Position numbers and translations under genes: made by a program. A stretch of DNA of 64,000 nucleotides from an uncultured Lentisphaerota bacterium (GTDB lineage Bacteria > Verrucomicrobiota > Kiritimatiellia > RFP12 > UBA1067), in NCBI GenBank assembly GCA_900320225.1, contig ONRL01000003.1, forward strand, positions 48,509 to 112,508, given 5' to 3'. Every line of letters begins with the position of its first letter. Position 1 is the first letter of the stretch. This document shows, one piece after another, positions 1 through 64,000 of this stretch. Under the pieces are notes generated by a model. The model was not told the DNA's origin. It was given only the letters and a program-made list of their open reading frames with translations, and ran no database searches.

Positions 1-1193
1 GGCGTCCGTCGTTCGAGTTGAAGAAGTGGAAGAGCCGCGCCGAAGCCGAGGAAGTCGTGACGGCGAAGCTGGAGGAGACAATTGCGTTGCCGTTGGGGAA
101 TGACGAGGTGCCGTGTTCGTTCCTGAGCGGCGGCATCGACTCCAGCACGATTGTCGCGTTGCTCCGTCGGAAGCACGTGGGACGCATCCGCACGTTCTGC
201 GTGATCCACGAGGATCCGCGCACCGACGAACGGAAGTGGGCGAAGATGGTCGCGGAGCGGAACGAGACGGACCATACGGAGTTCATGCTGACGGATGCGA
301 TGATGCGCGATGGCATCGCGGATGCGCTTGCCGCGTACGACCAGCCGAGTCTGGACGGGCTCAATGTCTATTTCGCCTCCAAGTTTGCGGCGGAGGCGGG
401 TGCCAAGGTTGTCCATTCAGGCGAGGGCGGGGACGAACTGTTTGTCGGGTACAATCAGTTCGCGAAGCCGCGCATGGCGTACAAGTGGACGCCGTGGTTC
501 CGTTGGATCCCTGCGTTTCTGGGGAGTTGGCTTTCCGTTCACGGCGGCAGCGAGAAGGTGCGCAAGCTCGCGCAGATGTTCGGATGTCGGTATGATCCTT
601 ACTTCCTTACGCGGCGGCAGTTTAGTCCGGCGTGGATTGCGCGTCTTCTCGCGCGAGACATGCGGCCGGATCTTATGAAACTCTATGCGGACCAGATGGC
701 GGCCGTGGACACTGCAGGCATCGACTTCGGCTCGGATGTTATCAACCGGTCCTCGTGGATGGAAGTGCGGCACGACAACCTCTCGATGTACATGCGCGAC
801 GGCTTCCAGCTCGGCGAGGCCGTTGGCCTTGCGGGACGCTACCCGCTGATGGATGCCTCGCTCGCAGAATTGCTCTTCACGATCCCCGGCGCATGGAAGT
901 GCGATCCGCAGATCTCAAAGCCGTTACTCGTCAAGGCGGCAGGTTCCGGTCTCCCTGACGAGATCGTCCATCGCCCGAAGCAGGGGTTCTCCCTCCCATT
1001 CGACAAGTACTGCCGCGCAGGACTTAAGGATGAACTGGAAGCATTCGTGCGTACAGGCGGTACGGGCCTCTTCAAGCAACATGAAATCGCCTCCATTTGG
1101 CAGCGTTATCTGGCTGGCAAGGTGAGCTGGATGCGCATCTGGCATCTGTTCGTCGTAGACGACTGGTGCCGTCGGAATCAAGTGGGCGTCTGA
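1..1193 (+). CDS. asparagine synthase (glutamine-hydrolysing)-like amidotransferase, synthetase domain; 5' end outside window
   Basis: Frame is open from the window edge to TGA 1191-1193. PP-loop motif SGGIDSS is present. AsnB/WbpS-type enzymes are common in polysaccharide loci. Confidence 0.8.
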   Translation, partial: RPSFELKKWKSRAEAEEVVTAKLEETIALPLGNDEVPCSFLSGGIDSSTIVALLRRKHVGRIRTFCVIHEDPRTDERKWAKMVAERNETDHTEFMLTDAMMRDGIADALAAYDQPSLDGLNVYFASKFAAEAGAKVVHSGEGGDELFVGYNQFAKPRMAYKWTPWFRWIPAFLGSWLSVHGGSEKVRKLAQMFGCRYDPYFLTRRQFSPAWIARLLARDMRPDLMKLYADQMAAVDTAGIDFGSDVINRSSWMEVRHDNLSMYMRDGFQLGEAVGLAGRYPLMDASLAELLFTIPGAWKCDPQISKPLLVKAAGSGLPDEIVHRPKQGFSLPFDKYCRAGLKDELEAFVRTGGTGLFKQHEIASIWQRYLAGKVSWMRIWHLFVVDDWCRRNQVGV

Positions 1194-1217
1194 GAATGTT
1201 ATGCCAAAAGACAATTT

Positions 1218-1949
1218 ATGAAAAAATTAATCGTTCGAATTTTGAAGAGCAACGCTTTCGGGCGTTGTCTCTATAAACCTCTACACGCGCTGTATCGGTT
1301 GTATTCCGTTCCTCACCGAAGACGGTTGCTTAAGCGCTATGGTCCAGAGGTGTTATCGGATCTTGCAAAAATATTCAAGAGACACCAGATTCCGGCCTTT
1401 GCGGCGTATGGAACCATGTTAGGCTTTGTGCGTGACCATGGATTCATTCCGCATGATGATGATATGGATATCGGCATCATGCCGAACACGATGACACCGC
1501 AACAACTATTGCGTATCTTGTTGGAGAAAGAGAAGGGGTTTAAAATTCTCTTTATTTTTAGGTTTAGGAAACAAGTTGTTGAGTTTAAAGTTGAATACAA
1601 GCACGTTCCTGTTGACTTCTTCTTCTTTGAAGGAGACGAAAACGAAGTTCGGTGTCCTCTCTTTTTCTTCAAGGAAGAGGTTAATTACCCAAGTCCGAAT
1701 GCAAATTCGATGAAGATACTCCATCTCCCTCCCTTTAAAGGCATTACAACTGTACCTGTCTACGGGTGTGATTTCCCTGTCCTTGAAGATACAGAGAATG
1801 CATTGGCGGCATTATACGGGGAGGGTTGGAGGATTCCCGATAAAAAGTGGAATGACGACAAGCGGCCACATATCGATGACATCTCCGAGTTCGGGTATTC
1901 CATCTCGTTGGAAGAGGCGTTTCAACTTGAGCCACAAAGCAATACTTGA
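1218..1949 (+). CDS. LicD-family phosphotransferase (choline/ribitol-phosphate transferase type)
   Basis: Motif YGTMLGFVRDHGFIPHDDDMDIG is typical of LicD (DxD nucleotidyltransferase fold). The gene is AT-rich relative to its neighbours. Confidence 0.7.
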   Translation: MKKLIVRILKSNAFGRCLYKPLHALYRLYSVPHRRRLLKRYGPEVLSDLAKIFKRHQIPAFAAYGTMLGFVRDHGFIPHDDDMDIGIMPNTMTPQQLLRILLEKEKGFKILFIFRFRKQVVEFKVEYKHVPVDFFFFEGDENEVRCPLFFFKEEVNYPSPNANSMKILHLPPFKGITTVPVYGCDFPVLEDTENALAALYGEGWRIPDKKWNDDKRPHIDDISEFGYSISLEEAFQLEPQSNT

Positions 1950-1980
1950 TAATGTTAATATTTATCCTTGATCTTTCCGT

Positions 1981-3138
1981 ATGAAGGTTATTCTGACAGT
2001 TTCTGGCATAGGGATGGAGGCGGCGGGGCCGTCGTACTCGGTCCCGGGGCTGTGTCGTGGCCTTCAGGCTGTGGGTGTTGACGTGTATCTCCATGCACGG
2101 ATGAGGGACGAAATGCAGGCGCTATCCTTTCCACATGAGGCCTATCCCTATCTGCGGAGTAGATTTCTTCCGGGGGCGAATGCGCCTATGAGGGATGGGT
2201 TGAAGCGGGCGTGCAGAGATGCGGATATACTTCACTCAAATGGCCTATGGAACATGCCGTCGGTCTATCCAGGCTGGGTCGTGAAGGGAACGCGATGTAA
2301 ATTGGTGGTGGCGCCGCGCGGCACGTTGGCGGCATGGGCGCTGAGAAAGGGGTACTGGAAGAAGAAAATATTTGGCTGGCTGTTCCAGAATCAAGTCTTG
2401 CGCCGCGCGGACATGTTTCATGCGACGAGCGAGAAGGAGTATGAGGAGATTAGGGCTGCTGGGTACCTGCAGCCGGTGGCGATTGTGCCGATTGGGATGG
2501 ATGTGCCGGAGTTGGGAGTTTCTGGTTCCGAGTTTCTGGTTTCTGGTTCAGGGGCGAGGAAACGAATGAAGAAGGTGGTGTTCTTTGGACGATTGCATAA
2601 GGTCAAGGGCGTGGATCGGCTGTTGCTGGCGTGGGAGAAGATCGCGCGGGACGGCTGGGAGGTTGTAATCGCTGGACCGGACTGTGGGATGCTGGAGGAA
2701 TTGCAGGGGATCGTGGCGGCGAGGAAGTTGTCGCGCGTGTCGTTTGTGGGGGAGATCAACGGTCCCGCGAAGTATGAATTTCTGGCGGGGGGCGATGTGT
2801 ATGTGTTGCCGAGCGACACGGAGAACTTCGGCGTGACGGTGGCGGAGGCGCTGGCGAGTGGTACGCCCGTGATTGCGAGCCAGGGTACGCCGTGGCGGGG
2901 GCTGGAGCGCGAGCGGTGCGGAAAGTGGGTGCCGATCGGCGTGGAACCGCTGGCGGCGGCGTTGAAGGAGATGATGGCGATGAGTGACGAGGAGCGCGCT
3001 GCGATGGGCGCGCGGGGACGCGAGTGGATTCGCAGGGATTTCTCGTGGAAGGGCATCGGTGCGAAGATGAAGGCGGCGTATGAGTGGCTTCTAAGCTCAG
3101 GAAAGAAGGATAGACCAAATATGGTACGAGTGGATTAA
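1981..3138 (+). CDS. glycosyltransferase family 4 (GT-B)
   Basis: C-terminal motif SDTENFGVTVAEALASGTPVIAS is the E-x7-E region of GT4 enzymes. The interdomain linker contains simple-word repeat 2516-2549. Confidence 0.8.
   Translation: MKVILTVSGIGMEAAGPSYSVPGLCRGLQAVGVDVYLHARMRDEMQALSFPHEAYPYLRSRFLPGANAPMRDGLKRACRDADILHSNGLWNMPSVYPGWVVKGTRCKLVVAPRGTLAAWALRKGYWKKKIFGWLFQNQVLRRADMFHATSEKEYEEIRAAGYLQPVAIVPIGMDVPELGVSGSEFLVSGSGARKRMKKVVFFGRLHKVKGVDRLLLAWEKIARDGWEVVIAGPDCGMLEELQGIVAARKLSRVSFVGEINGPAKYEFLAGGDVYVLPSDTENFGVTVAEALASGTPVIASQGTPWRGLERERCGKWVPIGVEPLAAALKEMMAMSDEERAAMGARGREWIRRDFSWKGIGAKMKAAYEWLLSSGKKDRPNMVRVD
2516..2549 (+). repeat. GTTTCTGG-word simple repeat inside the GT4 CDS
   Basis: GAGTTTCTGGTTCCGAGTTTCTGGTTTCTGGTTC encodes VSGSEFLVSGS in the interdomain linker. 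The same word family forms the intergenic hairpin at 4347-4426. Confidence 0.6.
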
Positions 3139-3281
3139 TAATCACGAGATACAATGAAATACTCGAAGAAGGCTTTTCATCAAAATGGGTTTCTTGAAAT
3201 TGAAATCTACATCTTCTCGCCTTCATACTTCCATCCTGAAAGAACCTTCAAATGCGTGCACCACAAGTGTAGGAGAATGTG

Positions 3282-4304
3282 ATGAACATGAATACCACTA
3301 TGTCAGAATCATACCGATTTACTGGGCAAACAGGAAGAATCCACGATTGCGGCATTGATTTCTTGATGTTTATTGCCGTTTTGCTTGTTGTCAATTCTCA
3401 TTTGGATATAATGTATCCTGGGCGATTAAAATTTCTGGCTACTGGTGGAATATTTGGGGACGCCTTGTTTTTCTTTTGTTCTGGCTACAAACTATTTTTG
3501 AAAAAGCCCGGTAGATTTGATAACTGGTATAAAAGGAGAGTTGTTCGTGTATACCCTTCAATAGTTGTATGGGATGTAATGGTTGCAATTATCTTTTCGT
3601 TACCTTTCTCAATCTTGAATCTTTTTGATGGGTGGAGACCAAACGGATATTGGTTTGTGAAATGTATTATGTTTCACTATATTGGAATCTATCTTATCCA
3701 AAAATATATGATCAACCAGCTTAAGCTGATGATTTTTGCCGTATTTGCAGGCGTTTTTGTATGGTGGTTGACGGCCTATTCTCCAGAATTCGCTAATGCG
3801 ATGTTAAGTGCACCGAAGTTTCAGTGGTACTATATGTTCATATTCACGCTAGCGGGTGCGATTCTTAGAAAACATTCGCATATTAAGTTTAGATTATGGA
3901 TGGCAATGCTCTTTTCTTTTTCGATGTTTTGCTATTATGGTTTCCTTAAATGCGTTGACTTGTTTCCCATCATTACACCATTGCGAGTGCTGGTTATTTT
4001 GCCAATGTTTGGGGTGATATATGGCTTCTTTCTGATTTCAAGAAGTGATGCGGTAACGAAATTGATGAATACTAAGGGGGGAGCGGTTTTGAAGTTTTGT
4101 GGTGCTCTTTGCCTTGAAGTATACATTAGTCATGATGTCCTCTTGACCGGCGAATATAATCATCTATTTCCTCTTAATATTATAGTATATTTTTTCTTAG
4201 TATTTCTTTTGGCATACATAGTTCGTTGTGTAACGAGGTGTTTAGTTCAGACCTTCAACTTAGATAAGCCTTATGATTATGGGGCGATTTTAGGGAGAGA
4301 ATGA
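3282..4304 (+). CDS. acyltransferase family 3 (membrane O-acyltransferase)
   Basis: Multi-pass hydrophobic protein with an N-terminal DxLxxxAxxxVVxxH-like segment (DFLMFIAVLLVVNSH). AGGAG lies 6 nt before ATG 3282. AT-rich. Confidence 0.65.
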   Translation: MNMNTTMSESYRFTGQTGRIHDCGIDFLMFIAVLLVVNSHLDIMYPGRLKFLATGGIFGDALFFFCSGYKLFLKKPGRFDNWYKRRVVRVYPSIVVWDVMVAIIFSLPFSILNLFDGWRPNGYWFVKCIMFHYIGIYLIQKYMINQLKLMIFAVFAGVFVWWLTAYSPEFANAMLSAPKFQWYYMFIFTLAGAILRKHSHIKFRLWMAMLFSFSMFCYYGFLKCVDLFPIITPLRVLVILPMFGVIYGFFLISRSDAVTKLMNTKGGAVLKFCGALCLEVYISHDVLLTGEYNHLFPLNIIVYFFLVFLLAYIVRCVTRCLVQTFNLDKPYDYGAILGRE

Positions 4305-4346
4305 GTGGGAGCGCTCGTGATAGCAAGTAGGGAGACACAATGGGAA

Positions 4347-4426
4347 GGTCTGGTTTCTTGTTTCGTATAGCAACCCTAAGCCCGAGCCTCGAATCCCTAA
4401 ACTAGAAACCAGAAACTAGAAACTAG
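4347..4426. repeat. GTTTCTGG/CCAGAAAC-word hairpin upstream of galE
   Basis: GGTCTGGTTTCTTGTTTCG ... CTAGAAACCAGAAACTAGAAACTAG; the core TCTGGTTTC pairs with GAAACCAGA. Confidence 0.5.
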
Positions 4427-4428
4427 AT

Positions 4429-5406
4429 ATGAAAGTATTTGTTACAGGTGGAAGCGGGTACATCGGTTCTGTTGTCGTGAAGCGGCTTCTCGAACGCGGT
4501 GACCAGGTGGTTGTGTTCGACAACCTCGAGCGCGGACATCGGTGTAATCTGGATTCGCGGGCGGAGTTTGTGGAAGGTGACTTGCGCGATGGTCAGTTGA
4601 TTGTGGAAACTCTGGCGAAGGTTAAGCCCGATGCCGTTCTGCATTTCGCCGCGTATGCGCTTGTGGGCGAATCCATGGGCGATCCGCTCAAGTATTTTGA
4701 CAACAACGTGACTGGCGGCGTGAACTTGTTGAAGGCGATGATGGCGGCGGGATGTACGCGGCTCGTGTTTTCCTCAAGTTGCGCGACGTACGGCGTGCCA
4801 GATGTGCTGCCGATCGAGGAGGTTATGCCGCAGCGGCCGACGAATCCCTACGGGCAGAGTAAGCTCATGTTTGAGCAGATGGCGAATTGGCTCGCCGAGA
4901 CGAAGGGTCTTCGTCCGACCTTCTTGCGTTATTTCAATGCGGCGGGGGCGCTTCCGGAGGAGAACCTCGGCGAGGATCATGACCCCGAAACGCATCTCAT
5001 CCCGAACGTGCTGAAGGTCGCCCTGGGGAAGATGGATGCCGTGGAGGTGTATGGCACTGACTATCCCACGCCCGATGGTACCTGCATCCGCGACTACATT
5101 CATCTTGAAGATCTGGCATCGGCGCATATTCTGGCGTTGGAAATGGAAGCTCTGGGCGCGTACAACCTCGGGACGGGACAGGGCGTGAGCGTGAAAGAGG
5201 TCGTCGAGACCTGTCGGCGCGTGACGGGGTGCCCCATTCCCGTGAAGGTGTGTCCGCGTCGTGCGGGTGATCCACCGGCACTGTATGCGAGTGGACGGAA
5301 AGCGCGGGCGGTGATGGGATGGAATCCAACCCATTCCGACATTGAGACGATTGTTCGCGATGCCTGGGCGTTTCATCAGGCACATCCAGATGGATTGGAG
5401 GCGTGA
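4429..5406 (+). CDS. galE: UDP-glucose 4-epimerase
   Basis: MKVFVTGGSGYIGS Rossmann motif, SSSCATYG, YGQSK catalytic YxxxK, and full-length SDR extended-family similarity. Confidence 0.9.
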   Translation: MKVFVTGGSGYIGSVVVKRLLERGDQVVVFDNLERGHRCNLDSRAEFVEGDLRDGQLIVETLAKVKPDAVLHFAAYALVGESMGDPLKYFDNNVTGGVNLLKAMMAAGCTRLVFSSSCATYGVPDVLPIEEVMPQRPTNPYGQSKLMFEQMANWLAETKGLRPTFLRYFNAAGALPEENLGEDHDPETHLIPNVLKVALGKMDAVEVYGTDYPTPDGTCIRDYIHLEDLASAHILALEMEALGAYNLGTGQGVSVKEVVETCRRVTGCPIPVKVCPRRAGDPPALYASGRKARAVMGWNPTHSDIETIVRDAWAFHQAHPDGLEA

Positions 5407-5407
5407 G

Positions 5408-6202
5408 ATGTTCTCAATTCTCATTCTTACCTATAACGAAGAGAAGAATCTCGCAGAGTGTCTGGATTCAATTGCGTGGTGCGACGACATTTGGGTGCTT
5501 GATTCGGGCAGTACGGATCGGACGGTTGAGATTGCCAAGGAGCGTGGTTGTCATCTCCTGACAAGGAAGTTCGACAACTTCGGTGACCAGCGTAACTACG
5601 CGATTGACACGGCCTCGTTCAAGTATCCGTGGGTGTTTGATCTCGATGCTGACGAGCGGTTTACGGACGCGTTGAAAGCTGAATGTGAGGAGAAGGTCCG
5701 CAAGGACGAGAAAAGTGCCTACTACTGCTCCTACAAGAATATCATGTGGGGCAAGTGGCTCAAGCACTCGACAGGGTTTCCCGTCTACCAGATGCGGTTT
5801 CACAAGTTGGGGGAGATCCGCTTCGTCGGGCACGGTCACGGCCAGCGCGAGGGCGCGGCGCAGCGGGGCATCGGGTATTTAAATGAGCCTTACATTCACT
5901 ACAACTTCTCCAAAGGCCTTGCCGAGTGGTTCGCGAAGCATGTCGATTATGCGCGCCGTGAGGCGGAACTCCTGGTGGCGGGAGAACAGGAGGAGGGGGT
6001 CGCCTCGGGGAAGATGGCGCGTCGTCGTCGGTTGATTCGCTTGGCGCGCCATTTGCCGTTCCGCCCTTTTCTGCGCTTCTGTTATGTTTATTTCTTCCAC
6101 TTCGGCTTTCTCGATGGACGTGCCGGCTGGCAATTCGCCCGTATGCAGATGTGGTACCAGTTCATGATCGACTCGCTCGTTCGCGATTTGCGTCATGAAT
6201 AG
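5408..6202 (+). CDS. glycosyltransferase family 2
   Basis: MFSILILTYNEEKNL...VLDSGSTDRT...DADE is a GT2 signature. The ATG follows the galE stop (5404-5406) by one nt. Confidence 0.8.
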   Translation: MFSILILTYNEEKNLAECLDSIAWCDDIWVLDSGSTDRTVEIAKERGCHLLTRKFDNFGDQRNYAIDTASFKYPWVFDLDADERFTDALKAECEEKVRKDEKSAYYCSYKNIMWGKWLKHSTGFPVYQMRFHKLGEIRFVGHGHGQREGAAQRGIGYLNEPYIHYNFSKGLAEWFAKHVDYARREAELLVAGEQEEGVASGKMARRRRLIRLARHLPFRPFLRFCYVYFFHFGFLDGRAGWQFARMQMWYQFMIDSLVRDLRHE

Positions 6203-6247
6203 CGCCGATAGCGTCCAATTTTACTTGTGTGCTTAACCTTAAGAATG

Positions 6248-6256
6248 TGATATACT
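6248..6256 (+). promoter_or_regulatory. extended -10 promoter (TGaTATACT), 10 nt before ATG 6267
   Basis: TG-n-TATACT match. Belongs to the recurrent pattern in this window. Confidence 0.4.
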
Positions 6257-6266
6257 ATCACCCCAT

Positions 6267-7862
6267 ATGAATCAGTTGAATTTTTATAAAGACTCTGACA
6301 TCTATAAGCTTACGGCCAAGATGTTGGTCTTTATTGTGTTTGTGATTGCAATATGTCGTGTGACGCGTGGGTATGTCATGCCTGCCGTTACGCTTGTTGG
6401 TGTTTGCATGGCCTGTGCGAATTATCTCGGCTGGTCTCTCGTATTTTTTGTTATGATGCCGTTTCTTGCCGTCACCAATCCTGCAATTACGGGTGCTACA
6501 TCATCGTTATGGGGCTTTTCCATTAGACTGGGCCCTCTTCTTATCGGGCTGGTATTGGCCTTACGAGGGGCGTCACGTCAGGGAACGCATAAGCTCCCTT
6601 TCATTGGGATGGTTCCATTTCTTATGGCGGCTGCCATTTCAGCGGTGGACGGGTGGGTTCCCAGCGTGAGTCTGGCGAAGCTTGTAAACTTTATCTTCTT
6701 TCTTTTTGGTATTTGGTTTGGCACTCAGAATCTCCAGGAACGTCCAAAGGACGTGCTTATCCTAAGAAGCTTCTTCCTTGCCATGTCTTGTTTCTTGGTG
6801 TTTGGCAGCCTCATTACAATTGCTGTGCCAAGTATTGGCTATGCTACAGGCCTCAGATGGGCAATGCAGCAGGGAGGCGCTGAATTTGCCAATGAGATTT
6901 TCAAGGAACGGCAGGCTGATAGCTTGATGACCCTCTTTTGTGGTGTCACGAACCACTCACAGACGCTTGCACCTCTTCTCGCGGTGACGGTAGGATGGGT
7001 GCTCTGCGACATGCTTCTTCTTGAGCGCCGTTTCCGTTGGTTACATTTGTGCATTGTTTTATTCGCCTTGCCAATGACTTATATGACTCGGTCCCGCGTG
7101 GGACTTGTTTCCGTGACGGTCGCGATGTTTATGAGTGCATTTTATGCAGCACGAAAGGTGCAGCTCCCTGCGCGTTTGCGCGCACGTCTCAATCAGGGAA
7201 TTATAGTGAGTAGCATCGTGATTGGGGGCGTGGCCCTCATTGTCCAGATTACGACAGGGGCAATGTCACGGTGGATGCGCAAGACGAGTGATGTTGAGGG
7301 TGATCGACGGACTTTGGGAGAGGCTTTGACGGAAAGCCGGTTGGGGGCCCTCGGCCAAAGTTTTTATGAGTTTCGGCGGAATCCAATGTTTGGGAGCGGA
7401 TTCCAAGTGGCCGAATATACACGAGATTTGGTGAGGATGAACAAGGGGTTCATCATTTCGGCCCCCATTGAGAAAGGTATTGCGCCGATCATGGTGCTCG
7501 GCGAGACGGGAATTGTGGGGGGGGTGTGTTTTGTCATTTTTCTTATGTCATTCTATGGTACATGCATACGGCGAAAGTATATCGTTACGCTTTCACTGTT
7601 TACAGTCTTGCTCGCAACGAACATGGGAGAGGCAACGATCTTCTCACCTGGCGGTACCGGTGGCATCCTTTGGATGGTGAGCGTGGTCGGAGGGTTCACC
7701 ATTGATACCTATCTCCTTTACCGTCGTCAACTTGAACAACGATGGGCGGCGATGGGCTTCCAAATGGTTGCGCCCACCTTTGCGATGGTGGAGGATCGCT
7801 CTGGTCGCAGGCGGATGGTGGAAGATGATCGTGGGGTTAAGCGCTATGGCGTGAGGGGGTGA
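6267..7862 (+). CDS. O-antigen polymerase/ligase-family membrane protein (Wzy-like)
   Basis: More than 10 predicted TM segments and a TRSRVGLVS motif typical of the O-antigen ligase/polymerase domain. The last ~27 codons and the stop are homologous to repeat module 11268-11340. Confidence 0.65.
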   Translation: MNQLNFYKDSDIYKLTAKMLVFIVFVIAICRVTRGYVMPAVTLVGVCMACANYLGWSLVFFVMMPFLAVTNPAITGATSSLWGFSIRLGPLLIGLVLALRGASRQGTHKLPFIGMVPFLMAAAISAVDGWVPSVSLAKLVNFIFFLFGIWFGTQNLQERPKDVLILRSFFLAMSCFLVFGSLITIAVPSIGYATGLRWAMQQGGAEFANEIFKERQADSLMTLFCGVTNHSQTLAPLLAVTVGWVLCDMLLLERRFRWLHLCIVLFALPMTYMTRSRVGLVSVTVAMFMSAFYAARKVQLPARLRARLNQGIIVSSIVIGGVALIVQITTGAMSRWMRKTSDVEGDRRTLGEALTESRLGALGQSFYEFRRNPMFGSGFQVAEYTRDLVRMNKGFIISAPIEKGIAPIMVLGETGIVGGVCFVIFLMSFYGTCIRRKYIVTLSLFTVLLATNMGEATIFSPGGTGGILWMVSVVGGFTIDTYLLYRRQLEQRWAAMGFQMVAPTFAMVEDRSGRRRMVEDDRGVKRYGVRG

Positions 7863-7940
7863 GGGGAGTGTTGCCAATGTGCAAGTGTTGCCAGTTTCCA
7901 GTGTTACCAATTTCCAATTGAGTGAGGGCTGTTGGGGCGC

Positions 7941-8130
7941 GGGCAGAAGCGGCAAGAGTGCCGCTTCTCCGAGGTGCGGCGCGTTGGTGTGCGCGGGCGA
8001 GGTCGCCCGCGCTTTTTTGTGGGGTGTGGGAGGACGTGGGACGGACGTAGGACGTAAGACGTAGGACTTTGGTTGCTTTGGGGGAGCCCGTAAGGCAGGA
8101 CAAAGTCTTACGTCCTACGTCTTACGTCCT
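7941..8130 (+). repeat. composite intergenic element, copy 1
   Basis: Same module order as copies 2 and 3: hairpin GAAGCGGCA-AGAG-TGCCGCTTC, a GC-stem/T-run terminator, then a long inverted repeat with GACGTAR-word arms around the conserved loop TTGCTTTGGGGGAGCCCGTAAGGCAGG. Confidence 0.85.
7991..8018 (+). terminator. intrinsic terminator within composite element copy 1
   Basis: GCGCGGGCG-loop-CGCCCGCGC followed by TTTTTT. Confidence 0.75.
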
Positions 8131-8420
8131 TTCTACAGCCGCCAAGATGGCGGCTCCCCATACTTTGGGGCGGGGTGCCCCGTCAAACAGATGTGGCCGC
8201 CTCGGCCTTGCACCGCCGCAAGCAGCAAGGGCGAGGGCGCCCTTGCCACATCGCGCGGCGAAATTGGCGGTCGCCTCGGCGAGGCGACCCTACCATGCGG
8301 CCGCGACGGAGCACGGCCCTCCCAGTGCGGTCGCAACAAGTTGCGACCCGCTGGTGGTCTCATTCTCAGGTCTGCCCGCTTTCCACCTCGCCAACGGCGG
8401 ATCAGCGCGCGGGTGGCTTT
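8131..8420. repeat. array of short GC-rich hairpin modules (REP/BIME-like)
   Basis: At least six consecutive 7-9 bp stems, e.g. AGCCGCC/GGCGGCT, CAAGGGCG/CGCCCTTG, GGTCGCCTC/GAGGCGACC and GGTCGCAAC/GTTGCGACC. Confidence 0.7.
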
Positions 8421-8479
8421 TCAACGCGATGTCCAAAACGGCACCGATTGTCGCTGCGTTGTTGGTGGCTGCTGGCGGC

Positions 8480-8509
8480 TTGACAAATGGGGGTATGATT
8501 TGGTATTCT
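8480..8509 (+). promoter_or_regulatory. sigma70-like promoter for the small-ORF/GNAT pair
   Basis: TTGACA-18 nt-TATTCT. Confidence 0.4.
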
Positions 8510-8563
8510 CCACGCCGAACCCTTACCGGGATTGCTTTTGCGATCAGTAGAAAGGAGAAAATC

Positions 8564-8752
8564 ATGAGGATAATAACGGATGAATATAGAGAGCAATTGC
8601 TGAAAAACAGGGTGTATCAGATGATTGTCAATACACCTAAGCCGGATTTTACTCAGTTGGACAAGGAAGTCGCTGAGTTTGAGGAGTGGATTGCGCAAGA
8701 ACATAAAAAGGAGCGCGAGGCGAGGTTGGCGCACGGAGCGAGTGCAAGATGA
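8564..8752 (+). CDS. small protein, candidate antitoxin of the downstream GNAT toxin
   Basis: 62 aa with a strong AAAGGAG SD before ATG 8564. Its stop overlaps the next ATG (ATGA at 8749-8752). No recognisable DUF1778 motif, so the role is inferred from context only. Confidence 0.45.
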   Translation: MRIITDEYREQLLKNRVYQMIVNTPKPDFTQLDKEVAEFEEWIAQEHKKEREARLAHGASAR

Positions 8753-9324
8753 AAATAGACGCTCTCAATTTGAATACTGAACATTTTACGGTCGAGCATT
8801 TGCAGAACACTCCTGCGAATCGCCGGTTGATTGAGAGCTTTTCCGCACCAAACAATGCTATGGGGCTTGAAGCGTACCTAAAGTTACAGGCCGAGAGCGA
8901 TGAGAACAGCAATGGAAGCAGGACTTTTCTCGTAAAGGACGCGGAGACGGGACGGTTGGCTTGTTATTTCTCGTTGCGGTCAGGTCTAATAGCGATACGG
9001 CGCGAAGATGATTTGTTTGACACTATCCCAGCCATAGAGCTAGCGAATTTCGCTGTTAACGATACCTATCGTTCGGAAAGCGGCAAGGTCGCAAAGGTCG
9101 GAGCTTATGCTTTTAGACGTTTTGTGCAACCTATAGTGAAGAATGTTTCAGACCTTGTGGGCGTTCAATGCCTGTATATCTATGCATTGCCAAAGGAAAG
9201 ACTGATTCAGTACTACGCTTCACTTGGTTTCATGCGCTTACCAAGTGAGGATGAGGCTTTTGTGCACAGCCATGTCAAGCCGGCTTATGATAGAGGGTGC
9301 ATTTTCATGTATCAGGGGATTTGA
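8749..9324 (+). CDS. GNAT-family acetyltransferase, TacT-like toxin candidate
   Basis: GNAT core pattern IELANFAV...G..GAYAF...LYIYALP..RLIQYYASLGF. Translationally coupled to a small upstream ORF. AT-richer than its surroundings. Confidence 0.6.
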   Translation: MKIDALNLNTEHFTVEHLQNTPANRRLIESFSAPNNAMGLEAYLKLQAESDENSNGSRTFLVKDAETGRLACYFSLRSGLIAIRREDDLFDTIPAIELANFAVNDTYRSESGKVAKVGAYAFRRFVQPIVKNVSDLVGVQCLYIYALPKERLIQYYASLGFMRLPSEDEAFVHSHVKPAYDRGCIFMYQGI

Positions 9325-9367
9325 GATAGTACCCGCTATAGGGATGGTGGAGGATGCGCGCGGGGGC

Positions 9368-9557
9368 GGGCAGAAGCGGCAAGAGTGCCGCTTCCCCGAG
9401 GTGCGGTGCGTTGGTGTGCGCGGGCGAGTTCGCCCGCGCTTTTTTTTTGTGGGAGTGGGAGGGCGTGGGAGGGACGTAGGACGTAAGACGTAGGACTTTG
9501 GTTGCTTTGGGGGAGCCCGTAAGGCAAGCCAAAGTCTTACGTCCTACGTCTTACGCC
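9368..9557 (+). repeat. composite intergenic element, copy 2
   Basis: Near-identical to 7941-8130 when aligned by eye. Lies after the GNAT toxin gene. Confidence 0.85.
9418..9448 (+). terminator. intrinsic terminator within composite element copy 2
   Basis: GCGCGGGCG-AGTT-CGCCCGCGC followed by nine T. Confidence 0.8.
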
Positions 9558-9570
9558 CTGAAAGGGGATG

Positions 9571-9630
9571 AGGACAAAGGACAGAGGACAAAAGACAAAG
9601 GATTTAGGACTTCGGACATTGGGACAGAAA
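9571..9630. repeat. GGACARAG-word tract
   Basis: AGGACAAAGGACAGAGGACAAAAGACAAAGG..., the same word family as 16521-17762. Confidence 0.6.
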
Positions 9631-9711
9631 ATAGAAAAGCTTAAGAGAAACATCGAGCTTTATGGCATTTAATCGCAGTTAATTGCATTAATAGCGACAG
9701 GCCGTCGTTTG

Positions 9712-9720
9712 TGCTATAAT
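9712..9720 (+). promoter_or_regulatory. extended -10 promoter (TGcTATAAT) upstream of the Fic gene
   Basis: Perfect TATAAT with TGn, 27 nt before ATG 9748. Confidence 0.5.
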
Positions 9721-9747
9721 ATTGGGCGCTCTAAAAAATAGAAAACC

Positions 9748-11259
9748 ATGGGCAAGAATGGCAGAGATCGACTAGCAGAAGCGCTTGAAGCGTTGAAAAC
9801 GCTTCAAGATCGTGAACCATGCTATGCCATAAAGGGAATGAAAACCCTTGGCGAGGTTAATTCCCGGATGTTGCTGGAAAACGGTTTTCTGGAAGAAGTC
9901 ATAAAAGGCTGGTACATTCCGTCCACGCCTTCGCATGTTGGAACGACAACGACATGGTATGCTTCGTTCTGGGGTTTTGTTGCGGCATATTGTGATTCAC
10001 GTTTTGGCAATGGTTGGACATTGACGCCGGAAGAGTCACTTAGCATATGGAGCGGGGCGAATGTAATCCCCAGCCAGGTAGTCGTTCAGGCGAAGAAAGG
10101 CTCCAACAGCATCCAGCAGCTCATACACGGGCATTCGATTTTCAACTTCACGACTCGAATCCCGGATTGCATTGTCCGTGATCCGACATACGGGCTCAAT
10201 CTGTATCCGCTTGAGATGGCGCTCCTGCGCTGCTCCCCCGATTTCTTTGCGACCCATGCCGAGGAAGTGCGTGCGTGCCTTCATGCGATTGAACCGGGAG
10301 ACGCGCTTTCTTCCGCGGTAGCCGATTATGGCGGCGAGCATGCCAACCGCCTGGTCGGCGCCTTGAGGGCGGTGGGACGGCACGAGGTCGCGGATTTTAT
10401 AGCTGCCGTACTGGAATCAACGGGCCGCCGTCTTGTCGCCGTCAATCCTTTCGTCCGCACATTTGAAACGGTCAGCCTCCCTGAGAGATCTCCACATTCA
10501 TCGCGAATCCGCTTGTTGTGGAGCAAGATGAGGGAAAGGGTCTTGGCGCTGTATCCCGCAGCCGAAAGTGATTTGCCGCGGCCGATTGAAGATGTCTTGA
10601 GGGAACTCGACGAGGGATATGTCGCCGACTCCTACCATTCGTTGTCCATCGAGGGGTATCGGGTGACAGAGGACTTGATACGGCGGATACGCGACGGCGT
10701 CTGGGATCCGGAAGCCCATGCGCAAGACGGCGACCAGCGCACTGCATTGGCGGCATCTGGCTACTATCGTGCCTACCGCAGGGTACGTGCGGACGTTGCA
10801 CGAATCATCTGCGGCGAACATGTCGGCGAAGTCATTTCTTCTTCGCTGGAAGACTGGCACCGCGAACTTTTCATGCCGTGCGTTGATGCCGGACTGATTC
10901 GAAGCGGAGAGCTTTCCGGATATCGACGGACACAGGTTTATATCGCGGGGTCACGTTACACCCCGCCATCTGCAGCCTTGGTCGTCGATTCAATGGAGGC
11001 CTTTCTCGACCTCGTGAAAACGGAGCCGGACCCTCGCGTGCGGGCGATTCTCGGACATTTCTTCTTTGTCCACATACATCCGTATGCAGACGGCAATGGG
11101 CGCACCGCCCGCTTTATCATGAACGTGTCGTTGATTACGTCTGGCTACAAGTGGAAAGTGATTCCAGTTGAACGGCGTGACGACTACATGTCGTCGCTGG
11201 AAAGGGCAAGCGTCACGGGCGAGATCGATGGCTTCGTGAATTTCATAAAAGATTGTTGA
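9748..11259 (+). CDS. Fic-domain protein (class II, with internal inhibitory helix)
   Basis: Canonical Fic motif HIHPYADGNGRTARF, plus an upstream SLSIEG matching the (S/T)xxxE(G/N) inhibitory motif. Confidence 0.85.
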   Translation: MGKNGRDRLAEALEALKTLQDREPCYAIKGMKTLGEVNSRMLLENGFLEEVIKGWYIPSTPSHVGTTTTWYASFWGFVAAYCDSRFGNGWTLTPEESLSIWSGANVIPSQVVVQAKKGSNSIQQLIHGHSIFNFTTRIPDCIVRDPTYGLNLYPLEMALLRCSPDFFATHAEEVRACLHAIEPGDALSSAVADYGGEHANRLVGALRAVGRHEVADFIAAVLESTGRRLVAVNPFVRTFETVSLPERSPHSSRIRLLWSKMRERVLALYPAAESDLPRPIEDVLRELDEGYVADSYHSLSIEGYRVTEDLIRRIRDGVWDPEAHAQDGDQRTALAASGYYRAYRRVRADVARIICGEHVGEVISSSLEDWHRELFMPCVDAGLIRSGELSGYRRTQVYIAGSRYTPPSAALVVDSMEAFLDLVKTEPDPRVRAILGHFFFVHIHPYADGNGRTARFIMNVSLITSGYKWKVIPVERRDDYMSSLERASVTGEIDGFVNFIKDC

Positions 11260-11339
11260 GTTGGTCGGACGGTGGAGGATCGATCCGGTTGCAAGCGGGT
11301 GGTTGAGGAGTCGCGCGAGGTGAAGCGCTACGGCGTGTG

Positions 11340-11483
11340 AGGGGGCGGCGGCGGTCGCAACAAGTTGCGACCCTCCCGGCGCGAGGGGCGGCGCGCTCGG
11401 CGAGCGCGCACTACCATTCGGGGAAGCGGCAAGAGTGCCGCTTCACGGTCGCGCAGGCGCGCGACCCTCCCGGCGCGAGGGGC
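11340..11483. repeat. array of short GC-rich hairpin modules (REP/BIME-like)
   Basis: GGTCGCAAC-AAG-TTGCGACC-CTCCC, GGCGCGCTC/GAGCGCGC, GAAGCGGCA/TGCCGCTTC and GGTCGCGC-AGGC-GCGCGACC-CTCCC. Same module types as at 8131-8420 and as inside CDSs. Confidence 0.7.
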
Positions 11484-11667
11484 GGGCAGAAGCGGCAAGA
11501 GTGCCGCTTCCCCGAGGTGCGGCGCGTTGGTGTGCGCGGGCGGGTTCGCCCGCGCTTTTTTGTGGGGTGTGGGAGGACGTGGACGGACGTAGGACGTAAG
11601 ACGTAGGACTTTGGTTGCTTTGGGGGAGCCCGTAAGGCAAGCCAAAGTCTTACGTCCTACGTCTTAC
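11484..11667 (+). repeat. composite intergenic element, copy 3
   Basis: Near-identical to copies 1 and 2. Lies after the Fic gene. Confidence 0.85.
11534..11561 (+). terminator. intrinsic terminator within composite element copy 3
   Basis: GCGCGGGCG-GGTT-CGCCCGCGC followed by TTTTTT. Confidence 0.75.
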
Positions 11668-11688
11668 CTCCTTTGTTGAATCTGCCAG

Positions 11689-11718
11689 TTGCGCGGCGCG
11701 CGCTGAATATGGTATACT
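11689..11718 (+). promoter_or_regulatory. promoter TTGCGC-18-TGgTATACT
   Basis: -35 TTGCGC at 11689-94, extended -10 at 11710-18. Confidence 0.5.
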
Positions 11719-11767
11719 GTGCACAGCCGAGAAATTTTTAAGGCAAATGAAAAGGAGGAAGATTGGG

Positions 11768-13612
11768 ATGAGACGAGTTTGTTCGCTGTGCGCGTCGGTG
11801 TCTTTTGCATTCCTGTCTGCCGTCGCCGCAGGCCCGACGATTCAGACCGCCGATTTCACGGGTGCGGAGCCGCCTGCCGGGTGGACGGTGGCGAACGGCG
11901 AGTACCGTTCGCCCGAATACGCGGGCGCCGTTGATAAAATCGTCCTTTGTTATGCCGGCTCAGGCGCTTCCGCCTCCGCCACGGTACACGCATTTCCGGC
12001 GAATGAAGAGGGGGTGAACGTTGCAACGTTCACGGCAGCATCCTCTGGCGCGTCGTTCGACTTCCCCGAGTCCACCGCGTTCCGTTCGTTTCGCATCGCC
12101 GCTGCAAACGGCCTTGCGCTCTCGTCTTTCACGGCGTACGTCGCGTCGGATTCGCTGGATGTTCCGTCGGGGGTCTTGATATCGAACAACGTCACGGGCA
12201 CTTCGTTCGACGCCGCGTGGAACGCCGTCGAAGGCGCGACGGGATACCGTGTCTACGTGTGGACGAACGCCGTCACCGGCGCATCGGCGGGAACGACGGT
12301 TTGGCAAGAGACGTTTGCGAACTCCCCCGCGAAGACCACGACGGTCAACTTCAAGGACGAATTCACGGACTACGGTACTTCAGGTTGGGAATACAGCAAA
12401 GCCTACGCCTCGATTTCCTACGGGGCCGTCAGAATCGGCACGACATCCGACAAGGGTTACCTCGTTTCGCCGCCGTTAACGCATGTTTCTGGATCGGGAC
12501 TCGCTCTCCGCATCACGGCGTGGCGGCAGACCACGGGTGATGGAACGGACATGCCTGTCGGCGTGGTGTCCGGCGGGGTGACGAACATCGCGGGTGTCGT
12601 TGCGCTGGGCGATGAGCCCGCCACGATCCATGTGGCCTTGCCGACGTTCAATTCCGGAGACAGAATTGCGATCTTCTCTCCGACGAACAAATCGTCCGCT
12701 CGCGTGATCGTCGATGACGTCGCGGTTCTGTCCGGTTATTCCGCCGGACATCCCGAGCCGTTGTACATCGTCAACGGCCTTGATGTCGGCGCGGCGACCG
12801 CGCATTCGTTCAGCGGACTGCCGCCCGTTCCGGTTTCCTTCGCGGTCGAGGCGTACGGTCGCCGCGGCGTGTCGTCGGAAACGACGGAGGCCGTGGTTGT
12901 CGATCTTGCGAATCCGGACCCGGTTCCCGTCCTGAACGCCTGTCCGATGTCGTCCCTTGCGGGTAACATTTATCACCAGAACTTCAATGGCACCGCGGCG
13001 TTGACGTCCTCGTCGGGCGACAAGGATCTGCTGAACGGCACGACGGTTCTGTACTGGCAGTGGTTCAAGAACGCCTTGGCGGCCGGCACATTCAAGTGGA
13101 ATGCCGGATCGGGCACGACGGGTGGAATCTATGCGCTGGCCACGAATCAGAGCGAGACGGTGCGTTCAATCGGCGCTTATTCGACGAAGGACAACGAGTT
13201 CTCCTTTGGCATTGCGTTTACCAACGACACAGGCAAGGCAATGAAGTTGGTCTCGCTTGCCTATCTCTCGCAGCAGTGGGGATTCAAGAACTCCACCAAC
13301 CAGACGCTTTCGGTCGCCGTCAAGGTTGTGGACAACCTTGACTGGATTTCTGCCTACGTGGATGGTTGGACGGAACTGGCTTCGAAGGAATCCGACGTGT
13401 ATGGCACAGGGGATCCCCACGATACGCCGGTCTCCACGTCCGTCCCGGTCAATCCGGAAGGGGGCATTCCCATCGCCCCCGGTCAGGTGTTGATGCTCAA
13501 GTGGACGATCCATTCGCTGAAGGGCGGTACGCCCGGCATGATGGGCATCGACGACGTGACCGTGACGTTTCAGGGGTCGGTCGGGTTGTCCATCAGGATC
13601 GCCGGTTGGTGA
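11768..13612 (+). CDS. secreted protein with fibronectin type III-like domain, function unknown
   Basis: AAGGAGG SD 9 nt before ATG 11768 and signal-like N-terminus MRRVCSLCASVSFAFLSAVAA. FN3-like segment NVTGTSFDAAWNAVEGATGYRVYVW. The stop codon lies within the hairpin-element flank. Confidence 0.6.
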   Translation: MRRVCSLCASVSFAFLSAVAAGPTIQTADFTGAEPPAGWTVANGEYRSPEYAGAVDKIVLCYAGSGASASATVHAFPANEEGVNVATFTAASSGASFDFPESTAFRSFRIAAANGLALSSFTAYVASDSLDVPSGVLISNNVTGTSFDAAWNAVEGATGYRVYVWTNAVTGASAGTTVWQETFANSPAKTTTVNFKDEFTDYGTSGWEYSKAYASISYGAVRIGTTSDKGYLVSPPLTHVSGSGLALRITAWRQTTGDGTDMPVGVVSGGVTNIAGVVALGDEPATIHVALPTFNSGDRIAIFSPTNKSSARVIVDDVAVLSGYSAGHPEPLYIVNGLDVGAATAHSFSGLPPVPVSFAVEAYGRRGVSSETTEAVVVDLANPDPVPVLNACPMSSLAGNIYHQNFNGTAALTSSSGDKDLLNGTTVLYWQWFKNALAAGTFKWNAGSGTTGGIYALATNQSETVRSIGAYSTKDNEFSFGIAFTNDTGKAMKLVSLAYLSQQWGFKNSTNQTLSVAVKVVDNLDWISAYVDGWTELASKESDVYGTGDPHDTPVSTSVPVNPEGGIPIAPGQVLMLKWTIHSLKGGTPGMMGIDDVTVTFQGSVGLSIRIAGW

Positions 13613-13700
13613 GGACGTAGGACGCAAGACGTAGGACTTTGGTTGCTTTGGGGGAGCCCGTAAGGCAGGCCAAAGTCTTACGTCCTACGTCTTACGTCCT
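13601..13700. repeat. GACGTAR-arm long hairpin, copy 4 (between convergent genes)
   Basis: GGTTGGTGAGGACGTAGGACGCAAGACGTAGGACTTTGG - loop - CCAAAGTCTTACGTCCTACGTCTTACGTCC. Contains the stop codons of both flanking genes. Confidence 0.85.
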
Positions 13701-14868
13701 TTCCAGGACCGTCGCGTAGCGCGGCAATGAGGCGCGTACGGTCGAACAGCTCTTCGGAGAGCTGGCGGGCACGGGCACCGCACGCGGGGCCCGCGCCGCG
13801 TTTGATGAGCTCCGCCATGCGGCGGAAGGCGTCCGCGATGGCGTCGAGGTCGTCCGGAGGCGCCGTCACGCCGAGCTGGTGTTCCTCGATGAGCTCGCGC
13901 GCGTCGCCGAGGAGGATGCCGAGGATCGGCTTGCCGGTCTTGATGTAGCTCTGGAACTTCCCCGGCAGGGTGAGCTGGTATTCCGGCGTGAGGGAGATGA
14001 TGAGCGCGTCCGCCTGCGCGAACCAGCGCGGCATGTCCGCCTTCGGCTGGCGTCCGTGGAACACGGCGCGCGCGCCGGAGGCGGCTGCCTTTTCCTTGAG
14101 GTGCTCGAGCTGCACGCCGCCGCCCACGAAGTGGAGTTCCGCGTCGGGGATGTCCGCGCGGGTGAAGCCCTCGAGGACGTTGTCGAGGTCCTGCGGCACG
14201 CCGAGGTTTCCCGCGAACATGAAGACGAGCCCCGCGTGCGGCGGCGCGGGGGGGAGTTCCATCGGCGCGGGGTCCCACTGCGGCACGAATTCGGCCTCGC
14301 GCCTGCAAAGCTCGCGGATGCGCGGCACGAACCCGCGGCAGCTCACGCAGATGCGGTCGCAGCGCTTGTAGATGCGGCGCACGAACCAGTTGAGGAGCGC
14401 CTCGCGGAAGCGCGTGCGCCGGAAGCCGAACCCCCATACGGCGTCCGGCCAGAGGTCCTGGGTCCAGATCGCGGTGGGCTTGCGCCAGACGGTCTTGAGC
14501 GCGAAGAGGGCGCTCGCCATCGTGAGGGCGGCCGTGTGGTACACGAACACGCGGTCGTACTTGCGCCCGTTCCAGAGCGCCCACCAGAACGTCATCCAGC
14601 CGAAGTGGAGGTAGTTGAGCACCTTGCGCTTCACGCTCGTGTTGTAGCCGAAGATGGTGCTCACGCGGTGGACGGGGATGTCGAGGTACTCGCGCGTGGT
14701 CTGGTAGGCCTTGTTCTTGTAGCCGTCGTAGACGCGGTCGAAGGGGTAGCTGGGCACCTGGGTGAGCACCTCCACCTCGTCGCCGAGTCGTTTCCACTCC
14801 GCGACGAGGTCGTTCACGAGGAAGTCCTCGGGGTAGAACCGCTCGACGATGACCAAGATTTTGCTCAT
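13678..14868 (-). CDS. glycosyltransferase family 4, WcaI-like
   Basis: N-terminus MSKILVIVERFYPEDFLVNDL...QVPSYP is typical of WcaI-type GT4 enzymes. The C-terminal codons and stop lie in the arm of hairpin element 13601-13700. Confidence 0.75.
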   Translation of the reverse strand: MSKILVIVERFYPEDFLVNDLVAEWKRLGDEVEVLTQVPSYPFDRVYDGYKNKAYQTTREYLDIPVHRVSTIFGYNTSVKRKVLNYLHFGWMTFWWALWNGRKYDRVFVYHTAALTMASALFALKTVWRKPTAIWTQDLWPDAVWGFGFRRTRFREALLNWFVRRIYKRCDRICVSCRGFVPRIRELCRREAEFVPQWDPAPMELPPAPPHAGLVFMFAGNLGVPQDLDNVLEGFTRADIPDAELHFVGGGVQLEHLKEKAAASGARAVFHGRQPKADMPRWFAQADALIISLTPEYQLTLPGKFQSYIKTGKPILGILLGDARELIEEHQLGVTAPPDDLDAIADAFRRMAELIKRGAGPACGARARQLSEELFDRTRLIAALRDGPGKDVRRRT

Positions 14869-14878
14869 GGGAGCAAAT

Positions 14879-14887
14879 AGTATAGCA
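14879..14887 (-). promoter_or_regulatory. extended -10 promoter (TGcTATACT on minus strand), 10 nt before ATG 14868
   Basis: Reverse complement of AGTATAGCA. Confidence 0.45.
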
Positions 14888-14902
14888 TATTTCGGGGGGA
14901 TG

Positions 14903-14968
14903 GAGGACGTGGGACGTAAGACGTAGGACTTTGGCTGCTTTGGGTGAGCCCGTAAGGCGGGCCAAAGG
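14903..14968. repeat. GACGTAR-arm hairpin, copy 5a (left arm plus loop only)
   Basis: Left arm and conserved loop are present; the right arm is replaced by GGCTAAGCGG leading into copy 5b. Confidence 0.7.
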
Positions 14969-14970
14969 CT

Positions 14971-15070
14971 AAGCGGTTGGTGAGGACGTGGGACGTAGGA
15001 CGTAGGACTTTGGCTGCTTTGGGGGAGCCCGTAAGGCGAGCCAAAGTCTTACGTCTTACGTCCTACGTCC
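14971..15070. repeat. GACGTAR-arm long hairpin, copy 5b
   Basis: Shares the GGTTGGTGAGGACGT left flank with copy 4, and has full arms and loop. Confidence 0.85.
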
Positions 15071-15108
15071 TTGTCCCACGGTCCCACGCCTTTCCTAAAA
15101 GTTACCCC

Positions 15109-15137
15109 TTGCGCATGCCAATGGGGTGTGATAAACT
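15109..15137 (+). promoter_or_regulatory. promoter TTGCGC-17-TGaTAAACT driving the structured RNA and RNA ligase
   Basis: -35 at 15109-14, extended -10 at 15129-37. Confidence 0.45.
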
Positions 15138-15143
15138 AAGCCC

Positions 15144-15422
15144 ACCTGCCCGGAATTGATGCCGTCGATGCGGCTATACGGGGGCAGGCGTCCGGACGGG
15201 ACCCATGCCTGGCGTGCATGGGATCCTCTTGGGCCGGGTAGCGAGTTCATCCGCTGAAAAACGCGGATTGCCCGAAAGGGTTGGCGAGGCAGGGCCTATT
15301 CCTGACCATGCAGAGCTGTTTCTGCGTGGGGTTACTGCTGGTGCGGCGTCACTGTCGAGTGGCGAGGATGCCGCATGGCGGCCGCAAGGCCGTTTCAACA
15401 GAGTAACGACAGGAGTATCTCA
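15144..15422 (+). ncRNA. candidate structured leader or ncRNA upstream of RNA ligase
   Basis: Promoter 15109-15137 predicts a TSS near 15144. No credible ORF. Nested helices and two GNRA tetraloop hairpins are visible (CCC-GAAA-GGG 15271-15280; GGCC-GCAA-GGCC 15380-15391), along with a long-range pair GTTACT 15331-36/AGTAAC 15402-07. Confidence 0.35.
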
Positions 15423-16520
15423 ATGAGAAAACTGGCATCCCTGGTGGAGATCGCCTCGTGCGATCCCATCCCCGATACGGAACGGCTTTCCGTGGCAACA
15501 ATGAAAGGCAAGGGCTGGCGCGTAGTCACCGGCCGCGGCGAATTCGCGTCCGGCGACAAAGCGGTATACTTCGAAATCGACAGTTATCTTCCGCCGGACG
15601 ATGAACGCTTTGCGTTCCTCCGTGAACGGTGCCTTCGCAAGTTCGTGTCAAAGAGCGGCAGCGTGCTGCGCGAGGGGTTCCGTATCAAGACGGCGAAACT
15701 TCGCGGCGTCGTGTCGCAGGGGCTACTCATGCCTCTCGCGGCTTTCCCCGAGGCAAATGGGCTGGAGGTGGAGGCGGACCTGACCGATCTGCTGAAAGTC
15801 GACCACTACGACGAAGTGAAGGAACAGCTTCAGCCCGCCATGGGGAATCCGCTGAACTCCGACGCGATGGGGGCGTTCCCATCGTACATTCCAAAGAGCG
15901 ACGAGGAACGGCTTCAGGGGTTGACCGAGTACTTCACGTCGCTGAAGGGGCGCCGCTTTGAGATCACGGCGAAGGACGACGGTTCGTCCGCGACGATGTT
16001 CTTCTCGCCGACGATCGATCCCGAGGAACCGTTCGGTGTCTGTTCGCGGAACCTGCGTCTGAAGCGTCCGGTGGAAGGGGGCGTCGTCTCGGCGTTCTGG
16101 CAGACTGCCGTGAAATACGACATCGAGGCGAAGCTCAGGAAGTTCTTCGAGGAATCGCACCTTGAAATCGCCTTGCAGGGCGAATTGGTCGGCCCTGGGA
16201 TCAACGCCGACCGGGACCGTTATTCGGAATACGAATTCCACGTCTTCAGGATCTGGGACGTGTGCGCGCAGCGTTTCATGATGCCGCGCGACCGCGTGGC
16301 GTTCTGCGCGAAGTTCGCGATCCCGCATGTACAGGTGCTGCACGAGGATTTCCCGTTCTTTGACAAGGTCACGACGATGGACGCCGCGCTCAAGTTCGCC
16401 GAGGGCAAGACCCTGCGGGGCAACGAGCGCGAGGGGATCGTGCTGAAGGCTTCTGATGGGCTTGACGACACGCACTTCAAGGTCGTGTCGAACAGGTACT
16501 TGCTGAAGCAGCAGGATTGA
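15423..16520 (+). CDS. ATP-dependent RNA ligase, Rnl5/DRB0094 (DraRnl-like) family
   Basis: N-terminal OB-like module (VEIASCDPIPDTERLSVATMKGKGWRVVTGRGEFASGDKAVYFEIDS) followed by nucleotidyltransferase motif I AKDDGSS. AGGAG lies 7 nt before ATG 15423. Confidence 0.75.
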   Translation: MRKLASLVEIASCDPIPDTERLSVATMKGKGWRVVTGRGEFASGDKAVYFEIDSYLPPDDERFAFLRERCLRKFVSKSGSVLREGFRIKTAKLRGVVSQGLLMPLAAFPEANGLEVEADLTDLLKVDHYDEVKEQLQPAMGNPLNSDAMGAFPSYIPKSDEERLQGLTEYFTSLKGRRFEITAKDDGSSATMFFSPTIDPEEPFGVCSRNLRLKRPVEGGVVSAFWQTAVKYDIEAKLRKFFEESHLEIALQGELVGPGINADRDRYSEYEFHVFRIWDVCAQRFMMPRDRVAFCAKFAIPHVQVLHEDFPFFDKVTTMDAALKFAEGKTLRGNEREGIVLKASDGLDDTHFKVVSNRYLLKQQD

Positions 16521-16627
16521 GGACAGAGGACAGAAGACGGAGGACAGAGGATGACAGGACAAAGGACCTTGGACAATGGGACGCGCGAAGCGACGGGTCT
16601 TTGTCTTTTGTCTTTCGTCCTCTGTCC
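16521..16627. repeat. long imperfect hairpin with GGACARAG-word arms, 'empty' copy
   Basis: GA-rich left arm 16521-16568, loop TTGGACAATGGGACGCGCGAAGCGACGGG 16569-16597, CT-rich right arm 16598-16627. Confidence 0.75.
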
Positions 16628-16638
16628 TAAAACGAGAA

Positions 16639-16758
16639 AGGACAAAGGACAGAAGACGGAGGACAAAAGATGTTAGGACAAAGGACAGAAGACGGAGGAC
16701 AAAAGATGTTAGGACAAAGGACAGAAGACGGAGGACAAAGGATGTTAGGACAAAGGAC
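16639..16758 (+). repeat. 36-bp tandem repeat (3.3 copies) of GGACARAG words
   Basis: AGGACAAAGGACAGAAGACGGAGGACAAAAGATGTT at 16639, 16675 and 16711, with a partial fourth copy running into the loop motif at 16760. Confidence 0.85.
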
Positions 16759-17542
16759 TTTGGACAATGGGACGCGCGAAGCGACGGGATCATTCCGGAT
16801 CATTGGCCATTATGGCGGGTATCGGAAGATGTACTCCTTCGGGTTCACGTGTCTCGTGTACCACGCAACGACGTTATTCTGCAAGCGCAACTTCAACTAC
16901 AGGAACGACGCTCTCGGCAAGACCGTGGGACAGATGGTCGGTGCCGCTCGGAGTGCGCGCCAGAACATCGTCGAGGCGTCGAGCCGCGCTGCGACGTCCA
17001 AGGAGCAGGAGCTACGACAGCTAGATGTCGCGAAGGGCTCGCTTGACGAGTTGGCCGGCGACTACGAAGTGTTCCTCGTGGATGCGGGCGAGGCGCCGTG
17101 GTCGCAGTCCGACGAACGTTATCAGACGGTCAAGGCGCTGAAACTGGACGCCTTCGACGCAACGGACGATCTTGACCATGAGTTCGGGGAATACATTCTG
17201 GCGATGCGACGGCGCTGTGCCGAGTGGCTTGAGAACGAAGACCCTCTTGTCGCTGCGAATGCCATCCTGATCACGATCCGCAGGGCCGCCGCGTTTTTGA
17301 AGGGCCAGATGGACAAGACGGCCGATGCGTTTCTTGAAGAAGGCGGTTTCACCGAACGGATGAGCCGTGCGCGAATCGTGGCACGTGACGAGAAGACGCG
17401 CGCGAACCATGGCGACACGCCGAAATGTCCGCGCTGCGGACGCAATCTCCGCAAGATGGTGGCACGCAAGGGCCGCAACGCGGGGAACGAGTTCTGGGGA
17501 TGTTCCGGCTATCCAGAGTGCGACTTCACGCGGAACGTGTGA
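16742..17542 (+). CDS. four-helix-bundle protein (23S rRNA IVS-protein family, suffix-domain type) fused to a C-terminal topoisomerase-type C4 zinc ribbon
   Basis: GGYRKMYSF...GQMVGAARSARQNIVEASSRAATSKEQELRQLDVAKGSLDELAGDYEVFL matches the four-helix-bundle family pattern. The C-terminus CPRCGRNLRKMV...FWGCSGYPECDF is a Topo-type Zn ribbon. The start is uncertain because the N-terminal codons lie in 36-bp tandem repeats. Confidence 0.6.
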   Translation: MLGQRTLDNGTREATGSFRIIGHYGGYRKMYSFGFTCLVYHATTLFCKRNFNYRNDALGKTVGQMVGAARSARQNIVEASSRAATSKEQELRQLDVAKGSLDELAGDYEVFLVDAGEAPWSQSDERYQTVKALKLDAFDATDDLDHEFGEYILAMRRRCAEWLENEDPLVAANAILITIRRAAAFLKGQMDKTADAFLEEGGFTERMSRARIVARDEKTRANHGDTPKCPRCGRNLRKMVARKGRNAGNEFWGCSGYPECDFTRNV

Positions 17543-17568
17543 ACCGCGGCAAGGCGCTGGCTCTCCGG

Positions 17569-17762
17569 CCTTTGTCTTTTGTCCTTTGTCCTCCCGACTT
17601 TGTCTTTTGTCTTCTGTCTTCTGTCCTGAAGGGGAAAGAGGACAGAGGACAAAGGACAGAAGACAAAGGATGGGACAGAGAACAAAGGACAGAGGACAAA
17701 GGATGAGACGAGAGGACAGAGGACAGAAGACAAAGGACAGAGGACAAAGGACCTTGGACTTT
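17569..17762. repeat. CT-rich arm, short loop and extended GGACARAG-word tract after the four-helix-bundle gene
   Basis: CCTTTGTCTTTTGTCC... 17569-17626 is complementary in type to the GA arms. Local hairpin with 17640-17670. Ends in GGACAAAGGACCTTGGAC. Confidence 0.75.
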
Positions 17763-17775
17763 GGGCCCTAAAATG

Positions 17776-17784
17776 TGGTATACT
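17776..17784 (+). promoter_or_regulatory. extended -10 promoter (TGgTATACT), 7 nt before fnlA ATG 17792
   Basis: The spacing implies a leaderless or near-leaderless mRNA. Confidence 0.5.
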
Positions 17785-17791
17785 ATAACCC

Positions 17792-18811
17792 ATGTTTGAC
17801 GACAAAGTGCTTTTGATTACCGGCGGGACGGGTTCGTTCGGCCACGCCGTGCTGCAGCGGTTCATCAACGACTTCCGCGAGATCCGCATCTTCTCCCGCG
17901 ACGAGAAGAAGCAGGACGACATGCGCCACGAGCTGCAGAACGACAAGGTGAAGTTCTACATCGGCGACGTGCGCGACCGCGCGAGCGTGGACGGCGCGAT
18001 GCGCGGCGTCGACTTCGTGTTCGCCGCAGCCGCCCTCAAGCAGGTGCCGAGCTGTGAGTTCTTCCCTCTTGAGGCCGTGCGCACAAATGTGATTGGCACG
18101 AACAACGTGATTGAGAGTGCCGTCGCGAACGGCGTCTCCCGCGTGGTGGTGCTCTCCACCGACAAGGCCGCCTACCCCATCAACGCGATGGGGATGTCCA
18201 AGGCCCTCATGGAGAAGGTCGCCATCGCCAAGGGACGCGCCCTCGGCCCGAACGCCCGCACCACGATCTGCTGCACGCGCTACGGCAACGTGATGGCGAG
18301 CCGCGGGAGCGTGATCCCGCTCTTCATCGAGCAGATCAAGGCCGGCAAGGACATCACCGTGACCGATCCCGAGATGACGCGCTTCATGATGACCCTCGAG
18401 GAGGCCGTGGACCTCGTCCTCTTCGCCTTCGAACACGGCGTGAACGGCGACCTCTTCGTGCAGAAGTCCCCCGCGGCCACGATCGGCGTCCTCGCCCAGG
18501 CCATCCTCGAGCTGAGCGGGTCGAAGTCGAAGATGCAGGTGATCGGCACGCGCCACGGCGAAAAGAAGTTCGAGACGCTCGTGACGCGCGAGGAGATGGC
18601 CAAGGCGATCGACATGGGCGCCTACTACCGCATCCCCGCCGACACGCGCGACCTCAACTACGACAAGTACTTCGTCGAGGGCCGCACGATCGCGCCGACG
18701 GTCGAGGACTACGACTCGAACAACACCGAGCGCCTGGACGTGCCGGGGATGAAGAAGCTTCTCCTGAAGCTCGCGTGCGTGCGCGAGGCGTTCGGCCTTG
18801 ACAACGCATAA
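17792..18811 (+). CDS. fnlA: UDP-N-acetylglucosamine 4,6-dehydratase/5-epimerase (CapE/FnlA/WbjB)
   Basis: Near-colinear similarity to S. aureus CapE as recalled: MFDDK.LLITGGTGSFG...IFSRDEKKQDD...FYIGDVRD...AAALKQVPSCEFFP...STDKAAYPINAMG.SKA.MEK. Confidence 0.9.
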   Translation: MFDDKVLLITGGTGSFGHAVLQRFINDFREIRIFSRDEKKQDDMRHELQNDKVKFYIGDVRDRASVDGAMRGVDFVFAAAALKQVPSCEFFPLEAVRTNVIGTNNVIESAVANGVSRVVVLSTDKAAYPINAMGMSKALMEKVAIAKGRALGPNARTTICCTRYGNVMASRGSVIPLFIEQIKAGKDITVTDPEMTRFMMTLEEAVDLVLFAFEHGVNGDLFVQKSPAATIGVLAQAILELSGSKSKMQVIGTRHGEKKFETLVTREEMAKAIDMGAYYRIPADTRDLNYDKYFVEGRTIAPTVEDYDSNNTERLDVPGMKKLLLKLACVREAFGLDNA

Positions 18812-18826
18812 GGGAGGTCGGCCGTC

Positions 18827-19948
18827 ATGCGCGTGTTGGTGACCGGGGCGAAGGGGTTCGTGGGGAAGAACCTGTGTCTGGCGCTCGGGCGGATGGAGGG
18901 CGTGGAGGTCCTGCGCTACGACCTCGGCAACACGCGTGCGGAGCTGGAGGAATGGGCGGGGACGTGCGACTTCGTGTTCCACCTCGCGGGCGTGAACCGT
19001 CCGAAGGACCCCGCCGAGTTCGCGAAGGGCAACACCGGCTTCACCGAGGAGCTGTTGGCGCTTCTCGCGCGCCGTCCCGTGCCCGTGCTGCTGAGTTCGA
19101 GCATCCAGGCGGCGCTCGACAACGACTACGGGAAGAGCAAGGCGGCGGCCGAGGAGGCGGTGCGCGCGTACGGCGCGCGCACGGGCGCGCCCGTGTACGT
19201 GTACCGTCTCGCGAACGTGTTCGGCAAGTGGTGCCGCCCCAACTACAACAGCGCCGTCGCCACATGGTGCCACAACCGTGCGCGCGGACGCGACATCCAG
19301 GTGCGCGACCGTGCCGCGACCGTGACGCTTGTCTACATCGATGATGTGGTGAGCGCCTTTACCTCGCGTCTCACGTCTCACGTCTCTTGTCCCCCAGCGG
19401 AAGCATCCTCGATTCTCTCCGTCTCCCCCGCATATACCAAGACGCTGGGCGAGATCGTCGATTTGATCGAGACGTTCGTGGACGAGCCGCGCACGCTCGA
19501 CGTGCCGGACCAGCGGGACGGCTTCGCGAAGAAGCTCTACGCAACCTACCTCAGCTACCTGCCCGAGGACCAGTTCGCCTACCCGCTCACGATGCACTGC
19601 GACAACCGCGGCAGCTTCACGGAAATCCTGCACACGGCCGAACGCGGACAGGTGAGCGTGAACGTGTCGCGTCCCGGCATCACGAAGGGACAGCACTGGC
19701 ACCACACGAAGCACGAGAAGTTCCTCGTGGTGAGCGGCGAGGGGGCGATCCGGTTCCGCAAGATGGACGACCCGTCCGCGCAGGTGATCACGTACCGCGT
19801 GAGCGGCGCGAAGCTGGAGGTCGTGCGTATCCCGCCCGGGTACACGCACAACATTGAGAATCTGGGGACGACGGACATGGTGACGGTGATGTGGGCGAAC
19901 GAGGTGTTCGACCCGCAGCGTCCTGACACGTTCCGCGAGGAGGTGTAA
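18827..19948 (+). CDS. fnlB: CapF/FnlB-type reductase/epimerase (SDR N-domain plus cupin C-domain)
   Basis: Position between fnlA and fnlC. GAKGFVGKNL Rossmann motif, KKLYATYLSYLP and a cupin-like C-terminus, all typical of CapF. Confidence 0.8.
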   Translation: MRVLVTGAKGFVGKNLCLALGRMEGVEVLRYDLGNTRAELEEWAGTCDFVFHLAGVNRPKDPAEFAKGNTGFTEELLALLARRPVPVLLSSSIQAALDNDYGKSKAAAEEAVRAYGARTGAPVYVYRLANVFGKWCRPNYNSAVATWCHNRARGRDIQVRDRAATVTLVYIDDVVSAFTSRLTSHVSCPPAEASSILSVSPAYTKTLGEIVDLIETFVDEPRTLDVPDQRDGFAKKLYATYLSYLPEDQFAYPLTMHCDNRGSFTEILHTAERGQVSVNVSRPGITKGQHWHHTKHEKFLVVSGEGAIRFRKMDDPSAQVITYRVSGAKLEVVRIPPGYTHNIENLGTTDMVTVMWANEVFDPQRPDTFREEV

Positions 19949-19953
19949 AAGAG

Positions 19954-21081
19954 ATGGAGAAGCTGAAGGTCATGACGGTGGTGGGTACGCGCCCGGAGAT
20001 CATCCGCCTCGCGTGCACGCTCAAGGCGCTGGAGGCGAGTCCGGCGATCGACCATGTACTCGTGCACACGGGCCAGAACTACGACTACGAGCTGAACGAG
20101 GTGTTCTTCAAGGACCTTGGCCTGCGCAAGCCCGACCACTTCCTGCAGGCGGCGGGACGCAACGCCACGGAGACGGCGGGGAAGATCCTCGAGGCGATCG
20201 ACCCCGTCCTGGAGGCGGAGAAGCCGGACGCCTTTCTCGTCCTGGGCGACACGAACTCGTGCCTCTGCACGATCGCGGCGAAGAAGCGCCACATCCCGAT
20301 CTTCCACATGGAGGCGGGAAACCGCTGCTTCGACCAGCGCGTGCCGGAGGAGTCGAACCGCAAGATCGTGGACCACATCAGCGACATCAACCTCTGCTAC
20401 AGCGACATCGCCCGCGAGTATCTGCTGCGCGAGGGACTGCCGCCCGACCAGGTGATCAAGACGGGCAGCCCGATGTGCGAGGTGCTCGCCGCGCAGCTGC
20501 CGAAGGTGAAGCGCAGCGCCGCGAAGGTGCTGAAGGCGAACGGCGTCGCGAAGGGGAAGTACTTCGTGGTGAGCGCGCACCGCGAGGAGAACATCGCCGA
20601 GGAACGGCACTTCTTCGGACTCGTCGACGCGCTGAACGAGATTGCGGCGACGTACAAGCTGCCGCTCATCGTCAGCACGCACCCCCGCACGCGCAAGATG
20701 ATCGAGAAGAAGGGCGTGAAGTTCAATCCGCTCGTGCGCCTGATGAAGCCGATGGGCCTCACGGAGTACCTCGCCCTCCAGCTGAACGCGAAGGCGGTGC
20801 TGAGCGACTCGGGCACGATCAGCGAGGAGTCGAGCATCCTCGGGTTCCCGGCGCTCAACCTGCGCGAGGCGCATGAGCGTCCGGAGGCGATGGAGGAGGC
20901 GGCCGTGATCATGACAGGGCTCTCGAAGGAACGCATCCTGCAGGGCCTCGCGCAGCTGACGGTCTGCGGCAAGGTGCGCCAGGTGGCGGACTACTCGATG
21001 CCGAACGTGGGCGAGAAGGTGGTCAAGATCATCCTCTCCTACACCGACTACATCCGCCGTCGCGTGTGGATGGAGGGGTGA
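19954..21081 (+). CDS. fnlC: UDP-N-acetylglucosamine 2-epimerase (non-hydrolysing), CapG/FnlC type
   Basis: VVGTRPEIIRL...HTGQNYDYELN...GDTNS...EAGNRCFD is the WecB-family pattern. Third gene of the fnl operon. Confidence 0.9.
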   Translation: MEKLKVMTVVGTRPEIIRLACTLKALEASPAIDHVLVHTGQNYDYELNEVFFKDLGLRKPDHFLQAAGRNATETAGKILEAIDPVLEAEKPDAFLVLGDTNSCLCTIAAKKRHIPIFHMEAGNRCFDQRVPEESNRKIVDHISDINLCYSDIAREYLLREGLPPDQVIKTGSPMCEVLAAQLPKVKRSAAKVLKANGVAKGKYFVVSAHREENIAEERHFFGLVDALNEIAATYKLPLIVSTHPRTRKMIEKKGVKFNPLVRLMKPMGLTEYLALQLNAKAVLSDSGTISEESSILGFPALNLREAHERPEAMEEAAVIMTGLSKERILQGLAQLTVCGKVRQVADYSMPNVGEKVVKIILSYTDYIRRRVWMEG

Positions 21082-21116
21082 CGCATTTGAGAAAACACGG
21101 CACTAAAGGAGAACAC

Positions 21117-23195
21117 ATGACGGAGAGAATCAAGTCGCTGCTCGACCGCACGTTCGCGAAGGAGCAGAAGAAGTTCCGGCGGGACCATGACTGGAAACCG
21201 CTGCTGGACACGTTCATCGCCGCGAAGGCCAATGACTCCGCGCGCGCCCGCATGGGGCTCGTCGCGATGCTCAAGGCGGAGCAGCCCGCGTTCATGGAGG
21301 GCGAGACGATCGCGTTCCTCCGCACCGTGAAGCAGATCCCCGACCTCCACTCCGACGAGGAGATGGCCGCGTTCCGCGCGGCCGGCACGGCGTTCGGCGA
21401 GAAGGGCGTGGTGTTCAACCTCACGGCCGACTTCGGCCCCACGATCCGCGACGGCCTGCTTGCGCGCATCTCCGAGATGGAGGCTCGCATCGCGCGTTGC
21501 CGCGCCGAGGGCGACGCGGAGGGCGTCACGTTCCTTTCCGACGCGATCCTCTCCACGACGGCCGTCCTCGAGCTCGCGGACCGCTACCGCGCCGCGGCGG
21601 CCGAGCAAGGCTTCACGAAGGTCGCCGAGACGCTCGCCCAGGTGCCCGCGCGCGGCGCGCGCACGTTCCACGAGGCGCTGCAGAGCCTGCGCATCCTCCA
21701 CTACGCGATGTGGTGCGAGGGCGAGTACCACTGCGGCCTCGGGCGCATCGACCAGTACCTCTATCCCTATCTCGAAGCCGACCTCGCGGCGGGGCGTCTC
21801 ACCGAGGAGACCGCCCTTGAGGAGCTCGAGGAGTTCTTCATCGCCTGCAACCGCGACAGCGACCTCTACATTGGCGTGCAGCAGGGCGACAACGGCCAGA
21901 GCGTCATGCTCGGCGGCGTCACGCGCGACGGCAAGCCCGCGTTCAACCTGCTCTCGCGTCTCGCGCTGAAGGCCTGCGGCGAGCTGAAACTCGTGGATCC
22001 CAAGATCAACCTGCGCGTGGACAAGTCCACGCCGATGGAGATCTACGAGCTCGGCACCGAGCTCACGAAGGCGGGCCTCGGTTTCCCGCAGTACGCGAAC
22101 GACGACGTGGTGATCCCCGCGCTCCAGAAGTGGGGCTACGAGCTCGAGGACGCGCGCGACTACTCTGTGGCCGCGTGCTGGGAGTTCCTTATCCCCGGCT
22201 GCGGCATGGACATCAACAACATCGACGCCGTCTCGCTGCCGTCGTGCCTCGACACCGTGATGCGCGGGGAGGGCCGCGCTCCCGCGCGGCCGGAAACCTT
22301 CGACGCGCTGAAGGAATCCCTCCGGGCGGAGATCAACCGCCGCTGCGACGCGCTCCAGGAGAAGTACAAGCATGTGGAGATCTTCCCGGGGCCGTTCGTC
22401 TCCGTAATTTCCACCGGTTGCATCGAGCGGGCGCGCGACCTCTCGAAGGGCGGCAAGTACAACAACTTCGGCATCCACGGCACGGGCATCGCCGTGGCGG
22501 TGGACTCCCTCGCGGCGGTGCGCGAGCTCGTCTTCGAGAAGAAGCTCGTGACGATGGAGGAGCTCGTGCACCTCATGGACACCGATTTCGAGGGCCGTCC
22601 CGACATCCTCGCCGCCGCGCGCCACGCGCCGAAGATGGGCAACGCGGACGCCGCGGCGGACGACATCGCCGTGTGGCTCGTCGCCACGTGGGCGGACGCG
22701 CTCAAGGGCCGCCGCAACGACCGCGGCGGCATCTACCGTCCGGGAACCGGCAGCGCGATGTACTACATCTGGCACGCGAACGAGCTGCCCGCGTCGGCGG
22801 ACGGCCGCCTGAAGGGCCATCCGTTCAGCGCGAACTACGCGCCGTCGCTCGACGTGCCCGTGAAGGGTCCGCTCAGCGTGATCCGTTCCTTCACCGAGCC
22901 CGACCTCGGGCCGGTCTGCAACGGCGGACCGCTCACGATCGAGGTGCACGACAGCGCCTTCCGCGAGCCGGACGGCGTAGAGAAGGTGGCGCAGCTCGTG
23001 AAGTTCTTCGTGGACCGCGGCGGACACCAGCTGCAGATCAACTCCATCAACCGCGAGACGCTCGTGGACGCCCAGGCGCATCCCGAGCGCCACGCGCACC
23101 TCATCGTGCGCGTGTGGGGCTGGAGCGGCTACTTCATCGAGCTCGACAAGCCGTTCCAGGACCAGATCATCAAACGCGTGGAACTGGCGGTCTAA
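21117..23195 (+). CDS. glycyl radical enzyme, PFL2/dehydratase-like family, substrate unknown
   Basis: C-terminal glycyl-radical-like motif LIVRVWGWSGYF, candidate Cys loop AACWEF (Cys-x-Glu), and a PFL2-like N-terminus. AAGGAG SD before ATG 21117. Confidence 0.7.
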   Translation: MTERIKSLLDRTFAKEQKKFRRDHDWKPLLDTFIAAKANDSARARMGLVAMLKAEQPAFMEGETIAFLRTVKQIPDLHSDEEMAAFRAAGTAFGEKGVVFNLTADFGPTIRDGLLARISEMEARIARCRAEGDAEGVTFLSDAILSTTAVLELADRYRAAAAEQGFTKVAETLAQVPARGARTFHEALQSLRILHYAMWCEGEYHCGLGRIDQYLYPYLEADLAAGRLTEETALEELEEFFIACNRDSDLYIGVQQGDNGQSVMLGGVTRDGKPAFNLLSRLALKACGELKLVDPKINLRVDKSTPMEIYELGTELTKAGLGFPQYANDDVVIPALQKWGYELEDARDYSVAACWEFLIPGCGMDINNIDAVSLPSCLDTVMRGEGRAPARPETFDALKESLRAEINRRCDALQEKYKHVEIFPGPFVSVISTGCIERARDLSKGGKYNNFGIHGTGIAVAVDSLAAVRELVFEKKLVTMEELVHLMDTDFEGRPDILAAARHAPKMGNADAAADDIAVWLVATWADALKGRRNDRGGIYRPGTGSAMYYIWHANELPASADGRLKGHPFSANYAPSLDVPVKGPLSVIRSFTEPDLGPVCNGGPLTIEVHDSAFREPDGVEKVAQLVKFFVDRGGHQLQINSINRETLVDAQAHPERHAHLIVRVWGWSGYFIELDKPFQDQIIKRVELAV

Positions 23196-23199
23196 AACT

Positions 23200-23934
23200 A
23201 TGATCATTCTACCAGCAATCGATTTGAAGGGGGGCGTGTGCGTGCGCCTCCGCCAGGGGCGCGCCGACGACGTGACCACCTACAACGACGACCCCGCCGC
23301 GCAGGCGCGCGACTGGCGCGACCAGGGTGGCCGCGAACTGCACGTCGTGGACCTCGACGGCGCCTTCGCCGGCACGCCGCGCCATGCGGACGTGATCCGC
23401 ACGATCATCGCCGCGTTCGGCGGCCCCGTGGAAGTGGGCGGCGGCATCCGCACGCCCGAGACGCTCGCGTCCGTGCTCGCCGCCGGCGCCACGCGCGCGA
23501 TCATCGGCTCGGCGGCGCTCGAGGACTCCGCGTTCCTCACGCGCGCCGTGGATGAGTACGGCGACCGTGTGGCCGTGGGCATCGACGCGCGCGGCGGCTT
23601 CGTGCAGACGCGCGGGTGGGTGACCACCACGCAGGTGAAGGCCGTGGACCTTGCCCGGACCGTGGCCGAAATCGGCGTGAAGACGATCATCTACACCGAC
23701 ACCGCGACGGACGGCATGCTCGGCGGGCCGAACCTCGAGCAGATGGCGGCAATCTGCGACGCCGCGCCGTCCTGCCAGATCACCGCCTCCGGCGGCGTCT
23801 CCTCCCCGCGCGACGTCGCGAACCTCATCGCCCTCGCCCGCCCCAACCTGCGCGCCGCCATCGTCGGCAAGGCGCTCTACGACGGACGCACCACTTTGAA
23901 GGAAATGAACGATGCTGCCGGTTGCAACGCTTGA
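23200..23934 (+). CDS. hisA: ProFAR isomerase (histidine biosynthesis)
   Basis: MIILPAIDLKGGVCVRLRQG...HVVDLDGA...GGGIR...SGGVSS are hallmark HisA motifs. Confidence 0.9.
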   Translation: MIILPAIDLKGGVCVRLRQGRADDVTTYNDDPAAQARDWRDQGGRELHVVDLDGAFAGTPRHADVIRTIIAAFGGPVEVGGGIRTPETLASVLAAGATRAIIGSAALEDSAFLTRAVDEYGDRVAVGIDARGGFVQTRGWVTTTQVKAVDLARTVAEIGVKTIIYTDTATDGMLGGPNLEQMAAICDAAPSCQITASGGVSSPRDVANLIALARPNLRAAIVGKALYDGRTTLKEMNDAAGCNA

Positions 23935-25159
23935 GACGCTGGATAACGGGTTGAAGCTCGTCCTCGTGCCGGACGACCACGTGGAGAGCGCGTGCTTCGG
24001 GCTGTTCGTTGCGAGCGGAAGCCGCCACGAGGGACCGTCCGACGCCGGCATCTCGCACTTCATCGAGCACATGCTCTTCAAGGGTACGAAGAGGCGCACG
24101 GCGCTTGAGATCAGCCAGGCCATCGAGGGCCGCGGCGGGAACTTCAACGCCTACACGAGCGAGGAGGGGACGTGCTTCTACGCCTACCTCCCGTGCGATT
24201 ACCTTTCGACGGCGGTGGACATCATCTCCGACATGTACCTGCATGCGGCGATCCCCGACGCGGAGTTCGCGCGCGAGCGTCAGGTGATCCTCGAGGAGAT
24301 CAAGATGTACGCGGACGAGCCGGATTCGGTGGCGTCCGAGAACCTCTCCCGCGCCCTCTTCCCGAACAACCCGCTTGGTCTACCGATTGCGGGCTCCGCC
24401 ACGACGCTTGACAAGATGACGCCCAAAGGTCTGCGCGCCTACATCCGCAAGGCGTACGTGCCGTCCGCCACCACGGCCGTGGTGGCGGGGCGGTTCGACC
24501 CGGCCGTTGCGCGCGCCCTCGTGGCGGAGGCGCTGGGCGGGCTCGCGAAGGGTGATCCGCTTTCCGTCGTGCCCGTGAAGGCGCGTCCGCGTCCCGTGAA
24601 GGAGGTGCGGGCGGAGCGCGACATCCAACAGGTCCAGCTCGCGCTCGGCTTCCGTACGTTCGGCGTGCGCGCGCCGGCGCGGAAAAAGTACGCGGCGAAC
24701 GTGTTCGACGCCCTGATGGGACGTTCGATGAGTTCGCGCCTCTTCCAGAGCGTACGCGAGAGGCGCGGTCTCAGCTACGACATTCGCTCGCAGCTCCAGT
24801 TTTTCGAGGAGGTGGGCGGCTGGGCCGTGACGGCCGGCCTCGCGTCGGACCGCGTGCCGCAGGCCGTCGAGACGATCGAACGCGAGTTCGCGCGCATCCG
24901 CGCGAAGCGTCCGGGCGCGGCGGAGCTGAAGCGCACGAAGGAGTACCTGGTCGGCAACTTCCGTCTTGGCCTCGAGCAGGTGCGCGCGCGGCTCTTCTAT
25001 TTCGGCAACTGCGTGCAGACGTACGGGCGCATCCTGCCGCCGGACGAGGTCGTGGCCGGCATCGCCGCCGTCACGGCGGACGACGTCCTCGCCGTCGCGA
25101 ACGAAATCCTCGACGACGCGAAGAAGTCCGTTTCCTGGGTGACGCCGAAAGGCCCGTAA
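23912..25159 (+). CDS. M16-family (pitrilysin/insulinase-like) zinc peptidase
   Basis: Inverted zinc motif HFIEH in SHFIEHMLFKGT, and length typical of M16B. Confidence 0.85.
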   Translation: MLPVATLETLDNGLKLVLVPDDHVESACFGLFVASGSRHEGPSDAGISHFIEHMLFKGTKRRTALEISQAIEGRGGNFNAYTSEEGTCFYAYLPCDYLSTAVDIISDMYLHAAIPDAEFARERQVILEEIKMYADEPDSVASENLSRALFPNNPLGLPIAGSATTLDKMTPKGLRAYIRKAYVPSATTAVVAGRFDPAVARALVAEALGGLAKGDPLSVVPVKARPRPVKEVRAERDIQQVQLALGFRTFGVRAPARKKYAANVFDALMGRSMSSRLFQSVRERRGLSYDIRSQLQFFEEVGGWAVTAGLASDRVPQAVETIEREFARIRAKRPGAAELKRTKEYLVGNFRLGLEQVRARLFYFGNCVQTYGRILPPDEVVAGIAAVTADDVLAVANEILDDAKKSVSWVTPKGP

Positions 25160-25217
25160 CGGATGCCCCATGTCCGGTCTGCGGTGAAGCGTGGCTCTCC
25201 CGCACGGGTGGGATTTG

Positions 25218-25226
25218 TGATATACT
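25218..25226 (+). promoter_or_regulatory. extended -10 promoter (TGaTATACT), 6 nt before mlaE ATG 25233
   Basis: Same architecture as at 17776 and 46651. Confidence 0.5.
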
Positions 25227-25232
25227 ACGCGC

Positions 25233-26057
25233 ATGACCATCACCAGAGAGCCTCTGTATGAAGACGCGCCAGCGGGGCGTTTGGCCGCGCTGGGCCGGCA
25301 TGTGGTCGCGTGGTTCGCGAGCATCGGGCAGGCCGTGCGTCTGATGGCGGAGTCGTTCGGCTACCTGCCGGGCACGATTTTCCGCCGCCGCGGACGCGGC
25401 GAGTTCATGAAGCAGCTCTACTCCACGGGCATCCGCACCCTGCCCGTGATCACGGTGGTGGGCCTGTTCGCCGGAATGATCCTCGGCCTGCAGGTGGGCC
25501 TCGCCCTGCGTCGGTTCAACCAGGAGGTGTACCTCGGCGCGGCGGTGATGATTTCGCTCATCCGCGAGATGGGTCCGTTCGTGACGGGCATCTGCCTCTC
25601 GGCGTGCGTGGGCAGCGCGATGGCGGCCGAGCTCGGCACGATGACGGTGAACGACGAGGTGGCCGCTCTTGAGATCATGTCGATCCCGCCGGTCCGCTTC
25701 CTCGCGGCGCCGCGCATGGGCGGGCTTCTCGTGATGTCGCCCCTGCTTGCGTTCTACGCCTGCGTGCTCGGCGTGGTGGGCGGCGGCGTGGTGGGCTACA
25801 CGCAGTTCAACGTGTCGTTCAGCCAGTACATGTCGAGCGCGATGTCGATGGCGGAGCTGAAGGACCTCTTCGTGGGGCTCCTGAAGGCGACGGTGTTCGG
25901 CGTGGTGATCTGCACGGTCTCGTGTCATCAGGGCTTCACCACGCGGATGGGCGCGGTGGGCGTGGGACGCGCCACGCAGCGCAGCGTGATCATCTCCTTC
26001 CTGCTGATCCTCATGTTCGGCTACATGATCACGCGGATGTTCTATTTGGAGTTCTGA
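25233..26057 (+). CDS. mlaE: MlaE-family ABC transporter permease
   Basis: Multi-TM protein with MlaE-like segments (LPVITVVGLFAGMILGLQ..., AAELGTMTVNDEVAALEIMSI). No mlaF or mlaD adjacent. Confidence 0.75.
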   Translation: MTITREPLYEDAPAGRLAALGRHVVAWFASIGQAVRLMAESFGYLPGTIFRRRGRGEFMKQLYSTGIRTLPVITVVGLFAGMILGLQVGLALRRFNQEVYLGAAVMISLIREMGPFVTGICLSACVGSAMAAELGTMTVNDEVAALEIMSIPPVRFLAAPRMGGLLVMSPLLAFYACVLGVVGGGVVGYTQFNVSFSQYMSSAMSMAELKDLFVGLLKATVFGVVICTVSCHQGFTTRMGAVGVGRATQRSVIISFLLILMFGYMITRMFYLEF

Positions 26058-26071
26058 TCCGGAGAAAAAAC

Positions 26072-27816
26072 ATGATGAAGAAATTTGGCATTCTTTCCGT
26101 GGCGGCGTTGGCCGCGCTGGCGGCGGGGGCGATGGAGACGGTCGACCTGAACGGTCTCTGGGACTTCCGCTTCGAGCGCGGGAAGTCGCTGGAGGAGGTG
26201 GCGTTGCCGGCATTCGAGGCGAACGACAAGATGACCGTGCCCGGCTGCTGGAACGCCTACTCGCACTACTTCAACCAGCACGGCACGGGCTGCTACCGGC
26301 GCACGTTCGAGCTCGCCGAGGCGGCGGTCGACGCCTTCCTCGTGGTGGACGGCGTGGGCCTCCGCTCGCGCTTCTGGGTGGACGGACGCGAGATCGGCTT
26401 CAGCAAGCTGCCGTGGAGCAAGTTCGAGTTCCGCACGGGGCCGCTCGCGGCCGGACGCCACGAGCTCGTGGCCGCCGTCGACTCCGTGGTGGACAACAAG
26501 AAGGTGAAGCTCTTCTGGGACTTCTACGACTTCTACCCCTACGGCGGCTTCCACCACGGTGTGAAGCTCGACGTGCAGGTGAAGCCCGTGGAGCTGCGCC
26601 GCGTGGTGGTGCGCACGCGCGACTACAAGACGGGCCGCGTGGAGCTGGAGGCGCAGTTCGTCGGAAAAGATGCGCCGCAGGACTTCACGGCGTCCGTCGC
26701 GTTCGATGGCGGCGCGCCGCGCGAGGTCGCCTTCGCGAACCGGCGCGCGACGCTGAACGTGCCCGACTTCAAGCTCTGGAGCCACGACGCGCCGAACCTC
26801 CACATCGTTTCTGTTCGCGTACGAGGCACGAACCACGAAGCACGAAGCACGCGCTTCGGCATCCGTCAGGTGGGCACGGCGAAGGGGCGCATCACGCTCA
26901 ACGGACGCCCCGTCTACCTCAAGGGCGTGAACCGCCACGAGTCGCACTACGAGTTCGGCGTGTCCACGCCCGTGCAGCTCATGTACGAGGACGTGCGCAA
27001 CCTGAAGGACCTCGGCGGCAACTTCATCCGCGGTAGCCACTACGCGCAGTGCGAGGCGTTCCTCGACCTCTGCGACGAGCTGGGCGTGCTCGTGTGGGAG
27101 GAGTCCCTTGGCTGGGGCAACAAGGCGAAGCAGGCGACCTCCAGGAGGAGGAGACGCGCCTCATGGCGCGCAACTCGATCAACCACCCGTGCGTGATCGT
27201 GAGCGCGTTCCTGAACGAGCCGGACTCCGACACGAAGGCCTGCAAGGCGCTCGTCGACCGTCTCCTCGCCGCGCTCCGCGCCGAGGACACCGGCCATCTC
27301 GTGACCTTCGCGTGCCACCGCAACCTGAAGGACATCTGCCATGCGAACACGGACATCATCGCCTACAACACCTACCCCTGCTGGTACTCCTGGGAGATGG
27401 AGACCGGCTCCTCCGAGGAGATGCGCCGCAACATCCGCGCGTGCCACGAGGAGATCGTGGCCTACTTCCGCAACCGCTACAAGGACCGCTACAAGGACGA
27501 CCGCCCGATCATCGTGAGCGAGACGGGCGTGAAGGCCGACTACGGCGTGCGCGACCCGCGCGGCCGCGCGCAGTACACGGAGGACCACCAGGCCGAGTAC
27601 GAGCGCATCATGCTCGAGGAGATGTTCGCGATGAAGGACATCGCCGGCGTCGCCATCTGGCAGTTCACCGACTGCAAGACCTACACGCGCACGCGCGGCG
27701 CGCGCAACCGCTCGTACGGCGTGAACACGGGCGGGCTCTACGACCTCTACCGCCGTCCGAAGCTCGTCGTCGACGAGGTGCGGAGGCTCTTCACCGCCAA
27801 GAGCGAGAGCGACTGA
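26072..27816 (+). pseudogene. glycoside hydrolase family 2 (beta-glucuronidase/galactosidase-like), frameshifted
   Basis: Signal peptide plus GH2 N-terminus run in one frame to 27196. The continuation (NHPCVIVSAFLNE..., IVSETG) is in another frame from about 27136. Alignment to the paralog at 40929-42797 places the frame change between 27120 and 27136, with about 17 codons missing. Confidence 0.6.
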
Positions 27817-27916
27817 CCAGTAACCCTTTACCGAGTTGAGTGTAGCCAAGGCGGAAAGGAACGGATGTCATGAGCGGCATAAACTCTTTGAGCGGACTCA
27901 TGTTGCCGGTTTCCAA

Positions 27917-27960
27917 TGTTGCCAATTTCCAATTGGTATTGGGTATTGGAATTGGCAACA
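27917..27960. repeat. TTGCCAAT/TTCCAAT-word hairpin
   Basis: TGTTGCCAATTTCCAAT ... ATTGGAATTGGCAACA (one bulge). A related one-armed tract lies at 7866-7920, and related words lie inside the DUF89 CDS around 40170-40200. Confidence 0.6.
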
Positions 27961-28013
27961 TTTCCACATTGGCAACATTCATCAGCCTAGAAGCATAAGG
28001 AGCAGCAAAGACA

Positions 28014-30824
28014 ATGGCAGTTGAACTGATCAACGCGACATTCGATGCGTTTGTGCAATTCGCGCAGACGCAGGAGGCGGCCGGCAAGCAAAAGGCGGTC
28101 GCCCGCCTCGATGCGGGCAAATTGGGCGGAATCGCCAACCGCACCATCAAGCCCGGGACCGGCGACTGGGTCGGCATCGGGGTGGGGCGTCTCGCCAGTC
28201 TGAAGAGGGCCAACAACATTACCCGCGACGCCTTCATGAAGGCGGTTGTCGACATGTTCGGAGGGGTGACCTACGTCCCTGACAGCGTGAAGGATGCCAT
28301 GAAGCTGGAGGACTACGGGAAGGGCAAGCCGCTCACTGCGCGGCGCATCCTTGCCGTCAAGGCAGCCATCGAAAACAGCGGCTTGCGGGAGCAGAAGGCG
28401 TTAGAGGTGAGCTTGGAGAAGACGGCGCTCGGGAAGGGCTACACGAAGGGTGAACTCCCCAGACTCGCAAAGGCCGTGAATTTCTACATGCGAACCGTGA
28501 ACTGCTCCGAAGCGGAAGCCCTCGAGGCCGTAACGACGCCCGGTTCGAAGGCAAACCGCCTCATGAACTACGGCGGAAGATTCCTGCAGAGCGCGGACAA
28601 CTTCAAGAACGGCCTGCGTCTCATGGATTCTTTCAAAAGCTGGTTTTCCGAAAACCATGCGAAGTTCGAAAGCATGAAGGACGGCAGGAACCTCAAATAC
28701 GAGGATGGCATGTCCATGACGCTCCTCAACACCTCCCAGACGGCGTTCAGCGAAACGAATCTGCTTGCGACGGAGAAGTTCGTTTTCGAGGAATTCGCGG
28801 TAAACGATTCAATCGACCTTGCCGAGACCGACACGAACAAGAACTTCGGCATCGAGAACAACACGGCGGCGAGCTGCATCCTGCGAGGCTTCAGTTCGGC
28901 CCGTACCCAGACGTTTGCGCAGATTCCGCCTGAGAAGCGCTCGCTCTTCCTGAAGGCGCTGACCGTTATGGTGCCGCCATCCGCCTCCAACGCGGCGGAG
29001 GCGGGCGTCTCCCACAGCAAGCGCAATACCTTGCTGACACGGCAGATTGGCATCTTGACGGCTCGCGTGCTTAAAAACTTCGACCAAATCGCCAACCTGC
29101 AAGACTCTGGCAAGTTCACGCAGGCGAATCTCGTGAAAACGTGCTTCCCGGAGATTCCAAAGCCTGGCGAAGATCCGATGGCGAAACTGAAGGTTCTGTA
29201 TGGCCAGTGGGAAGACTGCACCGCCGAAGAGCCGTTGGAGGAGCCGCCTCACAGGTATCCGCCGGATCTCTCCACGCCAATCCAGGACACGATGGAGGCG
29301 ACCGGCTGCTCGATCGAGGACGCCTACGAGATGGCCATGGGCAGGAAGCAACTGCCGACATTGCAGTACTACTCGTCGGGAACGCTGTCGCTCGCCTCGT
29401 TCGGCGGATCGCTCGACGAGGCGCGCAACCAGCTCGCCGGCGACCTGCACCGCGCGGAAGGCTACTTTTACGATACCGACGGGAAGCAGCTTCTGGGCGA
29501 CAAGGACGGCGTCTTCAGATTCAACCTGCCGGGCGGCAAATGCCTCGTCGCGACCAAATCCGGGCAGGTCAACGACAGCGGCAAGGCGGTCGTGGCCGGC
29601 CTCGAGGAGCTCTGCGGCAAGGTCCACCCGCGCCAGACCTCCAGCCTGCTGATGATGACAAGCCAGTCCGGTCTCGGCCCGCTCCGTGGCGCGCTCTCCG
29701 CATACGGAATCAGGTCCAGCGAACACTCGGCGGTGGACTTCACCATCACCAAGGACGACAAGACGGGCGACATCACGGTCCGCTACACCAGCCCCAAGGC
29801 GCTGCCGTTCTCGTTCGAGTGGACTGCCACGGTCAGCCCCGACGGTTACGTCAGCACCACGCCATTGAAGTTCCTCTCGGAGCAGCAGTTGGCGGATGCC
29901 CACAAGGCCGACGTCGAAGAGGTGAAAAACGCCATTGGAGGAGGCAATTCCAACCCGGTGCGGAACGAGGCCGCGGAAAAGGCCGCCGAATTGATCGTTG
30001 CGTCAGCGGCGGACGACCGCGATCTGATGGATTTGCTGAAAATGGACAATTACCAGGTCGTCAAAGGCTTCGCGCGGGATTTCAGAAACGAAGTCCGCTC
30101 GCCTGACGAGATCGCCGTGCGGCTTCAGCGGGTAAAGGAAAATCTGGACGAGCTTCGCACGGCGACCAAGGGCGATCCGCGCCTTTTCCAGACCGGATTG
30201 AAGCATTTGGTGCTGTTCAACGGCGGTGCGCTGAAGAGCGGAACGATCACGCGGCTGTGCGAAATGGCGGCCAGGGAGGACGTAAGCGGATTCCAGGGCC
30301 TTTCGGAATCGTCTTCTCCAGAGGATATCTTCGAAGCGATGTGCAAGCTGGACCGCACCGTGAACAAACTGTGCCGGGAGTCGCAGATCCTGGAAAACTT
30401 CCACGAGGGCGGCGGGGACGAGGCCGCCGGCGTGAACAGCTTTATCGCGGGACTCGTCTTTGCGCGCTGCGACGACAAGGCGCTCGCCGGATTCAAGGCG
30501 GCGATGAAATCCGACAATGGGCAGCAGATGTATTCTGCAATGATACAGCTGAGCGACGGCGACTTCCCCAAGGGGTACACGATTGCGCCACAGACCTGCA
30601 ATGTGATACAGCATCGTGTTGCCCGTTCGCTCGGCCTATCGTTCCACGAGGCCACGTGGACCACGCTCCACACGGTGCTCGGACAGCCACCGGGGTACGA
30701 CTCGACCAGTTTCTCGGAGCGTCCGGTCGAGGACGCGAGCTTCAGAAAGATAACGGATATCATCGTGAAGCACGTCGAAGAGGTGTACGGGTCCGAGCTT
30801 TATGACGCCCAGATCAATCCGTAG
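28014..30824 (+). CDS. large protein of unknown function, candidate type III secretion substrate
   Basis: 936 aa with no signal peptide, no TM segments and no catalytic motif I recognise. AAGGAG SD upstream. Immediately followed by a CesT-like chaperone gene. Confidence 0.4.
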   Translation: MAVELINATFDAFVQFAQTQEAAGKQKAVARLDAGKLGGIANRTIKPGTGDWVGIGVGRLASLKRANNITRDAFMKAVVDMFGGVTYVPDSVKDAMKLEDYGKGKPLTARRILAVKAAIENSGLREQKALEVSLEKTALGKGYTKGELPRLAKAVNFYMRTVNCSEAEALEAVTTPGSKANRLMNYGGRFLQSADNFKNGLRLMDSFKSWFSENHAKFESMKDGRNLKYEDGMSMTLLNTSQTAFSETNLLATEKFVFEEFAVNDSIDLAETDTNKNFGIENNTAASCILRGFSSARTQTFAQIPPEKRSLFLKALTVMVPPSASNAAEAGVSHSKRNTLLTRQIGILTARVLKNFDQIANLQDSGKFTQANLVKTCFPEIPKPGEDPMAKLKVLYGQWEDCTAEEPLEEPPHRYPPDLSTPIQDTMEATGCSIEDAYEMAMGRKQLPTLQYYSSGTLSLASFGGSLDEARNQLAGDLHRAEGYFYDTDGKQLLGDKDGVFRFNLPGGKCLVATKSGQVNDSGKAVVAGLEELCGKVHPRQTSSLLMMTSQSGLGPLRGALSAYGIRSSEHSAVDFTITKDDKTGDITVRYTSPKALPFSFEWTATVSPDGYVSTTPLKFLSEQQLADAHKADVEEVKNAIGGGNSNPVRNEAAEKAAELIVASAADDRDLMDLLKMDNYQVVKGFARDFRNEVRSPDEIAVRLQRVKENLDELRTATKGDPRLFQTGLKHLVLFNGGALKSGTITRLCEMAAREDVSGFQGLSESSSPEDIFEAMCKLDRTVNKLCRESQILENFHEGGGDEAAGVNSFIAGLVFARCDDKALAGFKAAMKSDNGQQMYSAMIQLSDGDFPKGYTIAPQTCNVIQHRVARSLGLSFHEATWTTLHTVLGQPPGYDSTSFSERPVEDASFRKITDIIVKHVEEVYGSELYDAQINP

Positions 30825-30860
30825 GCAATCTGATGAATGTAGCAATATGAGGAAACAACC

Positions 30861-31337
30861 ATGGAACTGAAAGAACTGATGTCCGCATTTGCGGAAAGAC
30901 TCGGAATCGAGGGGATCGAAGTCAAGGACGGCATCTGCTCCATGACGATCGACGACATCCCGATGGAATTCACGGAGTCGCCGGACGGTCTTGCCGTGGT
31001 GGGCGTCGCCGTCATCGGCGAACCGCCGCCTGAGAAGCGCGAGGCCTTCTATGAGATGCTTCTCGAGGCGAATACGCAGGTGTACGGGACGCTGGGCGTC
31101 GCCTTGTCGAAGCTGCCGGACACTGGCGAGATCGCCCTGATCGGCGGCCTCCCGTTCAAGGACCTGGAGATAAAGGAGTTCTGCAAGAGCCTGGACGAGT
31201 TCGTCAGCAAGGCCGAGGAATGGCGTGAGACGGTGGAGAATTTCCGCCCCGCCGCAGAAGAAGCCGCCGTCCGCGACGAGGAAGCGTCCCAGTTCCGCCG
31301 ATTCGGCATGAACGGCCCCGGCTTCATGAGTGTCTAG
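30861..31337 (+). CDS. CesT/SycE-like type III secretion chaperone
   Basis: 158-aa acidic protein. Its pattern (MELKELMSAFAERLGIEGIEVKDGICSMTIDDIPMEFTESPDGLAVVGVAVIG...AFYEMLLEANTQ...LGVALSKLPDTGEIALIGGLPFKDLEIKEFCKSLDEFVSKAEEWRE) follows the class I T3S chaperone layout. Confidence 0.6.
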   Translation: MELKELMSAFAERLGIEGIEVKDGICSMTIDDIPMEFTESPDGLAVVGVAVIGEPPPEKREAFYEMLLEANTQVYGTLGVALSKLPDTGEIALIGGLPFKDLEIKEFCKSLDEFVSKAEEWRETVENFRPAAEEAAVRDEEASQFRRFGMNGPGFMSV

Positions 31338-31401
31338 GCAAGTTTGTGTGCTACTATCGATGAAATAGTAGACATGAACCCGGACGTCACTGAAACGAGA
31401 C

Positions 31402-31430
31402 TTGCGCGGAGAGCAGATTTTTGGCATAAT
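31402..31430 (+). promoter_or_regulatory. promoter TTGCGC-17-TGgCATAAT
   Basis: -35 at 31402-07, extended -10 at 31422-30. ATG at 31459. Confidence 0.45.
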
Positions 31431-31458
31431 TGAGCGCGTCAAACCGAAAGGAATCCGT

Positions 31459-32769
31459 ATGAAGAAAGCCTCAATCGTCCGCCTCGCCGGCCTCGCCGCG
31501 CTGGGCCTCTGCTTCTGCCTCCAGGCCGAAGAGCTCGCACCATTCCCGAAATGGGGCGAGCCCCGCGCCATCACGAAGGGACCGCACGAGCATCTGTTCG
31601 CGAGCTACTTCGCGATCAACTCGTGGAGTCCCAACAACCGCTACGTGACCGTGCTCGAGACCGACCTCAACGGACGCCTCCCCGAGCCGAACGAGCGCTG
31701 CACGCTGGGCGTCGTGGACCTGCAGGACAACAACAAGTTCATCCCCGTGACCACCACGGCGTGCTGGAACTTCCAGGAGGCCGCAATGGCCCACTGGATC
31801 GACGACGACACCTTCCTCTTCAACGACGTGCGCAACGGCAAGTTCGTGACGGTGGTGATGAACTGGAAGACGAAGAAGGAAGTGCGCATCCTGCCGCTGC
31901 CCGTGAGCGCCGTGAGCGAGGACCGCACGTGGGCCGTGTCGATCAACTACGCGCGCCTCTCCCTCACGCGTCCCGACTACGGCTACGCCGGCCCCGGACA
32001 GGACGCCCGCGAGGACGTCGAGTGGCCCGAGGACGACGGCCTCTGGGTGATGGACCTCCGGACGGGCGAGCACAAGCTCATCCTCTCCGTCGCGCAGGGC
32101 CGCAGCCTCATGCCCGCCACGAAGGCGGATCCGAAGAAGCCCGGCCATCCCCTCGCCTACTACTGCCACACGATCATCCAGAAGGACAAGGCGGGCTCGC
32201 ACATCTTCTTCCTCGCGCGTTCGGTCGACTGGTTCGACAAGAAGATCCACAAGGCCTCGCGCTGGCACACGACGTCCTTCACCGTCCGCAAGGACGGCAC
32301 GGAGCTGCGCCGCTGCTTCAAGGACGGCTGGGCGGGCTCGCACTTCAACTGGGCGCCCGACGGCAGTCCGAAGCTGCTCGTCACGGCGGCGTGGGACGGC
32401 CACATCAAGGGCGAGTGGGCGCGCACGGCGTGGAGCCCCGTGGAGTTCACCGTGGGCGAGGAGGAGAAGGTGCGCCGCATCGGCGCGGGCGTGCTCGACT
32501 GGGACTGGCACTGCATCTACTCGCCCGACGGCAAGTTCATGAGCGGCGACACGTATTGGACCGCGAACAACGAGCGCCCGTTCGTGCTCGTTCGCCTCGC
32601 CGACGGCATGACGATGCCGATGGGCGCGTTCTTCGTGCCGGAGCCGTACCGCCAGACGTACTGGCGCTGCGACCTGCACGCGCGCTACCGCCCCGACGGC
32701 AAGCAGATCGGCTTCAACTCCGTGCACGAGGGTTCCCGCCAGGTCTACGTGCGCGACATCACGCCCTGA
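31459..32769 (+). CDS. secreted beta-propeller protein (TolB-like; distant oligogalacturonate-lyase-like)
   Basis: Signal peptide MKKASIVRLAGLAALGLCFCLQA. The C-terminal motif RYRPDGKQIGFNSVHEGSRQVYVRDI resembles the terminal blade of TolB/PL22 proteins. Function is tentative. Confidence 0.4.
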   Translation: MKKASIVRLAGLAALGLCFCLQAEELAPFPKWGEPRAITKGPHEHLFASYFAINSWSPNNRYVTVLETDLNGRLPEPNERCTLGVVDLQDNNKFIPVTTTACWNFQEAAMAHWIDDDTFLFNDVRNGKFVTVVMNWKTKKEVRILPLPVSAVSEDRTWAVSINYARLSLTRPDYGYAGPGQDAREDVEWPEDDGLWVMDLRTGEHKLILSVAQGRSLMPATKADPKKPGHPLAYYCHTIIQKDKAGSHIFFLARSVDWFDKKIHKASRWHTTSFTVRKDGTELRRCFKDGWAGSHFNWAPDGSPKLLVTAAWDGHIKGEWARTAWSPVEFTVGEEEKVRRIGAGVLDWDWHCIYSPDGKFMSGDTYWTANNERPFVLVRLADGMTMPMGAFFVPEPYRQTYWRCDLHARYRPDGKQIGFNSVHEGSRQVYVRDITP

Positions 32770-32772
32770 CGC

Positions 32773-35700
32773 ATGAAACGGCTCTCGTTGGTCACGGCGC
32801 TCGCGGCCGCCGCCCTCGCGGGCACGGCCGCCGTGCGTCCGTATGAATTCGACTGGGCGAACCGCACGGCCGACGACCGGCCGGTGCTGCTGCCCCTCGT
32901 GGACGCGGCGGGCTGGACCGTCTCGGCCACGAACGCCGTCGCCACCTTCGCGCGCGCCGACGCGCACTGCCTCTTCGGCGACGCCGTGCCGCGTCTCGTC
33001 TACCGCGGTACGGGTCCGAGCCCGCGCATCACGCTGCGTCCGCCCGCGCCCGTGCCCGTGAAGGGGCCGGTCGACACGGTGAGCGTGTGGGTGTACGGCA
33101 ACAACGTCTCATACGCGCGCGATCCGAGCACGCCGCCCGTGCACATCGAGGCGCTGTTCACGGACGCCGACGGCAAGCCGTTCTCCGTTTCGCTCTACAC
33201 CGTGCACCACCTCGAATGGTTTCTCGTGCAGCGCCGTCTCACGCCTGACCAGGCGGCGCGCCTCGCGCGCGGCGGCGCGTTCACGGGGTTCACCGTCACG
33301 GGCGGCACGAACGAGAAGGACCGTTGGATCGAGCTGACGAGCCTCGCCGTCTACCGCGAGGAGCTGAAGCCCCTCGCGTTCAAGCCGCGCCCGAAACGCC
33401 CGAACCGCGTGTTCCCGGACTGTCCGCCCGGCGTGAACACGGGCGACGGCGAACTTTCCTTCCCCAACCGCGCGCTCACCGTGGTGCCGCCCGCGGGCGA
33501 GCCGGCTGTGCAGTGGCGTCTGCCCGCGCGGGCGGGACGCTGGGATGACCTTGCGCTCATCGGCGCGGACGGCGTGGCGCGCCCGATCGCGCGCGGCGGC
33601 GGCGTGTTTTTCGCCGATGAGCGGTCGCGCGGGAGCGCGACCCTCCCGGCTGGGGAGTCGTTCAGCGTCACGACGAACGCGGTTTCGCCGCTGGACGTTG
33701 TCTACGCGGGCGCGTTCACGGATGCGGCGGGGGGCGTGCTCTCCCGTGCGCGCCTGCGCTTCCACGAGGAAGGGCAGTCGCTCGTCCTCGACCTGCAGGC
33801 GGACGGCGGGCGCGTGGCGGAGGTGCGGTTCGGGTCGTTCACGGAGGACGACCTCCCCGAGGCGTGGCTCTTCACGGTGCCGTACTGGTCGTACAGCATG
33901 ACGGGCGCCGAGAACCGTCCGCACGTCGCGTGCTTCACGCTCGACGGCCGCACGCACTTCCTCTCCGCGTTCATGGACTGGACGCAGTCGAACGCGTCCG
34001 AGCCGTACTGCACGCCCTACCTGTTCGACGGGTCGATGAGCGTGCACGGCGGCGTGCGCTACCGCGCGAAGACGGACGGCGCGCGCAACCCGTGCTACGA
34101 GCGGTTCGTGTGGAGCGCGTCCCGCGAGTTCGCCGACGTGCTGCCGTCCATCCCCAACCCGCCCTCGCCGCACCGCGCGCTGACGGCGGAGTACGAGTGG
34201 TGCCACTGCTTCGCGGGGGACCGCGAGAAGGACAAGGCGTACTGGCGCGACCGCCGCCGGCGCGGCCTCGCGAAGGTGTTCATCGGCGACCACGAGGTGT
34301 GCATGCGCGACGGCAACGAGAGCTTCACGTTCCGCACGCGCACGGCGCCGAAGAAGGGCGGCGACGAGGGGACGCGCGACTTCACGCGCTACATGATCGA
34401 CACGCTTGGCTACCTCTACGGGCCCTACAACAACTACACCGACTTCGCCCCCGTCAACGGCCTCTGGCACGCCGACCGCATGACGCGCCAGCCGGACGGC
34501 AACCTGCTCCCCGCATGGAACCGCTGCTACGCGCCAAAGCCCACGTTCGCCGTGGAGGCGTGCGAGTGGATCGTGCCCGAGCTCCAGCGCAAGTTCAACT
34601 TCAACTCCGGCTACTGCGACGTGCATACGTGCGTTTCGCCTTGGAGCCGTTGCGACTACGACGCGCGCGTGCCGGGCGCGGGCACGTTCGCCGGCACGTT
34701 CTACGCGTACGGCGAGCTGCTCGGGATGCAGCGGAAGTTCTGGACGGGTCCCGTCTACTCCGAGGGTGGCGTGCACTTCATGTACTGCGGCCTCGACGAC
34801 GGCAACTTCGCGCAGGACCAGGGCGCGCGGCTCGACGTCAACCCCTGGCTCGTCGACTTCGACCTCCTGCGGATGCATCCCCTCGCCAACAACTTCGGCA
34901 TGGGGTACCCGCGCATGTTCTACGGACGCGACGCCGTGCCGAAGGACCATGCGCTCTACATGGACCGTTTCCTCGCCGCGACGATCGCCTTCGGCCACGT
35001 GGGCTACTTCTTCACGGGCAAGCCCGACGAGGAGGAGCAGGGCTACTGGATGGTGCAGCCCCTCGCCGCGCGCTACGCGAAGGCGAACGCGGAGGAGATC
35101 CGCTACGCGGCCTTCTGCGGCAAGTTCGTGGACACGACCGACGCGCTCCTCTCCGGCGAATACCGCCGCTCGCAGGTGGCCGTGCGCTACGACGACGGCA
35201 CGCGCGTGGTCGTGAACGGCAGCCCGGACGGCGAGTGGCTGGTGCTGCCGCAGGCGGCCGCAAACCTCGCCGTTCCGCCGAACGGCTGGTTCGCGCTCTC
35301 CGGCGACGGGCAGGTCGCCTCCATCAGCGCGTTCCGCGCCGGCGGACGCGCGGACGCCTGCGCCGCGCCGGAATCCTTCTACATGGACGGCCGCGGCACG
35401 TGGTTCGACAGCGGCCGCGGCGCGACGGACGGCCGCCTCATCCGCCTCTTCGCCCCGGGAGGGTCGCGCTCCTGCGCGACCGAGACGGCTCCCCATACGG
35501 GAGGGTCGCGCTCCTGCGCGACCGAAGAAATCTTCATCCGCCATGCGAAGGAGGTCGAGCTGCCCTATGCGGCCGTTTCCGTGACGCGCCTTGACGCGGC
35601 GGGCGCGGAAATCGGCCCCGCCTCGTTCGCCGTCACGAACGGCCGCACGCGCCTCGTCGCCGACAAGGCCGCGTACTCGTACCGCGCCGTGAAGCCGGCG

Positions 35701-36279
35701 GGCTGGACGGAGCCGCCCGCCGCCGCGCTCGCGCAGGCATTCACGTTGCCGAAGGACTGGACGCCGCCGCCCGTTGCGAAACCAGCGCGTGCATTCACCT
35801 TGCCGTCTAACTTCGCGGCGGGCATGGCGCTGCGCGGGAAGGGCGAGGTGCCGCTGGACACCGCGACGGGCGCGAACGTACACCGCGCCACCGCCGTGGT
35901 GGGTGGCGTCGCGAAAGATGGCTACTACATGCACCCGCCGTACAAGCGCGGCACCGGCTACACGTTCATGCGCTGGCGTCTCAACCTGCCGGAGAAGCCG
36001 CTCACGTTCCACGCCTCCATCGGGAAGATCGACCGCAGTTCCACAGGCGACGGCACGCTCTACCGCGTCGTGGTGGAGGACGCGGCGGGCGTGCGCCATG
36101 TGGTCGCCGAGAAGCAGACGTGCGAGCACAGGTGGCAGGATCTCGTGGCGGACCTCTCGCCGTGGAAGGGCCAACGCGTGAAGTTCATGCTCGTTTCGGA
36201 CCCGGGCCCCGCCAACAACAACTACGGAGACCACTCGTCCTGGTGCGACCTCCGCTTCGACTGTATTGAAAACCAGTGA
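32773..36279 (+). CDS. large secreted protein, function unknown (possible glycan-active enzyme)
   Basis: Signal peptide MKRLSLVTALAAAALAGTAA and an uninterrupted 1168 codons. Contains in-frame palindromic modules at 33623-33647 and 35457-35522. Confidence 0.5.
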   Translation: MKRLSLVTALAAAALAGTAAVRPYEFDWANRTADDRPVLLPLVDAAGWTVSATNAVATFARADAHCLFGDAVPRLVYRGTGPSPRITLRPPAPVPVKGPVDTVSVWVYGNNVSYARDPSTPPVHIEALFTDADGKPFSVSLYTVHHLEWFLVQRRLTPDQAARLARGGAFTGFTVTGGTNEKDRWIELTSLAVYREELKPLAFKPRPKRPNRVFPDCPPGVNTGDGELSFPNRALTVVPPAGEPAVQWRLPARAGRWDDLALIGADGVARPIARGGGVFFADERSRGSATLPAGESFSVTTNAVSPLDVVYAGAFTDAAGGVLSRARLRFHEEGQSLVLDLQADGGRVAEVRFGSFTEDDLPEAWLFTVPYWSYSMTGAENRPHVACFTLDGRTHFLSAFMDWTQSNASEPYCTPYLFDGSMSVHGGVRYRAKTDGARNPCYERFVWSASREFADVLPSIPNPPSPHRALTAEYEWCHCFAGDREKDKAYWRDRRRRGLAKVFIGDHEVCMRDGNESFTFRTRTAPKKGGDEGTRDFTRYMIDTLGYLYGPYNNYTDFAPVNGLWHADRMTRQPDGNLLPAWNRCYAPKPTFAVEACEWIVPELQRKFNFNSGYCDVHTCVSPWSRCDYDARVPGAGTFAGTFYAYGELLGMQRKFWTGPVYSEGGVHFMYCGLDDGNFAQDQGARLDVNPWLVDFDLLRMHPLANNFGMGYPRMFYGRDAVPKDHALYMDRFLAATIAFGHVGYFFTGKPDEEEQGYWMVQPLAARYAKANAEEIRYAAFCGKFVDTTDALLSGEYRRSQVAVRYDDGTRVVVNGSPDGEWLVLPQAAANLAVPPNGWFALSGDGQVASISAFRAGGRADACAAPESFYMDGRGTWFDSGRGATDGRLIRLFAPGGSRSCATETAPHTGGSRSCATEEIFIRHAKEVELPYAAVSVTRLDAAGAEIGPASFAVTNGRTRLVADKAAYSYRAVKPAGWTEPPAAALAQAFTLPKDWTPPPVAKPARAFTLPSNFAAGMALRGKGEVPLDTATGANVHRATAVVGGVAKDGYYMHPPYKRGTGYTFMRWRLNLPEKPLTFHASIGKIDRSSTGDGTLYRVVVEDAAGVRHVVAEKQTCEHRWQDLVADLSPWKGQRVKFMLVSDPGPANNNYGDHSSWCDLRFDCIENQ
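33623..33647. repeat. GGTCGCGC..GCGCGACC-CTCCC palindromic module inside CDS
   Basis: GGTCGCGCGGGAGCGCGACCCTCCC, in frame within ORF 32773-36279. Confidence 0.6.
35457..35522. repeat. two direct copies of palindromic module GGGAGGGTCGCGCTCCTGCGCGACC inside CDS
   Basis: Copies at 35457-35481 and 35498-35522 with spacer GAGACGGCTCCCCATAC. Encodes GGSRSCATETAPHTGGSRSCAT; the reading frame is preserved. Confidence 0.8.
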
Positions 36280-36298
36280 CCCTGATTCGTTCGATTTT

Positions 36299-36385
36299 AG
36301 CCACAAAGAGACACAAAGAAACACAAAAGGTCAAATAAGCAAAAAGAATTATCTAATCTTTGTGGTCTTTGTGTTCTTTGTGGCT
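36299..36385. repeat. CACAAAG-word long hairpin after gene 32773-36279
   Basis: AGCCACAAAGAGACACAAAGAAACACAAAAG - AT-rich loop - CTTTGTGGTCTTTGTGTTCTTTGTGGCT. Confidence 0.75.
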
Positions 36386-36412
36386 AAAAAGAGCACCCAC
36401 TCATCGAGGAAA

Positions 36413-37552
36413 ATGGAGAGAGTAATGGAAGAGGGATTGATTCGCAATACCCCTGACTTGAAGGAGGCCTGCGACGCGCTCGTTGCGGGCGGCGTGGCCG
36501 CGCTCGACACGGAGTTCGTCTGGCGCGCTTCCTTCCGTCCGCACCTCGCCATCGTGCAGATGGCCGGCGCGGACGGCGTGTGCCGCGCGCTCGACTGCCA
36601 GCTCGGCACCGATCCGGCACCGTTCGCGGCGGTGCTGTCGAACCCTTCGGTGGTGAAGATCCTCCATGCCGCGCATCAGGACCTGGAGCTCCTGTACCAC
36701 TACACCGCGGCCTCGCCCGTGAACGTGTTCGACACGCAGCTCGCGGCGGGGTTCTGCGGCCATCCGGCGAACATCGGCCTGCAGAAGCTCCTCTACGAGG
36801 TGCTGGACGTGGGGCTGCCGAAGACGGAGACGTGCACGGACTGGAGCCAGCGTCCGCTCACGGACGCGCAGGTGCGCTACGCGCTCGACGACGTGCGCTA
36901 CCTCGTGGCGCTCCGCACCGCCCTGCTCGCGCAGTGCGATTCCTTCGGCACGCGCGAATGGCTGGAGGAGGACTTGCTGAAATTCGAAGCGCCCGAGGCG
37001 TATGGCGAGATGGAGCCTGACGAGGCGTGGAAACGCGTCAAAAACGCCTCGCGGTATCTGCGTCCATTCGGCCTCGCGGGCCTGCGCGCGGTCGCGGCGT
37101 TGCGTGAGGTGCGTGCGCGCGAGTGGAACCTGCCGCGCGCGTGGTTGGGCGAGGACGGTTCGCTCATTGCCCTTGCGGAACGCCTGCAACGCGGCGAGAC
37201 GTCCTTCCCGAACGTGCGTTTTCGTCACCGTCTGAAGAACAATGCCCAGCGCGACCGTTTGGCGGCGGACTATGCCGCGGCCCTGACGGAGGCGGCGCGT
37301 CTGCCGGAAGAGGAATGGCCGCTGCCCGTACAGCCGGATTATCCCTCCGAGGTGCGCGACGCGGCGGACAAGGCGCACGACTATCTCGTCGCGCGCGGCG
37401 AGGAATTGCACGTCGATCCCGCGCTCTTCGCGAACCGCGCGCAGCTTCTCGCGTTCGTGGACGATCCCGAGGTGGAGGACAACCCGCTTGCGGAGGGCTG
37501 GCGTTTCGAGGTGGCCGGACGCACGATCATCGAACGCTTCTACGTGCCATGA
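36413..37552 (+). CDS. rnd: ribonuclease D (DEDD 3'-5' exonuclease plus HRDC)
   Basis: ALDTEF (ExoI), ILHAAHQDLELL (ExoII) and YALDDVRYL (ExoIII) motifs. The start was chosen after hairpin 36299-36385, with a GAGGA SD. Confidence 0.8.
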   Translation: MERVMEEGLIRNTPDLKEACDALVAGGVAALDTEFVWRASFRPHLAIVQMAGADGVCRALDCQLGTDPAPFAAVLSNPSVVKILHAAHQDLELLYHYTAASPVNVFDTQLAAGFCGHPANIGLQKLLYEVLDVGLPKTETCTDWSQRPLTDAQVRYALDDVRYLVALRTALLAQCDSFGTREWLEEDLLKFEAPEAYGEMEPDEAWKRVKNASRYLRPFGLAGLRAVAALREVRAREWNLPRAWLGEDGSLIALAERLQRGETSFPNVRFRHRLKNNAQRDRLAADYAAALTEAARLPEEEWPLPVQPDYPSEVRDAADKAHDYLVARGEELHVDPALFANRAQLLAFVDDPEVEDNPLAEGWRFEVAGRTIIERFYVP

Positions 37553-38919
37553 CTGAACAAACGAGAAAGGCGTTCCTGCGCGGGCAGCGGCGGATGCTGG
37601 TGATGACGATCATCGGCTACACGCTGTTCTATTTCTTGCGCAAGAACCTGTCGCTCGCCATGCCGGGGCTCGCGCAGGACTACGGCATCACCAAGACCAC
37701 GCTCGGCATCTTCCTCACGCTGCATGGCGTGGTGTACGGTTTGGGAAAGTTCGTGTGCGGGCCGCTTTCGGACAGGAGCCGTCCGCGCTGGTTTCTGATG
37801 GGCGGCCTCGCGCTCGCGACGCTGGCGAACGTGATGTTCGGGTTCGGGCCGGTTCTCGCCGCGCTTGTCTCCGGCGGCGCGGATGGCGCGGCGTTCACGA
37901 CGACGCTCGTGACGGTGCTGGGAATCGCGTGGGTCGCGAACGGCCTCTGCCAGGCGACGGGCAATCCGCCGTGCCTCAAGTTGCTCTCCCACTGGGTGCC
38001 GCCGAACGAGCTGGCCACGAAACTCGCCATCTGGAATTCGTCGCACTCCATCGGCGCGGGAATCATCACGATCCTCTGCGGCTACATCATGGGGCTGGGC
38101 GCTCTCGGGGCCGATGGCGTGGGCATAGGGATGTGGAAGTGGTGCTTCTGGGCGCCGGCGATTATTGCGGCGGTGGGATTGGTGGCGCTGTGGGTGTGGC
38201 TGCCGGGCACGCCGGAGGAGGAGGGGATGGGAGGGTCGCGCTCCTGCGCGACCGCCGCCGAGACGGCGGCTCCCCATGCGGACGCGCAGCAGCGCGTTCC
38301 TCCCGCCGACACCGCCCTGCGGCGCGTGTACCTGAACCCGGTGATCTGGATGGTGGGGCTTTGTTGTTTCATGGTTTATCTCACGCGTTTCGCGATTCTC
38401 GACTGGGGGCCGATGCTCATGAAGGAGGCGAAGGGCGTGTCCCTTGCGGGCGCGGGCTGGACAGTGGCCTGCTTTGAGGTTGCCGGAATCCTCGGCACGC
38501 TTTTCTCTGGCTGGGCGACGGATCGCCTGGCAGGCGGCCGCGCGCCGCGCGTGTGTCTCTTCATGATGCTCGGCGCGGCGGCTTTCATGGGAGCGTTCTG
38601 GCTGATTCCTGCGGGGAGCTCCGCGATCCTCTACGTCGCGGCGTTGTCGGGCGCGGGGTTCTGCATCTACGGTCCGCAGGCCATGACCGGCACGACGGCC
38701 GTCAACATCGCGACTCGCCGCTTTGCGGGGACGGCCGTGGGATTCACGTCGCTCTTCTCTTACGGGAGCGTCCTCTTCAGCGGATGGGGCATGGGTTTTC
38801 TCGCGGAGCGGACGGGCGGCTGGGCCGTGCCTTTCCTTTCCGTTGTCGTGGCAACGGTTGTGGGCGCGGGGCTGTTCGCGCTCTTATGGAAAACAAAACC
38901 GAACGGATACGATGTATGA
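37549..38919 (+). CDS. MFS organophosphate:phosphate antiporter (GlpT/UhpC family)
   Basis: N-terminus FYFLRKNLSLAMP...GKFVCGPLSDR is typical of GlpT/UhpC, with 12 TM-like segments. ATGA overlap with the rnd stop. The central loop carries a palindromic insert at 38229-38304. Confidence 0.75.
   Translation: MTEQTRKAFLRGQRRMLVMTIIGYTLFYFLRKNLSLAMPGLAQDYGITKTTLGIFLTLHGVVYGLGKFVCGPLSDRSRPRWFLMGGLALATLANVMFGFGPVLAALVSGGADGAAFTTTLVTVLGIAWVANGLCQATGNPPCLKLLSHWVPPNELATKLAIWNSSHSIGAGIITILCGYIMGLGALGADGVGIGMWKWCFWAPAIIAAVGLVALWVWLPGTPEEEGMGGSRSCATAAETAAPHADAQQRVPPADTALRRVYLNPVIWMVGLCCFMVYLTRFAILDWGPMLMKEAKGVSLAGAGWTVACFEVAGILGTLFSGWATDRLAGGRAPRVCLFMMLGAAAFMGAFWLIPAGSSAILYVAALSGAGFCIYGPQAMTGTTAVNIATRRFAGTAVGFTSLFSYGSVLFSGWGMGFLAERTGGWAVPFLSVVVATVVGAGLFALLWKTKPNGYDV
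38229..38304. repeat. palindromic module pair inside the MFS transporter central loop
   Basis: GGGAGGGTCGCGCTCCTGCGCGACC ... GGCGGCTCCCCAT GCGGACGCGCAGCAGCGCGTTCCTCCC. Encodes GGSRSCATAAETAAPHADAQQRVPP. Confidence 0.8.
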
Positions 38920-38956
38920 TTGATACTACCAACAACCACCTAAAAGGAATCTGCAA

Positions 38957-39829
38957 ATGAAATACGGAATCTACTACGCCTACTGGGAGGACCAGTGGAA
39001 GGCCGACTACTTCACGTACATCGAGAAGGTCGCGAAGCTCGGCTTCGACTTCCTCGAGATCGCCTGCACGCCGATCAACGGCTACAGTCGGCAGGTTCTT
39101 AAGGATCTCCGTCAGGCGGCGAAGGACAACGGCATCTTCCTCACGGCGGGGCACGGTCCGAGTGCCGACCAGAACCTCGCTTCGCCCGACGCGGCGGTGC
39201 GCCGCAACGCGAAGAAGTTCTTCACGAAGCTACTGAAGAACTTGGAAGTTCTCGGCATCCATTCGATTGGCGGCGGTATCTACAGCTACTGGCCGGTGGA
39301 CTACTCGAAGCCCATCGACAAGCCGGGCGACTGGGCGCGCGCCGTCAAGGGCGTGCGCGAGGTCGGCAAGGTGGCGCAGGACTGCGGCGTGGACTACTGC
39401 CTTGAGGTGCTGAATCGCTTCGAGGGCTACTTGCTCAACACGGCGGCGGAGGGCGTGAAGTTCGTGAAGGAGGTGGACGTGCCGTCCGTGAAGGTGATGC
39501 TCGACACGTTCCACATGAACATCGAGGAGGACTCCATCGGCGGCGCGATCCGCTCGACGAAAGGGCTTCTCGGACACTTCCACACGGGCGAGTGCAACCG
39601 CCGCGTGCCGGGGCGCGGACGCACCCCGTGGCACGAGATCGCCTGCGCGCTCAAGGACATCCGCTACAACGGGACTGTCTGCATGGAACCGTTCGTGCGC
39701 ATGGGCGGCAAGGTGGGCGAGGACATCAAGATCTGGCGCGAGCTGGAGCCGGGGATCACGGAGGCGAAGATGGACGCCGACGCGAAGGCCGCGCTCGACT
39801 TCGAGCGGATCGTGTTCGAGGGAGTTTGA
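38957..39829 (+). CDS. D-psicose (D-allulose)/D-tagatose 3-epimerase
   Basis: Strong colinear similarity to Agrobacterium D-psicose 3-epimerase as recalled: MK.GIYY.YWE...YIEKVAKLGFD..E...LEVLNRFE..LNTAAEGV.FVK.V....VKVMLDTFHMNIEEDS.G.AIR....LLGHFHTGE.NRRVPG.GR.PWHEI. Confidence 0.85.
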   Translation: MKYGIYYAYWEDQWKADYFTYIEKVAKLGFDFLEIACTPINGYSRQVLKDLRQAAKDNGIFLTAGHGPSADQNLASPDAAVRRNAKKFFTKLLKNLEVLGIHSIGGGIYSYWPVDYSKPIDKPGDWARAVKGVREVGKVAQDCGVDYCLEVLNRFEGYLLNTAAEGVKFVKEVDVPSVKVMLDTFHMNIEEDSIGGAIRSTKGLLGHFHTGECNRRVPGRGRTPWHEIACALKDIRYNGTVCMEPFVRMGGKVGEDIKIWRELEPGITEAKMDADAKAALDFERIVFEGV

Positions 39830-39905
39830 TGGTTTGATAGTTTGATGGTTTGATGGTTTGATAGTTTGAAAGGTTTGAGAGTTTGAAGGCTTGTTTAGAT
39901 TGTTT
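39824..39905 (+). repeat. GTTTGAT-word tract spanning the epimerase stop and the DUF89 start
   Basis: GTTTGATGGTTTGATAGTTTGATGGTTTGATGGTTTGATAGTTTGAAAGGTTTGAGAGTTTGAAGGCTTGTTTAGATTGTTTG. Confidence 0.8.
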
Positions 39906-40914
39906 GCCGTGCCTCGCGCGGAACGCGACGGAGCTGGCGCGCCGGTCGGCGCGCGGCGACGCGGCGCTGGAAGGGCGCATCGCAGCCGAGGGGATGCGCA
40001 TCCTCGGGCGCGCGGCGGAGGAGGGCTACACGCTCCCGCCGCCGTGCTACGCGCGCCAGCTCATCGACAACGCGCTTGCGATGTGCGACGGCGCGGTACC
40101 CGATCCGTGGGCGGAGGAGAAGAGGAAGTCCACGGAGCTGGCGCTGAAGCTGGTGGAGAGGATGGGATTGTTCACAAATGACAATTGCCACAATTGTTCA
40201 CCAATCGCAAATATAAATCTCAGTACGGGAGGGACGCGCTCCTGCGCGTCCGTTGCGGTCGCGCAGGAGCGCGACCCTCCCGACATGTCCGAATTCGAGA
40301 AGCGGCTGCGGCTTGCCATCGCCGGGAACATCCTCGACTTCTCCATCTACGCCGACCTCGACATCGCGGCCGCGATGGAGACGATGAAGGAGGCGTTCAC
40401 GAAGCCGATTTGCGGCACTCTTGCCGCTTCATCCGCTGACGCGCAGGAGCGCGTCCCTCCCAGTGACATTGTCGTCGAGCTGAAACGGCGCATGGACGCG
40501 GCGAAGTCGATTCTGTGGATCTTCGACAACTGCGGCGAGGCGGTGTTCGACCGTCTGCTGATCGAGCCGTACCGCGAGAAGATCACGCTTGCCGTACGCG
40601 GCAAGCCCGCGTTCAACGACCTTACACGCGCCGAACTTGCCGAAAGCGGCTATCCTGAGGGATTCGCCGCAGGAGGCGTCGTCTCAAATGACGATGGCGT
40701 GCCGGGGGTGGTGGACGCCACGTGCGGCGATGCGTTCCGCGCGGCATTCTCGCGGGCGGATCTGATTGTCGCGAAGGGGCAGGCGAACTTCGAGACGATG
40801 AGCGATCGTACGGACAAGCCGATTGCGTTCCTCTTCCTCGCCAAGTGCCCCGTCGTATGCCGCGAAGTGGGCGCGCACCCCCAGACGATTCAAGTCATTC
40901 TCCGTAATTTCTGA
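39883..40914 (+). CDS. DUF89/ARMT1-like damage-control phosphatase family protein
   Basis: N-terminal CLDCLPCLARNA and C-terminal KGQANFETMSD motifs of DUF89. TTG start lies inside the GTTTGAT word repeat. Two in-frame repeat insertions are present (about 40170-40281 and 40412-40461). Confidence 0.6.
   Translation: MKACLDCLPCLARNATELARRSARGDAALEGRIAAEGMRILGRAAEEGYTLPPPCYARQLIDNALAMCDGAVPDPWAEEKRKSTELALKLVERMGLFTNDNCHNCSPIANINLSTGGTRSCASVAVAQERDPPDMSEFEKRLRLAIAGNILDFSIYADLDIAAAMETMKEAFTKPICGTLAASSADAQERVPPSDIVVELKRRMDAAKSILWIFDNCGEAVFDRLLIEPYREKITLAVRGKPAFNDLTRAELAESGYPEGFAAGGVVSNDDGVPGVVDATCGDAFRAAFSRADLIVAKGQANFETMSDRTDKPIAFLFLAKCPVVCREVGAHPQTIQVILRNF
40227..40281. repeat. inverted pair of palindromic modules inside the DUF89 CDS
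   Basis: GGGAGGGACGCGCTCCTGCGCGTCC-GTTGC-GGTCGCGCAGGAGCGCGACCCTCCC. The two halves are near-perfect reverse complements. Confidence 0.8.
40412..40461. repeat. second repeat insertion in the DUF89 CDS
   Basis: GCGGCACTCTTGCCGCTTC is the reverse complement of the intergenic GAAGCGGCAAGAGTGCCGC module. It is followed by GACGCGCAGGAGCGCGTCCCTCCC. Confidence 0.75.
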
Positions 40915-40928
40915 AAGGACATAAAAAG

Positions 40929-42797
40929 ATGAACATGAAGCAGATGATTGTTGCGGCCGCTGCAGGTGTCGTATGTGGCGCCATGGCGCTTGATCTCAAC
41001 GGGACGTGGGAGTTCCGCTTCGACGAGGGGCGCGCCGTCACGGCGGTCGCCGGGCCGGCGTTCGAGCCGACCGGACGAATGGTCGTGCCGGGGTGCTTCG
41101 ACGCGATGCCCGAAACGTTCATGAAGCGCGGCACCGCGATGTATCGGCGCACGTTCACACTCGAGAAGGGCGTGGACAACGCGTGGCTCGTCATCGACGG
41201 CATGGGCCTTTATGGGAAGTTCTGGGTGGACGGACGCGCAATCGGCATCGACGACCTCCCGTACAGCCGTGTGGAGCTCGCGACGGGTCCGCTCGCGGCG
41301 GGCGCGCACACGCTCGTCGCCGCCGTCGACAACCGCTTCGACTGGAGTTACCAGAAGCTTGCGCAGTCATTCTACGACTTCCACTTCTGGGGCGGGTTCT
41401 ACCACGGCGTGTCGCTCGTCTTCGACAACCGTAAGCTGTTCGTGCGCACGCGCGACTACAAGACGGGCACGGTGGAGATCGAGGCGGTCAACTTCCAGAA
41501 TCGCGACTTTGACGCGACGCTCGTTTTTGACGGTAAGAGCGAGGTGAAGGCGACCTTCAAGAACGGCCGCGCCACGGTGAAGGTGCCAAACTTCAAGCTC
41601 TGGTCGCCGGACGCGCCCAACCTGCACACCGTCTCGCTGGGAGGGTCGCGCTCCCGCGCGACCGTAGCGGACGCGCAGGAGCGCGTCCCTCCCCATGCGG
41701 ACGCGCAGGAGCGCGTCCCTCCCCATGCGGACGCGCAGGAGCGCGTCCCTCCCCATGCGGACGCGCAGGAGCGCGTCCCTCCCGTCGTGGCGCGCTTCGG
41801 CATCCGCACGATCGAAGCGCGCAACGGCGGGTTCTACCTCAACGGGGCGCGCATCTTCCTCAAGGGCGCGAACCGGCACGACCAGCAGATGCAGCTCGGC
41901 GCATCCACGCCGGAGGGCTTCATGCTCACCGACATCCAGAACCTGAAGAGGATGGGCGGCAACTTCTTCCGCGGCGCGCACTATCCGCAAGCGCAGCGTT
42001 TCCTCGACCTCTGCGACGAGATGGGCGTCTTGGTGTGGGAGGAGTCGCTCGGCTGGGGCAACGGGCAGCGCTACACGCAGAGCGGCAAGCAGAACGACCT
42101 CGTGGATCCGGGGTTCGTCGCCAAGCAGCTCGAGCAGACGAAGCTCATGGTGCGCAACAGCTTCAACCACCCCTCGGTGATCATCTTCGCGTTCCTCAAC
42201 GAGTGCGACTCCACGAAGCCGGAGTGCAAGACGCTCGTCGACCAGCTGATCGAGACGATCCGCGAGGAGGACTCCGGCCGGCTCGTCTCGTTCGCCTGCA
42301 ACCGCACGCGCGGCGACCTCTGCCACGCGAACACCGACTTCGTGGCGTTCAACACCTACCCCGGCACGATCAACGGCTACCCGGGAACGCATGACGAGCT
42401 CAAGCAGAAGATCCACGACATGGAGGGCTACGGCGTGGACTGGCTGGCGAAGTACCTGGGCGAGCGCTATCCCGGCAAGACGCTCTTCATCTCCGAGATG
42501 GGCGGTGCGGGGCAGTACGGTAGCCGCGACCCGTCGTGTCCCGTCGACACCGAGGATTTCCAGGCCGAGCACAACGCGCTTGTGGCGGAGGCGGCCTGGG
42601 GCAATCCGGCCATCGCCGGCATCGCGTTCTGGCAGTTCTTCGACACGCGCACGTGCGGACGTGAGTGCCTGAACAACGGGAAGAAGCACCAGGCGACGAG
42701 TTGGGCGGGGCAGTTCAGCGCGGACCGCAAGCCAAAGCTCGCCGTGGGCGTGTTGACGGACTGGTTCACGAACCACGTCCCGGCGAACCTGCGCTAG
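40929..42797 (+). CDS. glycoside hydrolase family 2, paralog of 26072-27816, with in-frame repeat insertion
   Basis: GH2 layout (LNGTWEFRFDEG..., NHPSVIIFAFLNE acid/base, ISEMGG nucleophile region). Carries a 145-nt palindromic/tandem insert at 41639-41783. Confidence 0.8.
   Translation: MNMKQMIVAAAAGVVCGAMALDLNGTWEFRFDEGRAVTAVAGPAFEPTGRMVVPGCFDAMPETFMKRGTAMYRRTFTLEKGVDNAWLVIDGMGLYGKFWVDGRAIGIDDLPYSRVELATGPLAAGAHTLVAAVDNRFDWSYQKLAQSFYDFHFWGGFYHGVSLVFDNRKLFVRTRDYKTGTVEIEAVNFQNRDFDATLVFDGKSEVKATFKNGRATVKVPNFKLWSPDAPNLHTVSLGGSRSRATVADAQERVPPHADAQERVPPHADAQERVPPHADAQERVPPVVARFGIRTIEARNGGFYLNGARIFLKGANRHDQQMQLGASTPEGFMLTDIQNLKRMGGNFFRGAHYPQAQRFLDLCDEMGVLVWEESLGWGNGQRYTQSGKQNDLVDPGFVAKQLEQTKLMVRNSFNHPSVIIFAFLNECDSTKPECKTLVDQLIETIREEDSGRLVSFACNRTRGDLCHANTDFVAFNTYPGTINGYPGTHDELKQKIHDMEGYGVDWLAKYLGERYPGKTLFISEMGGAGQYGSRDPSCPVDTEDFQAEHNALVAEAAWGNPAIAGIAFWQFFDTRTCGRECLNNGKKHQATSWAGQFSADRKPKLAVGVLTDWFTNHVPANLR
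41639..41783. repeat. palindromic module plus 30-bp tandem array (3.9 copies) inside the GH2 CDS
   Basis: GGGAGGGTCGCGCTCCCGCGCGACC, then GCGGACGCGCAGGAGCGCGTCCCTCCCCAT at 41667, 41697, 41727 and 41757 (last copy partial). Encodes HADAQERVPP repeats. Confidence 0.9.
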
Positions 42798-42807
42798 TCG
42801 GCGGCGG

Positions 42808-45800
42808 TTATTTTGTGATGACCGCTTTGATGAACTTGGCGCCTTCGGCTGTGACCGTGACGGTCGCCGTGCCGTTGGCGAAGGTGGGCGTGTAGGTGGC
42901 GTCAGTCCAGGAACCCGTCGCCAGGTCGGCGGCGTACCGCACCTTCAGCGTGCCGTTGATGGCGCTTGAGAGCGGCACGGCCGACTCGCCCGCCGACGCG
43001 CTCACCGTGATCTTCCAGCCGGTCTCGGTCTGTTCGATCGCGTCGATGTGCAGCACGGGATCGACGGCCAGCACGCTCGTGCAGCCGAGCAGGTAGGACT
43101 CGAGGCCAAGCTTGCCGTTCGGGTCGACGATGTTGTTCGTCGTGGCCCAGGACTCGATCTTCGTCAGCTCTTCCGCCGTCGGCGCGGTCGTGCCCCAGAT
43201 CAAGGACGCGTCCGTGTCCGTGTCCCAGTCCACGCTGAACGCCGACTCGTAGAAGTAGGTAGTGAGTCCGTCCGCCGTGGATGTGCTGTTATAGCCGCCG
43301 GCGATGTTATTGGTAATGCCCGGCGCATACTCGCTCGGTGCAATACCGTAGGTGAGGATGGCGGTCTGCGGGGAGTTGAGGTCGTTGCCCACGAACGCCC
43401 CTATGTAGTGCGTCACTCCCTCCTTCACCGTGGCCGAAAGCGCCGTGCCCGCCGCCACCGTCACGTTGTCCATCGACAGCGACACGCCTTTCACCATGCG
43501 GCCGATGAAGCCACCCACCTCCGCCTTCTCGTTCGCGTTCGTCACGTTCACGGTGATTGCGCCGGAACTGACGCCGTTCGTGATCGCGAGCGAGATGCCG
43601 CTCGTTTGTGCGCGGCCAACGAAGCCGCCGACCGTCGCGACGTCCACGGAGCCGGACGTGTAGGTCGCATTGAGCGCGCCCTCGTTCACGCAGTCGACGA
43701 AGATCATCTTGCCGGGATTCTGCTGGTATCCCACGAACCCGCCCACGGCCGCGGTGGCATCCGTCGAGTTGCCGCGCTGCACCTTGTCGAACGTCAGCGT
43801 GCCCTTGTTGCAGCAGTTCGAGCAGAACAGCGTCATCGTGTTGCCGTAGTAGGAGTGGAAACCGCCGAGCTTCGTGAACGTGGTGCCGACGTTCGCGAGG
43901 TTCGTGCAGGAGAGCATCGTGACGTTGCCCTCGCACCAGGACGAGAATCCGCCGATGTTGTGGTTGCCCCACACGGTGCCGCTCACGGTGACGTTCTCGA
44001 AGTGGCCCCCCTCGATGTCGCCGCAGAATGCGGCGCCCGAGGCGAGGTTGAGCGGGTGAGTGCCCGCCACGTAGGGATCCGGCGAGGCTACGTCCAGAAG
44101 CTGGAGGTTCTTCACCGTACCGTCCTTGATCGTGCCGAAGAATCCGCAGTAGCTACGCCCGGAGAGGACGAAGTTGCTCACGACGTGTCCGCCGCCGTCG
44201 TAGACGCCCTTGAAGGCCGGGGAGGCCACGAAGTAGGCTGCGCTGTCGTTGATGTTGCCGATGTCGATCCACCGGTCGCCGCCGAGGTCGATGTCCGCCA
44301 GCTGCAAGAAGTGCTGTCCGGGCGTGCCGAGCGCGTTCGCATTGTTCACCTGGTCGCGGAAGAACTCGAGGTCGTCGCGGTCGGCGATCTGGAACGGATC
44401 CTGCGCCGTGCCCGAGCCGAGGAGCCAGCGGTAGACCGTGTAGTAGCCTGCCGGGTCGGATACTGTCTTCGTGAAGTGCTTCGGTGCGAGAAGCGCGGCC
44501 GCAGGCTCGCTCGAGTACAGGCCGCCCGAAACGAAGTTCGTGAGCGCCACGGCGCCGGAACAATTCGGATCCACGTATGCCGCGATGCCCGCACCATTCG
44601 CGGAGGTGAACGTACCGCCCGCGATGTTCGCCTCGACCTGGTCCACACCCACGCCTTCCGGCAGGGTGACCTTGTACTGCGAACGCGGGTAGCGCGTGCC
44701 CGTGGCGGCGAGGTAGAGGGCGTCTCCCGTGTAACAATTGTCATAGTACACATACGCGCCCGCGGGACCTGTCGCGGTCACCGTCACTGTGGAATCGGCC
44801 GGGACGTTGACCTTGCCGCCAAGAACGAGGATGCCGCCGCCCGCAGAGGTGAGCGTGCCGCCGTAGAGGTTGAGGTCGTTCGACGGCAGCCACATCATCG
44901 GGCGTGTCGTGTCCGCGAAGGTGTAGACGGATCCGTCGTAGAAGTTGATCTCGGCGAGTGTCGCGTTGCCGCCGTTGCCGGTGATGCCGTACTGGCCCGG
45001 CGTGGTGGCGGCGTCCACGAGCGTACCGTAGACGTCCAGGATTGCCCATGCGCCCCAGAACTGGCGCGCGCCTTCGCTGCCGCGCACGAAGACGGCGACG
45101 TCGTCGCCGTTGCCGTGCGTGACCGTGGCACCCGCGTCGATGATGCAGACCGTCGGCATGTTGGTGTTGCCGTCCACGCCCACGATGTTGAGCACGCGGC
45201 AGTCCGACGTGAGCGAGGTGTCGGCGAGCAGCTCCAGCCCGCCGTGCACGAAGGCACCGCGGCCGGTGGTGGTGAGCGTGCCGTTCGTGATGGTGAGCCA
45301 GTTGTCTGGATCGACCGTGATCAGGTAGTCGCTGGACGTTCCGGTCGGATAGGACAGCGTGTGCCCGCCGAGGTCGAGCGTGAGGTTAAGCGCAACATTG
45401 GAATCGAAAACGAGGCCCTGCGTCAACGTGATGTCCTGGAGGAGAGTGATCGTGTCGCCATCCAAGGCCTCGCCCAGCGCGTCTTCGAGCGAACCGTAGC
45501 TGACGGAATCGATCGACACGGCCGCGAAGGGATTTTCCGCGGTCATCACGAGGTCGTCGACGGCGCCTTCGCCCTGGAAGCCGATGGCCTGGATGGTGGC
45601 GTCGGCGGTCGCCCCCAGCAGGCTGGGAAACACCTTGCCGCTCTGGAGGTATGCGATGAGGTCCGCATCTCCGTCCGCGTCCAGCCATCCTTGTTCATCC
45701 GTTGCATAAGCCATGTACCCAGTACCGAAGGTCGGCGTCGTCGCCGCCAGCAGCACGCCGTCCAGGTAGATCTCAAAACCCGTGAAGCCCATGGGATCCG

Positions 45801-46476
45801 CGCTCCTCTCCTGGCACTGCGTCACGTCGGCGACTGCCTTCACCGTGAGGCGGTACCACTGGCCCGGCACGATGGGCGACGCGGTGTTCAGCGTGTAGTT
45901 CGTGGCGTCCCAGCTGGTCTCAGAGCCGTCATCATCCACGTAGGCCGCGCGGACGATGAGATTCGTCACGGGCGTGCCGCCGCTCGTATCGATCTGGAGG
46001 CGGAGGGCCAGCTTGTCCTCCTCGCCCGTCGCGAACGGGACGGATGCCGGAACGGGAAAGAACTGCATGAGCGTGTCGATGTAGGTACCGTCTTCGGCGA
46101 TGCCCTGCGCCTCGCCCATCTCTTCGCTGGACGCCGCGTCGAACGAACGCCACAGGGTGCCGGACGCGGTGTCGACCTCGAGGTAGTTGTCGTTCGGCAT
46201 GGCGTTGGCGAAGAAGGACGGTCGCCGGATTGTGGGCGCGGCGAGGTTGTCGCCGCCGAATGTCTTCACAGTCGAGGTGTCCGCGTCGCCCTCGAAAAAG
46301 AAATATGGGAATGATTTCGGGGTACCATCCTCGTTGTACTCGTTCACTCCGTTCACGAGTTGCAGGGTCGTGGCGGACGTGTAACCTTCGAAACTGATCG
46401 CGTTGGCCTCGACGGCACCGGCGCCAAAGGCCGCACATGAGGCTGAGAGAACTATTGCACACAGGAGCTTTTTCAT
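42808..46476 (-). CDS. large surface protein with GLUG-motif repeats and beta-helix-like regions
   Basis: Signal peptide MKKLLCAIVLSASCAAFGAGA. Recurrent GG(F)xG motifs (IGGFSSW, VGGFVGYQQ, VGGFVGRAQ, VGGFIGRMV, IGAFVGN) are typical of GLUG repeats. Confidence 0.6.
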   Translation of the reverse strand: MKKLLCAIVLSASCAAFGAGAVEANAISFEGYTSATTLQLVNGVNEYNEDGTPKSFPYFFFEGDADTSTVKTFGGDNLAAPTIRRPSFFANAMPNDNYLEVDTASGTLWRSFDAASSEEMGEAQGIAEDGTYIDTLMQFFPVPASVPFATGEEDKLALRLQIDTSGGTPVTNLIVRAAYVDDDGSETSWDATNYTLNTASPIVPGQWYRLTVKAVADVTQCQERSADPMGFTGFEIYLDGVLLAATTPTFGTGYMAYATDEQGWLDADGDADLIAYLQSGKVFPSLLGATADATIQAIGFQGEGAVDDLVMTAENPFAAVSIDSVSYGSLEDALGEALDGDTITLLQDITLTQGLVFDSNVALNLTLDLGGHTLSYPTGTSSDYLITVDPDNWLTITNGTLTTTGRGAFVHGGLELLADTSLTSDCRVLNIVGVDGNTNMPTVCIIDAGATVTHGNGDDVAVFVRGSEGARQFWGAWAILDVYGTLVDAATTPGQYGITGNGGNATLAEINFYDGSVYTFADTTRPMMWLPSNDLNLYGGTLTSAGGGILVLGGKVNVPADSTVTVTATGPAGAYVYYDNCYTGDALYLAATGTRYPRSQYKVTLPEGVGVDQVEANIAGGTFTSANGAGIAAYVDPNCSGAVALTNFVSGGLYSSEPAAALLAPKHFTKTVSDPAGYYTVYRWLLGSGTAQDPFQIADRDDLEFFRDQVNNANALGTPGQHFLQLADIDLGGDRWIDIGNINDSAAYFVASPAFKGVYDGGGHVVSNFVLSGRSYCGFFGTIKDGTVKNLQLLDVASPDPYVAGTHPLNLASGAAFCGDIEGGHFENVTVSGTVWGNHNIGGFSSWCEGNVTMLSCTNLANVGTTFTKLGGFHSYYGNTMTLFCSNCCNKGTLTFDKVQRGNSTDATAAVGGFVGYQQNPGKMIFVDCVNEGALNATYTSGSVDVATVGGFVGRAQTSGISLAITNGVSSGAITVNVTNANEKAEVGGFIGRMVKGVSLSMDNVTVAAGTALSATVKEGVTHYIGAFVGNDLNSPQTAILTYGIAPSEYAPGITNNIAGGYNSTSTADGLTTYFYESAFSVDWDTDTDASLIWGTTAPTAEELTKIESWATTNNIVDPNGKLGLESYLLGCTSVLAVDPVLHIDAIEQTETGWKITVSASAGESAVPLSSAINGTLKVRYAADLATGSWTDATYTPTFANGTATVTVTAEGAKFIKAVITK

Positions 46477-46630
46477 GATTTTTCCTTTTCTAACGGGCTT
46501 CACGGCAGAGAGTTGAGCCATTTTAGAAAAACCCAACTCGGTGTCAACGTTTGCAAGTGTAACAAATCCTCTTGATAAGTGCAAAGCAATCTTGATTGTA
46601 AAGATTTAAATTACATCCATATTTTCATCA

Positions 46631-46659
46631 TTGACTTCTGAGACAAAAACTGATATACT
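46631..46659 (+). promoter_or_regulatory. promoter TTGACT-17-TGaTATACT, 6 nt before ATG 46666
   Basis: Best full sigma70-type match in the window. Confidence 0.6.
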
Positions 46660-46665
46660 GTCACA

Positions 46666-48084
46666 ATGTTTCTTTCACCAAAAAAGGACAATTGCATGAA
46701 GAAGCTGTGTTGGACGGCCGCGAGTGTGGCGTTGACAGGGTTTTCCGCGTTCGGCGCGGGGTTCGCCCTTTACGAGGGCTCCGCTTCGGGTACGGCGCTC
46801 GGTGGCGCGGTGATGGGCAAGGCGGTGGACGCCTCTGCCCTTTTTTACAACCCGGCGACGATGTCTGACTTCACGAACGTGGTGGTGACGGTCGGTTTCG
46901 TGACCGAACACCCCACGGCGGACACGGCCATCAACGGGCACCACGGGCGCAAGATGGATCCGGGCGCGTTCATGCTCCCGCACACCTATGCGGTCGTGCC
47001 GCTTCCATACGACTTTTCCTTCGGCCTCGGCTTCGCGCCGGAGTTCGGTCTCGGCACGCACTACAACCCAGATTGGGAAATGGCCTGGAACACGCGCAGT
47101 ACGTTCGTGGAGGGTCTCACGCTCAACCCGAACATCTCCTACCGCATCACGGACAAGTGGAGCGTGGCGGCGGGCATTCGCCTCCTTTACTTCAAGTTCG
47201 ACCAGTACTCGAGCCCGCAGGCCGTGAGCGACGGCAACTACTACGGCTCCATGCGCAACCACCTGAAGGGCGACAACGGCTTCACCGACTGGGGCTGGGA
47301 ACTTTCCACGCGCTATCGGTTCACGGATACGATTTCTGCTGGCGTTCTTTACAAGTCTTACATCGATACGAAGGTGAAGGGGTACAACCACACGCGCGTG
47401 AGATCACGCGATTACTCTGCCGCCGAGGCACAGGCGGCCGCCGCTGCGCGCAAGCAGCTGACTGACATGGGGCTTGTTCCAGGCGTGCAGCCATGGGACG
47501 TCTACTACGCCCAGGCCATACAGCGGGCCAACGCGCAGGCGCATCAGATGGTCGATTCGTCACTCGATTCGGCCGCAAGGGGAAATACGGGCGACGCGCA
47601 TGCGGACATCCGCCTTCCGCAGTCGCTCACCATCGGCGGCAACTGGGACGTGACGGACACCGTTCACCTGGGGTCCGCGCTCACCTGGACGGAATGGTCT
47701 TCCATGCCGGAGATCAACTTCCACCTTCCTTCTGGCGTCAAGACCACGAAACTCAACTGGCACGACGTCTACCGCATCGGTTTCGGCGGCGCGTGGGACT
47801 TCCACGAGAACTTCACGCTACTCGGCTCCTACGTGTATGACATGGATCCCTGCAGCCACCGCCGCAACGACGGATCCACGATGCTGCCGCCCGGCGACCG
47901 CCACATCGGCACGATCGGCCTTCAGTGGCACTACGGCAACCTGGACGTGACGGTCTGCTACGGCCTCGTCTTCATGATGTCGCACGACGCCCACTTCATC
48001 GACGCGCAGGGCACCGACTGGAAGTTCGACACGCACAACGGCCTCTCCCAGTCGGCCGGCGTCACGATGAGCTACCAGTTCTGA
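46666..48084 (+). CDS. FadL/OmpP1/TodX-family outer membrane channel
   Basis: Signal peptide followed by GFALYEGSASGTALGGA, alternating beta-strand pattern and a terminal aromatic residue (...MSYQF). The promoter 6 nt upstream of ATG 46666 favours this start; an alternative ATG is at 46696. Confidence 0.7.
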   Translation: MFLSPKKDNCMKKLCWTAASVALTGFSAFGAGFALYEGSASGTALGGAVMGKAVDASALFYNPATMSDFTNVVVTVGFVTEHPTADTAINGHHGRKMDPGAFMLPHTYAVVPLPYDFSFGLGFAPEFGLGTHYNPDWEMAWNTRSTFVEGLTLNPNISYRITDKWSVAAGIRLLYFKFDQYSSPQAVSDGNYYGSMRNHLKGDNGFTDWGWELSTRYRFTDTISAGVLYKSYIDTKVKGYNHTRVRSRDYSAAEAQAAAAARKQLTDMGLVPGVQPWDVYYAQAIQRANAQAHQMVDSSLDSAARGNTGDAHADIRLPQSLTIGGNWDVTDTVHLGSALTWTEWSSMPEINFHLPSGVKTTKLNWHDVYRIGFGGAWDFHENFTLLGSYVYDMDPCSHRRNDGSTMLPPGDRHIGTIGLQWHYGNLDVTVCYGLVFMMSHDAHFIDAQGTDWKFDTHNGLSQSAGVTMSYQF

Positions 48085-48100
48085 CGTGCCGCCGTCAGAA
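48079..48100. terminator. hairpin between convergent OMP genes, containing both stop codons
   Basis: TTCTGACG-TGCCGC-CGTCAGAA (8-bp stem). TGA at 48082-84 on the plus strand; the minus-strand stop (TCA on the plus strand) is at 48095-97. Confidence 0.5.
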
Positions 48101-50248
48101 CGTGGCGCGGAGGCCGATCTCAAACGTGCGCGGCTCGCCCACGAGGCACTCGTAATAGTGGCGGGCGGACTCGAAGTACTTCTCGCCAAAGAGGTTGCGC
48201 ACGCCGAAGGTGAGGATCCAGTCCTTGCTGCCGCCGAACTTGGAAAGGGGCATTGAGACGTTGACGTCGAAGAGGTGCGACGGATCGAAGCGCAGGTCCT
48301 TGTCCACGTAGCTGCCGCGCATGGTGGCGTAGCTCATCGAGCGGAACCGGTAGTTGCCGCCGATCACGACGTCCTCCATGAATCCCCAGTCGAAACGGTA
48401 GGAAGTGGCAAACGAGAACGTGTGCGCCGGGTAGCGCTCGAAGTCGCGTCCCTTCTCGTGGGGGGCGACGTTGCGGTCGGTGTACTGGTTGAATCCATAC
48501 ATGCCCATGACGGTCCAGTTGTCGGTGACGTCGCCCGAAATGGAAAGCTCCGCGCCACGCGAGGTGTTGCGCCCGTCATAGCTCTCGATGAGACCCGCGT
48601 TGTCGAATTCCGGTACGTTCTCCTGTTCGATGCGGTACGTGGAGAGCGTCACCCACAGCTTCTCGGCCGGACTCACGCGTACGCCGCCCTCGTACTGCGT
48701 GGCGTACCAGGGCTTGGTTGGCGTGGCGCCGCTTTCCGTGTGCAGGCCGAGCATGGGCGTACGCGTCTGGGAGATGTTGCCGAAGAACACGAGCCAGTCA
48801 AGCGGACGGACCGTCAGGCCGCCGCGCGGCGAAACGGCGTCTGCCGAGGTCGCACGGTAGCGCGTACGCGTGGTCGCGCCGTTGGCCGTAGTCGTGCTCG
48901 TGTACGCCTCCTGTTCGAAGTGGTCGTAGCGCAGGCCGCCAAGGAGCGTGAACCAGCGCCAGTTGATCGCGTCCTGGAGCAACAGCCCGTAGCGCGACGT
49001 GGGCGTACCGAAGCCACCGGACGATTCGCGATAGTTGTAGTCGGGCTGGATGACGAGCGAATTCTTGAATTCCAGCGGCAGTTCCTTCGTCCAGACCGAG
49101 CGGGTATAGAGGTTGTAGTTCCGGCTGACGGAATCGGCCTCGCTGAAACCCGAAGTCATGTATTTTTCGCCGGAAAGCCAGCGCCCGGTCTCGTAGTAGT
49201 TCAGCAGCTCTTCGCCGCTGCCGTTGTACGGCTCCTGCATGGAGAAATCCCATGACGAGAACATCATGCCCGCGCCGAACTTGAGGAGCCATTCGTCGGT
49301 GACCTGCCAGTCGAGCCACGGGTTCACCATGAAGCTCTCGTAGGTGGCGCGGTCACCGCGTCGGCAGGAGGATTCATACCAGTGGTAGCCGGCGCCAGGA
49401 TGTCCGCGGTAGACCGGCACGCCGATGTAGCCCGGCTGGTCGGTGTACTGGAACATTGACTTCACGCCCATCGTCACGTCATCCCCCGCCTGTGCGATCA
49501 CGGACGGCGCCACGGTGAATGACTCGCGCGGACGCGCGCCTTTCTGGATGCCCTGGTGGATGTAGGTCGGCTCGTAGTAGTCGGCCGTGCCGATCACGCG
49601 CACCGCGGTCTTCCCCTCCAGGGCCGTCTCGTTCACGTCCACCATGCCGCGTTGGCGAAAGGTGTGCTTGCCCACGGAGGTGTTGGCCTGCAGGCCGATT
49701 TCGTCCTTGTCGAGGCGGGCGCTCTTCATGTAGAGGTTCACCGCACCGCCGCCGCCTGAGGCGTTCTGCGAACTGCCCGCGCCGCCGGCGAGCGATCCGA
49801 TGGGCCCCTTGACGATCTCGATGCGCTCCATCAGGAACGGGTCCATGAAGAGGCCGGCGCCGCGTCCGATCGGCAGCACGCCGTCGAACGCTGGCTCCGT
49901 GCCGCCCATGCCGCGTATCGTGAACTGTCCGGGGTTGCGCACGAGGAGGGACTTGCCGCCCGTCTCGATGCCCGGCACGTAGCGCATGAGGTCGTGGAGG
50001 TCGGTGGGATTGTGCTCGCGGATGTAGTCCTCCGTGAGGGTGTCCACCACGGTGGGAAGCTCTTCGGGCGGCGCGTCGGTGAACGTGGCGCCGTTGACGG
50101 TGGCGGGACGGTACCGCGAGAGGGCTGAAGCCTCCACGAGAATCTCGTCGAGTTCCATTACGGCATTCGTGGTGGTGGTCTCGGCGCCGCAAAGGTGCGC
50201 GGTGGGAATAAGTACGGCCGTACAAGTGACAACGGGTATTAATTTCAT
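48095..50248 (-). CDS. TonB-dependent outer membrane receptor
   Basis: Signal peptide, TonB-box/plug region (ELDEILVEAS..., IEIVKGP) and a terminal ...GLRATF beta-barrel signature. Confidence 0.85.
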   Translation of the reverse strand: MKLIPVVTCTAVLIPTAHLCGAETTTTNAVMELDEILVEASALSRYRPATVNGATFTDAPPEELPTVVDTLTEDYIREHNPTDLHDLMRYVPGIETGGKSLLVRNPGQFTIRGMGGTEPAFDGVLPIGRGAGLFMDPFLMERIEIVKGPIGSLAGGAGSSQNASGGGGAVNLYMKSARLDKDEIGLQANTSVGKHTFRQRGMVDVNETALEGKTAVRVIGTADYYEPTYIHQGIQKGARPRESFTVAPSVIAQAGDDVTMGVKSMFQYTDQPGYIGVPVYRGHPGAGYHWYESSCRRGDRATYESFMVNPWLDWQVTDEWLLKFGAGMMFSSWDFSMQEPYNGSGEELLNYYETGRWLSGEKYMTSGFSEADSVSRNYNLYTRSVWTKELPLEFKNSLVIQPDYNYRESSGGFGTPTSRYGLLLQDAINWRWFTLLGGLRYDHFEQEAYTSTTTANGATTRTRYRATSADAVSPRGGLTVRPLDWLVFFGNISQTRTPMLGLHTESGATPTKPWYATQYEGGVRVSPAEKLWVTLSTYRIEQENVPEFDNAGLIESYDGRNTSRGAELSISGDVTDNWTVMGMYGFNQYTDRNVAPHEKGRDFERYPAHTFSFATSYRFDWGFMEDVVIGGNYRFRSMSYATMRGSYVDKDLRFDPSHLFDVNVSMPLSKFGGSKDWILTFGVRNLFGEKYFESARHYYECLVGEPRTFEIGLRATF

Positions 50249-50283
50249 GGCAACTTAGTAAACGCCGATCGTCCGGCGGCGGT

Positions 50284-51069
50284 TCAGTCCTTCAGTCGAA
50301 ATCTGATGGGGATGCGGATCGTGTAAGGCACATGAACGGAACCGCGTCGGGCGGGGACGAAGCAGGCGCGCTTGGCGGTTTGAACGGCGGCCTGGTCGAG
50401 TTCCGCGAAACCGCAGGAGGCGACGATCCGCACGCCGTCCACCGTGCCGTTTGCCGATATGTCCAGTTCAAGTTTGACGACGCCCTCCTCGCCGCGCTGG
50501 CGCGCGCCTTCGGGATATTCGGGCTTGATGCGGCTGCGGGGCGAGGGTTTTTTGTCCACGTCGACACGCGCCTGGGAAGGTGCGGGCGCGGGCGGGACTG
50601 CGGCAGATGGAGGTTGCTGTGGTTGGGGTGGTGGGGTTTCTTCGGGAATTGGGGGATGCGTGTTTTTTTGATCAGGGTTCGGTTCTGGTTCCTGTTCTGT
50701 GACAGGTGGAGGCGGCGGTTCGATAACGGGCGGTGGGAGTTCGACGGTTGGTGGTGGCGGCGGTGGTGGTTCAACGGCTGGCGGGGGTGGAAACTCGACG
50801 GCTGGCGGTGGCGGCAAGGGGTCGATGAAGGCTTGTGGCGGCGTGGGGGGCGAAGATTCAACGGCGGGAGAAGGCAGCCGGGCCGCTGGGGGGGCTGTCT
50901 CTTCGGGCGTTTCGGAGAAGGAGAGGTCGACCGAGGTCATGTCGAGTTCGGGAAGGGTGGCGTTGTCGGAAGAGAACCAGCCGAGGTATGCGGCACCGGT
51001 GATCAGTGCGGCGTGGGCAGCGAGCGCGCAGGCGAGGGCGCAAGTCGCACGGATGAGGGCCTCTCGCAT
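50284..51069 (-). CDS. tonB: energy transducer TonB
   Basis: N-terminal anchor, long Pro-rich spacer (PPPPAVE repeats) and a C-terminal TonB domain (YPEGARQRGEEGVVKLELDISANG). Confidence 0.85.
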   Translation of the reverse strand: MREALIRATCALACALAAHAALITGAAYLGWFSSDNATLPELDMTSVDLSFSETPEETAPPAARLPSPAVESSPPTPPQAFIDPLPPPPAVEFPPPPAVEPPPPPPPTVELPPPVIEPPPPPVTEQEPEPNPDQKNTHPPIPEETPPPQPQQPPSAAVPPAPAPSQARVDVDKKPSPRSRIKPEYPEGARQRGEEGVVKLELDISANGTVDGVRIVASCGFAELDQAAVQTAKRACFVPARRGSVHVPYTIRIPIRFRLKD

Positions 51070-51578
51070 CAGTTGCCTCCGGGCGACCCGTGATCGCCGG
51101 TACTGTCGGGCATCCTGTGATCGTCGGTACGATCGGCGATTCCCCCCGCCTTCCCACTTACCTGGAAACTGGCCTTCTCCACGCCGGCGGCCTTGAGACG
51201 GGCGAGCAGCTCGATACCGGTACCGAGGCTGGCCTTGCGGTCGGCGGAGATGAGGACGGGCGTCTCCTTGCGGACATCGACGAGTCGTTTGACCGTCTCG
51301 ACCAAATCATCCTGCGCGAGGGGGCGTCCGTTGAGCTGGAGCGCATCTTGCGCGTCGATCGTCACGACGATGCGCTCGCCTTTCTCCAGCACGCCTGCGG
51401 CGGCGGGGAGATCCACCTTGAGACCATGGTGCACCGCCATGTTGAAGACCGAATAGACGAAGAACACGAGCACGAGGAACATGACGTCCATGAGCGACAC
51501 CATCTCCACGCGCGCCTCGCGCTTCAGGAAGGGGCTTTTAAGCTTCTTCTTTGTCGTCTTCTTTGTCTTCATCTTCAT
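51069..51578 (-). CDS. exbD: biopolymer transport protein ExbD/TolR
   Basis: Basic N-terminus followed by the TM segment MVSLMDVMFLVLVFFV, typical of ExbD. The start (51578 or 51572) is uncertain and overlaps the exbB end. Confidence 0.75.
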   Translation of the reverse strand: MKMKTKKTTKKKLKSPFLKREARVEMVSLMDVMFLVLVFFVYSVFNMAVHHGLKVDLPAAAGVLEKGERIVVTIDAQDALQLNGRPLAQDDLVETVKRLVDVRKETPVLISADRKASLGTGIELLARLKAAGVEKASFQVSGKAGGIADRTDDHRMPDSTGDHGSPGGN

Positions 51579-52029
51579 CTTCTTCGCCTTCACCTTCGAG
51601 GCGGGCGGTCGCCTTGGCAAGCAGGCCGAGCAGGAAATTGTAGGGGAACACGAGGATCAGCGTGACGATGAGGCCCGCCGCCGTGGTGATGAGCGCCTCG
51701 CCGATGCCGGCCGTCGCTGCAAGGGGGGATGCGGCATCCGACACCTTGAGCGCACCGAAGGTCTGGATGATGCCGGTCACCGTGCCGAGGATGCCGAGCA
51801 TCGGTTCGGCGGTGATGATCGTGGAGAGCAGCCCGAAACCGCGCTGGAGGCGGTTGAGCGTCGCCTGCGGGTCGGCCGCGCGTTCGCGTGCGTGGAAGAA
51901 TACGTAGAAGGCGTAGAGCCGGTCGAAGACGATGGCCACGCCTACGATGGAGAGGATGAGGATGGGCCACATCACGGGCCCGCCCTCGTTGAATGACTGA
52001 AGAATCTGCTGGAATGTCGGCATATTCAT
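51538..52029 (-). CDS. exbB: MotA/TolQ/ExbB proton channel protein
   Basis: GGPVMWPILILSIVGVAIV and GILGTVTGII...ALITTAAGL motifs. Confidence 0.85.
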   Translation of the reverse strand: MNMPTFQQILQSFNEGGPVMWPILILSIVGVAIVFDRLYAFYVFFHARERAADPQATLNRLQRGFGLLSTIITAEPMLGILGTVTGIIQTFGALKVSDAASPLAATAGIGEALITTAAGLIVTLILVFPYNFLLGLLAKATARLEGEGEEDEDEDKEDDKEEA

Positions 52030-52114
52030 TTAAACGAATGCAGAGGGCTATTCGTTCATCGTGATGGAATATACGGCAATTCGTGCAAACGCCATTCCAT
52101 AAGACGGCTTTTTG

Positions 52115-52123
52115 TGCTATAAT
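52115..52123 (+). promoter_or_regulatory. extended -10 promoter (TGcTATAAT) upstream of hisS
   Basis: 36 nt before ATG 52160, with GGAG in the leader. Confidence 0.5.
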
Positions 52124-52159
52124 ACACACATCCATTTGGAGAAATTAAGAAGAAAGAAG

Positions 52160-53422
52160 ATGGCAGGACAAATTTCATTTGAGCCGCCACGCGGAATGCG
52201 GGATTTCTATCCCGAGGACATGGCGTGGCGCAACCGCGTGTTCGACGCGTTCAGGGCCGCGGCGGACGCCGCGGGCTTCGAGCCGTACGACGCCTGCGTC
52301 GTGGAGAACTATGACCTGCTCGCGCGCAAGGCGGGCGAGGAGGTGGGGAACCAGATTTACCATTTCTTCGACAAGAGCGAGCGCCACATCGCGCTGCGAC
52401 CGGAGATGACGCCCACGCTCGCGCGCATGGTCGCGCAGCGGCAGGGGGCGCTTTCCTTCCCCCTCAAGTGGACGGCCATCGCGCAGTGCTTCCGCTACGA
52501 GCGCATGACGAAGGGACGCAAGCGCGAGCACTACCAGTGGAACATGGACATCATCGGCGAGGAGAGCGTCCTCGCCGAGGTCGAGGTGCTCGGCGCGGCG
52601 TGCGACGCCCTGCGCCGGATGGGGCTTTCGGACGCCGACTGGCGCATCCACGTGTCCTCCCGCGCGCTCCTCGCGGAGCTCCTCGCGGCGAGCGGCATCC
52701 CGGAGGAGCGCCATGCGAGCGTGTTCCTCGCCCTCGACAAGCGCGGCAAGATCCCCGACGAGGAGATCAAGTACATCCTCCAGCAGGGCGGGCTCGACGA
52801 CGCGGGCATCGCGAAGACGTTCGAGCTCCTGGACGTGAAGGGCCTCGACGGCGCGGCGGCGCTCGTGGCGCCCGATTCGCCCGCCGTGGCCCGCTTGCGC
52901 GAACTGTTCCGCCTCGCGGGGATCGCGGGGTTCGCGGACCAGCTGCAGTTCGACATCGCGGTGATCCGCGGGCTCAGCTACTACACGGGCATCGTGTTCG
53001 AGTGCTTCGACACGGCCGGCGAGTTCCGCGCGATCTTCGGCGGCGGACGCTACGACAGCCTGCTCACGACGATCGGCGGCGCGCCGACGCCGGCGGTGGG
53101 CCTCGGGTTCGGCGACGTGGTGGTGACGGAACTCCTGAAGGCGCGCCTCGGCGCGGACGCCGCGCAGGCGAAGAAGGGCGTGTACGTGGGGTTCATGTTC
53201 CCCGAGCAGCGCGACGCCGCGCTGGCGCTCGCGGCGAAGCTGCGCGCGGCGGGGGAGTGCGTGAACCTGGCGCTCCGGAAGCAGAAGCCCAAGCAGTTCT
53301 TCGCGCACGCCGGCGCGTCGAGCTGCGCGAAGGCGGTGTTCATCGGCCCCGACGACGTGGCGGCCGGACAGGCGAAGATGAAGGATCTTGCCACGCGGGA
53401 GGAAACGACCATTGGCCTCTAG
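52160..53422 (+). CDS. hisS: histidine--tRNA ligase
   Basis: PRGMRDFYPED, LRPEMTP and FRYERMTKGRKREHYQWN (class II motif 2) plus GGGRYD motif 3. Confidence 0.9.
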   Translation: MAGQISFEPPRGMRDFYPEDMAWRNRVFDAFRAAADAAGFEPYDACVVENYDLLARKAGEEVGNQIYHFFDKSERHIALRPEMTPTLARMVAQRQGALSFPLKWTAIAQCFRYERMTKGRKREHYQWNMDIIGEESVLAEVEVLGAACDALRRMGLSDADWRIHVSSRALLAELLAASGIPEERHASVFLALDKRGKIPDEEIKYILQQGGLDDAGIAKTFELLDVKGLDGAAALVAPDSPAVARLRELFRLAGIAGFADQLQFDIAVIRGLSYYTGIVFECFDTAGEFRAIFGGGRYDSLLTTIGGAPTPAVGLGFGDVVVTELLKARLGADAAQAKKGVYVGFMFPEQRDAALALAAKLRAAGECVNLALRKQKPKQFFAHAGASSCAKAVFIGPDDVAAGQAKMKDLATREETTIGL

Positions 53423-54026
53423 TCTGGACAGATGCGCGGCGGCCGCATGCGCCGAGCTCGCGGCGCGCTTTACGCGCGTGCGCGCGGGCGTGGACGCCGG
53501 CTTCGGCGACGCGGCCGTGTCGCAGGCGTTGCGCGCGGCGTGTCCCGGAGTGTGGATGACCGTGGAGGACGGCGTGGCCGCGAGGGAGCGCGTGGCGGGG
53601 ACGCTGGACCCGAAAACCGTGCTGCAACTCGGCGTGGGAGGCGAAATGCCGTTCGACGACCACCAGTTCGAGGTGGTCGTGCTGTCGGCCGCGCTTCTCG
53701 TCGGCGCGCGTGCGCGCGCCGAGGCTGTCGTGCGCGAGACGCATCGGATCCTGCAGGGGGGAGGGTGCCTCGTCTTCTCCGTGGACGAGTCGGGCGCCGT
53801 CTCGGGGTTCGGCCAGCGTGGCATCTATGATTTGCTGAAAGACGGTTTCGACGTGGTGGGGCTGAAACGCCCGCCGTGGTGGAAGTTTGGCGTGGCGGGC
53901 CGTACGCTGACGGTCTGTGCCCGCCGCAAGACATGGCGTCGTCGTTCGGCGCCGATCGTGGGCGAGGCGATGCCCGTGTCGTCCGCGATGTTGTCACCCC
54001 GGGAACGAAAGGGAGGTCTGAGATGA
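53388..54026 (+). CDS. class I SAM-dependent methyltransferase-like protein
   Basis: Degenerate motif I VDAGFGD, plus MPFDDHQFEVVV...RILQGGGCLVF resembling Methyltransf_11. The start is uncertain: ATG 53388 overlaps hisS by 35 nt. Confidence 0.45.
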   Translation: MPRGRKRPLASSLDRCAAAACAELAARFTRVRAGVDAGFGDAAVSQALRAACPGVWMTVEDGVAARERVAGTLDPKTVLQLGVGGEMPFDDHQFEVVVLSAALLVGARARAEAVVRETHRILQGGGCLVFSVDESGAVSGFGQRGIYDLLKDGFDVVGLKRPPWWKFGVAGRTLTVCARRKTWRRRSAPIVGEAMPVSSAMLSPRERKGGLR

Positions 54027-55132
54027 AGCGACTGGTCCGTATTCTGTGTGCAACTGCCGTCGCGCTGATGGTTTCCTGCGCGAACGCCGATCCGGCGAAC
54101 GCGATCATGCGTTTGCTGAACTCGCAGGCGTCGGGTTCGGTGCGCGGCTTCGAGCAGGCCGCCGAGGAGGTGGCGGAACAGGCGAAGCAGGGCCGCCCCG
54201 TCTACGCCTACGTGCTTGCACTTGTCTCGCGCATGCCGTCCCCGCCTCCCGCCGCCCGCCTCGACGACGCGACGCGCACGAAGTACCTGGACGGCTGCCG
54301 CGACAAGATCAAGAAGCTCGCGAACGAGAAGAACAACTCGATGGCGTGGTATCTTCTCTCGCTGGAAAACAACGACCGCGACCTTCTCCACCGCGCGGCC
54401 GACGCCGGCAACGTGCAGGCGATGAACGCCTGGGGCACCTACCTCGTCACGCGCGCCGTCGGCGAGACCGCGGACACGAACGAGGTCAACCGCATTCTCG
54501 GCGTGGCGCACGACTACTTCAAGTCGGCGGCGGGCCAGGGCGACGCGAACGGTCTCTACAACCTCGGCATGTGCCACCTGCGCGGCCTCGGCACGCCGCA
54601 GGACGACAAGAGCGCGTTCAACTGCTTCCGGTCCGCGGCGGAGAAGGAACATCCCGAAGCCATCAACAACATCGGGCTCTTCTTCCGCGAGGGGCGCGTG
54701 GTTGAGAAGGATCTCGAAATGAGCGCGAAGTGGTTCGAGAAGTCCGCGAGTTACGACAACGCCTACGGCCAGTTCAACTTCGCCCTCGCGCTCCAGAACG
54801 GCGAGGGCGTGGCGCAGGACGAGGCCCGCGCGGCCGCGTTGCTGGCCAAGTCGGCGGGCGGCGGGTGCGTGGAGGCCATCGACGCCTACGGCGTGGCGCT
54901 CTGGAAGGGCCGCGGCGTGAAGGAAAATCCGCAGGCGGCGTTCCAGCATTTCCTCCGCGCGGCCGAGGCGGGGTACCCGCCCGCGATGGAGAACCTTTCG
55001 ACATGCTACCGGTACGGGAAAGGGGTGAAGCCGGACGAACGGCAGTCCATGGAGTGGAAAATCCGGTCGCGCGCCGCGCGCGGCGACCGCAACGCGCAGG
55101 CATGGCTGCAGCAGAACGCAAAGAGAAAATGA
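54023..55132 (+). CDS. Sel1-repeat (TPR-like) lipoprotein
   Basis: Lipobox LMVSC after MKRLVRILCATAVA. Multiple Sel1 repeats (GNVQAMNAWG, GDANGLYNLGMCHLRGLG, HPEAINNIGLFFREG...). ATGA overlap with the upstream stop. Confidence 0.8.
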   Translation: MKRLVRILCATAVALMVSCANADPANAIMRLLNSQASGSVRGFEQAAEEVAEQAKQGRPVYAYVLALVSRMPSPPPAARLDDATRTKYLDGCRDKIKKLANEKNNSMAWYLLSLENNDRDLLHRAADAGNVQAMNAWGTYLVTRAVGETADTNEVNRILGVAHDYFKSAAGQGDANGLYNLGMCHLRGLGTPQDDKSAFNCFRSAAEKEHPEAINNIGLFFREGRVVEKDLEMSAKWFEKSASYDNAYGQFNFALALQNGEGVAQDEARAAALLAKSAGGGCVEAIDAYGVALWKGRGVKENPQAAFQHFLRAAEAGYPPAMENLSTCYRYGKGVKPDERQSMEWKIRSRAARGDRNAQAWLQQNAKRK

Positions 55133-56868
55133 AGAAGCAGACGACACAACAGGCGACGGGCGCGCAGACGCTCGTGGATTCGCTCGCGAAGGCGGGCACG
55201 GAGGTGCTGTTCGGATATCCCGGCGGCTCCGTCCTCGACATCTTCAACTGCCTCCCGGAGGCGCCGTTCCAGTTCATTCTCGGCCGGCACGAGCAGGGAT
55301 GCGTGCACATGGCCGACGGCTACGCCCGCGCGAAGGGCAAGCCCGGCGTGTGCCTCGTCACCTCCGGCCCCGGCGCCACGAACACGATCACCGGCCTCGC
55401 CACCGCCCACATGGACGGCGTGCCGATCGTGTGCATCACGGGACAGGTTCCAATGGACCAGATCGGCACGGACGCCTTTCAGGAGGCTGACATGACCGGC
55501 ATCTGCCGCGCCGTCACGAAGCACAGCTTCCTCGTGCAGAGCGCGGACGAGATTCCCGAAACCGTGGCCGAGGCGTTCTACATCGCCACGCATGGCAAGC
55601 CCGGCCCGGTCGTGATCGACATCCCGAAAAACGTCCAGCGCGCGTTCACGTCGGCGCAGTACCCCGAACGCGTGTCGCTCCGAGCCTACCATCCCGAGTC
55701 CACGGCCTCCTCTTCGCAGATGGCGCGTTTCGCGAAGCTCGTCAACGAGGCGAAGCGCCCCGTGATCTACGCGGGCGGCGGCGTGATCGCCAGCGGCGCC
55801 GCGAAGGACGTCGCGAACCTCGCGCACCGCGCGCAGATCCCCGTCGCGACCACGCTCATGGGCCTCGGCGCGTTCGACGAGAACGACCCGCTCGCCCTCC
55901 GTCTCGCCGGCATGCACGGCTCGGCGGCCGCGAACTACGCGATCAACGAATCCGACCTCATCATCGCCCTCGGCGTGCGGTTCTCCGACCGCGTGACGGG
56001 CAAGCTCGCCGCCTACGCGAAACGGGCGAAGATCATCCACGTGGACTGCGATCCGGCGAGCATCGGCAAGAACGTGCCCGTGAACCTCGGCATCGTCGCC
56101 GACGTGAAGGACGTGCTCACCACGGTCAACTCGCGCATCAAATCCGCCGAGCACGCCGCCTGGCTCGCGAAGATCGCGGAGTGGATGAAGAGACGCCCCG
56201 TCACCTACAAGCCGATGCACCCGAACGTGATCATGCCGCAGGCCGTCATCGAGGCCGTCGACAAGGTCACGAAGGGGCGGGCTGTGATCGTGACGGACGT
56301 GGGACAACACCAGATGTGGTCGGCCCAGTTCTTCCGCCACAACCTGCCGCGCCACTTCCTCTCGTCGGGCGGCATGGGCACGATGGGCTTCGGCATTCCC
56401 GCCGCCATCGGCGCGGCGATCGCGCGGCCCGACCACACCACCGTGGCAATCTGCGGTGACGGCGGCGCGCAGATGACGTTCGAGGAGCTGGTTGTGGCCG
56501 TCGAGCACAAGCTGCCGGTCACGTTCATCGTGATCAACAACGCCTGTCTTGGCATGGTTCGCCAGTGGCAGGAGCTGTTCTACGGCAAGCGCTACTCGGG
56601 GTCCATCCTCTCCGTGCGCGGCCGCATGGCCAACGAGCGCCTGGAGCAGGACCTCAAATACGATTACCTTCCGGACCTCACGAAACTTGCCGAGGCGCAC
56701 GGGGCGGACGCCTACCGCGTGATCGACCCCGCGAAGCTCGACGCGACGATCCGCAAGGCGATCAACTCCGGCCGCACCTCCTTCGTGGAGGTGATCGTGG
56801 AGCCGCGCGCGAACGTGTATCCGATGCAGCCGGGCGGACAGCCGGTGGAAGGGATGATTTTCGAATGA
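55129..56868 (+). CDS. ilvB: acetolactate synthase large subunit
   Basis: GAQTLVDSLAKAGTEVLFGYPGG, the ThDP motif GGMGTMGFGIPAAIGA...GDGG, and typical length. ATGA overlap with the Sel1 stop. Confidence 0.9.
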   Translation: MKKQTTQQATGAQTLVDSLAKAGTEVLFGYPGGSVLDIFNCLPEAPFQFILGRHEQGCVHMADGYARAKGKPGVCLVTSGPGATNTITGLATAHMDGVPIVCITGQVPMDQIGTDAFQEADMTGICRAVTKHSFLVQSADEIPETVAEAFYIATHGKPGPVVIDIPKNVQRAFTSAQYPERVSLRAYHPESTASSSQMARFAKLVNEAKRPVIYAGGGVIASGAAKDVANLAHRAQIPVATTLMGLGAFDENDPLALRLAGMHGSAAANYAINESDLIIALGVRFSDRVTGKLAAYAKRAKIIHVDCDPASIGKNVPVNLGIVADVKDVLTTVNSRIKSAEHAAWLAKIAEWMKRRPVTYKPMHPNVIMPQAVIEAVDKVTKGRAVIVTDVGQHQMWSAQFFRHNLPRHFLSSGGMGTMGFGIPAAIGAAIARPDHTTVAICGDGGAQMTFEELVVAVEHKLPVTFIVINNACLGMVRQWQELFYGKRYSGSILSVRGRMANERLEQDLKYDYLPDLTKLAEAHGADAYRVIDPAKLDATIRKAINSGRTSFVEVIVEPRANVYPMQPGGQPVEGMIFE

Positions 56869-57113
56869 AAGAAGAAATCCATAGGCTGAATTGCTACGTC
56901 GAGAACAAGCCGGGCGTCCTCGCCCGGATCGTGGGCCTCATCTCCGGCCGCGGCTACAATATCCAGACGCTGAGCGTCGGCCCGACCGAGGACGGCACCG
57001 TCTCGCGCATGAAGATCGATGTCGTCGGCGACGACAAGGTCATCCGCCAGATCATCCTGCAGCTCAACAACCAGGTGAACGTGATCGAGGTCACCTCCCG
57101 CCGCCGCGCCTAA
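56865..57113 (+). CDS. ilvN: acetolactate synthase small (regulatory) subunit, ACT domain only
   Basis: VENKPGVLARIVGLISGRGYNIQTLSVGPTED ACT-domain signature. ATGA overlap with the ilvB stop. Confidence 0.8.
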   Translation: MKEEIHRLNCYVENKPGVLARIVGLISGRGYNIQTLSVGPTEDGTVSRMKIDVVGDDKVIRQIILQLNNQVNVIEVTSRRRA

Positions 57114-57149
57114 CGCGTTTCGCCGGGATTGCGGAGCGGCGAGGGGCTG

Positions 57150-57158
57150 TGGTATAAT
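57150..57158 (+). promoter_or_regulatory. extended -10 promoter (TGgTATAAT), 7 nt before ATG 57166
   Basis: Leaderless-type spacing. Confidence 0.5.
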
Positions 57159-57165
57159 AGGTGAC

Positions 57166-57876
57166 ATGAAAACACTCATCACAACCTGTTTCATCGCCGT
57201 TTCACTGGCGATTTCCGCCGCCAACATCGTTTTGATTGGCGACTCCACCCTCGCTCCGCGCGATGCCAAGACGAAGCTCGGCAGCTGGGGCGACGCGCTC
57301 AAGCCGTCGCTCGCGCCGGGCAACGGCATCATCAACCGATCCGTCGGCGGACGTACCGTGCGCACGACGAAGCCCAGCTGGGCGAAGAGCCTGGAAATGA
57401 TCTCGAAGGGTGACTTCGTGATCATCCAGTTCGGCATCAACGACGCCAACAAGAAGAAGCTCGTCGAAGAGGCCGAGTTCAAGAAGACGATCGCCGAGTT
57501 CGCCGACGACGTGATCGCCAAGGGAGCGACGCCCATCATCTGCAGCCCCGTGTCCAATGCCGGCTACGGCAAGGCCGGCAAGGCGGACGATCCGTTCAAG
57601 CTCACGGCCTCGCGCCGCACCTACGGCGACTACGCGAAGGCGTTGGCCGCGGAGAAGAAGCTCGCGTACGTGGACATGACGGCGCTCACCGCCGCCGAGC
57701 TTGCCAAGATTGGCAAGGACAAGGCGCTCGCGCTCTATACGGGCGAGACGATGCGGAAGGGGAAGCCGGCGTTTGACACGACGCATCCTTCAAAGGCTGG
57801 TGCAAAGCGCTTCGCCGAGCTGTTCATCGCCGACGTCAAGGCGCAGAAGCTCCCCGTCGCCGAACTATTCAAGTGA
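57166..57876 (+). CDS. SGNH/GDSL hydrolase (rhamnogalacturonan acetylesterase-like)
   Basis: Signal peptide. Block I IVLIGDSTLA, block II GGRT, block III GINDAN and block V DTTHPS. Confidence 0.8.
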   Translation: MKTLITTCFIAVSLAISAANIVLIGDSTLAPRDAKTKLGSWGDALKPSLAPGNGIINRSVGGRTVRTTKPSWAKSLEMISKGDFVIIQFGINDANKKKLVEEAEFKKTIAEFADDVIAKGATPIICSPVSNAGYGKAGKADDPFKLTASRRTYGDYAKALAAEKKLAYVDMTALTAAELAKIGKDKALALYTGETMRKGKPAFDTTHPSKAGAKRFAELFIADVKAQKLPVAELFK

Positions 57877-57886
57877 AGCGGCGAAA

Positions 57887-59935
57887 GTGGCAAGGCCTGT
57901 CTTTGTTTTGCTTCTTCTCGCCGTCGTGTCCGCGTGGGGCGAGGAATACATGCGCGTGGACGACGCGCCGGACGCGCCGTTGCCCGGCGTCGTCGTGCGC
58001 ACGGACATGTTCGCCGACGCGACGATCTGGAAGAAGCCCGGAATCTACCGCAACGCCCTCGTGTTCACGCAGGCGTGCGGACGCGTGAGCGTCGTCGGCA
58101 AGGTCGTCGCATCCGGAACCTACGACACCGCCTGGGGACTCGCGATGAAACCGCAGCCGCTGACGGCGAAGGGGCCGTGGTACGCGCTCTCGTTCGGCAT
58201 CGCGTCGAAGCCGCGCCTGCACAAGACGCGCGGCGGGCCGACCTACTCCACGGCCGTCGTCTGGTACGACGCCGCCGGAAAGGAAATCGCCCGCGAGCCG
58301 ATCTCGCTGCGCTCGCGCCTGGACGAACGGCGCCGCGCGGTGCACCTGGGCCGCATCCCGGAAGCCGCCGCGCGCTTTGCGGTCAACGTCGGGTTCGACT
58401 GGCCCAATCTCCTGAAGGGCGATTCCGTGACGCTTGATTCGCTGGACCTGCGCGTCCTCGCGCAGGAGCCGGGGGCGGAGTGGGTGAAGATGCCCGATTT
58501 CGAGGCGCCGCGCGTGCGGCTGGTGAGCGCCTCGCCGTTCACGGACCCCGCCGCCGAGCTGCGCGTGTCGGTGACGGCGCGACGTCCGCTCGACTGGTCC
58601 ACGCTCCGCGTGAGCGTGGACGGATCCGACGTGACGGCAAAGGTCCGCCGCGACGGGAACGTCGTCGCCTATACGCCGTCCGCGCCGTGGACGCCCGGCC
58701 TTCACCGGGCGGACGTGAAGATCGCCGATCCCGAGGCGGGCGGCATGTTCCTTGCGAAGAAGACGTTCTTCCGCGGCGAACCGCCGCAGGGCGTGCCGCA
58801 CGTGACGCTGCGCGACGACGGGGTCACGCTCGTGGACGGCAAGCCGTTCTTCCCCGTCGGCATCTACGGCGTGATGAAGCGCGAGTACAACGGCTTCGAC
58901 TTCGACCGCGGCCTCCGGGAACTGGCGGCCGGCGGCTTCAATCTCGTGCACTCCTACACGGCGGGGCGCACGAAGGAGTTCCTCGACGCCGCCCACAAGT
59001 ACGGACTGAAGACGTGGACGGCGGAGTACAGTCCGGGCAAAGAGTTTGTGGAGACGCTCCGCCACCATCCAGCCCCGATCGCCTGGTATGTGGGCGACGA
59101 CACGGCCATGCACTTCACGCCCTCAGACATCTACGACCGCGTGGACGCCATCAAGGCCATCGACCCTTATCGCATCACGGTGCAGGCGGACGGGATGGGC
59201 AGCACCGAACCCGTCACGAACTACAGGCCCTTCGTGAAGACGACCGACGGCTTCCTCCCCGAGATCTATCCCGTCCGCGGCACGAACGCCCCGCCAGACC
59301 CGCAGTGCGTGGCGAAGACAATCCGCGACATGGAACGCCTGCGGCAGGACGTGGCGGAGTCGGGCGACGGCGCGCCGCGCACCGCCTGGGCGATCATCCA
59401 GTACTTCCGCGGGTGGACTGCCTGGAAGCGCTTCCCCACGCGCGACGAGTTGTACGCGATGAGCTTCGCCGCGCTCGCTCACGGCGCGCACGGCATCACG
59501 TGGTACACGTACGGCGGCACGGTGGAGCCTGAGAAGGGCAAGGACAACCACGGCATCACCGATACGCCGGAGATCTGGTGCAACATGACGAACCTTGCCA
59601 CGCGCATCCGTTCGCTTTCGCCCGCACTGCTCGAGCGCACGCCGCCTCAGCCGCCGCCCGCGAAGATCCTGAAGGGACCGGCGGCGGACGCGCTTGGCTA
59701 TCCGTCGATCTCGCTCCTTGTCAAGCGCCACGCAGGATTTGCCTACGTCATCACGGTCAACGGCACGCTGGAGGATATCACGGCCGAACTGGACCTGGGC
59801 ATGCCCGGCCCGGAGGCGGAGGTGCTGTGGGAGAACCGGCGCGTCCCGCTCGCGGGCGGGCGATTGAAAGACGCCTTCGCGCCGTATGCGGTGCATGTCT
59901 ACCGCATAGAGTTGAAAGGGGCATCTGGAAGCTAA
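57887..59935 (+). CDS. secreted TIM-barrel glycoside-hydrolase-like protein, family unknown
   Basis: GTG 57887 gives a signal-like N-terminus VARPVFVLLLLAVVSAWG. The central FFPVGIYGV...FNLVHSY...WYVGDD region resembles GH5/GH42-type barrels. The longer ORF from 57701 overlaps the preceding gene. Confidence 0.45.
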   Translation: MARPVFVLLLLAVVSAWGEEYMRVDDAPDAPLPGVVVRTDMFADATIWKKPGIYRNALVFTQACGRVSVVGKVVASGTYDTAWGLAMKPQPLTAKGPWYALSFGIASKPRLHKTRGGPTYSTAVVWYDAAGKEIAREPISLRSRLDERRRAVHLGRIPEAAARFAVNVGFDWPNLLKGDSVTLDSLDLRVLAQEPGAEWVKMPDFEAPRVRLVSASPFTDPAAELRVSVTARRPLDWSTLRVSVDGSDVTAKVRRDGNVVAYTPSAPWTPGLHRADVKIADPEAGGMFLAKKTFFRGEPPQGVPHVTLRDDGVTLVDGKPFFPVGIYGVMKREYNGFDFDRGLRELAAGGFNLVHSYTAGRTKEFLDAAHKYGLKTWTAEYSPGKEFVETLRHHPAPIAWYVGDDTAMHFTPSDIYDRVDAIKAIDPYRITVQADGMGSTEPVTNYRPFVKTTDGFLPEIYPVRGTNAPPDPQCVAKTIRDMERLRQDVAESGDGAPRTAWAIIQYFRGWTAWKRFPTRDELYAMSFAALAHGAHGITWYTYGGTVEPEKGKDNHGITDTPEIWCNMTNLATRIRSLSPALLERTPPQPPPAKILKGPAADALGYPSISLLVKRHAGFAYVITVNGTLEDITAELDLGMPGPEAEVLWENRRVPLAGGRLKDAFAPYAVHVYRIELKGASGS

Positions 59936-60003
59936 TTGAAGGGGACGTGTGTTATGACAGAAATAGGTTTTTTGATGGCGGCACGCTGATACTCTTCAGG
60001 TGA

Positions 60004-60924
60004 TCACCATCGCGTGCCCATTCCGGTTCGGCAGGTGCCGTGTGCGCCGAGGGGATTGGCGGCGGCGGCCGCGAGGGCGCGGAAGTCGCAGTTGAAATCT
60101 CGGATGTTGCCGCACGGCACGTCGATGAAGCCGCATGTCTGGAGATCGCCGACGTGCGAGAGGAACGCGAAGCCGCGTCCCCCCAGGCACCCGCACGGAC
60201 GCGGCCCGCACGCGCTCTCGCCGCCCCGCGCGGTCCAGTAGGCCGGCGCGGACGGGCAGCATGTCTCCTTTATGGCGAGGGGACCCGCCTTCGCCTTCGC
60301 AAATGCCCAGTCGAGCACTTGGCGCGTCTGGGCGTCCGACAGGGCGTAGTCGGCGATGCCCTTACCGCGCCCGATGGGCACGAGAAAAAACAAGTCGAGC
60401 TTTGACGCGCCGAGTTCGACGGCGCGGTCGTAGATGGCGTCGAGCCTGTCCACGTTGAGCGTGGACACGGTCACGTTCACCTGGAAGGGCATGCCGATCG
60501 CGTGTGCGATGCGCATGGCGCGCGTCACGTTGTCGTAGGCACCGGCCACGCCGCGGAAGGCGTCGTGCGACGCGGCGTCGGGTCCGTCGAGCGAGAACGA
60601 GCACGCCATCACGCCGGCGGCCTTGAGCGCGGCGAGGCGTTCCTCGGTGACGAACATCCCGCAGGGGGCCATCACGCTGCGCAGCTGGCGGGACGTGGCG
60701 TAGGAGACGAGCTCGAGGATGTCGGGGCGCAGCATCGGCTCGCCGCCCGTCCAGATGATCATCGTCCGTTCGAGGGAGTCGATCACGCGGCGGCATTCCT
60801 CCGTGGTGAGCTCATGCTCGTAGCGGATGTTCGCGGCCCCCGCGCGGCAGTGCTTGCAGGCGAGCGGACAGCGGCGCGTCACTTCCCAGGCGAGGACGCG
60901 CGGCGGCTGGAAGGGGACGCTCAT
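60004..60924 (-). CDS. radical SAM protein, NirJ/AhbD-like
   Basis: CPLACKHCRAG (CxxxCxxC) and GGEPMLRPD, with a Cys-rich C-terminal auxiliary-cluster region. ATGA overlap with the upstream gene. Confidence 0.65.
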   Translation of the reverse strand: MSVPFQPPRVLAWEVTRRCPLACKHCRAGAANIRYEHELTTEECRRVIDSLERTMIIWTGGEPMLRPDILELVSYATSRQLRSVMAPCGMFVTEERLAALKAAGVMACSFSLDGPDAASHDAFRGVAGAYDNVTRAMRIAHAIGMPFQVNVTVSTLNVDRLDAIYDRAVELGASKLDLFFLVPIGRGKGIADYALSDAQTRQVLDWAFAKAKAGPLAIKETCCPSAPAYWTARGGESACGPRPCGCLGGRGFAFLSHVGDLQTCGFIDVPCGNIRDFNCDFRALAAAAANPLGAHGTCRTGMGTRW

Positions 60925-62069
60925 CCGGGCATCCTGATTTCGTCGTCCGTCAGGTAGCATGTGGGGTCCTCGCCCCAGATGTCGCCCGTCACCGCCTCGC
61001 CGCGTGCGCGGAAGTTGCCGCCGCAGAGGTCGAGCCAGCGGCAGGCGCGGCAACGTCCCTTGACGTGTTCCTTCTTGTGGCGGAGGAGGTCGAGGAGCGA
61101 GCCGGGGGGCGGGTTGCCCCAGATTTCGGAAAAGGGCGTTTCAAGGACGTTGCCGACGGGGTGGTTGCGCCAGAACTGGTCGGGGTAGACGGTGCCGTCC
61201 CACGAGATGCAGGCGATGCCTTCGCCGGAGGAGTTGCCGCCGTTGAGCGCGAGCAGATCGTATGCGCGGCCGGCGTGGGGGAGGCCTTCGGCCTTCATGC
61301 GGAGGTAGAGGGCGATGCCGTCGCAGGGGTTGTCCACGGTGAGCACCTCCACGGGGAAGCCGGCGTCGAAGCAGGCCTTCGTCTCGACGACGATCATGTC
61401 GAGCGCGGCACGCGCCTCGGCATGGTCGAGGTCGGTGGCGGCGATCTCTTTGCCACGTCCCGTGTAGACGAGATGGTAGAGGCAGATGCGTGGCACGCGT
61501 TCGGCGCGCATGAGGTTGAAGATGTCGGGGATGGCGCGCACGTTGTCGCGCGTCATGGTCACGCGCAGGCCCACCTTCACGCCGCGCGCGCGGAGACGGC
61601 GGATGGCGTCGAGGGCGAGCTGGTAGGCGCCGGGGCGGCGGCGGAAGGCGTCGTGGATCGCCTCGGTGCCGTCGATGGAGATGCCCACGTAGGCGACGCC
61701 GAGGTCTCGGAGCCAATCGGCTGTGGCGTTGTCGATGAGCGTGCCGTTCGTGGAGAAGGTGACGCGGAGTCCCTTCTCCTTCGCGTACGCGGCGAGCGTG
61801 CGGATGTCGGACCGGGCGAAGGGTTCGCCGCCGGAGAAGAGCAGCACGGGCGCGCCGAAGGCGGCGAGGTCGTCAATGACGGCGAGGGCCTGCTCCGTTG
61901 AAAGCACCTTCTGCTCGCCTGCGTACGCGGCGTAGCAGTGGCTGCATGAAAGGTTGCACGCGGGCGTGCAGTTCCACACCACGATGGGCTTGCGGTGCGC
62001 GCCCGGACGATACCGCAGACGATCGCTTTCCTCGATCGTCCCGAAATACAGTTTTGATATCCCTACCAT
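60921..62069 (-). CDS. radical SAM/SPASM protein, NirJ/AhbC-like
   Basis: PIVVWNCTPACNLSCSHCYA resembles the NirJ N-terminus. GGEPF is present, and the C-terminal GRCRACRWLDLCGGNFRA is a SPASM-like motif. Confidence 0.65.
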   Translation of the reverse strand: MVGISKLYFGTIEESDRLRYRPGAHRKPIVVWNCTPACNLSCSHCYAAYAGEQKVLSTEQALAVIDDLAAFGAPVLLFSGGEPFARSDIRTLAAYAKEKGLRVTFSTNGTLIDNATADWLRDLGVAYVGISIDGTEAIHDAFRRRPGAYQLALDAIRRLRARGVKVGLRVTMTRDNVRAIPDIFNLMRAERVPRICLYHLVYTGRGKEIAATDLDHAEARAALDMIVVETKACFDAGFPVEVLTVDNPCDGIALYLRMKAEGLPHAGRAYDLLALNGGNSSGEGIACISWDGTVYPDQFWRNHPVGNVLETPFSEIWGNPPPGSLLDLLRHKKEHVKGRCRACRWLDLCGGNFRARGEAVTGDIWGEDPTCYLTDDEIRMPG

Positions 62070-62079
62070 TATCTTTCGT

Positions 62080-62117
62080 ACTAATCACTAATCACCAAGC
62101 ACTAAGCACCAAGCACC
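62080..62117. repeat. CACTAA/GCACCAA-word tract between nifS and the radical SAM genes
   Basis: ACTAATCACTAATCACCAAGCACTAAGCACCAAGCACC. Confidence 0.6.
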
Positions 62118-62119
62118 TC

Positions 62120-63304
62120 TCACTGATACGTCGTCGGGCCCTTGTCGGGACCGAACGGCGAGAGGTCGCGGAGGTTCTTGATGATGGGCGGGAGCTTCTC
62201 GAGCACGTAGTCGACCTCCTCCATCGTGTTGTAGCGCGAGAGGGAGAAGCGGATGGAGCCGTGGACGGCGATGAAGGGGACGCCCATGGCGCGGATCACG
62301 TGGGACGGGTCGAGCGAGCCGGAGGCGCACGCCGAGCCGGTGGAGATGCAGATGCCCTCGTCGGAGAGGTGGTAGGCGATGGCCTCGCCCTCGATGTACT
62401 CGAAGCTGACGTTGAGGGTGTTTGGCAGGCGGTGGTCGAGGTCGCCGTTCACGCGCACGTTCGGGCAGGTGGCGAGGATGCCGGCCTGGAGCTTGTCGCG
62501 GAGGGCGGCAATCTGGCGGGCCTCGGCCTCGTAGTTCTGCATGGCGAGCTCGCAGGCCTTGGCGAGACCCACGATGTAGGGCACGTTCTCGGTGCCGGCG
62601 CGGCGTCCGCTTTCCTGGTGTCCGCCGAGCAGGAAGGGCTTGATCTTCGTGCCGCGACGGACGAAGAGGGCGCCGATGCCCTTCGGGGCGTGGAACTTGT
62701 GTCCGCTCACGGCGAGGAGGTCCGCGGGCACGGTCTGCATGTCGATGGGGACCTTGCCGGCCACCTGCACGGCGTCGGTGTGGAAGGTGGCGCCGCATTC
62801 CTTGGCGATTTCGGCTGCCTCGCGCACGGGGAACACGGTGCCGGTCTCGTTGTTGGCCCACATGACGGAGACGAGGGCGTTCTTCGTACCTTTCAGCTCG
62901 GCGCGGAGCTGGTCGAGGTCGAACTGGCCCACGTGGTTGACGGGCAGCTCCACGACCGTGTGGCCGAGCGCCTTCAGCCGGCGGGCGGGCTGGAGCACGG
63001 CGGGGTGTTCCACGGCGGTGGTGACCATCTTCATGTCCTTGCCGAACCAGTCGGCGGCGCCGCGGATGGCGGTGTTGTCGGACTCCGTGGCGCACGAGGT
63101 GAAGTAGACCTCGTCCGGCTGGCAGTTGAAGAAGGCGGCCACCTGCTCGCGTGCCTTCTCCACGTGCTTGGCGACCTGTCCGCCGAAGGCGTGCATTGAC
63201 GACGGGTTGCCGTAGAGCTCGCCGAAGAAGGGCATCATGGCCTCTCGCACCTCCGGCGCGACCTGCGTGGTGGCGTTGTTGTCGAAATAGACGGTTTTGT
63301 TCAT
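62120..63304 (-). CDS. nifS: cysteine desulfurase (NifS/IscS class)
   Basis: MNKTVYFDNNATT...GNPSSMH, PLP lysine region SGHKFHAPKG, and active-site loop STGSACASGS. Confidence 0.9.
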   Translation of the reverse strand: MNKTVYFDNNATTQVAPEVREAMMPFFGELYGNPSSMHAFGGQVAKHVEKAREQVAAFFNCQPDEVYFTSCATESDNTAIRGAADWFGKDMKMVTTAVEHPAVLQPARRLKALGHTVVELPVNHVGQFDLDQLRAELKGTKNALVSVMWANNETGTVFPVREAAEIAKECGATFHTDAVQVAGKVPIDMQTVPADLLAVSGHKFHAPKGIGALFVRRGTKIKPFLLGGHQESGRRAGTENVPYIVGLAKACELAMQNYEAEARQIAALRDKLQAGILATCPNVRVNGDLDHRLPNTLNVSFEYIEGEAIAYHLSDEGICISTGSACASGSLDPSHVIRAMGVPFIAVHGSIRFSLSRYNTMEEVDYVLEKLPPIIKNLRDLSPFGPDKGPTTYQ

Positions 63305-63329
63305 TGTGCCTGATTCCTCAAGGGCGAAT

Positions 63330-63338
63330 ATTCTACCA
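63330..63338 (-). promoter_or_regulatory. extended -10 promoter (TGgTAGAAT on minus strand) for nifS
   Basis: Reverse complement of ATTCTACCA. The leader of about 19 nt contains GAGGA. Confidence 0.45.
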
Positions 63339-63380
63339 CATCCGGGCCGTTTTGTCCCTTGCGTTTTGCGTGGTTCCCGC

Positions 63381-63409
63381 TTGTTCCGCGCGAAATGTTT
63401 TGGTAGAAT
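63381..63409 (+). promoter_or_regulatory. promoter TTGTTC-17-TGgTAGAAT for the downstream lipoprotein gene
   Basis: Divergent from the nifS promoter and shares the same TGGTAGAAT box. Confidence 0.4.
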
Positions 63410-63510
63410 TCGTGCGTTTTCGGGCGGTTCCGGCGTCGGCGGGTAGTCGGCGAGGGTTCGTCCGGGGGGCGCGTGCGCGCGCTTTCAACATAGCGAATAA
63501 GGAAACGAAA

Positions 63511-64000
63511 ATGCGAAAGTTATTGTTCGTGCCGTCTGTTGTCTTGCTCGGCCTGGCCGCCGGATGCACGTCGCAGATGGTCGATTCACGAGGTAATCCC
63601 GTTTTCACGCCGAACGGCGATCCCGTGATGGTGTCGAGTTCCACGCAGGAGAAGGTCGATAAGGCCGCTCACTCGGTGAGCGCCGCCGTGCAGGCCATCG
63701 TCGATCGCGAATCAAGCGCGGGGAAGCTGAGCTCCGCTTCGACGACGCTGCCCGAGGGAAAAATCAAGGGCCTGCTCGGTCCTGAAGCGTCGGAGGACGA
63801 TGTTGCCGCGGTCAAGGCGTTCGCGGAGGCGGAGGCCCTCCGGTACAAGAAGGAGGTCGTCTATCCCGCCCGGGTGGCCATGGCCAAGAAGGCCCTTGCC
63901 GCAGCCGTGGACGGCTTCCTGACGCAGGGACAGTACAAAGAGGCGACCGCTTACCTGAATGGCTACAAGAAGACTGGAATCGCCGAGATCGACGGCCCCG
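63511..64000 (+). CDS. lipoprotein of unknown function, 3' end outside window
   Basis: ATG 63511 with MRKLLFVPSVVLLGLAAGC lipobox. The frame is open to the window end. Not in the ORF track because no stop is reached. Confidence 0.6.
   Translation, partial: MRKLLFVPSVVLLGLAAGCTSQMVDSRGNPVFTPNGDPVMVSSSTQEKVDKAAHSVSAAVQAIVDRESSAGKLSSASTTLPEGKIKGLLGPEASEDDVAAVKAFAEAEALRYKKEVVYPARVAMAKKALAAAVDGFLTQGQYKEATAYLNGYKKTGIAEIDGP

Follow-up and report, generated by a model that had tools for sequence, protein, structure and literature searches.

Rnl5 nick-sealing RNA ligases are widespread among bacteria, phages, archaea and eukaryotes. Among autoregulatory mRNA operators, the E. coli thrS operator and the ribosomal-protein leaders mimic the RNA substrate of the protein. 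The IscB omega-RNA (HEARO) and the IS110 bridge RNA work as partners of an enzyme whose gene carries them in its 5' UTR. Y RNAs are encoded in rsr-yrlBA-rtcBA RNA-repair operons (PMC7790460). The Fibro-purF motif (PMC7668255), one of the rare single-gene riboswitch candidates, forms a conserved structure and is confined to the 5' leaders of a single type of gene; it occurs in a narrow rumen/gut group with few unique representatives, and its ligand was unidentified at discovery. The physiological roles and substrates of Rnl5 ligases have been called 'uncharted' (PMC5397189).

The window analysed here is a stretch of 64,000 nucleotides from an uncultured Lentisphaerota bacterium. It holds a leader RNA of ~280 nt (15143-15422, + strand) 5' of the gene for an Rnl5-type RNA ligase, with genes for a GT4 glycosyltransferase and a four-helix-bundle/Zn-ribbon protein as neighbours. 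Our best reading is that the leader represents a new and unusually large RNA family from uncultured rumen Kiritimatiellae; we found no description of it in the literature. The locus comprises the following features:

14905-15090, strand unspecified: GGAC-type repeats forming long imperfect hairpins and lying between two promoters, the divergent one of the glycosyltransferase and that of the RNA
15109-15137, + strand: promoter, with the -35 element TTGCGC (15109-15114), a 17-nt spacer, TG (15129-15130) and TAAACT (15132-15137)
15145-15188, + strand: P1, with an outer helix CCTGCCC/GGGCAGG and an inner helix GCCGT/GCGGC
15189-15197, + strand: junction J1/2, CGUCCGGAC, invariant in all copies
15198-15227, + strand: P2, GGGA/TCCT plus CCCATGC/GCATGGG, with a variable loop
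15228-15248, + strand: junction J2/3, CUUGGGCCGGGUAGCGAGUUC, near-invariant, with one U-to-G change (L076)
15249-15268, + strand: P3 hairpin, ATCCGC/GCGGAT, loop UGAAAAAC
15270-15281, + strand: P4 hairpin, GCCC-GAAA-GGGU, with an invariant GAAA tetraloop
15283-15296, + strand: P5, GGC/GCC (15283-15285 with 15294-15296), loop GAGGCAGG; GGCAGGG invariant
15297-15304, + strand: 5' strand of P6, the anti-Shine-Dalgarno UAUUCCUG, partner of 15410-15417; AUUCC invariant
15306-15329, + strand: P7 hairpin, CCATGCAGAG/TTCTGCGTGG, 10 bp (15306-15315 with 15320-15329)
15331-15407, + strand: three-way junction P8-P11, with P8 outermost (GTTACT(G)CTG/CAG-AGTAAC) and, inside it, P9 (GTGCGGC/GCCGCAT), P10 (GTCAC/GTGGC) and P11 (GGCGGCC-GCAA-GGCCGTT)
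15410-15417, + strand: 3' strand of P6, CAGGAGUA, which holds the ligase Shine-Dalgarno and is the partner of 15297-15304
15423-16520, + strand: Rnl5-type ATP-dependent RNA ligase, 365 aa, with Pfam, TIGR02306 and 5COT matches
16790-17542, + strand: four-helix-bundle protein with suffix domain and C-terminal Top1-type Zn ribbon (TIGR02436, TIGR04258, PF01396); the start at 16790 is uncertain

The leader shares these traits of the Fibro-purF motif, but it is much larger (~275 nt, 12 helices), shows no similarity to the motif in sequence or structure (Rfam negative) and precedes the gene of a nucleic-acid repair enzyme rather than a metabolic enzyme, so that there is no obvious candidate metabolite. 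Like the thrS operator and the ribosomal-protein leaders, it is a lineage-restricted structured leader with a Shine-Dalgarno (SD) sequence inside or beside the structure and an RNA-binding enzyme gene downstream; unlike them it is bigger, no recognisable tRNA, rRNA or nicked-duplex mimic was found in it, and binding is hypothetical. With Y RNA/YrlA (PMC7790460) it has in common that a structured RNA lies in the transcription unit of an RNA ligase, beside the gene of a putative RNA-binding protein. However, the ligase is Rnl5 here and RtcB there, and the leader overlaps the ligase SD. RNAs of the Y RNA/YrlA type are marked by a Ro-binding stem, a tRNA-like module and an adjacent rsr (TROVE) gene; here neither a tRNA-like domain, an adjacent Ro/TROVE gene nor a match to the Rfam Y RNA or YrlA models was found. 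The multi-helix build, the length of ~200-300 nt and the position directly 5' of a nucleic-acid-enzyme gene recall the IscB omega-RNA/HEARO and the IS110 bridge RNA, from which the leader differs in having no transposon ends, variable guide loops or Rfam HEARO match, and in that its enzyme is a ligase with RNA-less orthologues.

The promoter proposed in the first-pass annotation, TTGCGC-17-TGaTAAACT, holds up on comparison. An equivalent (TTGYGY-17-TGnTAnAnT, ending 6-8 nt 5' of P1) is shared by all six lineages compared; in L001, L026, L074, L076 and L134 it is kept although the surrounding sequence has diverged. From its position, transcription is predicted to start at ~15143-15145. A generic sigma-70 promoter scan did not pick it up, because its -35 matches the consensus at only 3/6 bases. 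The leader had also been singled out for its length, and indeed 285 nt separate the promoter from the ligase ATG (15423), compared with 6-28 nt between the other extended -10 promoters in the window and their start codons. The promoter/terminator scan found no terminator-like site in 15140-15422; P11 has no U-tract in L074, L076 and L134 and is nested inside P8, and the structure reaches 15417, 5 nt short of the ligase ATG. An independent sRNA gene would have its own promoter and, ahead of the next gene, its own 3' end in the form of an intrinsic terminator or a processing site; here the promoter is present and a terminator is absent. The 3' end of the leader and its co-transcription with the ligase are predictions. 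The earlier opposition between a structured RNA and a plain 5' UTR is not supported as it was drawn, since the fold runs terminator-free into, and includes, the ligase SD. The leader lies where a cis-regulatory element would be expected, in the 5' UTR, on the same strand and 3' of the promoter, its start being the predicted one. The long hairpins at 14905-15090 are flanks outside the leader RNA; L002, L074 and L076 also have similar repeats 5' of this promoter.

The leader is a genuine structured RNA preceded by a conserved promoter of its own. Its copies support a fold of 12 helices with 82 pairs. The + strand of the window folds at -136.2 kcal/mol (z = -3.74, equalled by 0/200 shuffles); the - strand gives z = -2.05. 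In an unfitted MAFFT alignment of 12 leader copies, 93.2% of cells are paired, compared with 39-46% when the partners are slid, and both sides have changed at 32/82 pairs, compared with 3-7 in the slid controls. None of 500 shuffles matched these pairing and covariation values, and a covariance-model (CM) alignment gave similar numbers. At least ten pairs are mainly G-U and would be C-A if read on the other strand; together with the covariation, they support the structure on the + strand. The proposal of a functional structured RNA is borne out by strong covariation across homologous loci, with compensatory substitutions well beyond controls, and the architecture is, as proposed, multi-helix and GNRA-capped. 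The retention of twelve helices by compensatory change implies selection on a specific architecture, which we model as a 5' domain (P1-P5) and a 3' domain (P7-P11), the latter closed by P6.

Within the 5' domain, P1 has changed on both sides at 5/7 outer and 2/5 inner pairs (98% of cells paired), and the internal loop between its helices (GGARUUGAU / UAWAsRR) is conserved while the helices vary. P2 shows both-side changes at 8/11 pairs, with CCCAUGC/GCAUGGG replaced by CUUGCAG/CUGCAGG, UUCGCGA/UCGCGAA and AUCGCGG/UCGCGGU. The UCCGC/GCGGA core of P3 is conserved, with a U-A to C-G change in L076 and a terminal A-U to U-A change in L030. P4 is paired in 100% of cells and changes only between G-C and G-U and between C-G and U-G; P5, also 100% paired, has a middle pair that is G-C in seven copies and A-U in five. 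Junction sequences of the leader include CGUCCGGAC, GGGUAGCGAG and GGCAGGG, and the invariant junction strands of the 5' domain are CGUCCGGAC and CUUGGGCCGGGUAGCGAGUU. In the 3' domain, 5/10 pairs of P7 (97.5% of cells paired), three of P9 and four of P11 have changed on both sides. The loop of P11 is GCAA, GUAA, GAAA or GCGA, and UAAC in one sublineage; P8 is shifted in register in other lineages (GUUACUGC/GCAGUAAC), and the three-way junction also holds a conserved 3'-side internal loop, GAGRRY. The variable loops measure 4-10 nt. By eye, the P1 internal loop fits neither the k-turn nor the loop E/sarcin-ricin consensus, the 11-nt GNRA receptor is absent and there is no convincing tRNA-like arm. 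All helices drawn in the first-pass annotation lie where it had put them, but some were incomplete: GCAGA/TCTGC is merely the core of the 10-bp P7 (15306-15315 with 15320-15329), and the CCC-GAAA-GGG hairpin has four pairs. The outer part of P2, the 3-bp P5 (15283-15285/15294-15296) and the anti-SD:SD helix P6 had been missed.

The leader falls into no Rfam 15 family. The search returned 0 matches across the whole window at the gathering score, and in evalue mode, where weak matches with E up to 5-10 within the element would have counted towards family membership, there was nothing inside 15100-15422 or in the divergent copies L074 and L076. The families covered without a match include riboswitches, T-box, leaders, RNase P, 6S, SRP, tmRNA, Y RNA/YrlA, HEARO, ROOL, GOLLD and raiA. 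Evalue mode gave only spurious miRNA-type matches on the flanking long hairpins. ARAGORN found no tRNA or tmRNA in the leader. A diverged housekeeping RNA placed here by chance was rejected, because every copy lies directly 5' of the ligase while the flanks differ.

The downstream gene is a true Rnl5-type ligase, as had been proposed. Following the family definition of PMC5397189 (an N-terminal OB domain, an adenylyltransferase domain with KxDG, and homology to DraRnl/NgrRnl), it combines PF21189 OB (residues 4-105) with PF09414 (178-355), carries an invariant K184-x-D186-G187 lysine motif and matches Naegleria NgrRnl (5COT) over its full length (residues 2-365, E = 1e-47). It scores 147.6 bits against TIGR02306 'RNA_lig_DRB0094', slightly below the cut-off of 151, and its OB domain has weak matches to tRNA-binding domains. 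PADLOC assigned neither the ligase nor the four-helix-bundle protein to a defence-system family. The gene order is constant, with the RNA followed by the ligase and then the four-helix-bundle/Zn-ribbon protein gene; by tblastn the latter is present wherever the sequence of an RNA-containing locus extends far enough, and in no locus lacking the RNA. Its family comprises >100 clusters at 64-95% identity, compared with 17 ligase clusters (>=76%), so that most copies cannot be ligase neighbours. The idea of the RNA, the ligase and this protein as one functional unit was downgraded because of this large excess of the protein family over the ligase group, and the link between RNA and four-helix-bundle gene may be synteny only.

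Copies of the leader occur in at least six sequence lineages of rumen Kiritimatiellae, all 5' of orthologous Rnl5-type ligase genes; the 20-plus copies found each lie immediately 5' of a ligase ATG. The distribution is narrow. Related and viral ligase loci totalling 451 kb gave no other match, nhmmer and CM R1 detected no additional homologues in 57 viral-contig ligase loci and all other ligase loci, and blastn ('distant') gave no match among phages and plasmids. A scan of viral contigs with GGGCCGGGTAGCGAG gave 22 matches, all judged from context to be chance. In a metagenome scan with CGGGTAGCGAGN{25,55}CGAGGCAGGG, 4/20 matches were true (L054, L057, L059, L066); L076 and L134 escaped this overly strict pattern and were traced via their ligases. 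Ligase orthologues 76-84% identical occur without the leader RNA, 12-72 nt behind other genes, and hence the enzyme has no strict requirement for the RNA as a cofactor.

P6 is present in both the MFE fold and the alignment fold. Anti-SD:SD complementarity exists in every lineage, with duplex energies of -5.2 to -10.5 kcal/mol across the six (window: -10.5), and L134 has a lineage-specific extension (UCUAUUCC/GGAAAUAGA). The pairing is weak in L074, L076 and L134 (-5 to -7 kcal/mol), with 11-32% of shuffled anti-SD strands as good, and since the SD and AUUCC are nearly invariant, covariation cannot prove P6. Averaged over the SD, the probability of being unpaired is 0.13 for the window and 0.13-0.51 among leader loci, compared with 0.40-0.70 in ligase loci without the RNA. 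For a hypothetical alternative 'on' structure, GGARU motifs resembling the SD, one in the P1 loop and one in the 3' arm of P3, are candidate competitors.

On balance, we lean towards the interpretation that the ligase mRNA begins with this RNA as its 5' leader, which sets ligase translation in cis; that the RNA is regulatory at all is something we infer. The conserved promoter, the + strand covariation, the missing terminator and the SD complementarity in all lineages argue for this, as do the occurrence only beside the ligase, the less accessible SD and the 6-28 nt of other leaders. A terminator-free fold that includes the SD, together with close orthologues lacking the RNA, likewise points to a cis-regulatory leader and not to an obligatory substrate or guide. 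Transcription would proceed from the conserved extended -10 promoter (start ~15143-15145), the first ~275 nt would fold into the domains P1-P5 and P7-P11, and P6, formed by UAUUCCUG and the ligase SD, would close the 3' domain. The folded state would occlude the ribosome-binding site and keep ligase translation off or low, and a signal stabilising or loosening the fold would set the level of ligase synthesis. A protein is the more likely input than a metabolite. Tentatively, the leader may be a protein-responsive operator bound by the ligase itself or by the co-inherited four-helix-bundle/Zn-ribbon protein; if the ligase binds, its OB domain would recognise a substrate-like stacked-helix junction. 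A small-molecule riboswitch is doubtful, and a leader whose cleavage would report RNA damage is very unlikely. The weakness of P6 in L074, L076 and L134 speaks against a cis-acting leader, and so does its bulk: ~275 nt and 12 helices far exceed the need for SD masking and are larger than almost all riboswitch aptamers, an excess in keeping with an RNA that has its own function. A pure leader model also does not explain why the presence of the RNA tracks the four-helix-bundle/Zn-ribbon gene.

The bulk and the shared presence would suit a stable non-coding partner of the ligase, and perhaps of the four-helix-bundle/Zn-ribbon protein too, made from the transcript 5' end, a reading that we regard as possible, with reserve. 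Such a partner would belong to an RNA-repair ribonucleoprotein and serve there as a scaffold, splint or decoy or by mimicking a substrate, recalling the Y RNAs of rsr-yrlBA-rtcBA operons and 5'-UTR-encoded guide RNAs. The size, twelve helices, invariant junctions and GAAA and GNRA loops resemble a tertiary fold of its own, the order of RNA, ligase and four-helix-bundle protein persists amid differing flanks, RNA and four-helix-bundle gene are co-present or co-absent with both states interleaved in the ligase tree, and an RNA ligase encoded together with non-coding RNAs has been described before (PMC7790460). Yet a terminator or defined 3' end is missing, the fold takes in the SD, close ligase orthologues do without the RNA, variable loops of 4-10 nt offer no large sites for programmable guides, most copies of the four-helix-bundle/Zn-ribbon family (>100 clusters vs 17) are not ligase neighbours, and Rfam gave no Y RNA/YrlA match. 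We consider it unlikely that the leader belongs, as a dedicated RNA component, to an Rnl5 repair module. As a damage sensor, the RNA would mimic the ligase substrate, cleavage by a ribotoxin or under stress would free the SD, and re-sealing by the ligase would shut the response off; as a scaffold or splint, the RNA and the co-inherited four-helix-bundle/Zn-ribbon protein would direct the nick-sealing ligase to particular RNAs. P1 begins only a few nt from the predicted start, an arrangement known from 5' stem-loops that stabilise mRNAs, and the leaders of the host are normally very short; both would accord with a structured 5' UTR without sensing, an mRNA stabiliser or processing element that protects the message or fixes low translation. 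This is distinctly unlikely, as simple stabilisation needs neither the invariant single-stranded CGUCCGGAC, CUUGGGCCGGGUAGCGAGUU and GGCAGGG nor the conserved internal loops, and twelve helices under compensatory change imply a selected architecture. Scarcely credible is a small protein gene or an accidental GC-rich fold. Public gene callers do predict ORFs of 44, 73 and 92 aa here and annotate ORFs in L020, L023 and L134, and mechanical ORFs of 73 aa (+, 15205-15426) and 74 aa (-) exist, but as the first-pass annotation had held, none is credible: starts and frames differ between lineages, homologues carry non-3n indels (+1 and +2, 170 nt apart, shift the frame), the ORF start, an ATG inside P2, is lost in L026, ORF sets differ per lineage, and substitutions are compensatory in stems and not codon-periodic. 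The z-score and slid-partner controls exclude an accidental fold.

To our knowledge, almost no RNA biology has been described for the Kiritimatiellae, and public gene callers annotate this leader RNA as small ORFs. If the RNA acts as a cis-regulatory leader, whatever opens or closes it would be the cell's signal of need for the ligase, and if the ligase or its neighbour binds the leader, the RNA would reveal the type of structure that the enzyme recognises. A sensor or scaffold, if confirmed, would give the Rnl5 family its first physiological RNA partner. As a whole, the coupling of a large covarying RNA to an Rnl5 gene provides experiments with a concrete way into the role of the ligase.

The 365-aa ORF downstream of the structured RNA is, judged by its sequence, a genuine Rnl5-type ligase, as the first-pass annotation had named it. 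It comprises a PF21189 OB domain and a PF09414 adenylyltransferase domain, scores 147.6 bits against TIGR02306 'RNA_lig_DRB0094', and finds a full-length match in Naegleria NgrRnl (5COT, E = 1e-47). Its KxDG lysine motif is invariant across homologues. Mechanical extension of the frame reaches an ATG at 15375; two features, a conserved MRKLAS N-terminus and an AGGAG Shine-Dalgarno (SD), place the real start at 15423.

Features of the ligase locus and of comparable sites in the window
13678-14868, minus strand: GT4 glycosyltransferase gene, divergent from the ligase
15109-15422: intergenic region between the GT4 gene and the ligase ORF
15423 (start), plus strand: Rnl5-type ligase ORF, 365 aa
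16670/16790-17542, plus strand: four-helix-bundle/Zn-ribbon gene, about 250 aa, whose annotated N-terminus runs into tandem repeats
14905-15090, 16518-16770, 17560-17760; also 8032, 9472-9614, 11575: heptamer-repeat hairpins
11689-11718, 17754-17784, 46631-46659, 57129-57158, plus strand; 46584-46556, minus strand: extended -10 promoters (TGnTAnAnT), 6-28 nt from start codons

All helices proposed in the first-pass annotation are found in the sequence, at the coordinates given there. The folding energy of the plus strand is -136.2 kcal/mol (z = -3.74, equalled by none of 200 shuffles); for the minus strand, z = -2.05. Our structure model, written from the window sequence, consists of 12 helices with 82 pairs, namely those helices together with P5, P6, and an outer extension of P2. 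P1 to P5 form the 5' domain and P7 to P11 the 3' domain. Covariation among homologous loci supports the fold: when 12 copies are aligned with plain MAFFT, 93.2% of cells hold standard pairs, compared to 39-46% with the 3' partners slid by 1-3 columns, and 32 of the 82 pairs changed on both sides, compared to 3-7 when slid. None of 500 shuffles matched the values observed for pairing, double changes, or covariation. In a covariance model (CM)-based alignment, paired cells amount to 94.5%, and both partners have changed in 34 pairs. At least 10 predominantly G-U pairs establish the strand as plus.

P1, P2, P7, P9, and P11 are each rebuilt from differing sequence between lineages. P2 occurs as CCCAUGC/GCAUGGG, CUUGCAG/CUGCAGG, UUCGCGA/UCGCGAA, and AUCGCGG/UCGCGGU; P11 as GGCC-GCAA-GGCC, GACC-GCAA-GGUC, CAGUC-GUAA-GACUG, CCGGUC-GAAA-GACCGG, and CGGUC-GCGA-GGCCG. 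Within one sublineage (L020, L021, L059, L066), UAAC replaces the P11 GNRA tetraloop GCAA (window 15384-15387), and we take it to be a UMAC-type loop, able to adopt a GNRA-like fold. The P11 closing pair is also changed there, to U-G. Invariant or nearly so are the junction strands CGUCCGGAC and CUUGGGCCGGGUAGCGAGUU, the P1 internal loop GGARUUGAU, the P4 GAAA hairpin, GGCAGGG of the P5 loop, GGGUUACUGC, and a GAGRRY internal loop.

Relatives of the ligase number in the thousands, the closest (76-96% identity) coming from MAGs of rumen Kiritimatiellae and from rumen metagenomes. Fetched loci of close relatives, together with one metagenome pattern scan, constitute the homologue set.

Loci carrying the RNA, by ligase identity to the window
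Window's own group, 88-96% identical: L001, L002, L020-L031, L059, L066
Ligase cluster P0011, 79% identical: L054, L057, L074
Ligase cluster P0014, 78% identical: L076
Ligase cluster P0009, 81% identical: L134, L135 (CM score 232 bits)

The RNA is absent upstream of ligases P0005, P0010, P0012/L003, P0013, P0016, and P0017 (76-84% identical), which lie 12-72 nt after other genes. Orthologues of this kind (L012, L019, L075, and the P0013 locus) reside in operons, preceded by genes for HAD-hydrolase and AAA_14/DUF4143 or ATPase_2/DUF234, also within polysaccharide-synthesis clusters, making the ligase a recurrent resident of variable surface-polysaccharide loci. On a neighbour-joining ligase tree, RNA-bearing and RNA-less ligases interleave, which implies that the leader was either ancestral and lost at least twice or gained repeatedly. 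More distant Rnl5 genes have mostly short upstream gaps. Searches with nhmmer and the covariance model (R1) gave no additional copy in 451 kb of sequence made up of the window, every related locus, and 57 ligase loci on viral contigs, and blastn against phage and plasmid collections returned none. The distribution is narrow: six lineages were found, all on rumen or gut Kiritimatiellae-type contigs.

The promoter predicted before the RNA has a counterpart in all six lineages (TTGYGY, 17 nt, TGnTAnAnT), ending 6-8 nt before P1, in otherwise diverged surroundings; examples are TGGTATAAT (L074), TGGTAAAAT (L076), and TGGTACAAT (L134). It lies 285 nt from the ligase start codon, compared to 6-28 nt for the other window promoters of this type, in keeping with the unusually long leader noted earlier. 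Judging from such spacings, mRNAs of this organism seem to be near-leaderless or to carry very short 5' UTRs, against which a 280-nt leader stands out. No terminator-like site was found within the leader, and conservation does not extend to the short U-run following P11.

The ligase ribosome-binding site may itself be part of the fold. In both the MFE fold and RNAalifold, UAUUCCUG (15297-15304, the anti-SD) pairs with CAGGAGUA (15410-15417), forming helix P6, which closes the entire 3' domain. Equivalent duplexes of -5.2 to -10.5 kcal/mol are predicted in six of six lineages, with lineage-specific extensions (UCUAUUCC/GGAAAUAGA in L134; GUC...UUCC/GGAA...GAC in L076), and are not clearly better than shuffled controls in three of them. 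The SD is predicted to be unpaired with a mean probability of 0.13-0.16 in the window group, 0.37-0.51 in the other RNA lineages, and 0.40-0.70 in leaderless ligase loci. As the SD and AUUCC hardly vary, covariation is uninformative on this helix; the predicted pairing is suggestive rather than decisive. Three SD-like GGARU motifs occur, at 15152-15156 (P1 internal loop), 15264-15268 (P3 3' arm), and 15411-15415 (the true SD), along with two AUYCC motifs, in the P3 5' arm and the anti-SD. Pairing partners are swapped among these motifs in the L074 MFE fold. Such motifs could form mutually exclusive pairings, and these may constitute a switching logic.

The best-supported reading, and by a slight balance the probable one, is a cis-acting leader for translational control. 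The folded RNA would mask the ligase SD, and an input signal would shift the balance of this fold. We would favour a protein over a metabolite as input, inferring this from the large size of the RNA, its lineage-restricted distribution, the three GCGAG-like motifs in its invariant purine-rich junctions, and the two nucleic-acid-binding proteins encoded in the unit. The main rival is a stable partner RNA, likened to the Y RNAs in rsr-yrlBA-rtcBA operons (PMC7790460). The architecture of the fold and co-inheritance would suit it, whereas the missing 3' end, the inclusion of the SD in the fold, and the existence of leaderless ligase orthologues speak against it, and we hold it to be possible but unlikely. 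A damage-sensing or ligase-partner RNA seems improbable.

A passive stabilising UTR is poorly supported and less probable still, and a coding or chance origin, likewise poorly supported, is scarcely credible. The earlier claim of no credible ORF stands in that none is conserved among homologues; mechanical ORFs of 73 aa (plus) and 74 aa (minus) do occur here. Public gene callers place ORFs of 44, 73, and 92 aa over it (L020 2152-2504, L023 2152-2504, L134 95-373), which seem to be mistaken protein predictions on a GC-rich structured RNA. Three observations speak against coding: the start codon, situated within P2, is lost in L026, the frame is shifted by +1 and +2 indels 170 nt apart, and the ORF set differs from lineage to lineage.

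The four-helix-bundle gene follows the ligase in every RNA locus with enough downstream sequence (82-99% identical among these) and was found in no RNA-less ligase locus examined. The order of RNA, ligase, and this gene is constant among loci whose outer flanks vary (genes of Wzy-like, AAA_15/DUF3226, GT4, and epimerase type); this could reflect functional coupling, or may be synteny only. Its product features a four-helix bundle (TIGR02436; PF05635 weak), a 'four helix bundle suffix' (TIGR04258), and a Top1-type Zn ribbon, and sequence search gave no solved-structure relative. The Avd accessory proteins of diversity-generating retroelements belong to PF05635 (PMC10053308). Two features would fit synteny alone. 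The protein family yields 764 matches, with over 100 clusters of 64-95% identity, compared to only 17 ligase clusters at 76% identity or above, so most copies cannot adjoin a ligase; and long repeat hairpins separate this gene from the ligase. The family is probably multi-copy. GGACA/GGACG-type heptamer repeats fill nearby intergenic gaps, fold as long imperfect hairpins, and lie on either side of both the RNA-ligase unit and the four-helix-bundle gene; they include a 36-nt unit in 3.3 tandem copies (16639-16758, 98% matches) and also lie 5' of the RNA promoter in L002, L074, and L076. Rfam matches on them are spurious miRNA precursors; a role as terminators, or a REP-like nature, may explain these repeats.

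Rfam 15 gave nothing at gathering score across the whole window and no match inside the element up to E = 10, and likewise none inside the RNA of the two most divergent homologues; ARAGORN found no tRNA or tmRNA. Neither Rfam nor any paper turned up by literature searches describes the RNA. This unusually large RNA makes a new family within a general type already known, that of structured 5' leaders. The enzyme family to which it is attached, Rnl5, has a physiology that has been called 'uncharted' (PMC5397189).

Follow-up and report, generated by a model that had tools for sequence, protein, structure and literature searches.

The module that lies 5′ of fnlA in a variable polysaccharide (O-antigen/capsule) locus of a rumen Kiritimatiellae bacterium is best explained as two adjacent units, a leader RNA with its RNA ligase gene and a hairpin-bounded element carrying a four-helix-bundle zinc-ribbon (4HB-Zn) gene, and not as one dedicated system; we give this reading a probability of roughly 55%. 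It draws on the observed anatomy, RNA structure, domain identities and distribution of the parts, which are described below for the window, the whole 64,000-nucleotide stretch of DNA that was analyzed. The initial annotation had described a single accessory cassette. Everything that it listed (promoter, folded RNA, Rnl5 ligase, S23p four-helix bundle with a topoisomerase-type zinc ribbon, hairpins and polysaccharide locus) is present, but the ligase and 4HB-Zn genes also occur independently of each other and the hairpins follow the 4HB-Zn gene. The features, by position in the window, are:

14905–15071, no strand: double GGACGTA-type heptad hairpin (left), defined by its repeats and folding energy
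15109–15137, forward: extended −10 promoter (TTGCGC, 17-nt spacer, TG-a-TAAACT), conserved across homologs
15139–15422, forward: structured 5′ leader RNA, ~280 nt with 12 helices, supported by covariation and in no Rfam family
15423–16520, forward: Rnl5 (DraRnl/NgrRnl-type) RNA ligase, 365 aa, identified by profile matches, motifs and alignment to NgrRnl
16521–16628, no strand: GGACARA-type heptad hairpin in the ligase–4HB intergenic region (inverted repeat I12, ΔG −52.8 kcal/mol)
16640–16766, forward: tandem array in which a 36-nt unit is repeated ~3.5 times (direct-repeat families D1 and D2)
16742–17542, forward: 4HB-Zn gene, 266 aa (S23p/TIGR02436 bundle, 4helix_suffix TIGR04258 and C4 Topo-type zinc ribbon)
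17569–17762, no strand: nested GGACARA-type heptad hairpins 3′ of the 4HB gene (right; inverted repeats I1, I2 and I15, ΔG −101 kcal/mol)
17755–17784, forward: promoter-like site for fnlA (TGGACT, 18-nt spacer, TG-g-TATACT), marking the end of the unit
17792–18811, strand not given: fnlA (PF02719 match, 1.3e-99)

The first unit begins with a promoter of its own, as the initial annotation had proposed. Its two parts, TTGCGC (15109–15114) and TGaTAAACT (15129–15137), are kept in all seven aligned homologs, and CTTG and TG.TA.A.T are invariant among the seven homologous loci whereas the neighboring letters vary. The site was not called in a simple consensus promoter scan because only 8 of its 12 positions match. 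In loci of the L001 type, an intrinsic terminator lies immediately 5′ of this promoter.

The leader RNA is real and non-coding. Its consensus fold, calculated with RNAalifold from six sequences, contains 83 pairs, 28 of them compensatory; when 11 sequences are compared, pairing holds in 95.5% of cells, compared with 38–46% in slid controls, and both-sided changes are present in 33 pairs, a result reached by none of 500 shuffles. With covariation this far above the controls, the structured upstream RNA that had been claimed from a single sequence is confirmed. The helices are accompanied by extended junction sequences that do not vary and by a possible GGAAU/AUUCC pseudoknot, and a 73-aa ORF (15205–15426) is interrupted by stop codons in three homologous loci (L019, L020 and L027). 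Searches of 15100–15440 against Rfam release 15 returned nothing but a 15-nt TCV_H5 match at E = 10, and Y-RNA and YrlA, sought in the leader by the same route, gave no match. The leader is a class of RNA not yet described and the most novel part of the module; in the other ligase loci examined, it was not found.

The ligase reading frame is intact and, as its sequence indicates, of the Rnl5 type, in agreement with the initial annotation. In profile searches, PF21189 (N-terminal OB) matches residues 4–105 (E = 1.8e-25) and PF09414 (RNA_ligase) residues 178–355 of 365 (E = 2.1e-24), and residues 5–339 of the 340 in NgrRnl (the Naegleria Rnl5, PDB 5COT) align with the protein end to end (E = 1e-47). 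Motif I is KDDG, with lysine K184, and aligns with KLDG in NgrRnl; motifs IV and V, EGIVLK (337) and FKVVSN (352), stand opposite EGLVFK and FKAISN. The protein thereby resembles DraRnl (Deinococcus DR_B0094) and NgrRnl in its OB and nucleotidyltransferase domains (an N-terminal OB and a C-terminal adenylyltransferase domain, with no added C-terminal domain) and in the KxDG, EG..K and FK..SN motifs. It differs from them in scoring slightly below the cut-off of TIGR02306 (RNA_lig_DRB0094; 147.6 bits against 151.15, with model positions 2–341 of 341 covered) and in the structured leader RNA before its gene. Rnl5 ligases are common across bacteria, phages and some eukaryotes. From homology, the enzyme is predicted to seal nicks with 3′-OH (RNA) and 5′-PO4 ends in duplexes; two reports state that Rnl5 enzymes require such nicks in duplex RNA (PMC1807946, PMC5397189), and the second terms the physiological role of the family “uncharted” (PMC5397189). 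A structured leader RNA of this sort is not mentioned in the available text of the Rnl5 literature. The leader is a testable entry point to what the ligase responds to and, should it prove to be a new riboswitch, ribozyme or protein-sensing class dedicated to Rnl5, would be the first regulatory handle on the cellular signals of Rnl5.

For 30 years, the S23p four-helix-bundle proteins have remained an orphan family. In the protein of the second unit, the two models of this family cover just residues 85–129, with TIGR02436 at 24.9 bits (cut-off 24) and PF05635 at 24.5 bits (cut-off 33.8). The other domains score higher: TIGR04258 (4helix_suffix) reaches 50 bits (cut-off 40) at residues 194–239 of the 290-aa ORF, C-terminal to the bundle, and PF01396 (Zn_ribbon_Top1) 40.3 bits (cut-off 32), with the four zinc-ligand cysteines (C229, C232, C254 and C260; CxxC...CxxxxxC) invariant in 23 homologs. 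The AF2 model (pLDDT 83.6) predicts an S23p-like four-helix bundle. High Foldseek probability was limited to two S23p-family structures, 2gsc (Xcc0516; probability 1.00, target TM-score 0.66–0.78) and 2rld (BT_0352; probability 0.66–0.99), both with weak E values of ~0.1–0.7. The fusion of bundle, suffix and zinc ribbon is an established family that numbers 852 or more clusters when grouped at 90% identity, and its members are named ‘four helix bundle suffix protein’ in source annotations. Three in-frame ATGs (16670, 16706 and 16742) lie within the tandem array; a start at 16670, giving the 290-aa ORF, was set aside in favor of 16742 as the likely start, which gives 266 aa as in homolog P0121.

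The heptad hairpins belong to the 4HB-Zn gene and not to a three-part cassette, and the arrangement hairpin–4HB-Zn–hairpin is a conserved unit. Hairpins of this kind enclose the suffix and zinc-ribbon subfamily of S23p proteins at all eight 4HB-Zn loci examined and flank none of nine ligase-only loci; GAC/GTC at 7-nt spacing occurs 5–21 times in each of the 16 flanks of the former and 0–1 times in the 18 flanks of the latter. The 4HB-Zn loci counted here include homologs that are 63–68% identical and lie in unrelated contexts (downstream of recA; between Big_2 genes), where the hairpins have ΔG values from −73 to −174 kcal/mol. The stems are made of (R)GACNNN heptads, and the pattern (GGACNNN)4 is matched 19 times in the window against 0.01 expected. 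Heptads run through 16640–16766, where GACAAAG, GACAGAA, GACGGAG and others make up the 36-nt unit, and through 17574–17760, with complementary arms I6 and I13–I25. The middle hairpin (16521–16628) carries a GCGAAGC mini-hairpin at its tip and keeps its position in six other loci (L001, L003, L017, L020, L031 and L040). The left one (14905–15071) consists of two 68-nt direct repeats, 94% identical, with inverted arms that are 94% complementary (ΔG −113 kcal/mol). The left and right hairpins had been taken to bracket the module, and both exist; the middle hairpin and the tandem array, lying within the module, add to that description. Solo hairpins of the same subfamily as the left one are found at 8043–8130, 9472–9552, 11585–11665 and 13613–13700, and the hairpins are therefore not specific brackets of the RNA–ligase–4HB module.

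The distribution of the parts was followed in a small sample drawn mainly from metagenomes; counting independent loci, it holds about eight with 4HB-Zn and about 15 with a close ligase. RNA, ligase and 4HB gene are found together in the window and in L001, L003/4, L017/18, L020, L031 and L040, and ligase and 4HB gene in L024, the upstream region of which is cut off; the loci span about four RNA lineages, 61–72% identical, in differing surroundings. These loci provide an argument for the strongest alternative, namely that leader RNA, ligase and 4HB-Zn protein together form an RNA-repair or anti-phage/anti-toxin module. Their ligases are 75–96% identical, and the order RNA–ligase–hairpin–4HB is kept even though the adjoining cassettes are shuffled, which is more persistence than would be expected if the parts had come to lie side by side neutrally in a locus that shuffles. 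The single promoter, the basal position of the RNA+4HB state in a neighbor-joining tree of the Kiritimatiellae ligase clade and the presence of defence-type neighbors, such as a SoFic-like Fic protein, point the same way. By analogy, an RNA-binding 4HB-Zn protein might target or regulate the ligase as Avd, a four-helix-bundle member of PF05635 from diversity-generating retroelements, works with a reverse transcriptase and a structured RNA (PMC10053308). The likeness lies in a four-helix-bundle family protein together with an enzyme acting on nucleic acid and a structured RNA; the differences are the added suffix and zinc-ribbon domains and a partnership with the ligase that is hypothetical, and neither a reverse transcriptase nor template/variable repeats were seen among the ORFs around the module.

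The co-occurrence through which the initial annotation had sought a common system is real in the loci named above, but it is restricted to a narrow lineage and each partner is also found alone. Ligases as much as 76–84% identical lack the RNA, the 4HB gene and the hairpins (L005–7, L021, L025 and L042–49), and neither the leader RNA nor the 4HB-Zn gene accompanies the ligase in any of 80 viral (IMG/VR) loci. The nearest ligase relatives outside Kiritimatiellae, 52–62% identical, are on large contigs, two of them in IMG/VR and the others with many unannotated ORFs. For most 4HB-Zn genes in the sample, neither ligase nor leader RNA is nearby; such genes lie 3′ of recA, between Big_2 genes or in polysaccharide loci other than this one, and in L035 the ligase ORF is missing while the RNA is kept directly 5′ of the 4HB gene. 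An anti-phage function had been among the suggested roles; the defence models of PADLOC-DB 2.0 match neither the ligase nor the 4HB-Zn protein, which counts against it. That the combination is not a described system holds for the literature searched as well as for PADLOC. Taken together, a dedicated three-part module appears rather unlikely, and it would be premature for annotation to list the ligase–4HB adjacency as a “system” for defence or repair.

The placement of the leader, a covarying structure between a promoter and a start codon, fits a cis-regulatory leader. Such a role is unproven because no expression platform was found in it: it lacks a terminator with a U-tract, and the consensus fold leaves the RBS unpaired. 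The spacer is variable in both sequence and length. Moreover, the leader was seen solely beside a 4HB-Zn gene or heptad hairpins, never with the ligase alone, and could therefore belong functionally with the second unit or with both. Riboswitch-type leaders were one comparison; another is the Salmonella rsr-yrlBA-rtcBA operon, in which a structured RNA is co-transcribed with an RNA ligase gene, although that ligase is RtcB, of a different family from Rnl5. By this analogy the leader might be a stand-alone processed non-coding RNA, a substrate or scaffold for the ligase, the 4HB-Zn protein or both, and its size and complexity, unusual for a leader (12 helices, invariant junctions, the possible pseudoknot), the missing expression platform and its retention 5′ of the 4HB-Zn gene in L035 would suit it. 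We nevertheless regard this as doubtful, and less probable than the three-part module, as the RNA ends just 15 nt from the ligase start codon and has no terminator or recognizable processing signal, and its stability and protein binding are hypothetical.

For the second unit, the closest comparison is the intervening sequence (IVS) of 23S rRNA. In the Coxiella IVS, described as a selfish element, the S23p ORF follows the heptamer GACAGAA/GACAGAT, and RNase III cuts the inverted repeats at the ends (PMC4990558). The window element shares with the IVSs of Coxiella and Leptospira an S23p-type four-helix-bundle ORF and complementary repeats with very stable stems as borders, and with that of Coxiella the tandem GACAGAN heptamers directly before the start codon. 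In contrast, it lies between the ligase and fnlA and not in helix 25 or 45 of 23S rRNA (Rfam gave no rRNA match in 14000–18500, just generic miRNA-hairpin matches on the heptad hairpins, far under gathering scores); each flank has its own hairpin of ~100–200 nt in place of one terminal stem; and the protein, with its suffix domain and zinc ribbon, is twice as long. The Coxiella ORF is decaying whereas the 4HB-Zn protein is strongly conserved and, therefore, probably expressed. The shared heptamer links rRNA IVSs to a broader hairpin-bounded class and, together with the hairpin flanks, suggests the hypothesis that the S23p-type protein binds the heptad repeats. REP/BIME palindromes and MITEs are similar as very stable intergenic hairpins at gene borders, with solo copies and rearrangement breakpoints, but the stems here have a strict 7-nt period and are tied to both flanks of one protein family, and neither RAYT nor transposase genes were found near them. 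A coupling in which RNase III cuts hairpin transcripts to 5′-PO4/3′-OH ends, as it does 23S IVS stems, and Rnl5 reseals the resulting duplex nicks, so that the mRNA of the host operon is protected or joined again around the element, is very improbable: the heptad and inverted-repeat architecture in common with the RNase III-excised Coxiella IVS, the 3′-OH/5′-PO4 duplex nicks given as the Rnl5 substrate (PMC1807946, PMC5397189) and the adjacency of ligase and hairpins in this clade would accord with it, but the coupling is pure inference, RNase III usually cuts both strands in a staggered manner that does not leave ligatable nicks, a ligase is absent from the vicinity of most hairpin/4HB-Zn elements, and the minimum-free-energy fold of 16510–17770 consists of local hairpins with no clean IVS-like long-range terminal stem.

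Under the preferred reading of two neighboring units, the first (15109–16520) would be a self-contained transcription unit of extended −10 promoter, leader RNA and Rnl5 ligase, in which, judging from its position, the leader would act in cis, controlling the ligase by sensing a ligand or a protein. The second (16521–17762) would be an IVS-like element, possibly selfish or semi-autonomous, in which the gene for the S23p-type, suffix and zinc-ribbon protein is set between long heptad hairpins that the protein may bind as DNA or RNA. No promoter-like site was found between the ligase and 4HB genes by scanning or by inspection of the sequence; placed directly 3′ of the ligase and lacking a promoter of its own, the second unit is therefore probably co-transcribed from the leader promoter, and the ligase–4HB arrangement would be an operon by insertion. 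A more far-reaching combination, which we consider a tentative and improbable extension, would make the leader a new riboswitch, ribozyme or protein-sensing RNA class dedicated to Rnl5 ligase, and the hairpin–4HB-Zn–hairpin units an unrecognized IVS-like family in ordinary operons, the protein recognizing (R)GACNNN duplexes and the neighboring ligase buffering RNase III-type processing.

Both units would be passengers in a hypervariable zone of accessory cassettes whose order is permuted, with the hairpins as the points of exchange. Between the window and L001/L003/L031, the module and the glycosyltransferase cassette have changed places, with breakpoints at hairpins, and the surface-polysaccharide loci of rumen Kiritimatiellae gather and reshuffle accessory cassettes at these sites. 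Adjacency of the glycosyltransferase to the fnl genes, which the initial annotation had taken as the normal state, is found in L001 and L003/L004, where the glycosyltransferase adjoins fnlA, but not in L031, where the module lies 5′ of the same glycosyltransferase and fnlA is outside the locus. A Fic protein in the neighborhood of the module matches SoFic in PADLOC-DB 2.0.

The block comes from a rumen member of the Kiritimatiellae, and the same block is present in the goat-omasum MAG RGIG2765 (L040, a GTDB representative; L numbers denote homologous loci from other contigs or genomes), where the ligase, four-helix-bundle protein and FnlA are 96%, 99% and 96% identical to those of the window. 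It lies in a surface-polysaccharide locus that occupies 1-21 kb of the window, in which genes for asparagine synthase, LicD, glycosyltransferases, an acyltransferase, an epimerase and Wzy precede the accessory stretch. The Rnl5 ligase, structured RNA, four-helix-bundle/Zn-ribbon (4HB-Zn) protein and hairpins described in the initial annotation were all confirmed at the positions listed here, as was the claim that the module has its own promoter, an extended -10 element conserved in 7/7 aligned homologs that a simple consensus promoter scan did not call.

Features of the accessory stretch and its surroundings
8043-8130, 9472-9552, 11585-11665 and 13613-13700: solo GGACGTA-type heptad hairpins, near-identical
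8564-9324: unannotated gene pair (62 aa and 191 aa)
9748-11259: SoFic-like Fic protein
11747-13612: secreted protein, 621 aa, no family
13678-14868, minus strand: GT4 glycosyltransferase
15109-15137: extended -10 promoter (TTGCGC at 15109-15114, 17-nt spacer, TGaTAAACT at 15129-15137)
15139-15422: structured RNA, ~280 nt
15423-16520: Rnl5 RNA ligase, 365 aa
16521-16628: heptad-repeat hairpin
16640-16766: tandem array, 36-nt unit
16742-17542: four-helix-bundle, suffix and Zn-ribbon protein, 266 aa (ATG at 16742 is the most likely start)
17569-17762: nested heptad hairpins
17792-21081: fnlA, fnlB and fnlC, after the accessory genes, with a separate promoter-like site for fnlA

The GC content is 0.40-0.57 across much of 1-10 kb, compared with ~0.65 in the remaining window, consistent with this part of the polysaccharide locus being variable and horizontally exchanged. 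Directly after fnlC, a PFL-like glycyl-radical enzyme is encoded at 21066-23195 (PF02901, 4e-95, plus Gly_radical); the ORF of this enzyme, which starts with GTG at 21066, shares 16 nt with the end of the fnlC ORF (21081).

The accessory cassettes between Wzy and fnlA (7900-15100) are each set apart by one solo GGACGTA-type hairpin, and the layout of this region resembles an array of hairpin-delimited cassettes. The glycosyltransferase cassette, at 13713-14907 in the window, and the RNA-ligase-4HB block, at 15152-17484, follow each other in reverse order in L001, L003/4 and L031; L001 and L003/4 are ~88% identical to the window in DNA (compared span, L001 5730-9252). The swap backs the earlier proposal that the module occupies a place at which glycosyltransferase and fnlA genes are otherwise neighbors, and shows that the RNA-ligase-4HB block moves as one piece. 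As the breaks in homology between the window and L001, L003/4 and L031 coincide with heptad hairpins, the comparison points to recombination at these hairpins.

The ligase comprises a PHA02142 OB domain and an RNA_ligase domain, and scores 147.6 bits against TIGR02306 (RNA_lig_DRB0094; cut-off 151.15). It aligns to Naegleria Rnl5 (5COT) along the whole protein (E 1e-47), retains the motif I lysine (K184, in KDDG) as well as motifs IV and V, and is therefore an intact Rnl5-type enzyme. It adds a member to a known family whose physiological role has been termed uncharted (PMC5397189). Ligases 76-84% identical were found in other Kiritimatiellae polysaccharide loci (L005/6, L007, L021, L025, L042/43, L044 and L045-49), often just 13-60 nt after the preceding gene; the RNA, the 4HB gene and the heptad hairpin are absent from all of these ligase-only loci. 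Relatives at 52-62% identity are on large contigs (up to 285 kb), two of them in IMG/VR. L023 belongs to an IMG/VR contig (L058), L050 and L051 resemble phages in gene content and include many unannotated ORFs, and 343 GenBank phage records contain a ligase homolog. Most of the sampled Kiritimatiellae Rnl5 genes lie within polysaccharide loci or on their borders, with L045-L049 as an exception, and the accessory families AAA_14/DUF4143, ATPase_2/DUF234, Fic and HAD recur beside them (L005, L007, L042, L044 and the window).

The gene-neighborhood survey bears on the suggestion that the RNA, ligase and 4HB-Zn protein form a new accessory system. All three are present in the window, L001, L003/4, L017/18, L020, L031 and L040; L024 has the ligase and 4HB genes with the upstream region cut off, and L002, L019, L022, L027 and L030 have the RNA and ligase up to the contig end. 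Neither the RNA nor the 4HB-Zn gene was found in any of 80 IMG/VR ligase loci, and 4HB homologs 63-85% identical occur without ligase or RNA in several contexts: some are in other polysaccharide loci, next to AAA-ATPase/PDDEXK, AAA_14/DUF4143 or Tle1-like genes, and others follow recA or stand between Big_2 surface-protein genes. In L035 (uncultured rumen bacterium RUG14821; 2457-2841, minus strand), the leader runs directly into the heptad region and 4HB-Zn gene, with the whole ligase ORF (precisely) and one hairpin missing; the position of the junction, at AGGA/AAGGAC, suggests a deletion through AGGA-containing repeats. From this distribution, together with L035, the co-occurrence is real but limited to a narrow clade, and each component has an independent life. 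In a crude neighbor-joining tree, the state with RNA and 4HB is found at the base of the Kiritimatiellae ligase clade and the ligase-only loci nest within it, a pattern consistent with an old linkage and its later loss. PADLOC returned no match for the ligase or the 4HB-Zn protein, and literature searches yielded no paper linking Rnl5 with S23p/4HB proteins.

We favor, with a probability of roughly 0.55, a reading of two units: a ligase transcription unit that is autonomous and starts with a new leader RNA, and an adjacent 4HB-Zn element that resembles an rRNA intervening sequence (IVS). The layout, the fold of the RNA, the domain assignments and the distribution are established; regulation by the leader, binding of the heptads by the protein, selfishness and co-transcription are inferred. 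Since the 4HB-Zn element has no promoter of its own here, it is probably co-transcribed with the ligase unit; no intrinsic terminator was found between the ligase and 4HB genes. The main rival, a true three-part RNA-repair or defense module, has its best argument in the persistence of the gene order across shuffled contexts, but the separate occurrence of each component weakens the case for a new system, and we judge such a module unlikely.

Homologs of the leader were recovered from 11 contigs representing four lineages, with mutual identities of only 61-72%. RNAalifold places 83 pairs in 12 helices; in the 11-sequence alignment, 95.5% of cells are paired, versus 38-46% with partners slid by 1-3 columns, two-sided changes are seen at 33 pairs, and 0/500 shuffles reached the observed values. 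The long junction sequences GGAAUUGAUG, GCGUCCGGAC, CUUGGGCCGGGUAGCGAGUU and GGCAGGGYCUAUUCC are invariant. A GGAAU/AUUCC pseudoknot is possible, the pairing being compatible with 11/11 sequences and varying only by a one-sided A/G change. A small protein was considered in place of an RNA and rejected: the 73-aa ORF at 15205-15426, which overlaps the ligase start (ATGA), is stop-interrupted in three lineages, and so the region is non-coding. The leader matched no Rfam family, whether at E ≤ 1 (4.5 kb searched) or at E ≤ 10 (341 nt searched); the miRNA matches were generic long hairpins, far under gathering scores. By its covariation, the leader is a real RNA, and it has no described family.

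The covariance model of the leader (R1) was run on ligase-only loci, among them L023, L026, L028, L050 and L051, and on the 80 IMG/VR loci, and had no match in any of those searched, and the exact RNA motif pattern had 0 matches in viral contigs. In GTDB representative genomes the pattern matched 11 times, of which just 3 are the RNA; the other 8 were taken as chance, failing the RNA model except for a marginal L032 (E 0.31). The last helix stops 15 nt 5′ of the ligase start codon, and the RBS is unpaired. The RNA is a 5′ leader by position and would probably act in cis on the ligase unit; neither a terminator nor an expression platform was found in it. That it is a stand-alone partner or substrate, another way of reading a structured RNA with no such platform, seems improbable for an RNA placed as a 5′ leader. 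Just 5′ of the leader promoter, L001 (5680-5716), L002-L004, L017, L018 and L035 have a canonical intrinsic terminator, GGCGGCGGCGCGGTGACGCCGCCGCTCGTTTTTTT, at the place where a double GGACGTA hairpin stands in the window.

The 4HB-Zn protein scores above cut-off against TIGR04258 (four helix bundle suffix; 50 bits, cut-off 40), TIGR02436 (24.9 bits, cut-off 24) and PF01396 (40.3 bits, cut-off 32), and under it against PF05635 (24.5 bits, cut-off 33.8). The only high-probability structural matches of its AlphaFold model (pLDDT 83.6) are the S23p-family structures 2gsc and 2rld. The architecture is common to at least 852 clusters (90% identity) of ~250 aa; in homologs the cysteines and a GAARSARQN..E motif are invariant, and some homologs bear the source name "four helix bundle suffix protein". 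The architecture is thus already catalogued and not unique to the window.

The heptad hairpins of the window measure 100-200 nt (ΔG -50 to -113 kcal/mol), with stems of 7-nt units and GCGAAGC or C-GUAA-G mini-hairpins at their tips; (GGACNNN)4 occurs 19 times, all at 8-18 kb, versus 0.01 expected by chance. GAC/GTC recurrence was scored at spacings of 3-12 nt within 300 nt on each side of genes. A sharp 7-nt peak was present in 16/16 flanks of eight 4HB-Zn loci (5-21 recurrences versus ≤3 at other spacings), whereas the 18 flanks of nine ligase-only loci gave 0-1 recurrences at 7 nt. The peak is kept around 4HB-Zn genes that share only 63-68% identity and lie in unrelated contexts; at these genes the heptads differ (AGACGYG, GGACGAA) while the GAC core and period are retained, with hairpin ΔG of -73 to -174 kcal/mol.

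In the 23S rRNA IVS of Coxiella burnetii, described as a selfish element, tandem GACAGAT/GACAGAA heptamers precede the S23p ORF and terminal inverted repeats cut by RNase III form the boundaries (PMC4990558). Similarly, GACAAAG, GACAGAA and GACGGAG stand directly before and overlap the 4HB start codon in the window. From these heptamers and repeats and the heptad flanks of 4HB-Zn genes, we read 16521-17762 as an IVS-like, hairpin-bounded element, which, unlike the Coxiella IVS, lies in an operon and not an rRNA gene; its protein may bind the heptads, and the element may likewise be selfish. A role of the ligase in resealing RNase III-type nicks at the hairpins is very improbable. A single IVS-like long-range stem around the 4HB ORF found no support in the minimum-free-energy fold, where local hairpins dominate.

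Heptad hairpins do not accompany all 4HB-suffix proteins: the Prevotella nigrescens homolog (NZ_CP082843.1, L137 3902-4591; 32% identical, no Zn ribbon), annotated as "four helix bundle suffix domain-containing protein", has none, only a short palindrome downstream. The association thus holds for the 4HB-Zn subfamily and, on the published description (PMC4990558), for the Coxiella IVS, but it does not extend to every relative. Literature searches returned nothing on such hairpins in Kiritimatiellae and, as far as they show, the consistent hairpin-gene-hairpin organization of the subfamily and its link to IVS heptamers are undescribed.

At the 5′ end of the 4HB-Zn ORF (16670-16766), the in-frame ATGs at 16670, 16706 and 16742 fall one per successive copy of the 36-nt repeat, such that a change in repeat number would alter either the N-terminal end of the protein or the spacing to the start codon; in the Coxiella IVS, heptamer copy number varies at the equivalent place (PMC4990558).

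Follow-up and report, generated by a model that had tools for sequence, protein, structure and literature searches.

An arm–gene–arm block around a four-helix-bundle gene appears to behave as a small mobile element in several bacterial phyla

Genes for four-helix-bundle proteins, enclosed by complementary arms of short tandem words, appear to behave as small mobile elements across several bacterial phyla, an arrangement that seems to be undescribed outside ribosomal RNA. We found no description of it in the full-text literature; most subscription journals lay outside that search, and an earlier description is possible. The case in point lies in the DNA of a rumen Kiritimatiellae bacterium, in a stretch of 64,000 nucleotides that we call the window. 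Positions 16639–17627 of the window are probably a full-length small selfish element, and positions 16521–16628 a tandem, gene-less copy with an internal deletion; we give this reading a probability of about 0.7. An earlier note on this DNA had suggested that hairpin and ORF together form a mobile unit in its own right. From comparison of sequences, this idea is now strongly supported and seems to hold more widely than proposed, given the arm words that follow protein clade, the ends of homology between copies, and the presence or absence of whole blocks.

The window element sits in a glycan cluster, flanked by an RNA ligase gene on one side and fnlA on the other. Directly behind the stop codon of the RNA ligase gene (16518–16520) begins the left arm of a gene-less hairpin, hairpin A, composed of period-7 words of the type GAGGACA (16521–16567; this and all the following features of the element lie on the + strand). 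A 29-nt loop follows (16569–16597; TTGGACAATGGGACGCGCGAAGCGACGGG), which holds the mini-stem GCGCGAAGCG, and then a right arm of CT words (16598–16628), evident both as an inverted repeat and in the fold. Folding bore out the GA/CT-word hairpin described in the earlier note: as RNA, 16521–16628 reaches −52.8 kcal/mol (z = −6.35, equalled by 0 of 200 shuffles), as DNA −24.8 kcal/mol (z = −4.65), and the duplex of its two arms −47.6 kcal/mol (z = −4.5). The loop sequence recurs once, identically, at the 5′ end of the ORF region of the element (16760–16788). These are the only two copies in the 64 kb even when 3 mismatches are tolerated, and a match was found in 0 of 100 shuffles. The same arm end, GGACAAAGGAC(C/T), precedes both, and the 78-nt blocks 16520–16597 and 16711–16788 are 94% identical, in agreement with the earlier note.

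The full-length element begins with a left arm, GA-B (16639–16758), in which a 36-nt unit is repeated 3.3 times in tandem (period 36, 98% matches), each unit carrying GGAGGA and an in-frame ATG (16670, 16706 and 16742). The second 29-mer copy then runs in frame into an ORF that ends at 17542; its translation, LDNGTREATG, was read correctly in the earlier note and falls within a disordered N-terminal extension of the protein. We place the coding sequence at 16742–17542 (266 aa), with the start used in a public gene call (a 266-aa call on L090; L numbers denote loci in our comparison). Alternative starts are possible at TTG 16760 or at the upstream ATGs, and most homologues start only 3–6 residues ahead of IIGHYGGYRK. 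Behind the stop codon, a short spacer (17543–17562) corresponds by homology to the one found ahead of DR2, a second copy of the loop motif, in L016 and L017; alignment of the sequences behind the stop indicates that DR2 itself has been lost in the window. The CT-word arm does return after the gene (17563–17627, supported by inverted repeats, period and duplex), and its beginning, taken as 17549–17592, shares 75% identity with the right side of hairpin A. Inverted-repeat pairs around the ORF are 76–92% complementary. Beyond this arm lies an extra GA-word array, GA-C (17633–17759), with no CT partner downstream; it ends in CTTGGACTTTGGG, directly 5′ of the −10-like box of fnlA, TGGTATACT (17776–17784).

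That the gene sits in the loop of a long hairpin proved partly right. Pairing of GA-B with the CT arm behind the gene reaches −88.6 kcal/mol and is clearly better than that of shuffled arms (z = −8), but the same CT arm pairs as well with GA-C (−90.4 kcal/mol). In the minimum-energy fold of 16500–17800, the CT arm is joined locally to GA-C and the CT arm of hairpin A to GA-B, and the gene is not enclosed. Since the arms are interchangeable and local pairing is preferred in the global fold, the gene-in-loop structure is one feasible fold and not the predicted one.

Thousands of family members carry the annotation 'four helix bundle protein' or 'S23 ribosomal protein' and have no assigned function. 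Among the relatives, a role is known to us only for Avd, which acts as accessory protein in diversity-generating retroelements. The window protein combines a four-helix bundle with a TIGR04258 suffix domain and a zinc ribbon of the topoisomerase I type (PF01396, 40 bits). It scores 50.0 bits with TIGR04258 (cut-off 40), marginally above the cut-off with TIGR02436 (24.9 against 24), and 24.5 bits with Pfam PF05635, under the gathering score of 33.8, so that family membership rests on the two NCBIfam models and the fold. The AlphaFold model has a pLDDT of 77.8 (below 50 for residues 1–22), and its best Foldseek matches are 2gsc (Xcc0516) and 2rld (BT_0352, S23 family), with TM-scores to the target of 0.77–0.79; for 2gsc the probability is 1.0, yet the E-value only 0.04. 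A sequence search of the PDB with the window protein gave nothing significant. The family assignment made from the letters is thus borne out, and the tie of this family to 23S intervening sequences (IVSs) is documented (PMC4990558). The protein is the only factor that the element encodes, and profile scans of the element, which returned the four-helix bundle, the suffix and Zn_ribbon_Top1 only, found no known transposase or recombinase domain. We rejected a role in a defence system, as PADLOC gave no match for the four-helix-bundle protein, and a phage origin, as no relative occurs among the viral contigs searched.

Polymorphism between strains, a point raised in the earlier note, was found for plain members of the family. 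At four operon junctions the whole arm–ORF–arm block is present in one strain and missing in a close relative, where the sequences are otherwise 86–98% identical and the spacers measure a few to ~40 nt. At the Trb operon, Trichormus variabilis and Nostoc PCC 7120 (plasmid pCC7120beta) differ by a 428-nt block with GTAAT duplicated and flanks 97.5% identical; the same site in Nostoc C052 pE carries a decayed remnant. The cmr2|cmr3 junction is polymorphic between Picosynechococcus PCC 7003 and PCC 7002, as is nrdB|nrdA between N. edaphicum and Calothrix NIES-4105, and one Nostoc operon has two different junctions occupied in different plasmids. Inverted repeats stand at the ends of the inserted block at the Trb junction, at Nostoc sites A and B, and at the nrd junction, and block length is ~430 bp where measured. 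Target duplications are short and uneven: GTAAT (5 nt) at Trb and ATG at Nostoc site B, while site A and nrd are ambiguous. Neither transposition nor excision was seen as an event; the compact empty junctions, with a TAATG stop/start overlap and spacers of a few to ~40 nt, lead us to infer insertion rather than precise deletion.

None of the four mapped polymorphic sites has a hairpin when empty; arms and ORF are present or absent together. It follows that the arms belong to the element and that the 'empty twin' of the window is a gene-less derivative, not an unoccupied target. The earlier proposal of an empty and an occupied hairpin therefore stands in that versions with and without the gene exist, sharing arm and 29-mer, and falls in that the empty one is no vacant site. 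Hairpin A would consist of the two arms with only the initial 29 nt of the interior between them, and gene-less hairpins of this kind would arise by deletion between short direct repeats within the element. Such repeats are visible in L016, L017, L010 and L075, where the right part of the loop, GGAACG[C/T]GCGAAGC[A/G]CCGG (GGGAAGCGCGAAGCACCGG in L075), occurs once more behind the gene, ahead of the CT arm. Deletion between these ~20-nt direct repeats would restore a gene-less hairpin exactly, and loss of the gene through an internal deletion is the best explanation of the twin.

Alternatively, the hairpin could be a pre-existing host structure into whose apical loop the gene was inserted, with four-helix-bundle elements targeting hairpin tips. 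The ~20-nt repeats around the gene would then resemble a target duplication, and gene-less hairpins do occur in tandem at 14904–15071 of the window and in L038 and L059. There are parallels elsewhere, as IVSs replace helix tetraloops at 23S rRNA helix tips (PMC4990558) and the title of Vioque 1997, cited in PMC2858038, places heptamers of the short tandemly repeated type (STRR) inside the RNase P RNA gene. Counter to this, arms travel with the ORF at the mapped sites, and their words go with the protein clade. RNA ligase homologues that lack an adjoining four-helix-bundle gene also lack such a hairpin: those with 76–79% identity are followed by an ordinary terminator or an abutting gene, and no RNA ligase with the hairpin and without the gene was found. 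Searches for the 29-mer beyond the window, which could have revealed a dispersed repeat, did turn up further copies, but only adjoining this gene lineage. A degenerate scan of JGI metagenomes found no dispersed copies and no free-standing hairpin; its matches were the arrangement RNA ligase, hairpin, gene, one L018-like locus and 3 chance matches in coding DNA. We consider insertion into a hairpin tip unlikely, and retain the reading of hairpin A as a deleted copy.

Wider comparison identified 58 related loci in which the gene is flanked by arms of 7-nt words. Strong hairpins occur in 32 of 77 gaps adjoining these genes vs 3 of 46 other gaps (p = 2e-5). The words GGACARA, GGACTTC, GAGACGN, GCGACAT and GGGACTT each belong to one protein clade, and the word type of the arms tracks this clade and not the neighbouring genes. 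Among 10 loci of the window clade there are 8 different contexts upstream and 8 downstream, and among 10 loci of clade 9 there are 8 and 10. Three copies with ~95% nucleotide identity (L039, L049 and L050) lie in different species-level genomes and unrelated contexts. Homology between these copies stops at the outer hairpin ends, and similar limits are seen in L035 and L029. Taken over these loci, the comparison shows arms and gene that have diversified together and that occur in unrelated genomic contexts. Contigs with identical FnlA all have the same neighbours, and fnlA-like flanks at L018 and L019 were not confirmed by direct FnlA search. Within MAGs we saw only divergent paralogues, as with L015 and L048 in one MAG.

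Some features of these loci would also be expected if the word hairpins were generic intergenic repeats, similar to REP/BIME or STRR sequences, the gene merely lay in a recombination-prone glycan cluster, and the 29-mer duplication were local slippage without relevance to mobility. Six hairpins of a second family, with GGACGTA words, lie between other accessory genes at 8–15 kb of the window with no four-helix-bundle gene, and in L001 a Tle1-like gene is likewise bracketed by hairpins. Arms are interchangeable, and array lengths and block order vary between strains. Arguing against generic repeats are the enrichment of hairpins beside four-helix-bundle genes, the match of words to protein clade across unrelated contexts, the recurrence of the architecture with different words in other phyla, and the presence or absence of the whole unit as a block. 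On balance this explanation seems quite improbable. Most suffix-type genes in Kiritimatiellae have a complete hairpin on each side instead of one arm on each side, so that the element model needs an extra assumption, namely tandem gene-less copies or arm duplication.

Ordinary four-helix-bundle genes of other phyla have the same architecture with quite different words. Whether other genes of the family carry complementary flanks was a question posed in the earlier note, and they do: a flank complementarity score of at least 12 was reached by 13 of 15 plain genes vs 2 of 53 neighbour genes (Mann–Whitney p = 4e-7), in samples that, like those behind the other locus counts, are small and not phylogenetically independent. 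Word arms enclose such genes in Cyanobacteria, Bacteroidota, Desulfobacterota and Kiritimatiellae. Arms around plain TIGR02436 genes reach 40 nt with 98% complementarity (L032) and 35 nt with 100% (L091), and enclosing arms were also seen in Bacteroidales, Desulfomarina, Nostoc, Calothrix, Picosynechococcus, Geminocystis and Riemerella. The upstream arm has G>C in 16 of 16 (p = 3e-5). It usually brings Shine–Dalgarno-like words and, in the window, the start codon too.

The position of the arrays raises the further possibility that they are contingency (phase-variation) or regulatory repeats. Changes in the copy number of the heptamer or of the 36-nt unit would then adjust how strongly the four-helix-bundle gene is translated and the downstream fnl sugar operon transcribed, and the protein would be a domesticated regulator and not a selfish gene. 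The layout of the window recurs with variable array length in L011, L015, L017, L075, L080 and L090. A single 36-nt unit is found in L011 (protein 94% identical) and L015 (99%), from another sample and MAG, as well as in L017 and L080; the unit count thus differs, 3.3 vs 1, between 99%-identical proteins. Each unit holds a Shine–Dalgarno sequence and an ATG, and GA arrays lie directly 5′ of the promoter-like boxes of fnlA and Fic (9712–9720); another such box is at 14879–14887 on the minus strand (GT4). A heptamer tract of Haemophilus influenzae, which forms a hairpin cut by RNase III and sets HMW1A expression, offers a precedent (PMC12721329). In contrast, words within an array are mixed and imperfect, which lowers the slippage rate, expansion by 36 nt preserves the reading frame, and block presence/absence in other phyla and the enclosing inverted repeats are left unexplained. 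We regard a contingency function as very improbable.

Under the preferred reading, the element would be one four-helix-bundle ORF between terminal inverted repeats of tandem 7-nt words, extended in the window copy by the suffix domain and the topoisomerase-type zinc ribbon. It may insert as a block between co-directional genes, where transcription would be that of the host operon. Within this RNA, the two arms could pair to a stem of 25–45 bp around the ORF and sequester its ribosome-binding site, similar to an ORF-containing 23S IVS. Such a stem would be a natural substrate of RNase III, and cutting could free the element RNA and keep its polar effects within the operon small. Arm mismatches compatible with G·U pairing on the sense strand are not in excess (58 vs 49, p = 0.44), and so lend no support to RNA-level selection on the stems.

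Where ORF-containing 23S rRNA IVSs come from, and whether they move, has been a question since the early 1990s. Proposals reviewed in PMC4990558 hold them to be remnants of transposition, or their ORF to serve mobility. The hairpin-plus-ORF architecture now appears outside rRNA, in several phyla, with gain and loss as a block at mapped operon junctions. This makes the old question testable, as cultured, tractable strains offer occupied, empty and decayed states of one site; strain pairs for the occupied and empty states are Trichormus variabilis and Nostoc PCC 7120, and Picosynechococcus PCC 7003 and PCC 7002. The elements also hint at where simple-word intergenic hairpins, STRR-like repeats among them, may come from, and deserve attention as a source of broken assemblies and wrongly called N-termini in metagenome bins.

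A much broader view is that four-helix-bundle genes (PF05635/TIGR02436) with word arms are a widespread, so far unrecognised class of mobile element, of which ORF-containing 23S IVSs, many orphan word hairpins and part of the STRRs would be full-length, decayed or gene-less copies. Its sole protein, of no known transposase class, would direct insertion into inter-cistronic spacers and hairpin tips. We offer this tentatively and hold it to be doubtful. The six GGACGTA hairpins of the window are an example of what would be 'orphan' intergenic word hairpins on that broader view.

Several known systems share parts of this organisation. MITEs and other small transposons with terminal inverted repeats (TIRs) resemble it in these repeats, in insertion as a block, in short duplications at some junctions, and in gene-less derivatives that keep their ends, such as hairpin A of the window and the remnant of L117. 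They differ in that the window element has no recognisable transposase (DDE, HUH, serine or tyrosine), the TIRs are low-complexity word arrays that vary between subfamilies, insertions fall exactly in tiny inter-cistronic spacers, and target duplications are inconsistent. An integron cassette was rejected, as the hairpin ends, GGACAGAGG... and ...CCTCTGTCCT, are without the RYYYAAC...GTTRRRY cores of attC; no integron integrase was found among the proteins scanned at 1–23 kb of the window. REP, BIME and REPIN sequences are likewise intergenic palindromes that can stabilise mRNA, and REPIN doublets are reported to form long hairpins mobilised as units (PMC3333891, PMC3116915). Unlike these short conserved palindromes, which are moved in trans by a Y1/HUH transposase (RAYT), the window arms are heptad arrays of 30–120 nt that differ by subfamily, in a unit with its own unrelated ORF; among the 21 window proteins scanned there is no RAYT (Y1) transposase.

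Three heptamer systems are similar in form. TAACTGA heptamers of Beggiatoaceae, Cyanobacteria and Bacteroidetes, for which a post-transcriptional role was proposed, are direct repeats immediately 5′ of start codons in several phyla (PMC4679880), but they consist of a single word that has no complementary array as partner, and enclosure of a four-helix-bundle gene is not reported. The (ATCTTTC)n array in the 5′-UTR of H. influenzae hmw1A is transcribed, forms a hairpin arm, is cut by RNase III and varies in length (PMC12721329); it is, unlike the element, a regulatory tract of a host gene that encloses no ORF, is not mobile and has a non-repeat right arm. Cyanobacterial STRRs, described as repeats in their own right, are intergenic tandem 7-bp units of no assigned function that are capable of forming hairpins, for example at hupS–hupL (PMC2670836), and the arms of cyanobacterial four-helix-bundle elements resemble such arrays. 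For the window, which is from Kiritimatiellae, the likeness is one of form only. We found no paper in the literature searched that links STRRs to four-helix-bundle genes.

The ORF-containing IVSs of 23S rRNA in Leptospira and Coxiella burnetii differ from the window element in their location in an rRNA helix, whereas the neighbours of the element are protein-coding genes of a glycan cluster. The window has no rRNA or other Rfam family at the gathering score, and the element does not have the 23S helix 9/25/45 location; in a permissive Rfam scan of 7.8–18 kb, the hairpins match only sub-threshold generic miRNA-precursor models, by shape alone. The arms of the window element are tandem 7-nt words and its protein has a suffix and a zinc ribbon, and RNase III excision, demonstrated for IVSs, is here only inferred. 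What the two share is an ORF of the same family (S23p/PF05635) within a terminal complementary stem, which in the Coxiella IVS is a 28-bp stem around the S23p ORF, cut by RNase III (PMC4990558). They also share a sporadic distribution, seen here in the block presence/absence of plain elements at four sites and, in the window lineage, in an indel of RNA ligase with hairpin A and a change of block order, and the IVS, like the element proposed here, has been seen as selfish, with its ORF proposed to serve mobility (PMC4990558).

Two inverted repeats built of word arrays, together with the four-helix-bundle open reading frame (ORF) that they enclose, form a unit that is passed on and relocated in one piece. 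The earlier note had proposed that hairpin and ORF might be mobile in their own right, and comparison of occupied with empty operon junctions across cyanobacterial relatives upholds this, as the arm-ORF-arm block is present or absent together at the junctions compared. In the Trb operon, the block is found in Trichormus variabilis and is missing from pCC7120beta of Nostoc PCC 7120 and from six or more further plasmids (flanks 97.5-98% identical). It likewise lies between cmr2 and cmr3 in Picosynechococcus PCC 7003, with an empty site in PCC 7002 pAQ6 (flanks 90%), and between nrdB and nrdA in Nostoc edaphicum, with an empty site in Calothrix NIES-4105 (86%). Within one Nostoc conjugative operon (flanks ~92-94%), site A is occupied in C052 pD and empty in two ATCC 53789 plasmids; site B, the next junction and a TAATG stop/start overlap, is occupied by a different element in ATCC 53789 pNsp_c and empty in C052 pD and ATCC 53789 pNsp_b. 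The element at this second junction (L120, NZ_CP046706.1) is again of the four-helix-bundle kind and has AAGGGGA-type arms.

The occupied Trb junction reads AAAAAGTAAT, then the 428-nt arm-ORF-arm block, of which the last bases are GTAAT, then TAACAAATAA; the empty site consists of 13 nt of hairpin-free spacer. Given that the arms are present or absent with the ORF at all compared sites, hairpin plus ORF is the inserted unit. The compactness of the empty junctions points to insertion rather than precise loss. The element inserts in tiny inter-cistronic spacers, and gene-less or decayed derivatives remain, such as the left arm and ORF start at the Trb site of Nostoc C052 pE (L117, pC052_E, NZ_CP040277.1, ~78.17-78.31 kb). 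Nostocales plasmids thus show the Trb junction in three states: occupied, empty, or decayed to the left arm and a truncated ORF.

Enclosure by complementary arms extends to plain members of the family, which match TIGR02436. A scan of all fetched loci identified an ordinary 127-aa member (L032; TIGR02436, 119 bits) inside a word-like 40-nt inverted repeat, 98% complementary, with 449 nt between the arms. We checked its homologues in other genomes and in an independent sample, plasmids of cultured bacteria. At the fliQ-fliR junction of a Kiritimatiellae-type flagellar operon the arms are 35 nt long and 100% complementary, and enclosing arms occur likewise in Bacteroidales, Desulfomarina, Nostoc, Calothrix, Picosynechococcus, Geminocystis, Leptolyngbya and Riemerella. 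Scored by the best complementarity between the 130 nt upstream and the 130 nt downstream, 13/15 plain genes reached the threshold of >=12, as against 2/53 neighbour genes (Mann-Whitney p=4e-7; samples small and partly related), and both high-scoring controls adjoin a four-helix-bundle element. The expectation that other genes of the family would have complementary flanks was therefore borne out. The arms consist of 7-nt word arrays (8-nt in locus L091) that vary by case: GGGAGTA, GGGTGTA, CAGGAGT, AAGGGAA, GGAGATA and CAAGGTT. The genes are usually co-directional in conserved operons (fliQ-fliR, cmr2-cmr3, cas6-cas4, serC-like-serA-like, Trb genes); the nrdB-nrdA copy is on the opposite strand.

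The suffix-type genes, which add a TIGR04258 domain, were surveyed at 58 loci from species-representative Kiritimatiellae genomes. Period-7 word arrays flank these genes, mostly as hairpins at both sides, and strong hairpins occupy 32/77 gene-adjacent gaps compared with 3/46 other gaps (p=2e-5, on crude gene calls). Word type tracks protein clade (GGACARA, GGACTTC, GAGACGN, GCGACAT, GGGACTT). The neighbours differ: the ten loci of the window's clade have 8 different contexts upstream and as many downstream, and the ten of another clade 8 and 10. In three ~95% nucleotide-identical copies from different genomes, homology stops at the outer limits of the hairpins on either side. The gene and arms of suffix-type elements thus move together. 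The simple model leaves unexplained that most of these genes have a full hairpin on each side, not one arm per side. For many homologues of the four-helix-bundle protein, and for some of the RNA ligase, the sole source is a contig that scarcely exceeds the gene in length. Assembly breaks at word arrays might account for this, but with a median contig of ~1 kb in the collection it is weak evidence.

The window itself, from a rumen Kiritimatiellae bacterium, confirms the arrangement first described: the 29-mer TTGGACAATGGGACGCGCGAAGCGACGGG occurs exactly twice, once as a hairpin loop (16569-16597) and once (16760-16788) running in frame into an ORF that terminates at 17542 and is followed, after a 20-nt spacer, by a CT-word array (17563-17627) complementary to the GA array. 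No third copy exists in the window even with 3 mismatches, and shuffled sequence gave no match. The 78-nt blocks ending in each copy are 94% identical. The gene-less hairpin, with arms of GAGGACA-type 7-nt words, is stable as RNA (-52.8 kcal/mol, z=-6.35) and as DNA (-24.8 kcal/mol, z=-4.65). The left arm and post-gene CT arm form a duplex of -88.6 kcal/mol (z=-8 vs shuffled purine/pyrimidine arms), but the CT arm pairs equally strongly with another GA array, the third (17633-17759; -90.4 kcal/mol). The minimum free energy fold of 16500-17800 prefers this local pairing to one around the gene, and pairs the CT arm of the gene-less hairpin with the second GA array. As any GA array can pair with any CT array, the gene-in-loop fold is feasible and is not the predicted ground state. 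No U-run follows any hairpin read in the window and close relatives, so we rejected ordinary terminators as an identity for the word hairpins.

Close relatives share the locus. In a goat-omasum MAG (L015) the protein is 99% identical and the layout as in the window; in a cattle-rumen contig (L090) FnlA, RNA ligase and GT4 proteins are identical, with the same layout and spacing. Gene-less and occupied hairpins stand in tandem with one 36-nt unit (3.3 in the window) at loci L011, L015, L017, L075 and L080, and L016 and L010 have neither RNA ligase nor gene-less hairpin. After the gene, L016, L017, L010 and L075 repeat the right-hand portion of the loop, GGAACG[C/T]GCGAAGC[A/G]CCGG, ahead of the CT arm; in L075 this repeat reads GGGAAGCGCGAAGCACCGG, and in the window it has been lost. 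Deletion between these two ~20-nt repeats would yield exactly the gene-less hairpin. We consider 16639-17627 a probable full-length copy and 16521-16628 a putative internally deleted, MITE-like one. RNA ligase homologues (76-79% identity) lacking a four-helix-bundle neighbour have no word hairpin beside them, which assigns the hairpin to the four-helix-bundle gene. Dispersed free copies of the 29-mer did not materialize: a degenerate search of JGI metagenomes matched only the window-type arrangement.

The block of leader, RNA ligase, gene-less hairpin and gene (13678-17791 region) varies in its position relative to the minus-strand GT4: downstream in the window, L015 and L090, upstream in L017, L080 and L082-84. 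This rearrangement is bounded by word arrays. The leader (15125-15415, plus strand), ~290 nt and non-coding, follows a promoter-like box and is a structured-RNA candidate (fold z=-3.46; no Rfam match). It is near-invariant in five strains whose flanking genes are ~90% identical, and in L016 directly abuts the four-helix-bundle element.

The ORF combines a four-helix-bundle core (TIGR02436, 24.9 bits; cut-off 24), the suffix domain (TIGR04258, 50 bits; cut-off 40) and a topoisomerase-type zinc ribbon (PF01396, 40 bits). Its AlphaFold model (pLDDT 77.8) shows helices and a C-terminal ribbon, and the closest PDB folds are S23/IVS-family proteins (2gsc, 2rld). Residues 1-22, encoded by arm and 29-mer, are predicted to be disordered, and most homologues begin just 3-6 residues ahead of the conserved IIGHYGGYRK. 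Every 36-nt left-arm unit bears GGAGGA and an in-frame ATG. By the predicted disorder of the arm-encoded N-terminus and the later starts of homologues, the arm supplies this gene, in the window lineage, with its ribosome-binding site, start codon and N-terminal tail.

All 16/16 elements have their G-rich arm upstream (p=3e-5), and most of these arms carry GGAG/AGGA-type words; this links polarity to the ORF, as would be predicted were the arm to act in the transcript. Among 62 distinct hairpins, G.U-compatible mismatches show no excess on the sense strand (58 vs 49, p=0.44). On the question of RNA or DNA level the two tests diverge: polarity fits a transcript role, and the mismatches do not demonstrate selection for RNA pairing. 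We envisage that the element would be co-transcribed with its host operon, and that its arms would form a long stem concealing its ribosome-binding site. This stem is probably an RNase III substrate, by analogy with the intervening sequences of Coxiella and Leptospira (PMC4990558) and with the hairpin that heptamer repeats form in the hmw 5'-UTR (PMC12721329). The element encodes the four-helix bundle alone or, in the window's subfamily, with a single-strand-binding-type zinc ribbon; no known transposase domain was found in it.

The surroundings are a glycan (O-antigen-like) gene cluster of mosaic G+C, with LicD, GT4, acyltransferase, GT2 and Wzy genes, then FnlA/B/C-type genes; the RNA ligase gene (TIGR02306/PF09414; 15423-16520) is upstream of the gene-less hairpin, which its stop codon abuts. 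Segments 1200-2000 and 3200-4400, covering LicD-like and acyltransferase genes, have 37-44% G+C against a window mean of 62.5%, as expected of horizontally exchanged surface-glycan parts. Two accessory inserts interrupt the cluster: 8564-9324, where a small ORF and a 191-aa ORF without family matches might form a toxin-antitoxin pair, and 9748-11259, with a Fic-domain protein matching the SoFic defence model (PADLOC 3.5e-24).

Other repeats populate the window. Six hairpins with GGACGTA/AGACGTA arms (8043-8129, 9475-9555, 11585-11671, 13612-13700, 14904-14975, 14983-15071) share the loop core GGGAGCCCGTAAGGC and one orientation between accessory genes, and could be relatives, lacking the gene, of a different four-helix-bundle subfamily; three of the six are preceded by a ~100-nt repeated module with terminator-like GCGGGCGAGGTCGCCCGCGCTTTTTT. 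Partnerless GA-word arrays at 9568-9623, 17633-17791 and 14868-14900 (minus) end in TTGGACNNTGGG-like words. After them, near start codons, come extended -10-like boxes: TGCTATAAT (9712-9720) for Fic, TGGTATACT (17776-17784) for fnlA and TGCTATACT (14879-14887, minus) for GT4. This placement suggests near-leaderless transcripts and a promoter-proximal role of some GA arrays. The family GGGAGGGTCGCGCTCCTGCGCGACCG forms inverted repeats at 38229-38304, 40226-40282 and 41639-41783; a perfect tandem array of 30 nt x 3.9 lies at 41667-41783, and the 16-mer AGTGTTGCCAATTTCC is tandem at 7867-7916 and 27900-27962, the latter with a small palindrome.

The interpretation in the earlier note is essentially right, in that the hairpin and ORF block is an inserted unit. 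Full-text searches, at partial coverage of the literature, found no link between non-rRNA four-helix-bundle genes and enclosing word-array repeats or insertion polymorphism. Our finding points to a general feature, apparently undescribed, of a large and functionally uncharacterized protein family. [quoted passage not shown] Closest are the ORF-containing 23S rRNA intervening sequences (IVS), which share the protein family, the enclosing stem and the sporadic distribution. The window element, however, lies outside rRNA, the location that defines them; IVS-like hairpin-ORF elements exist outside rRNA.
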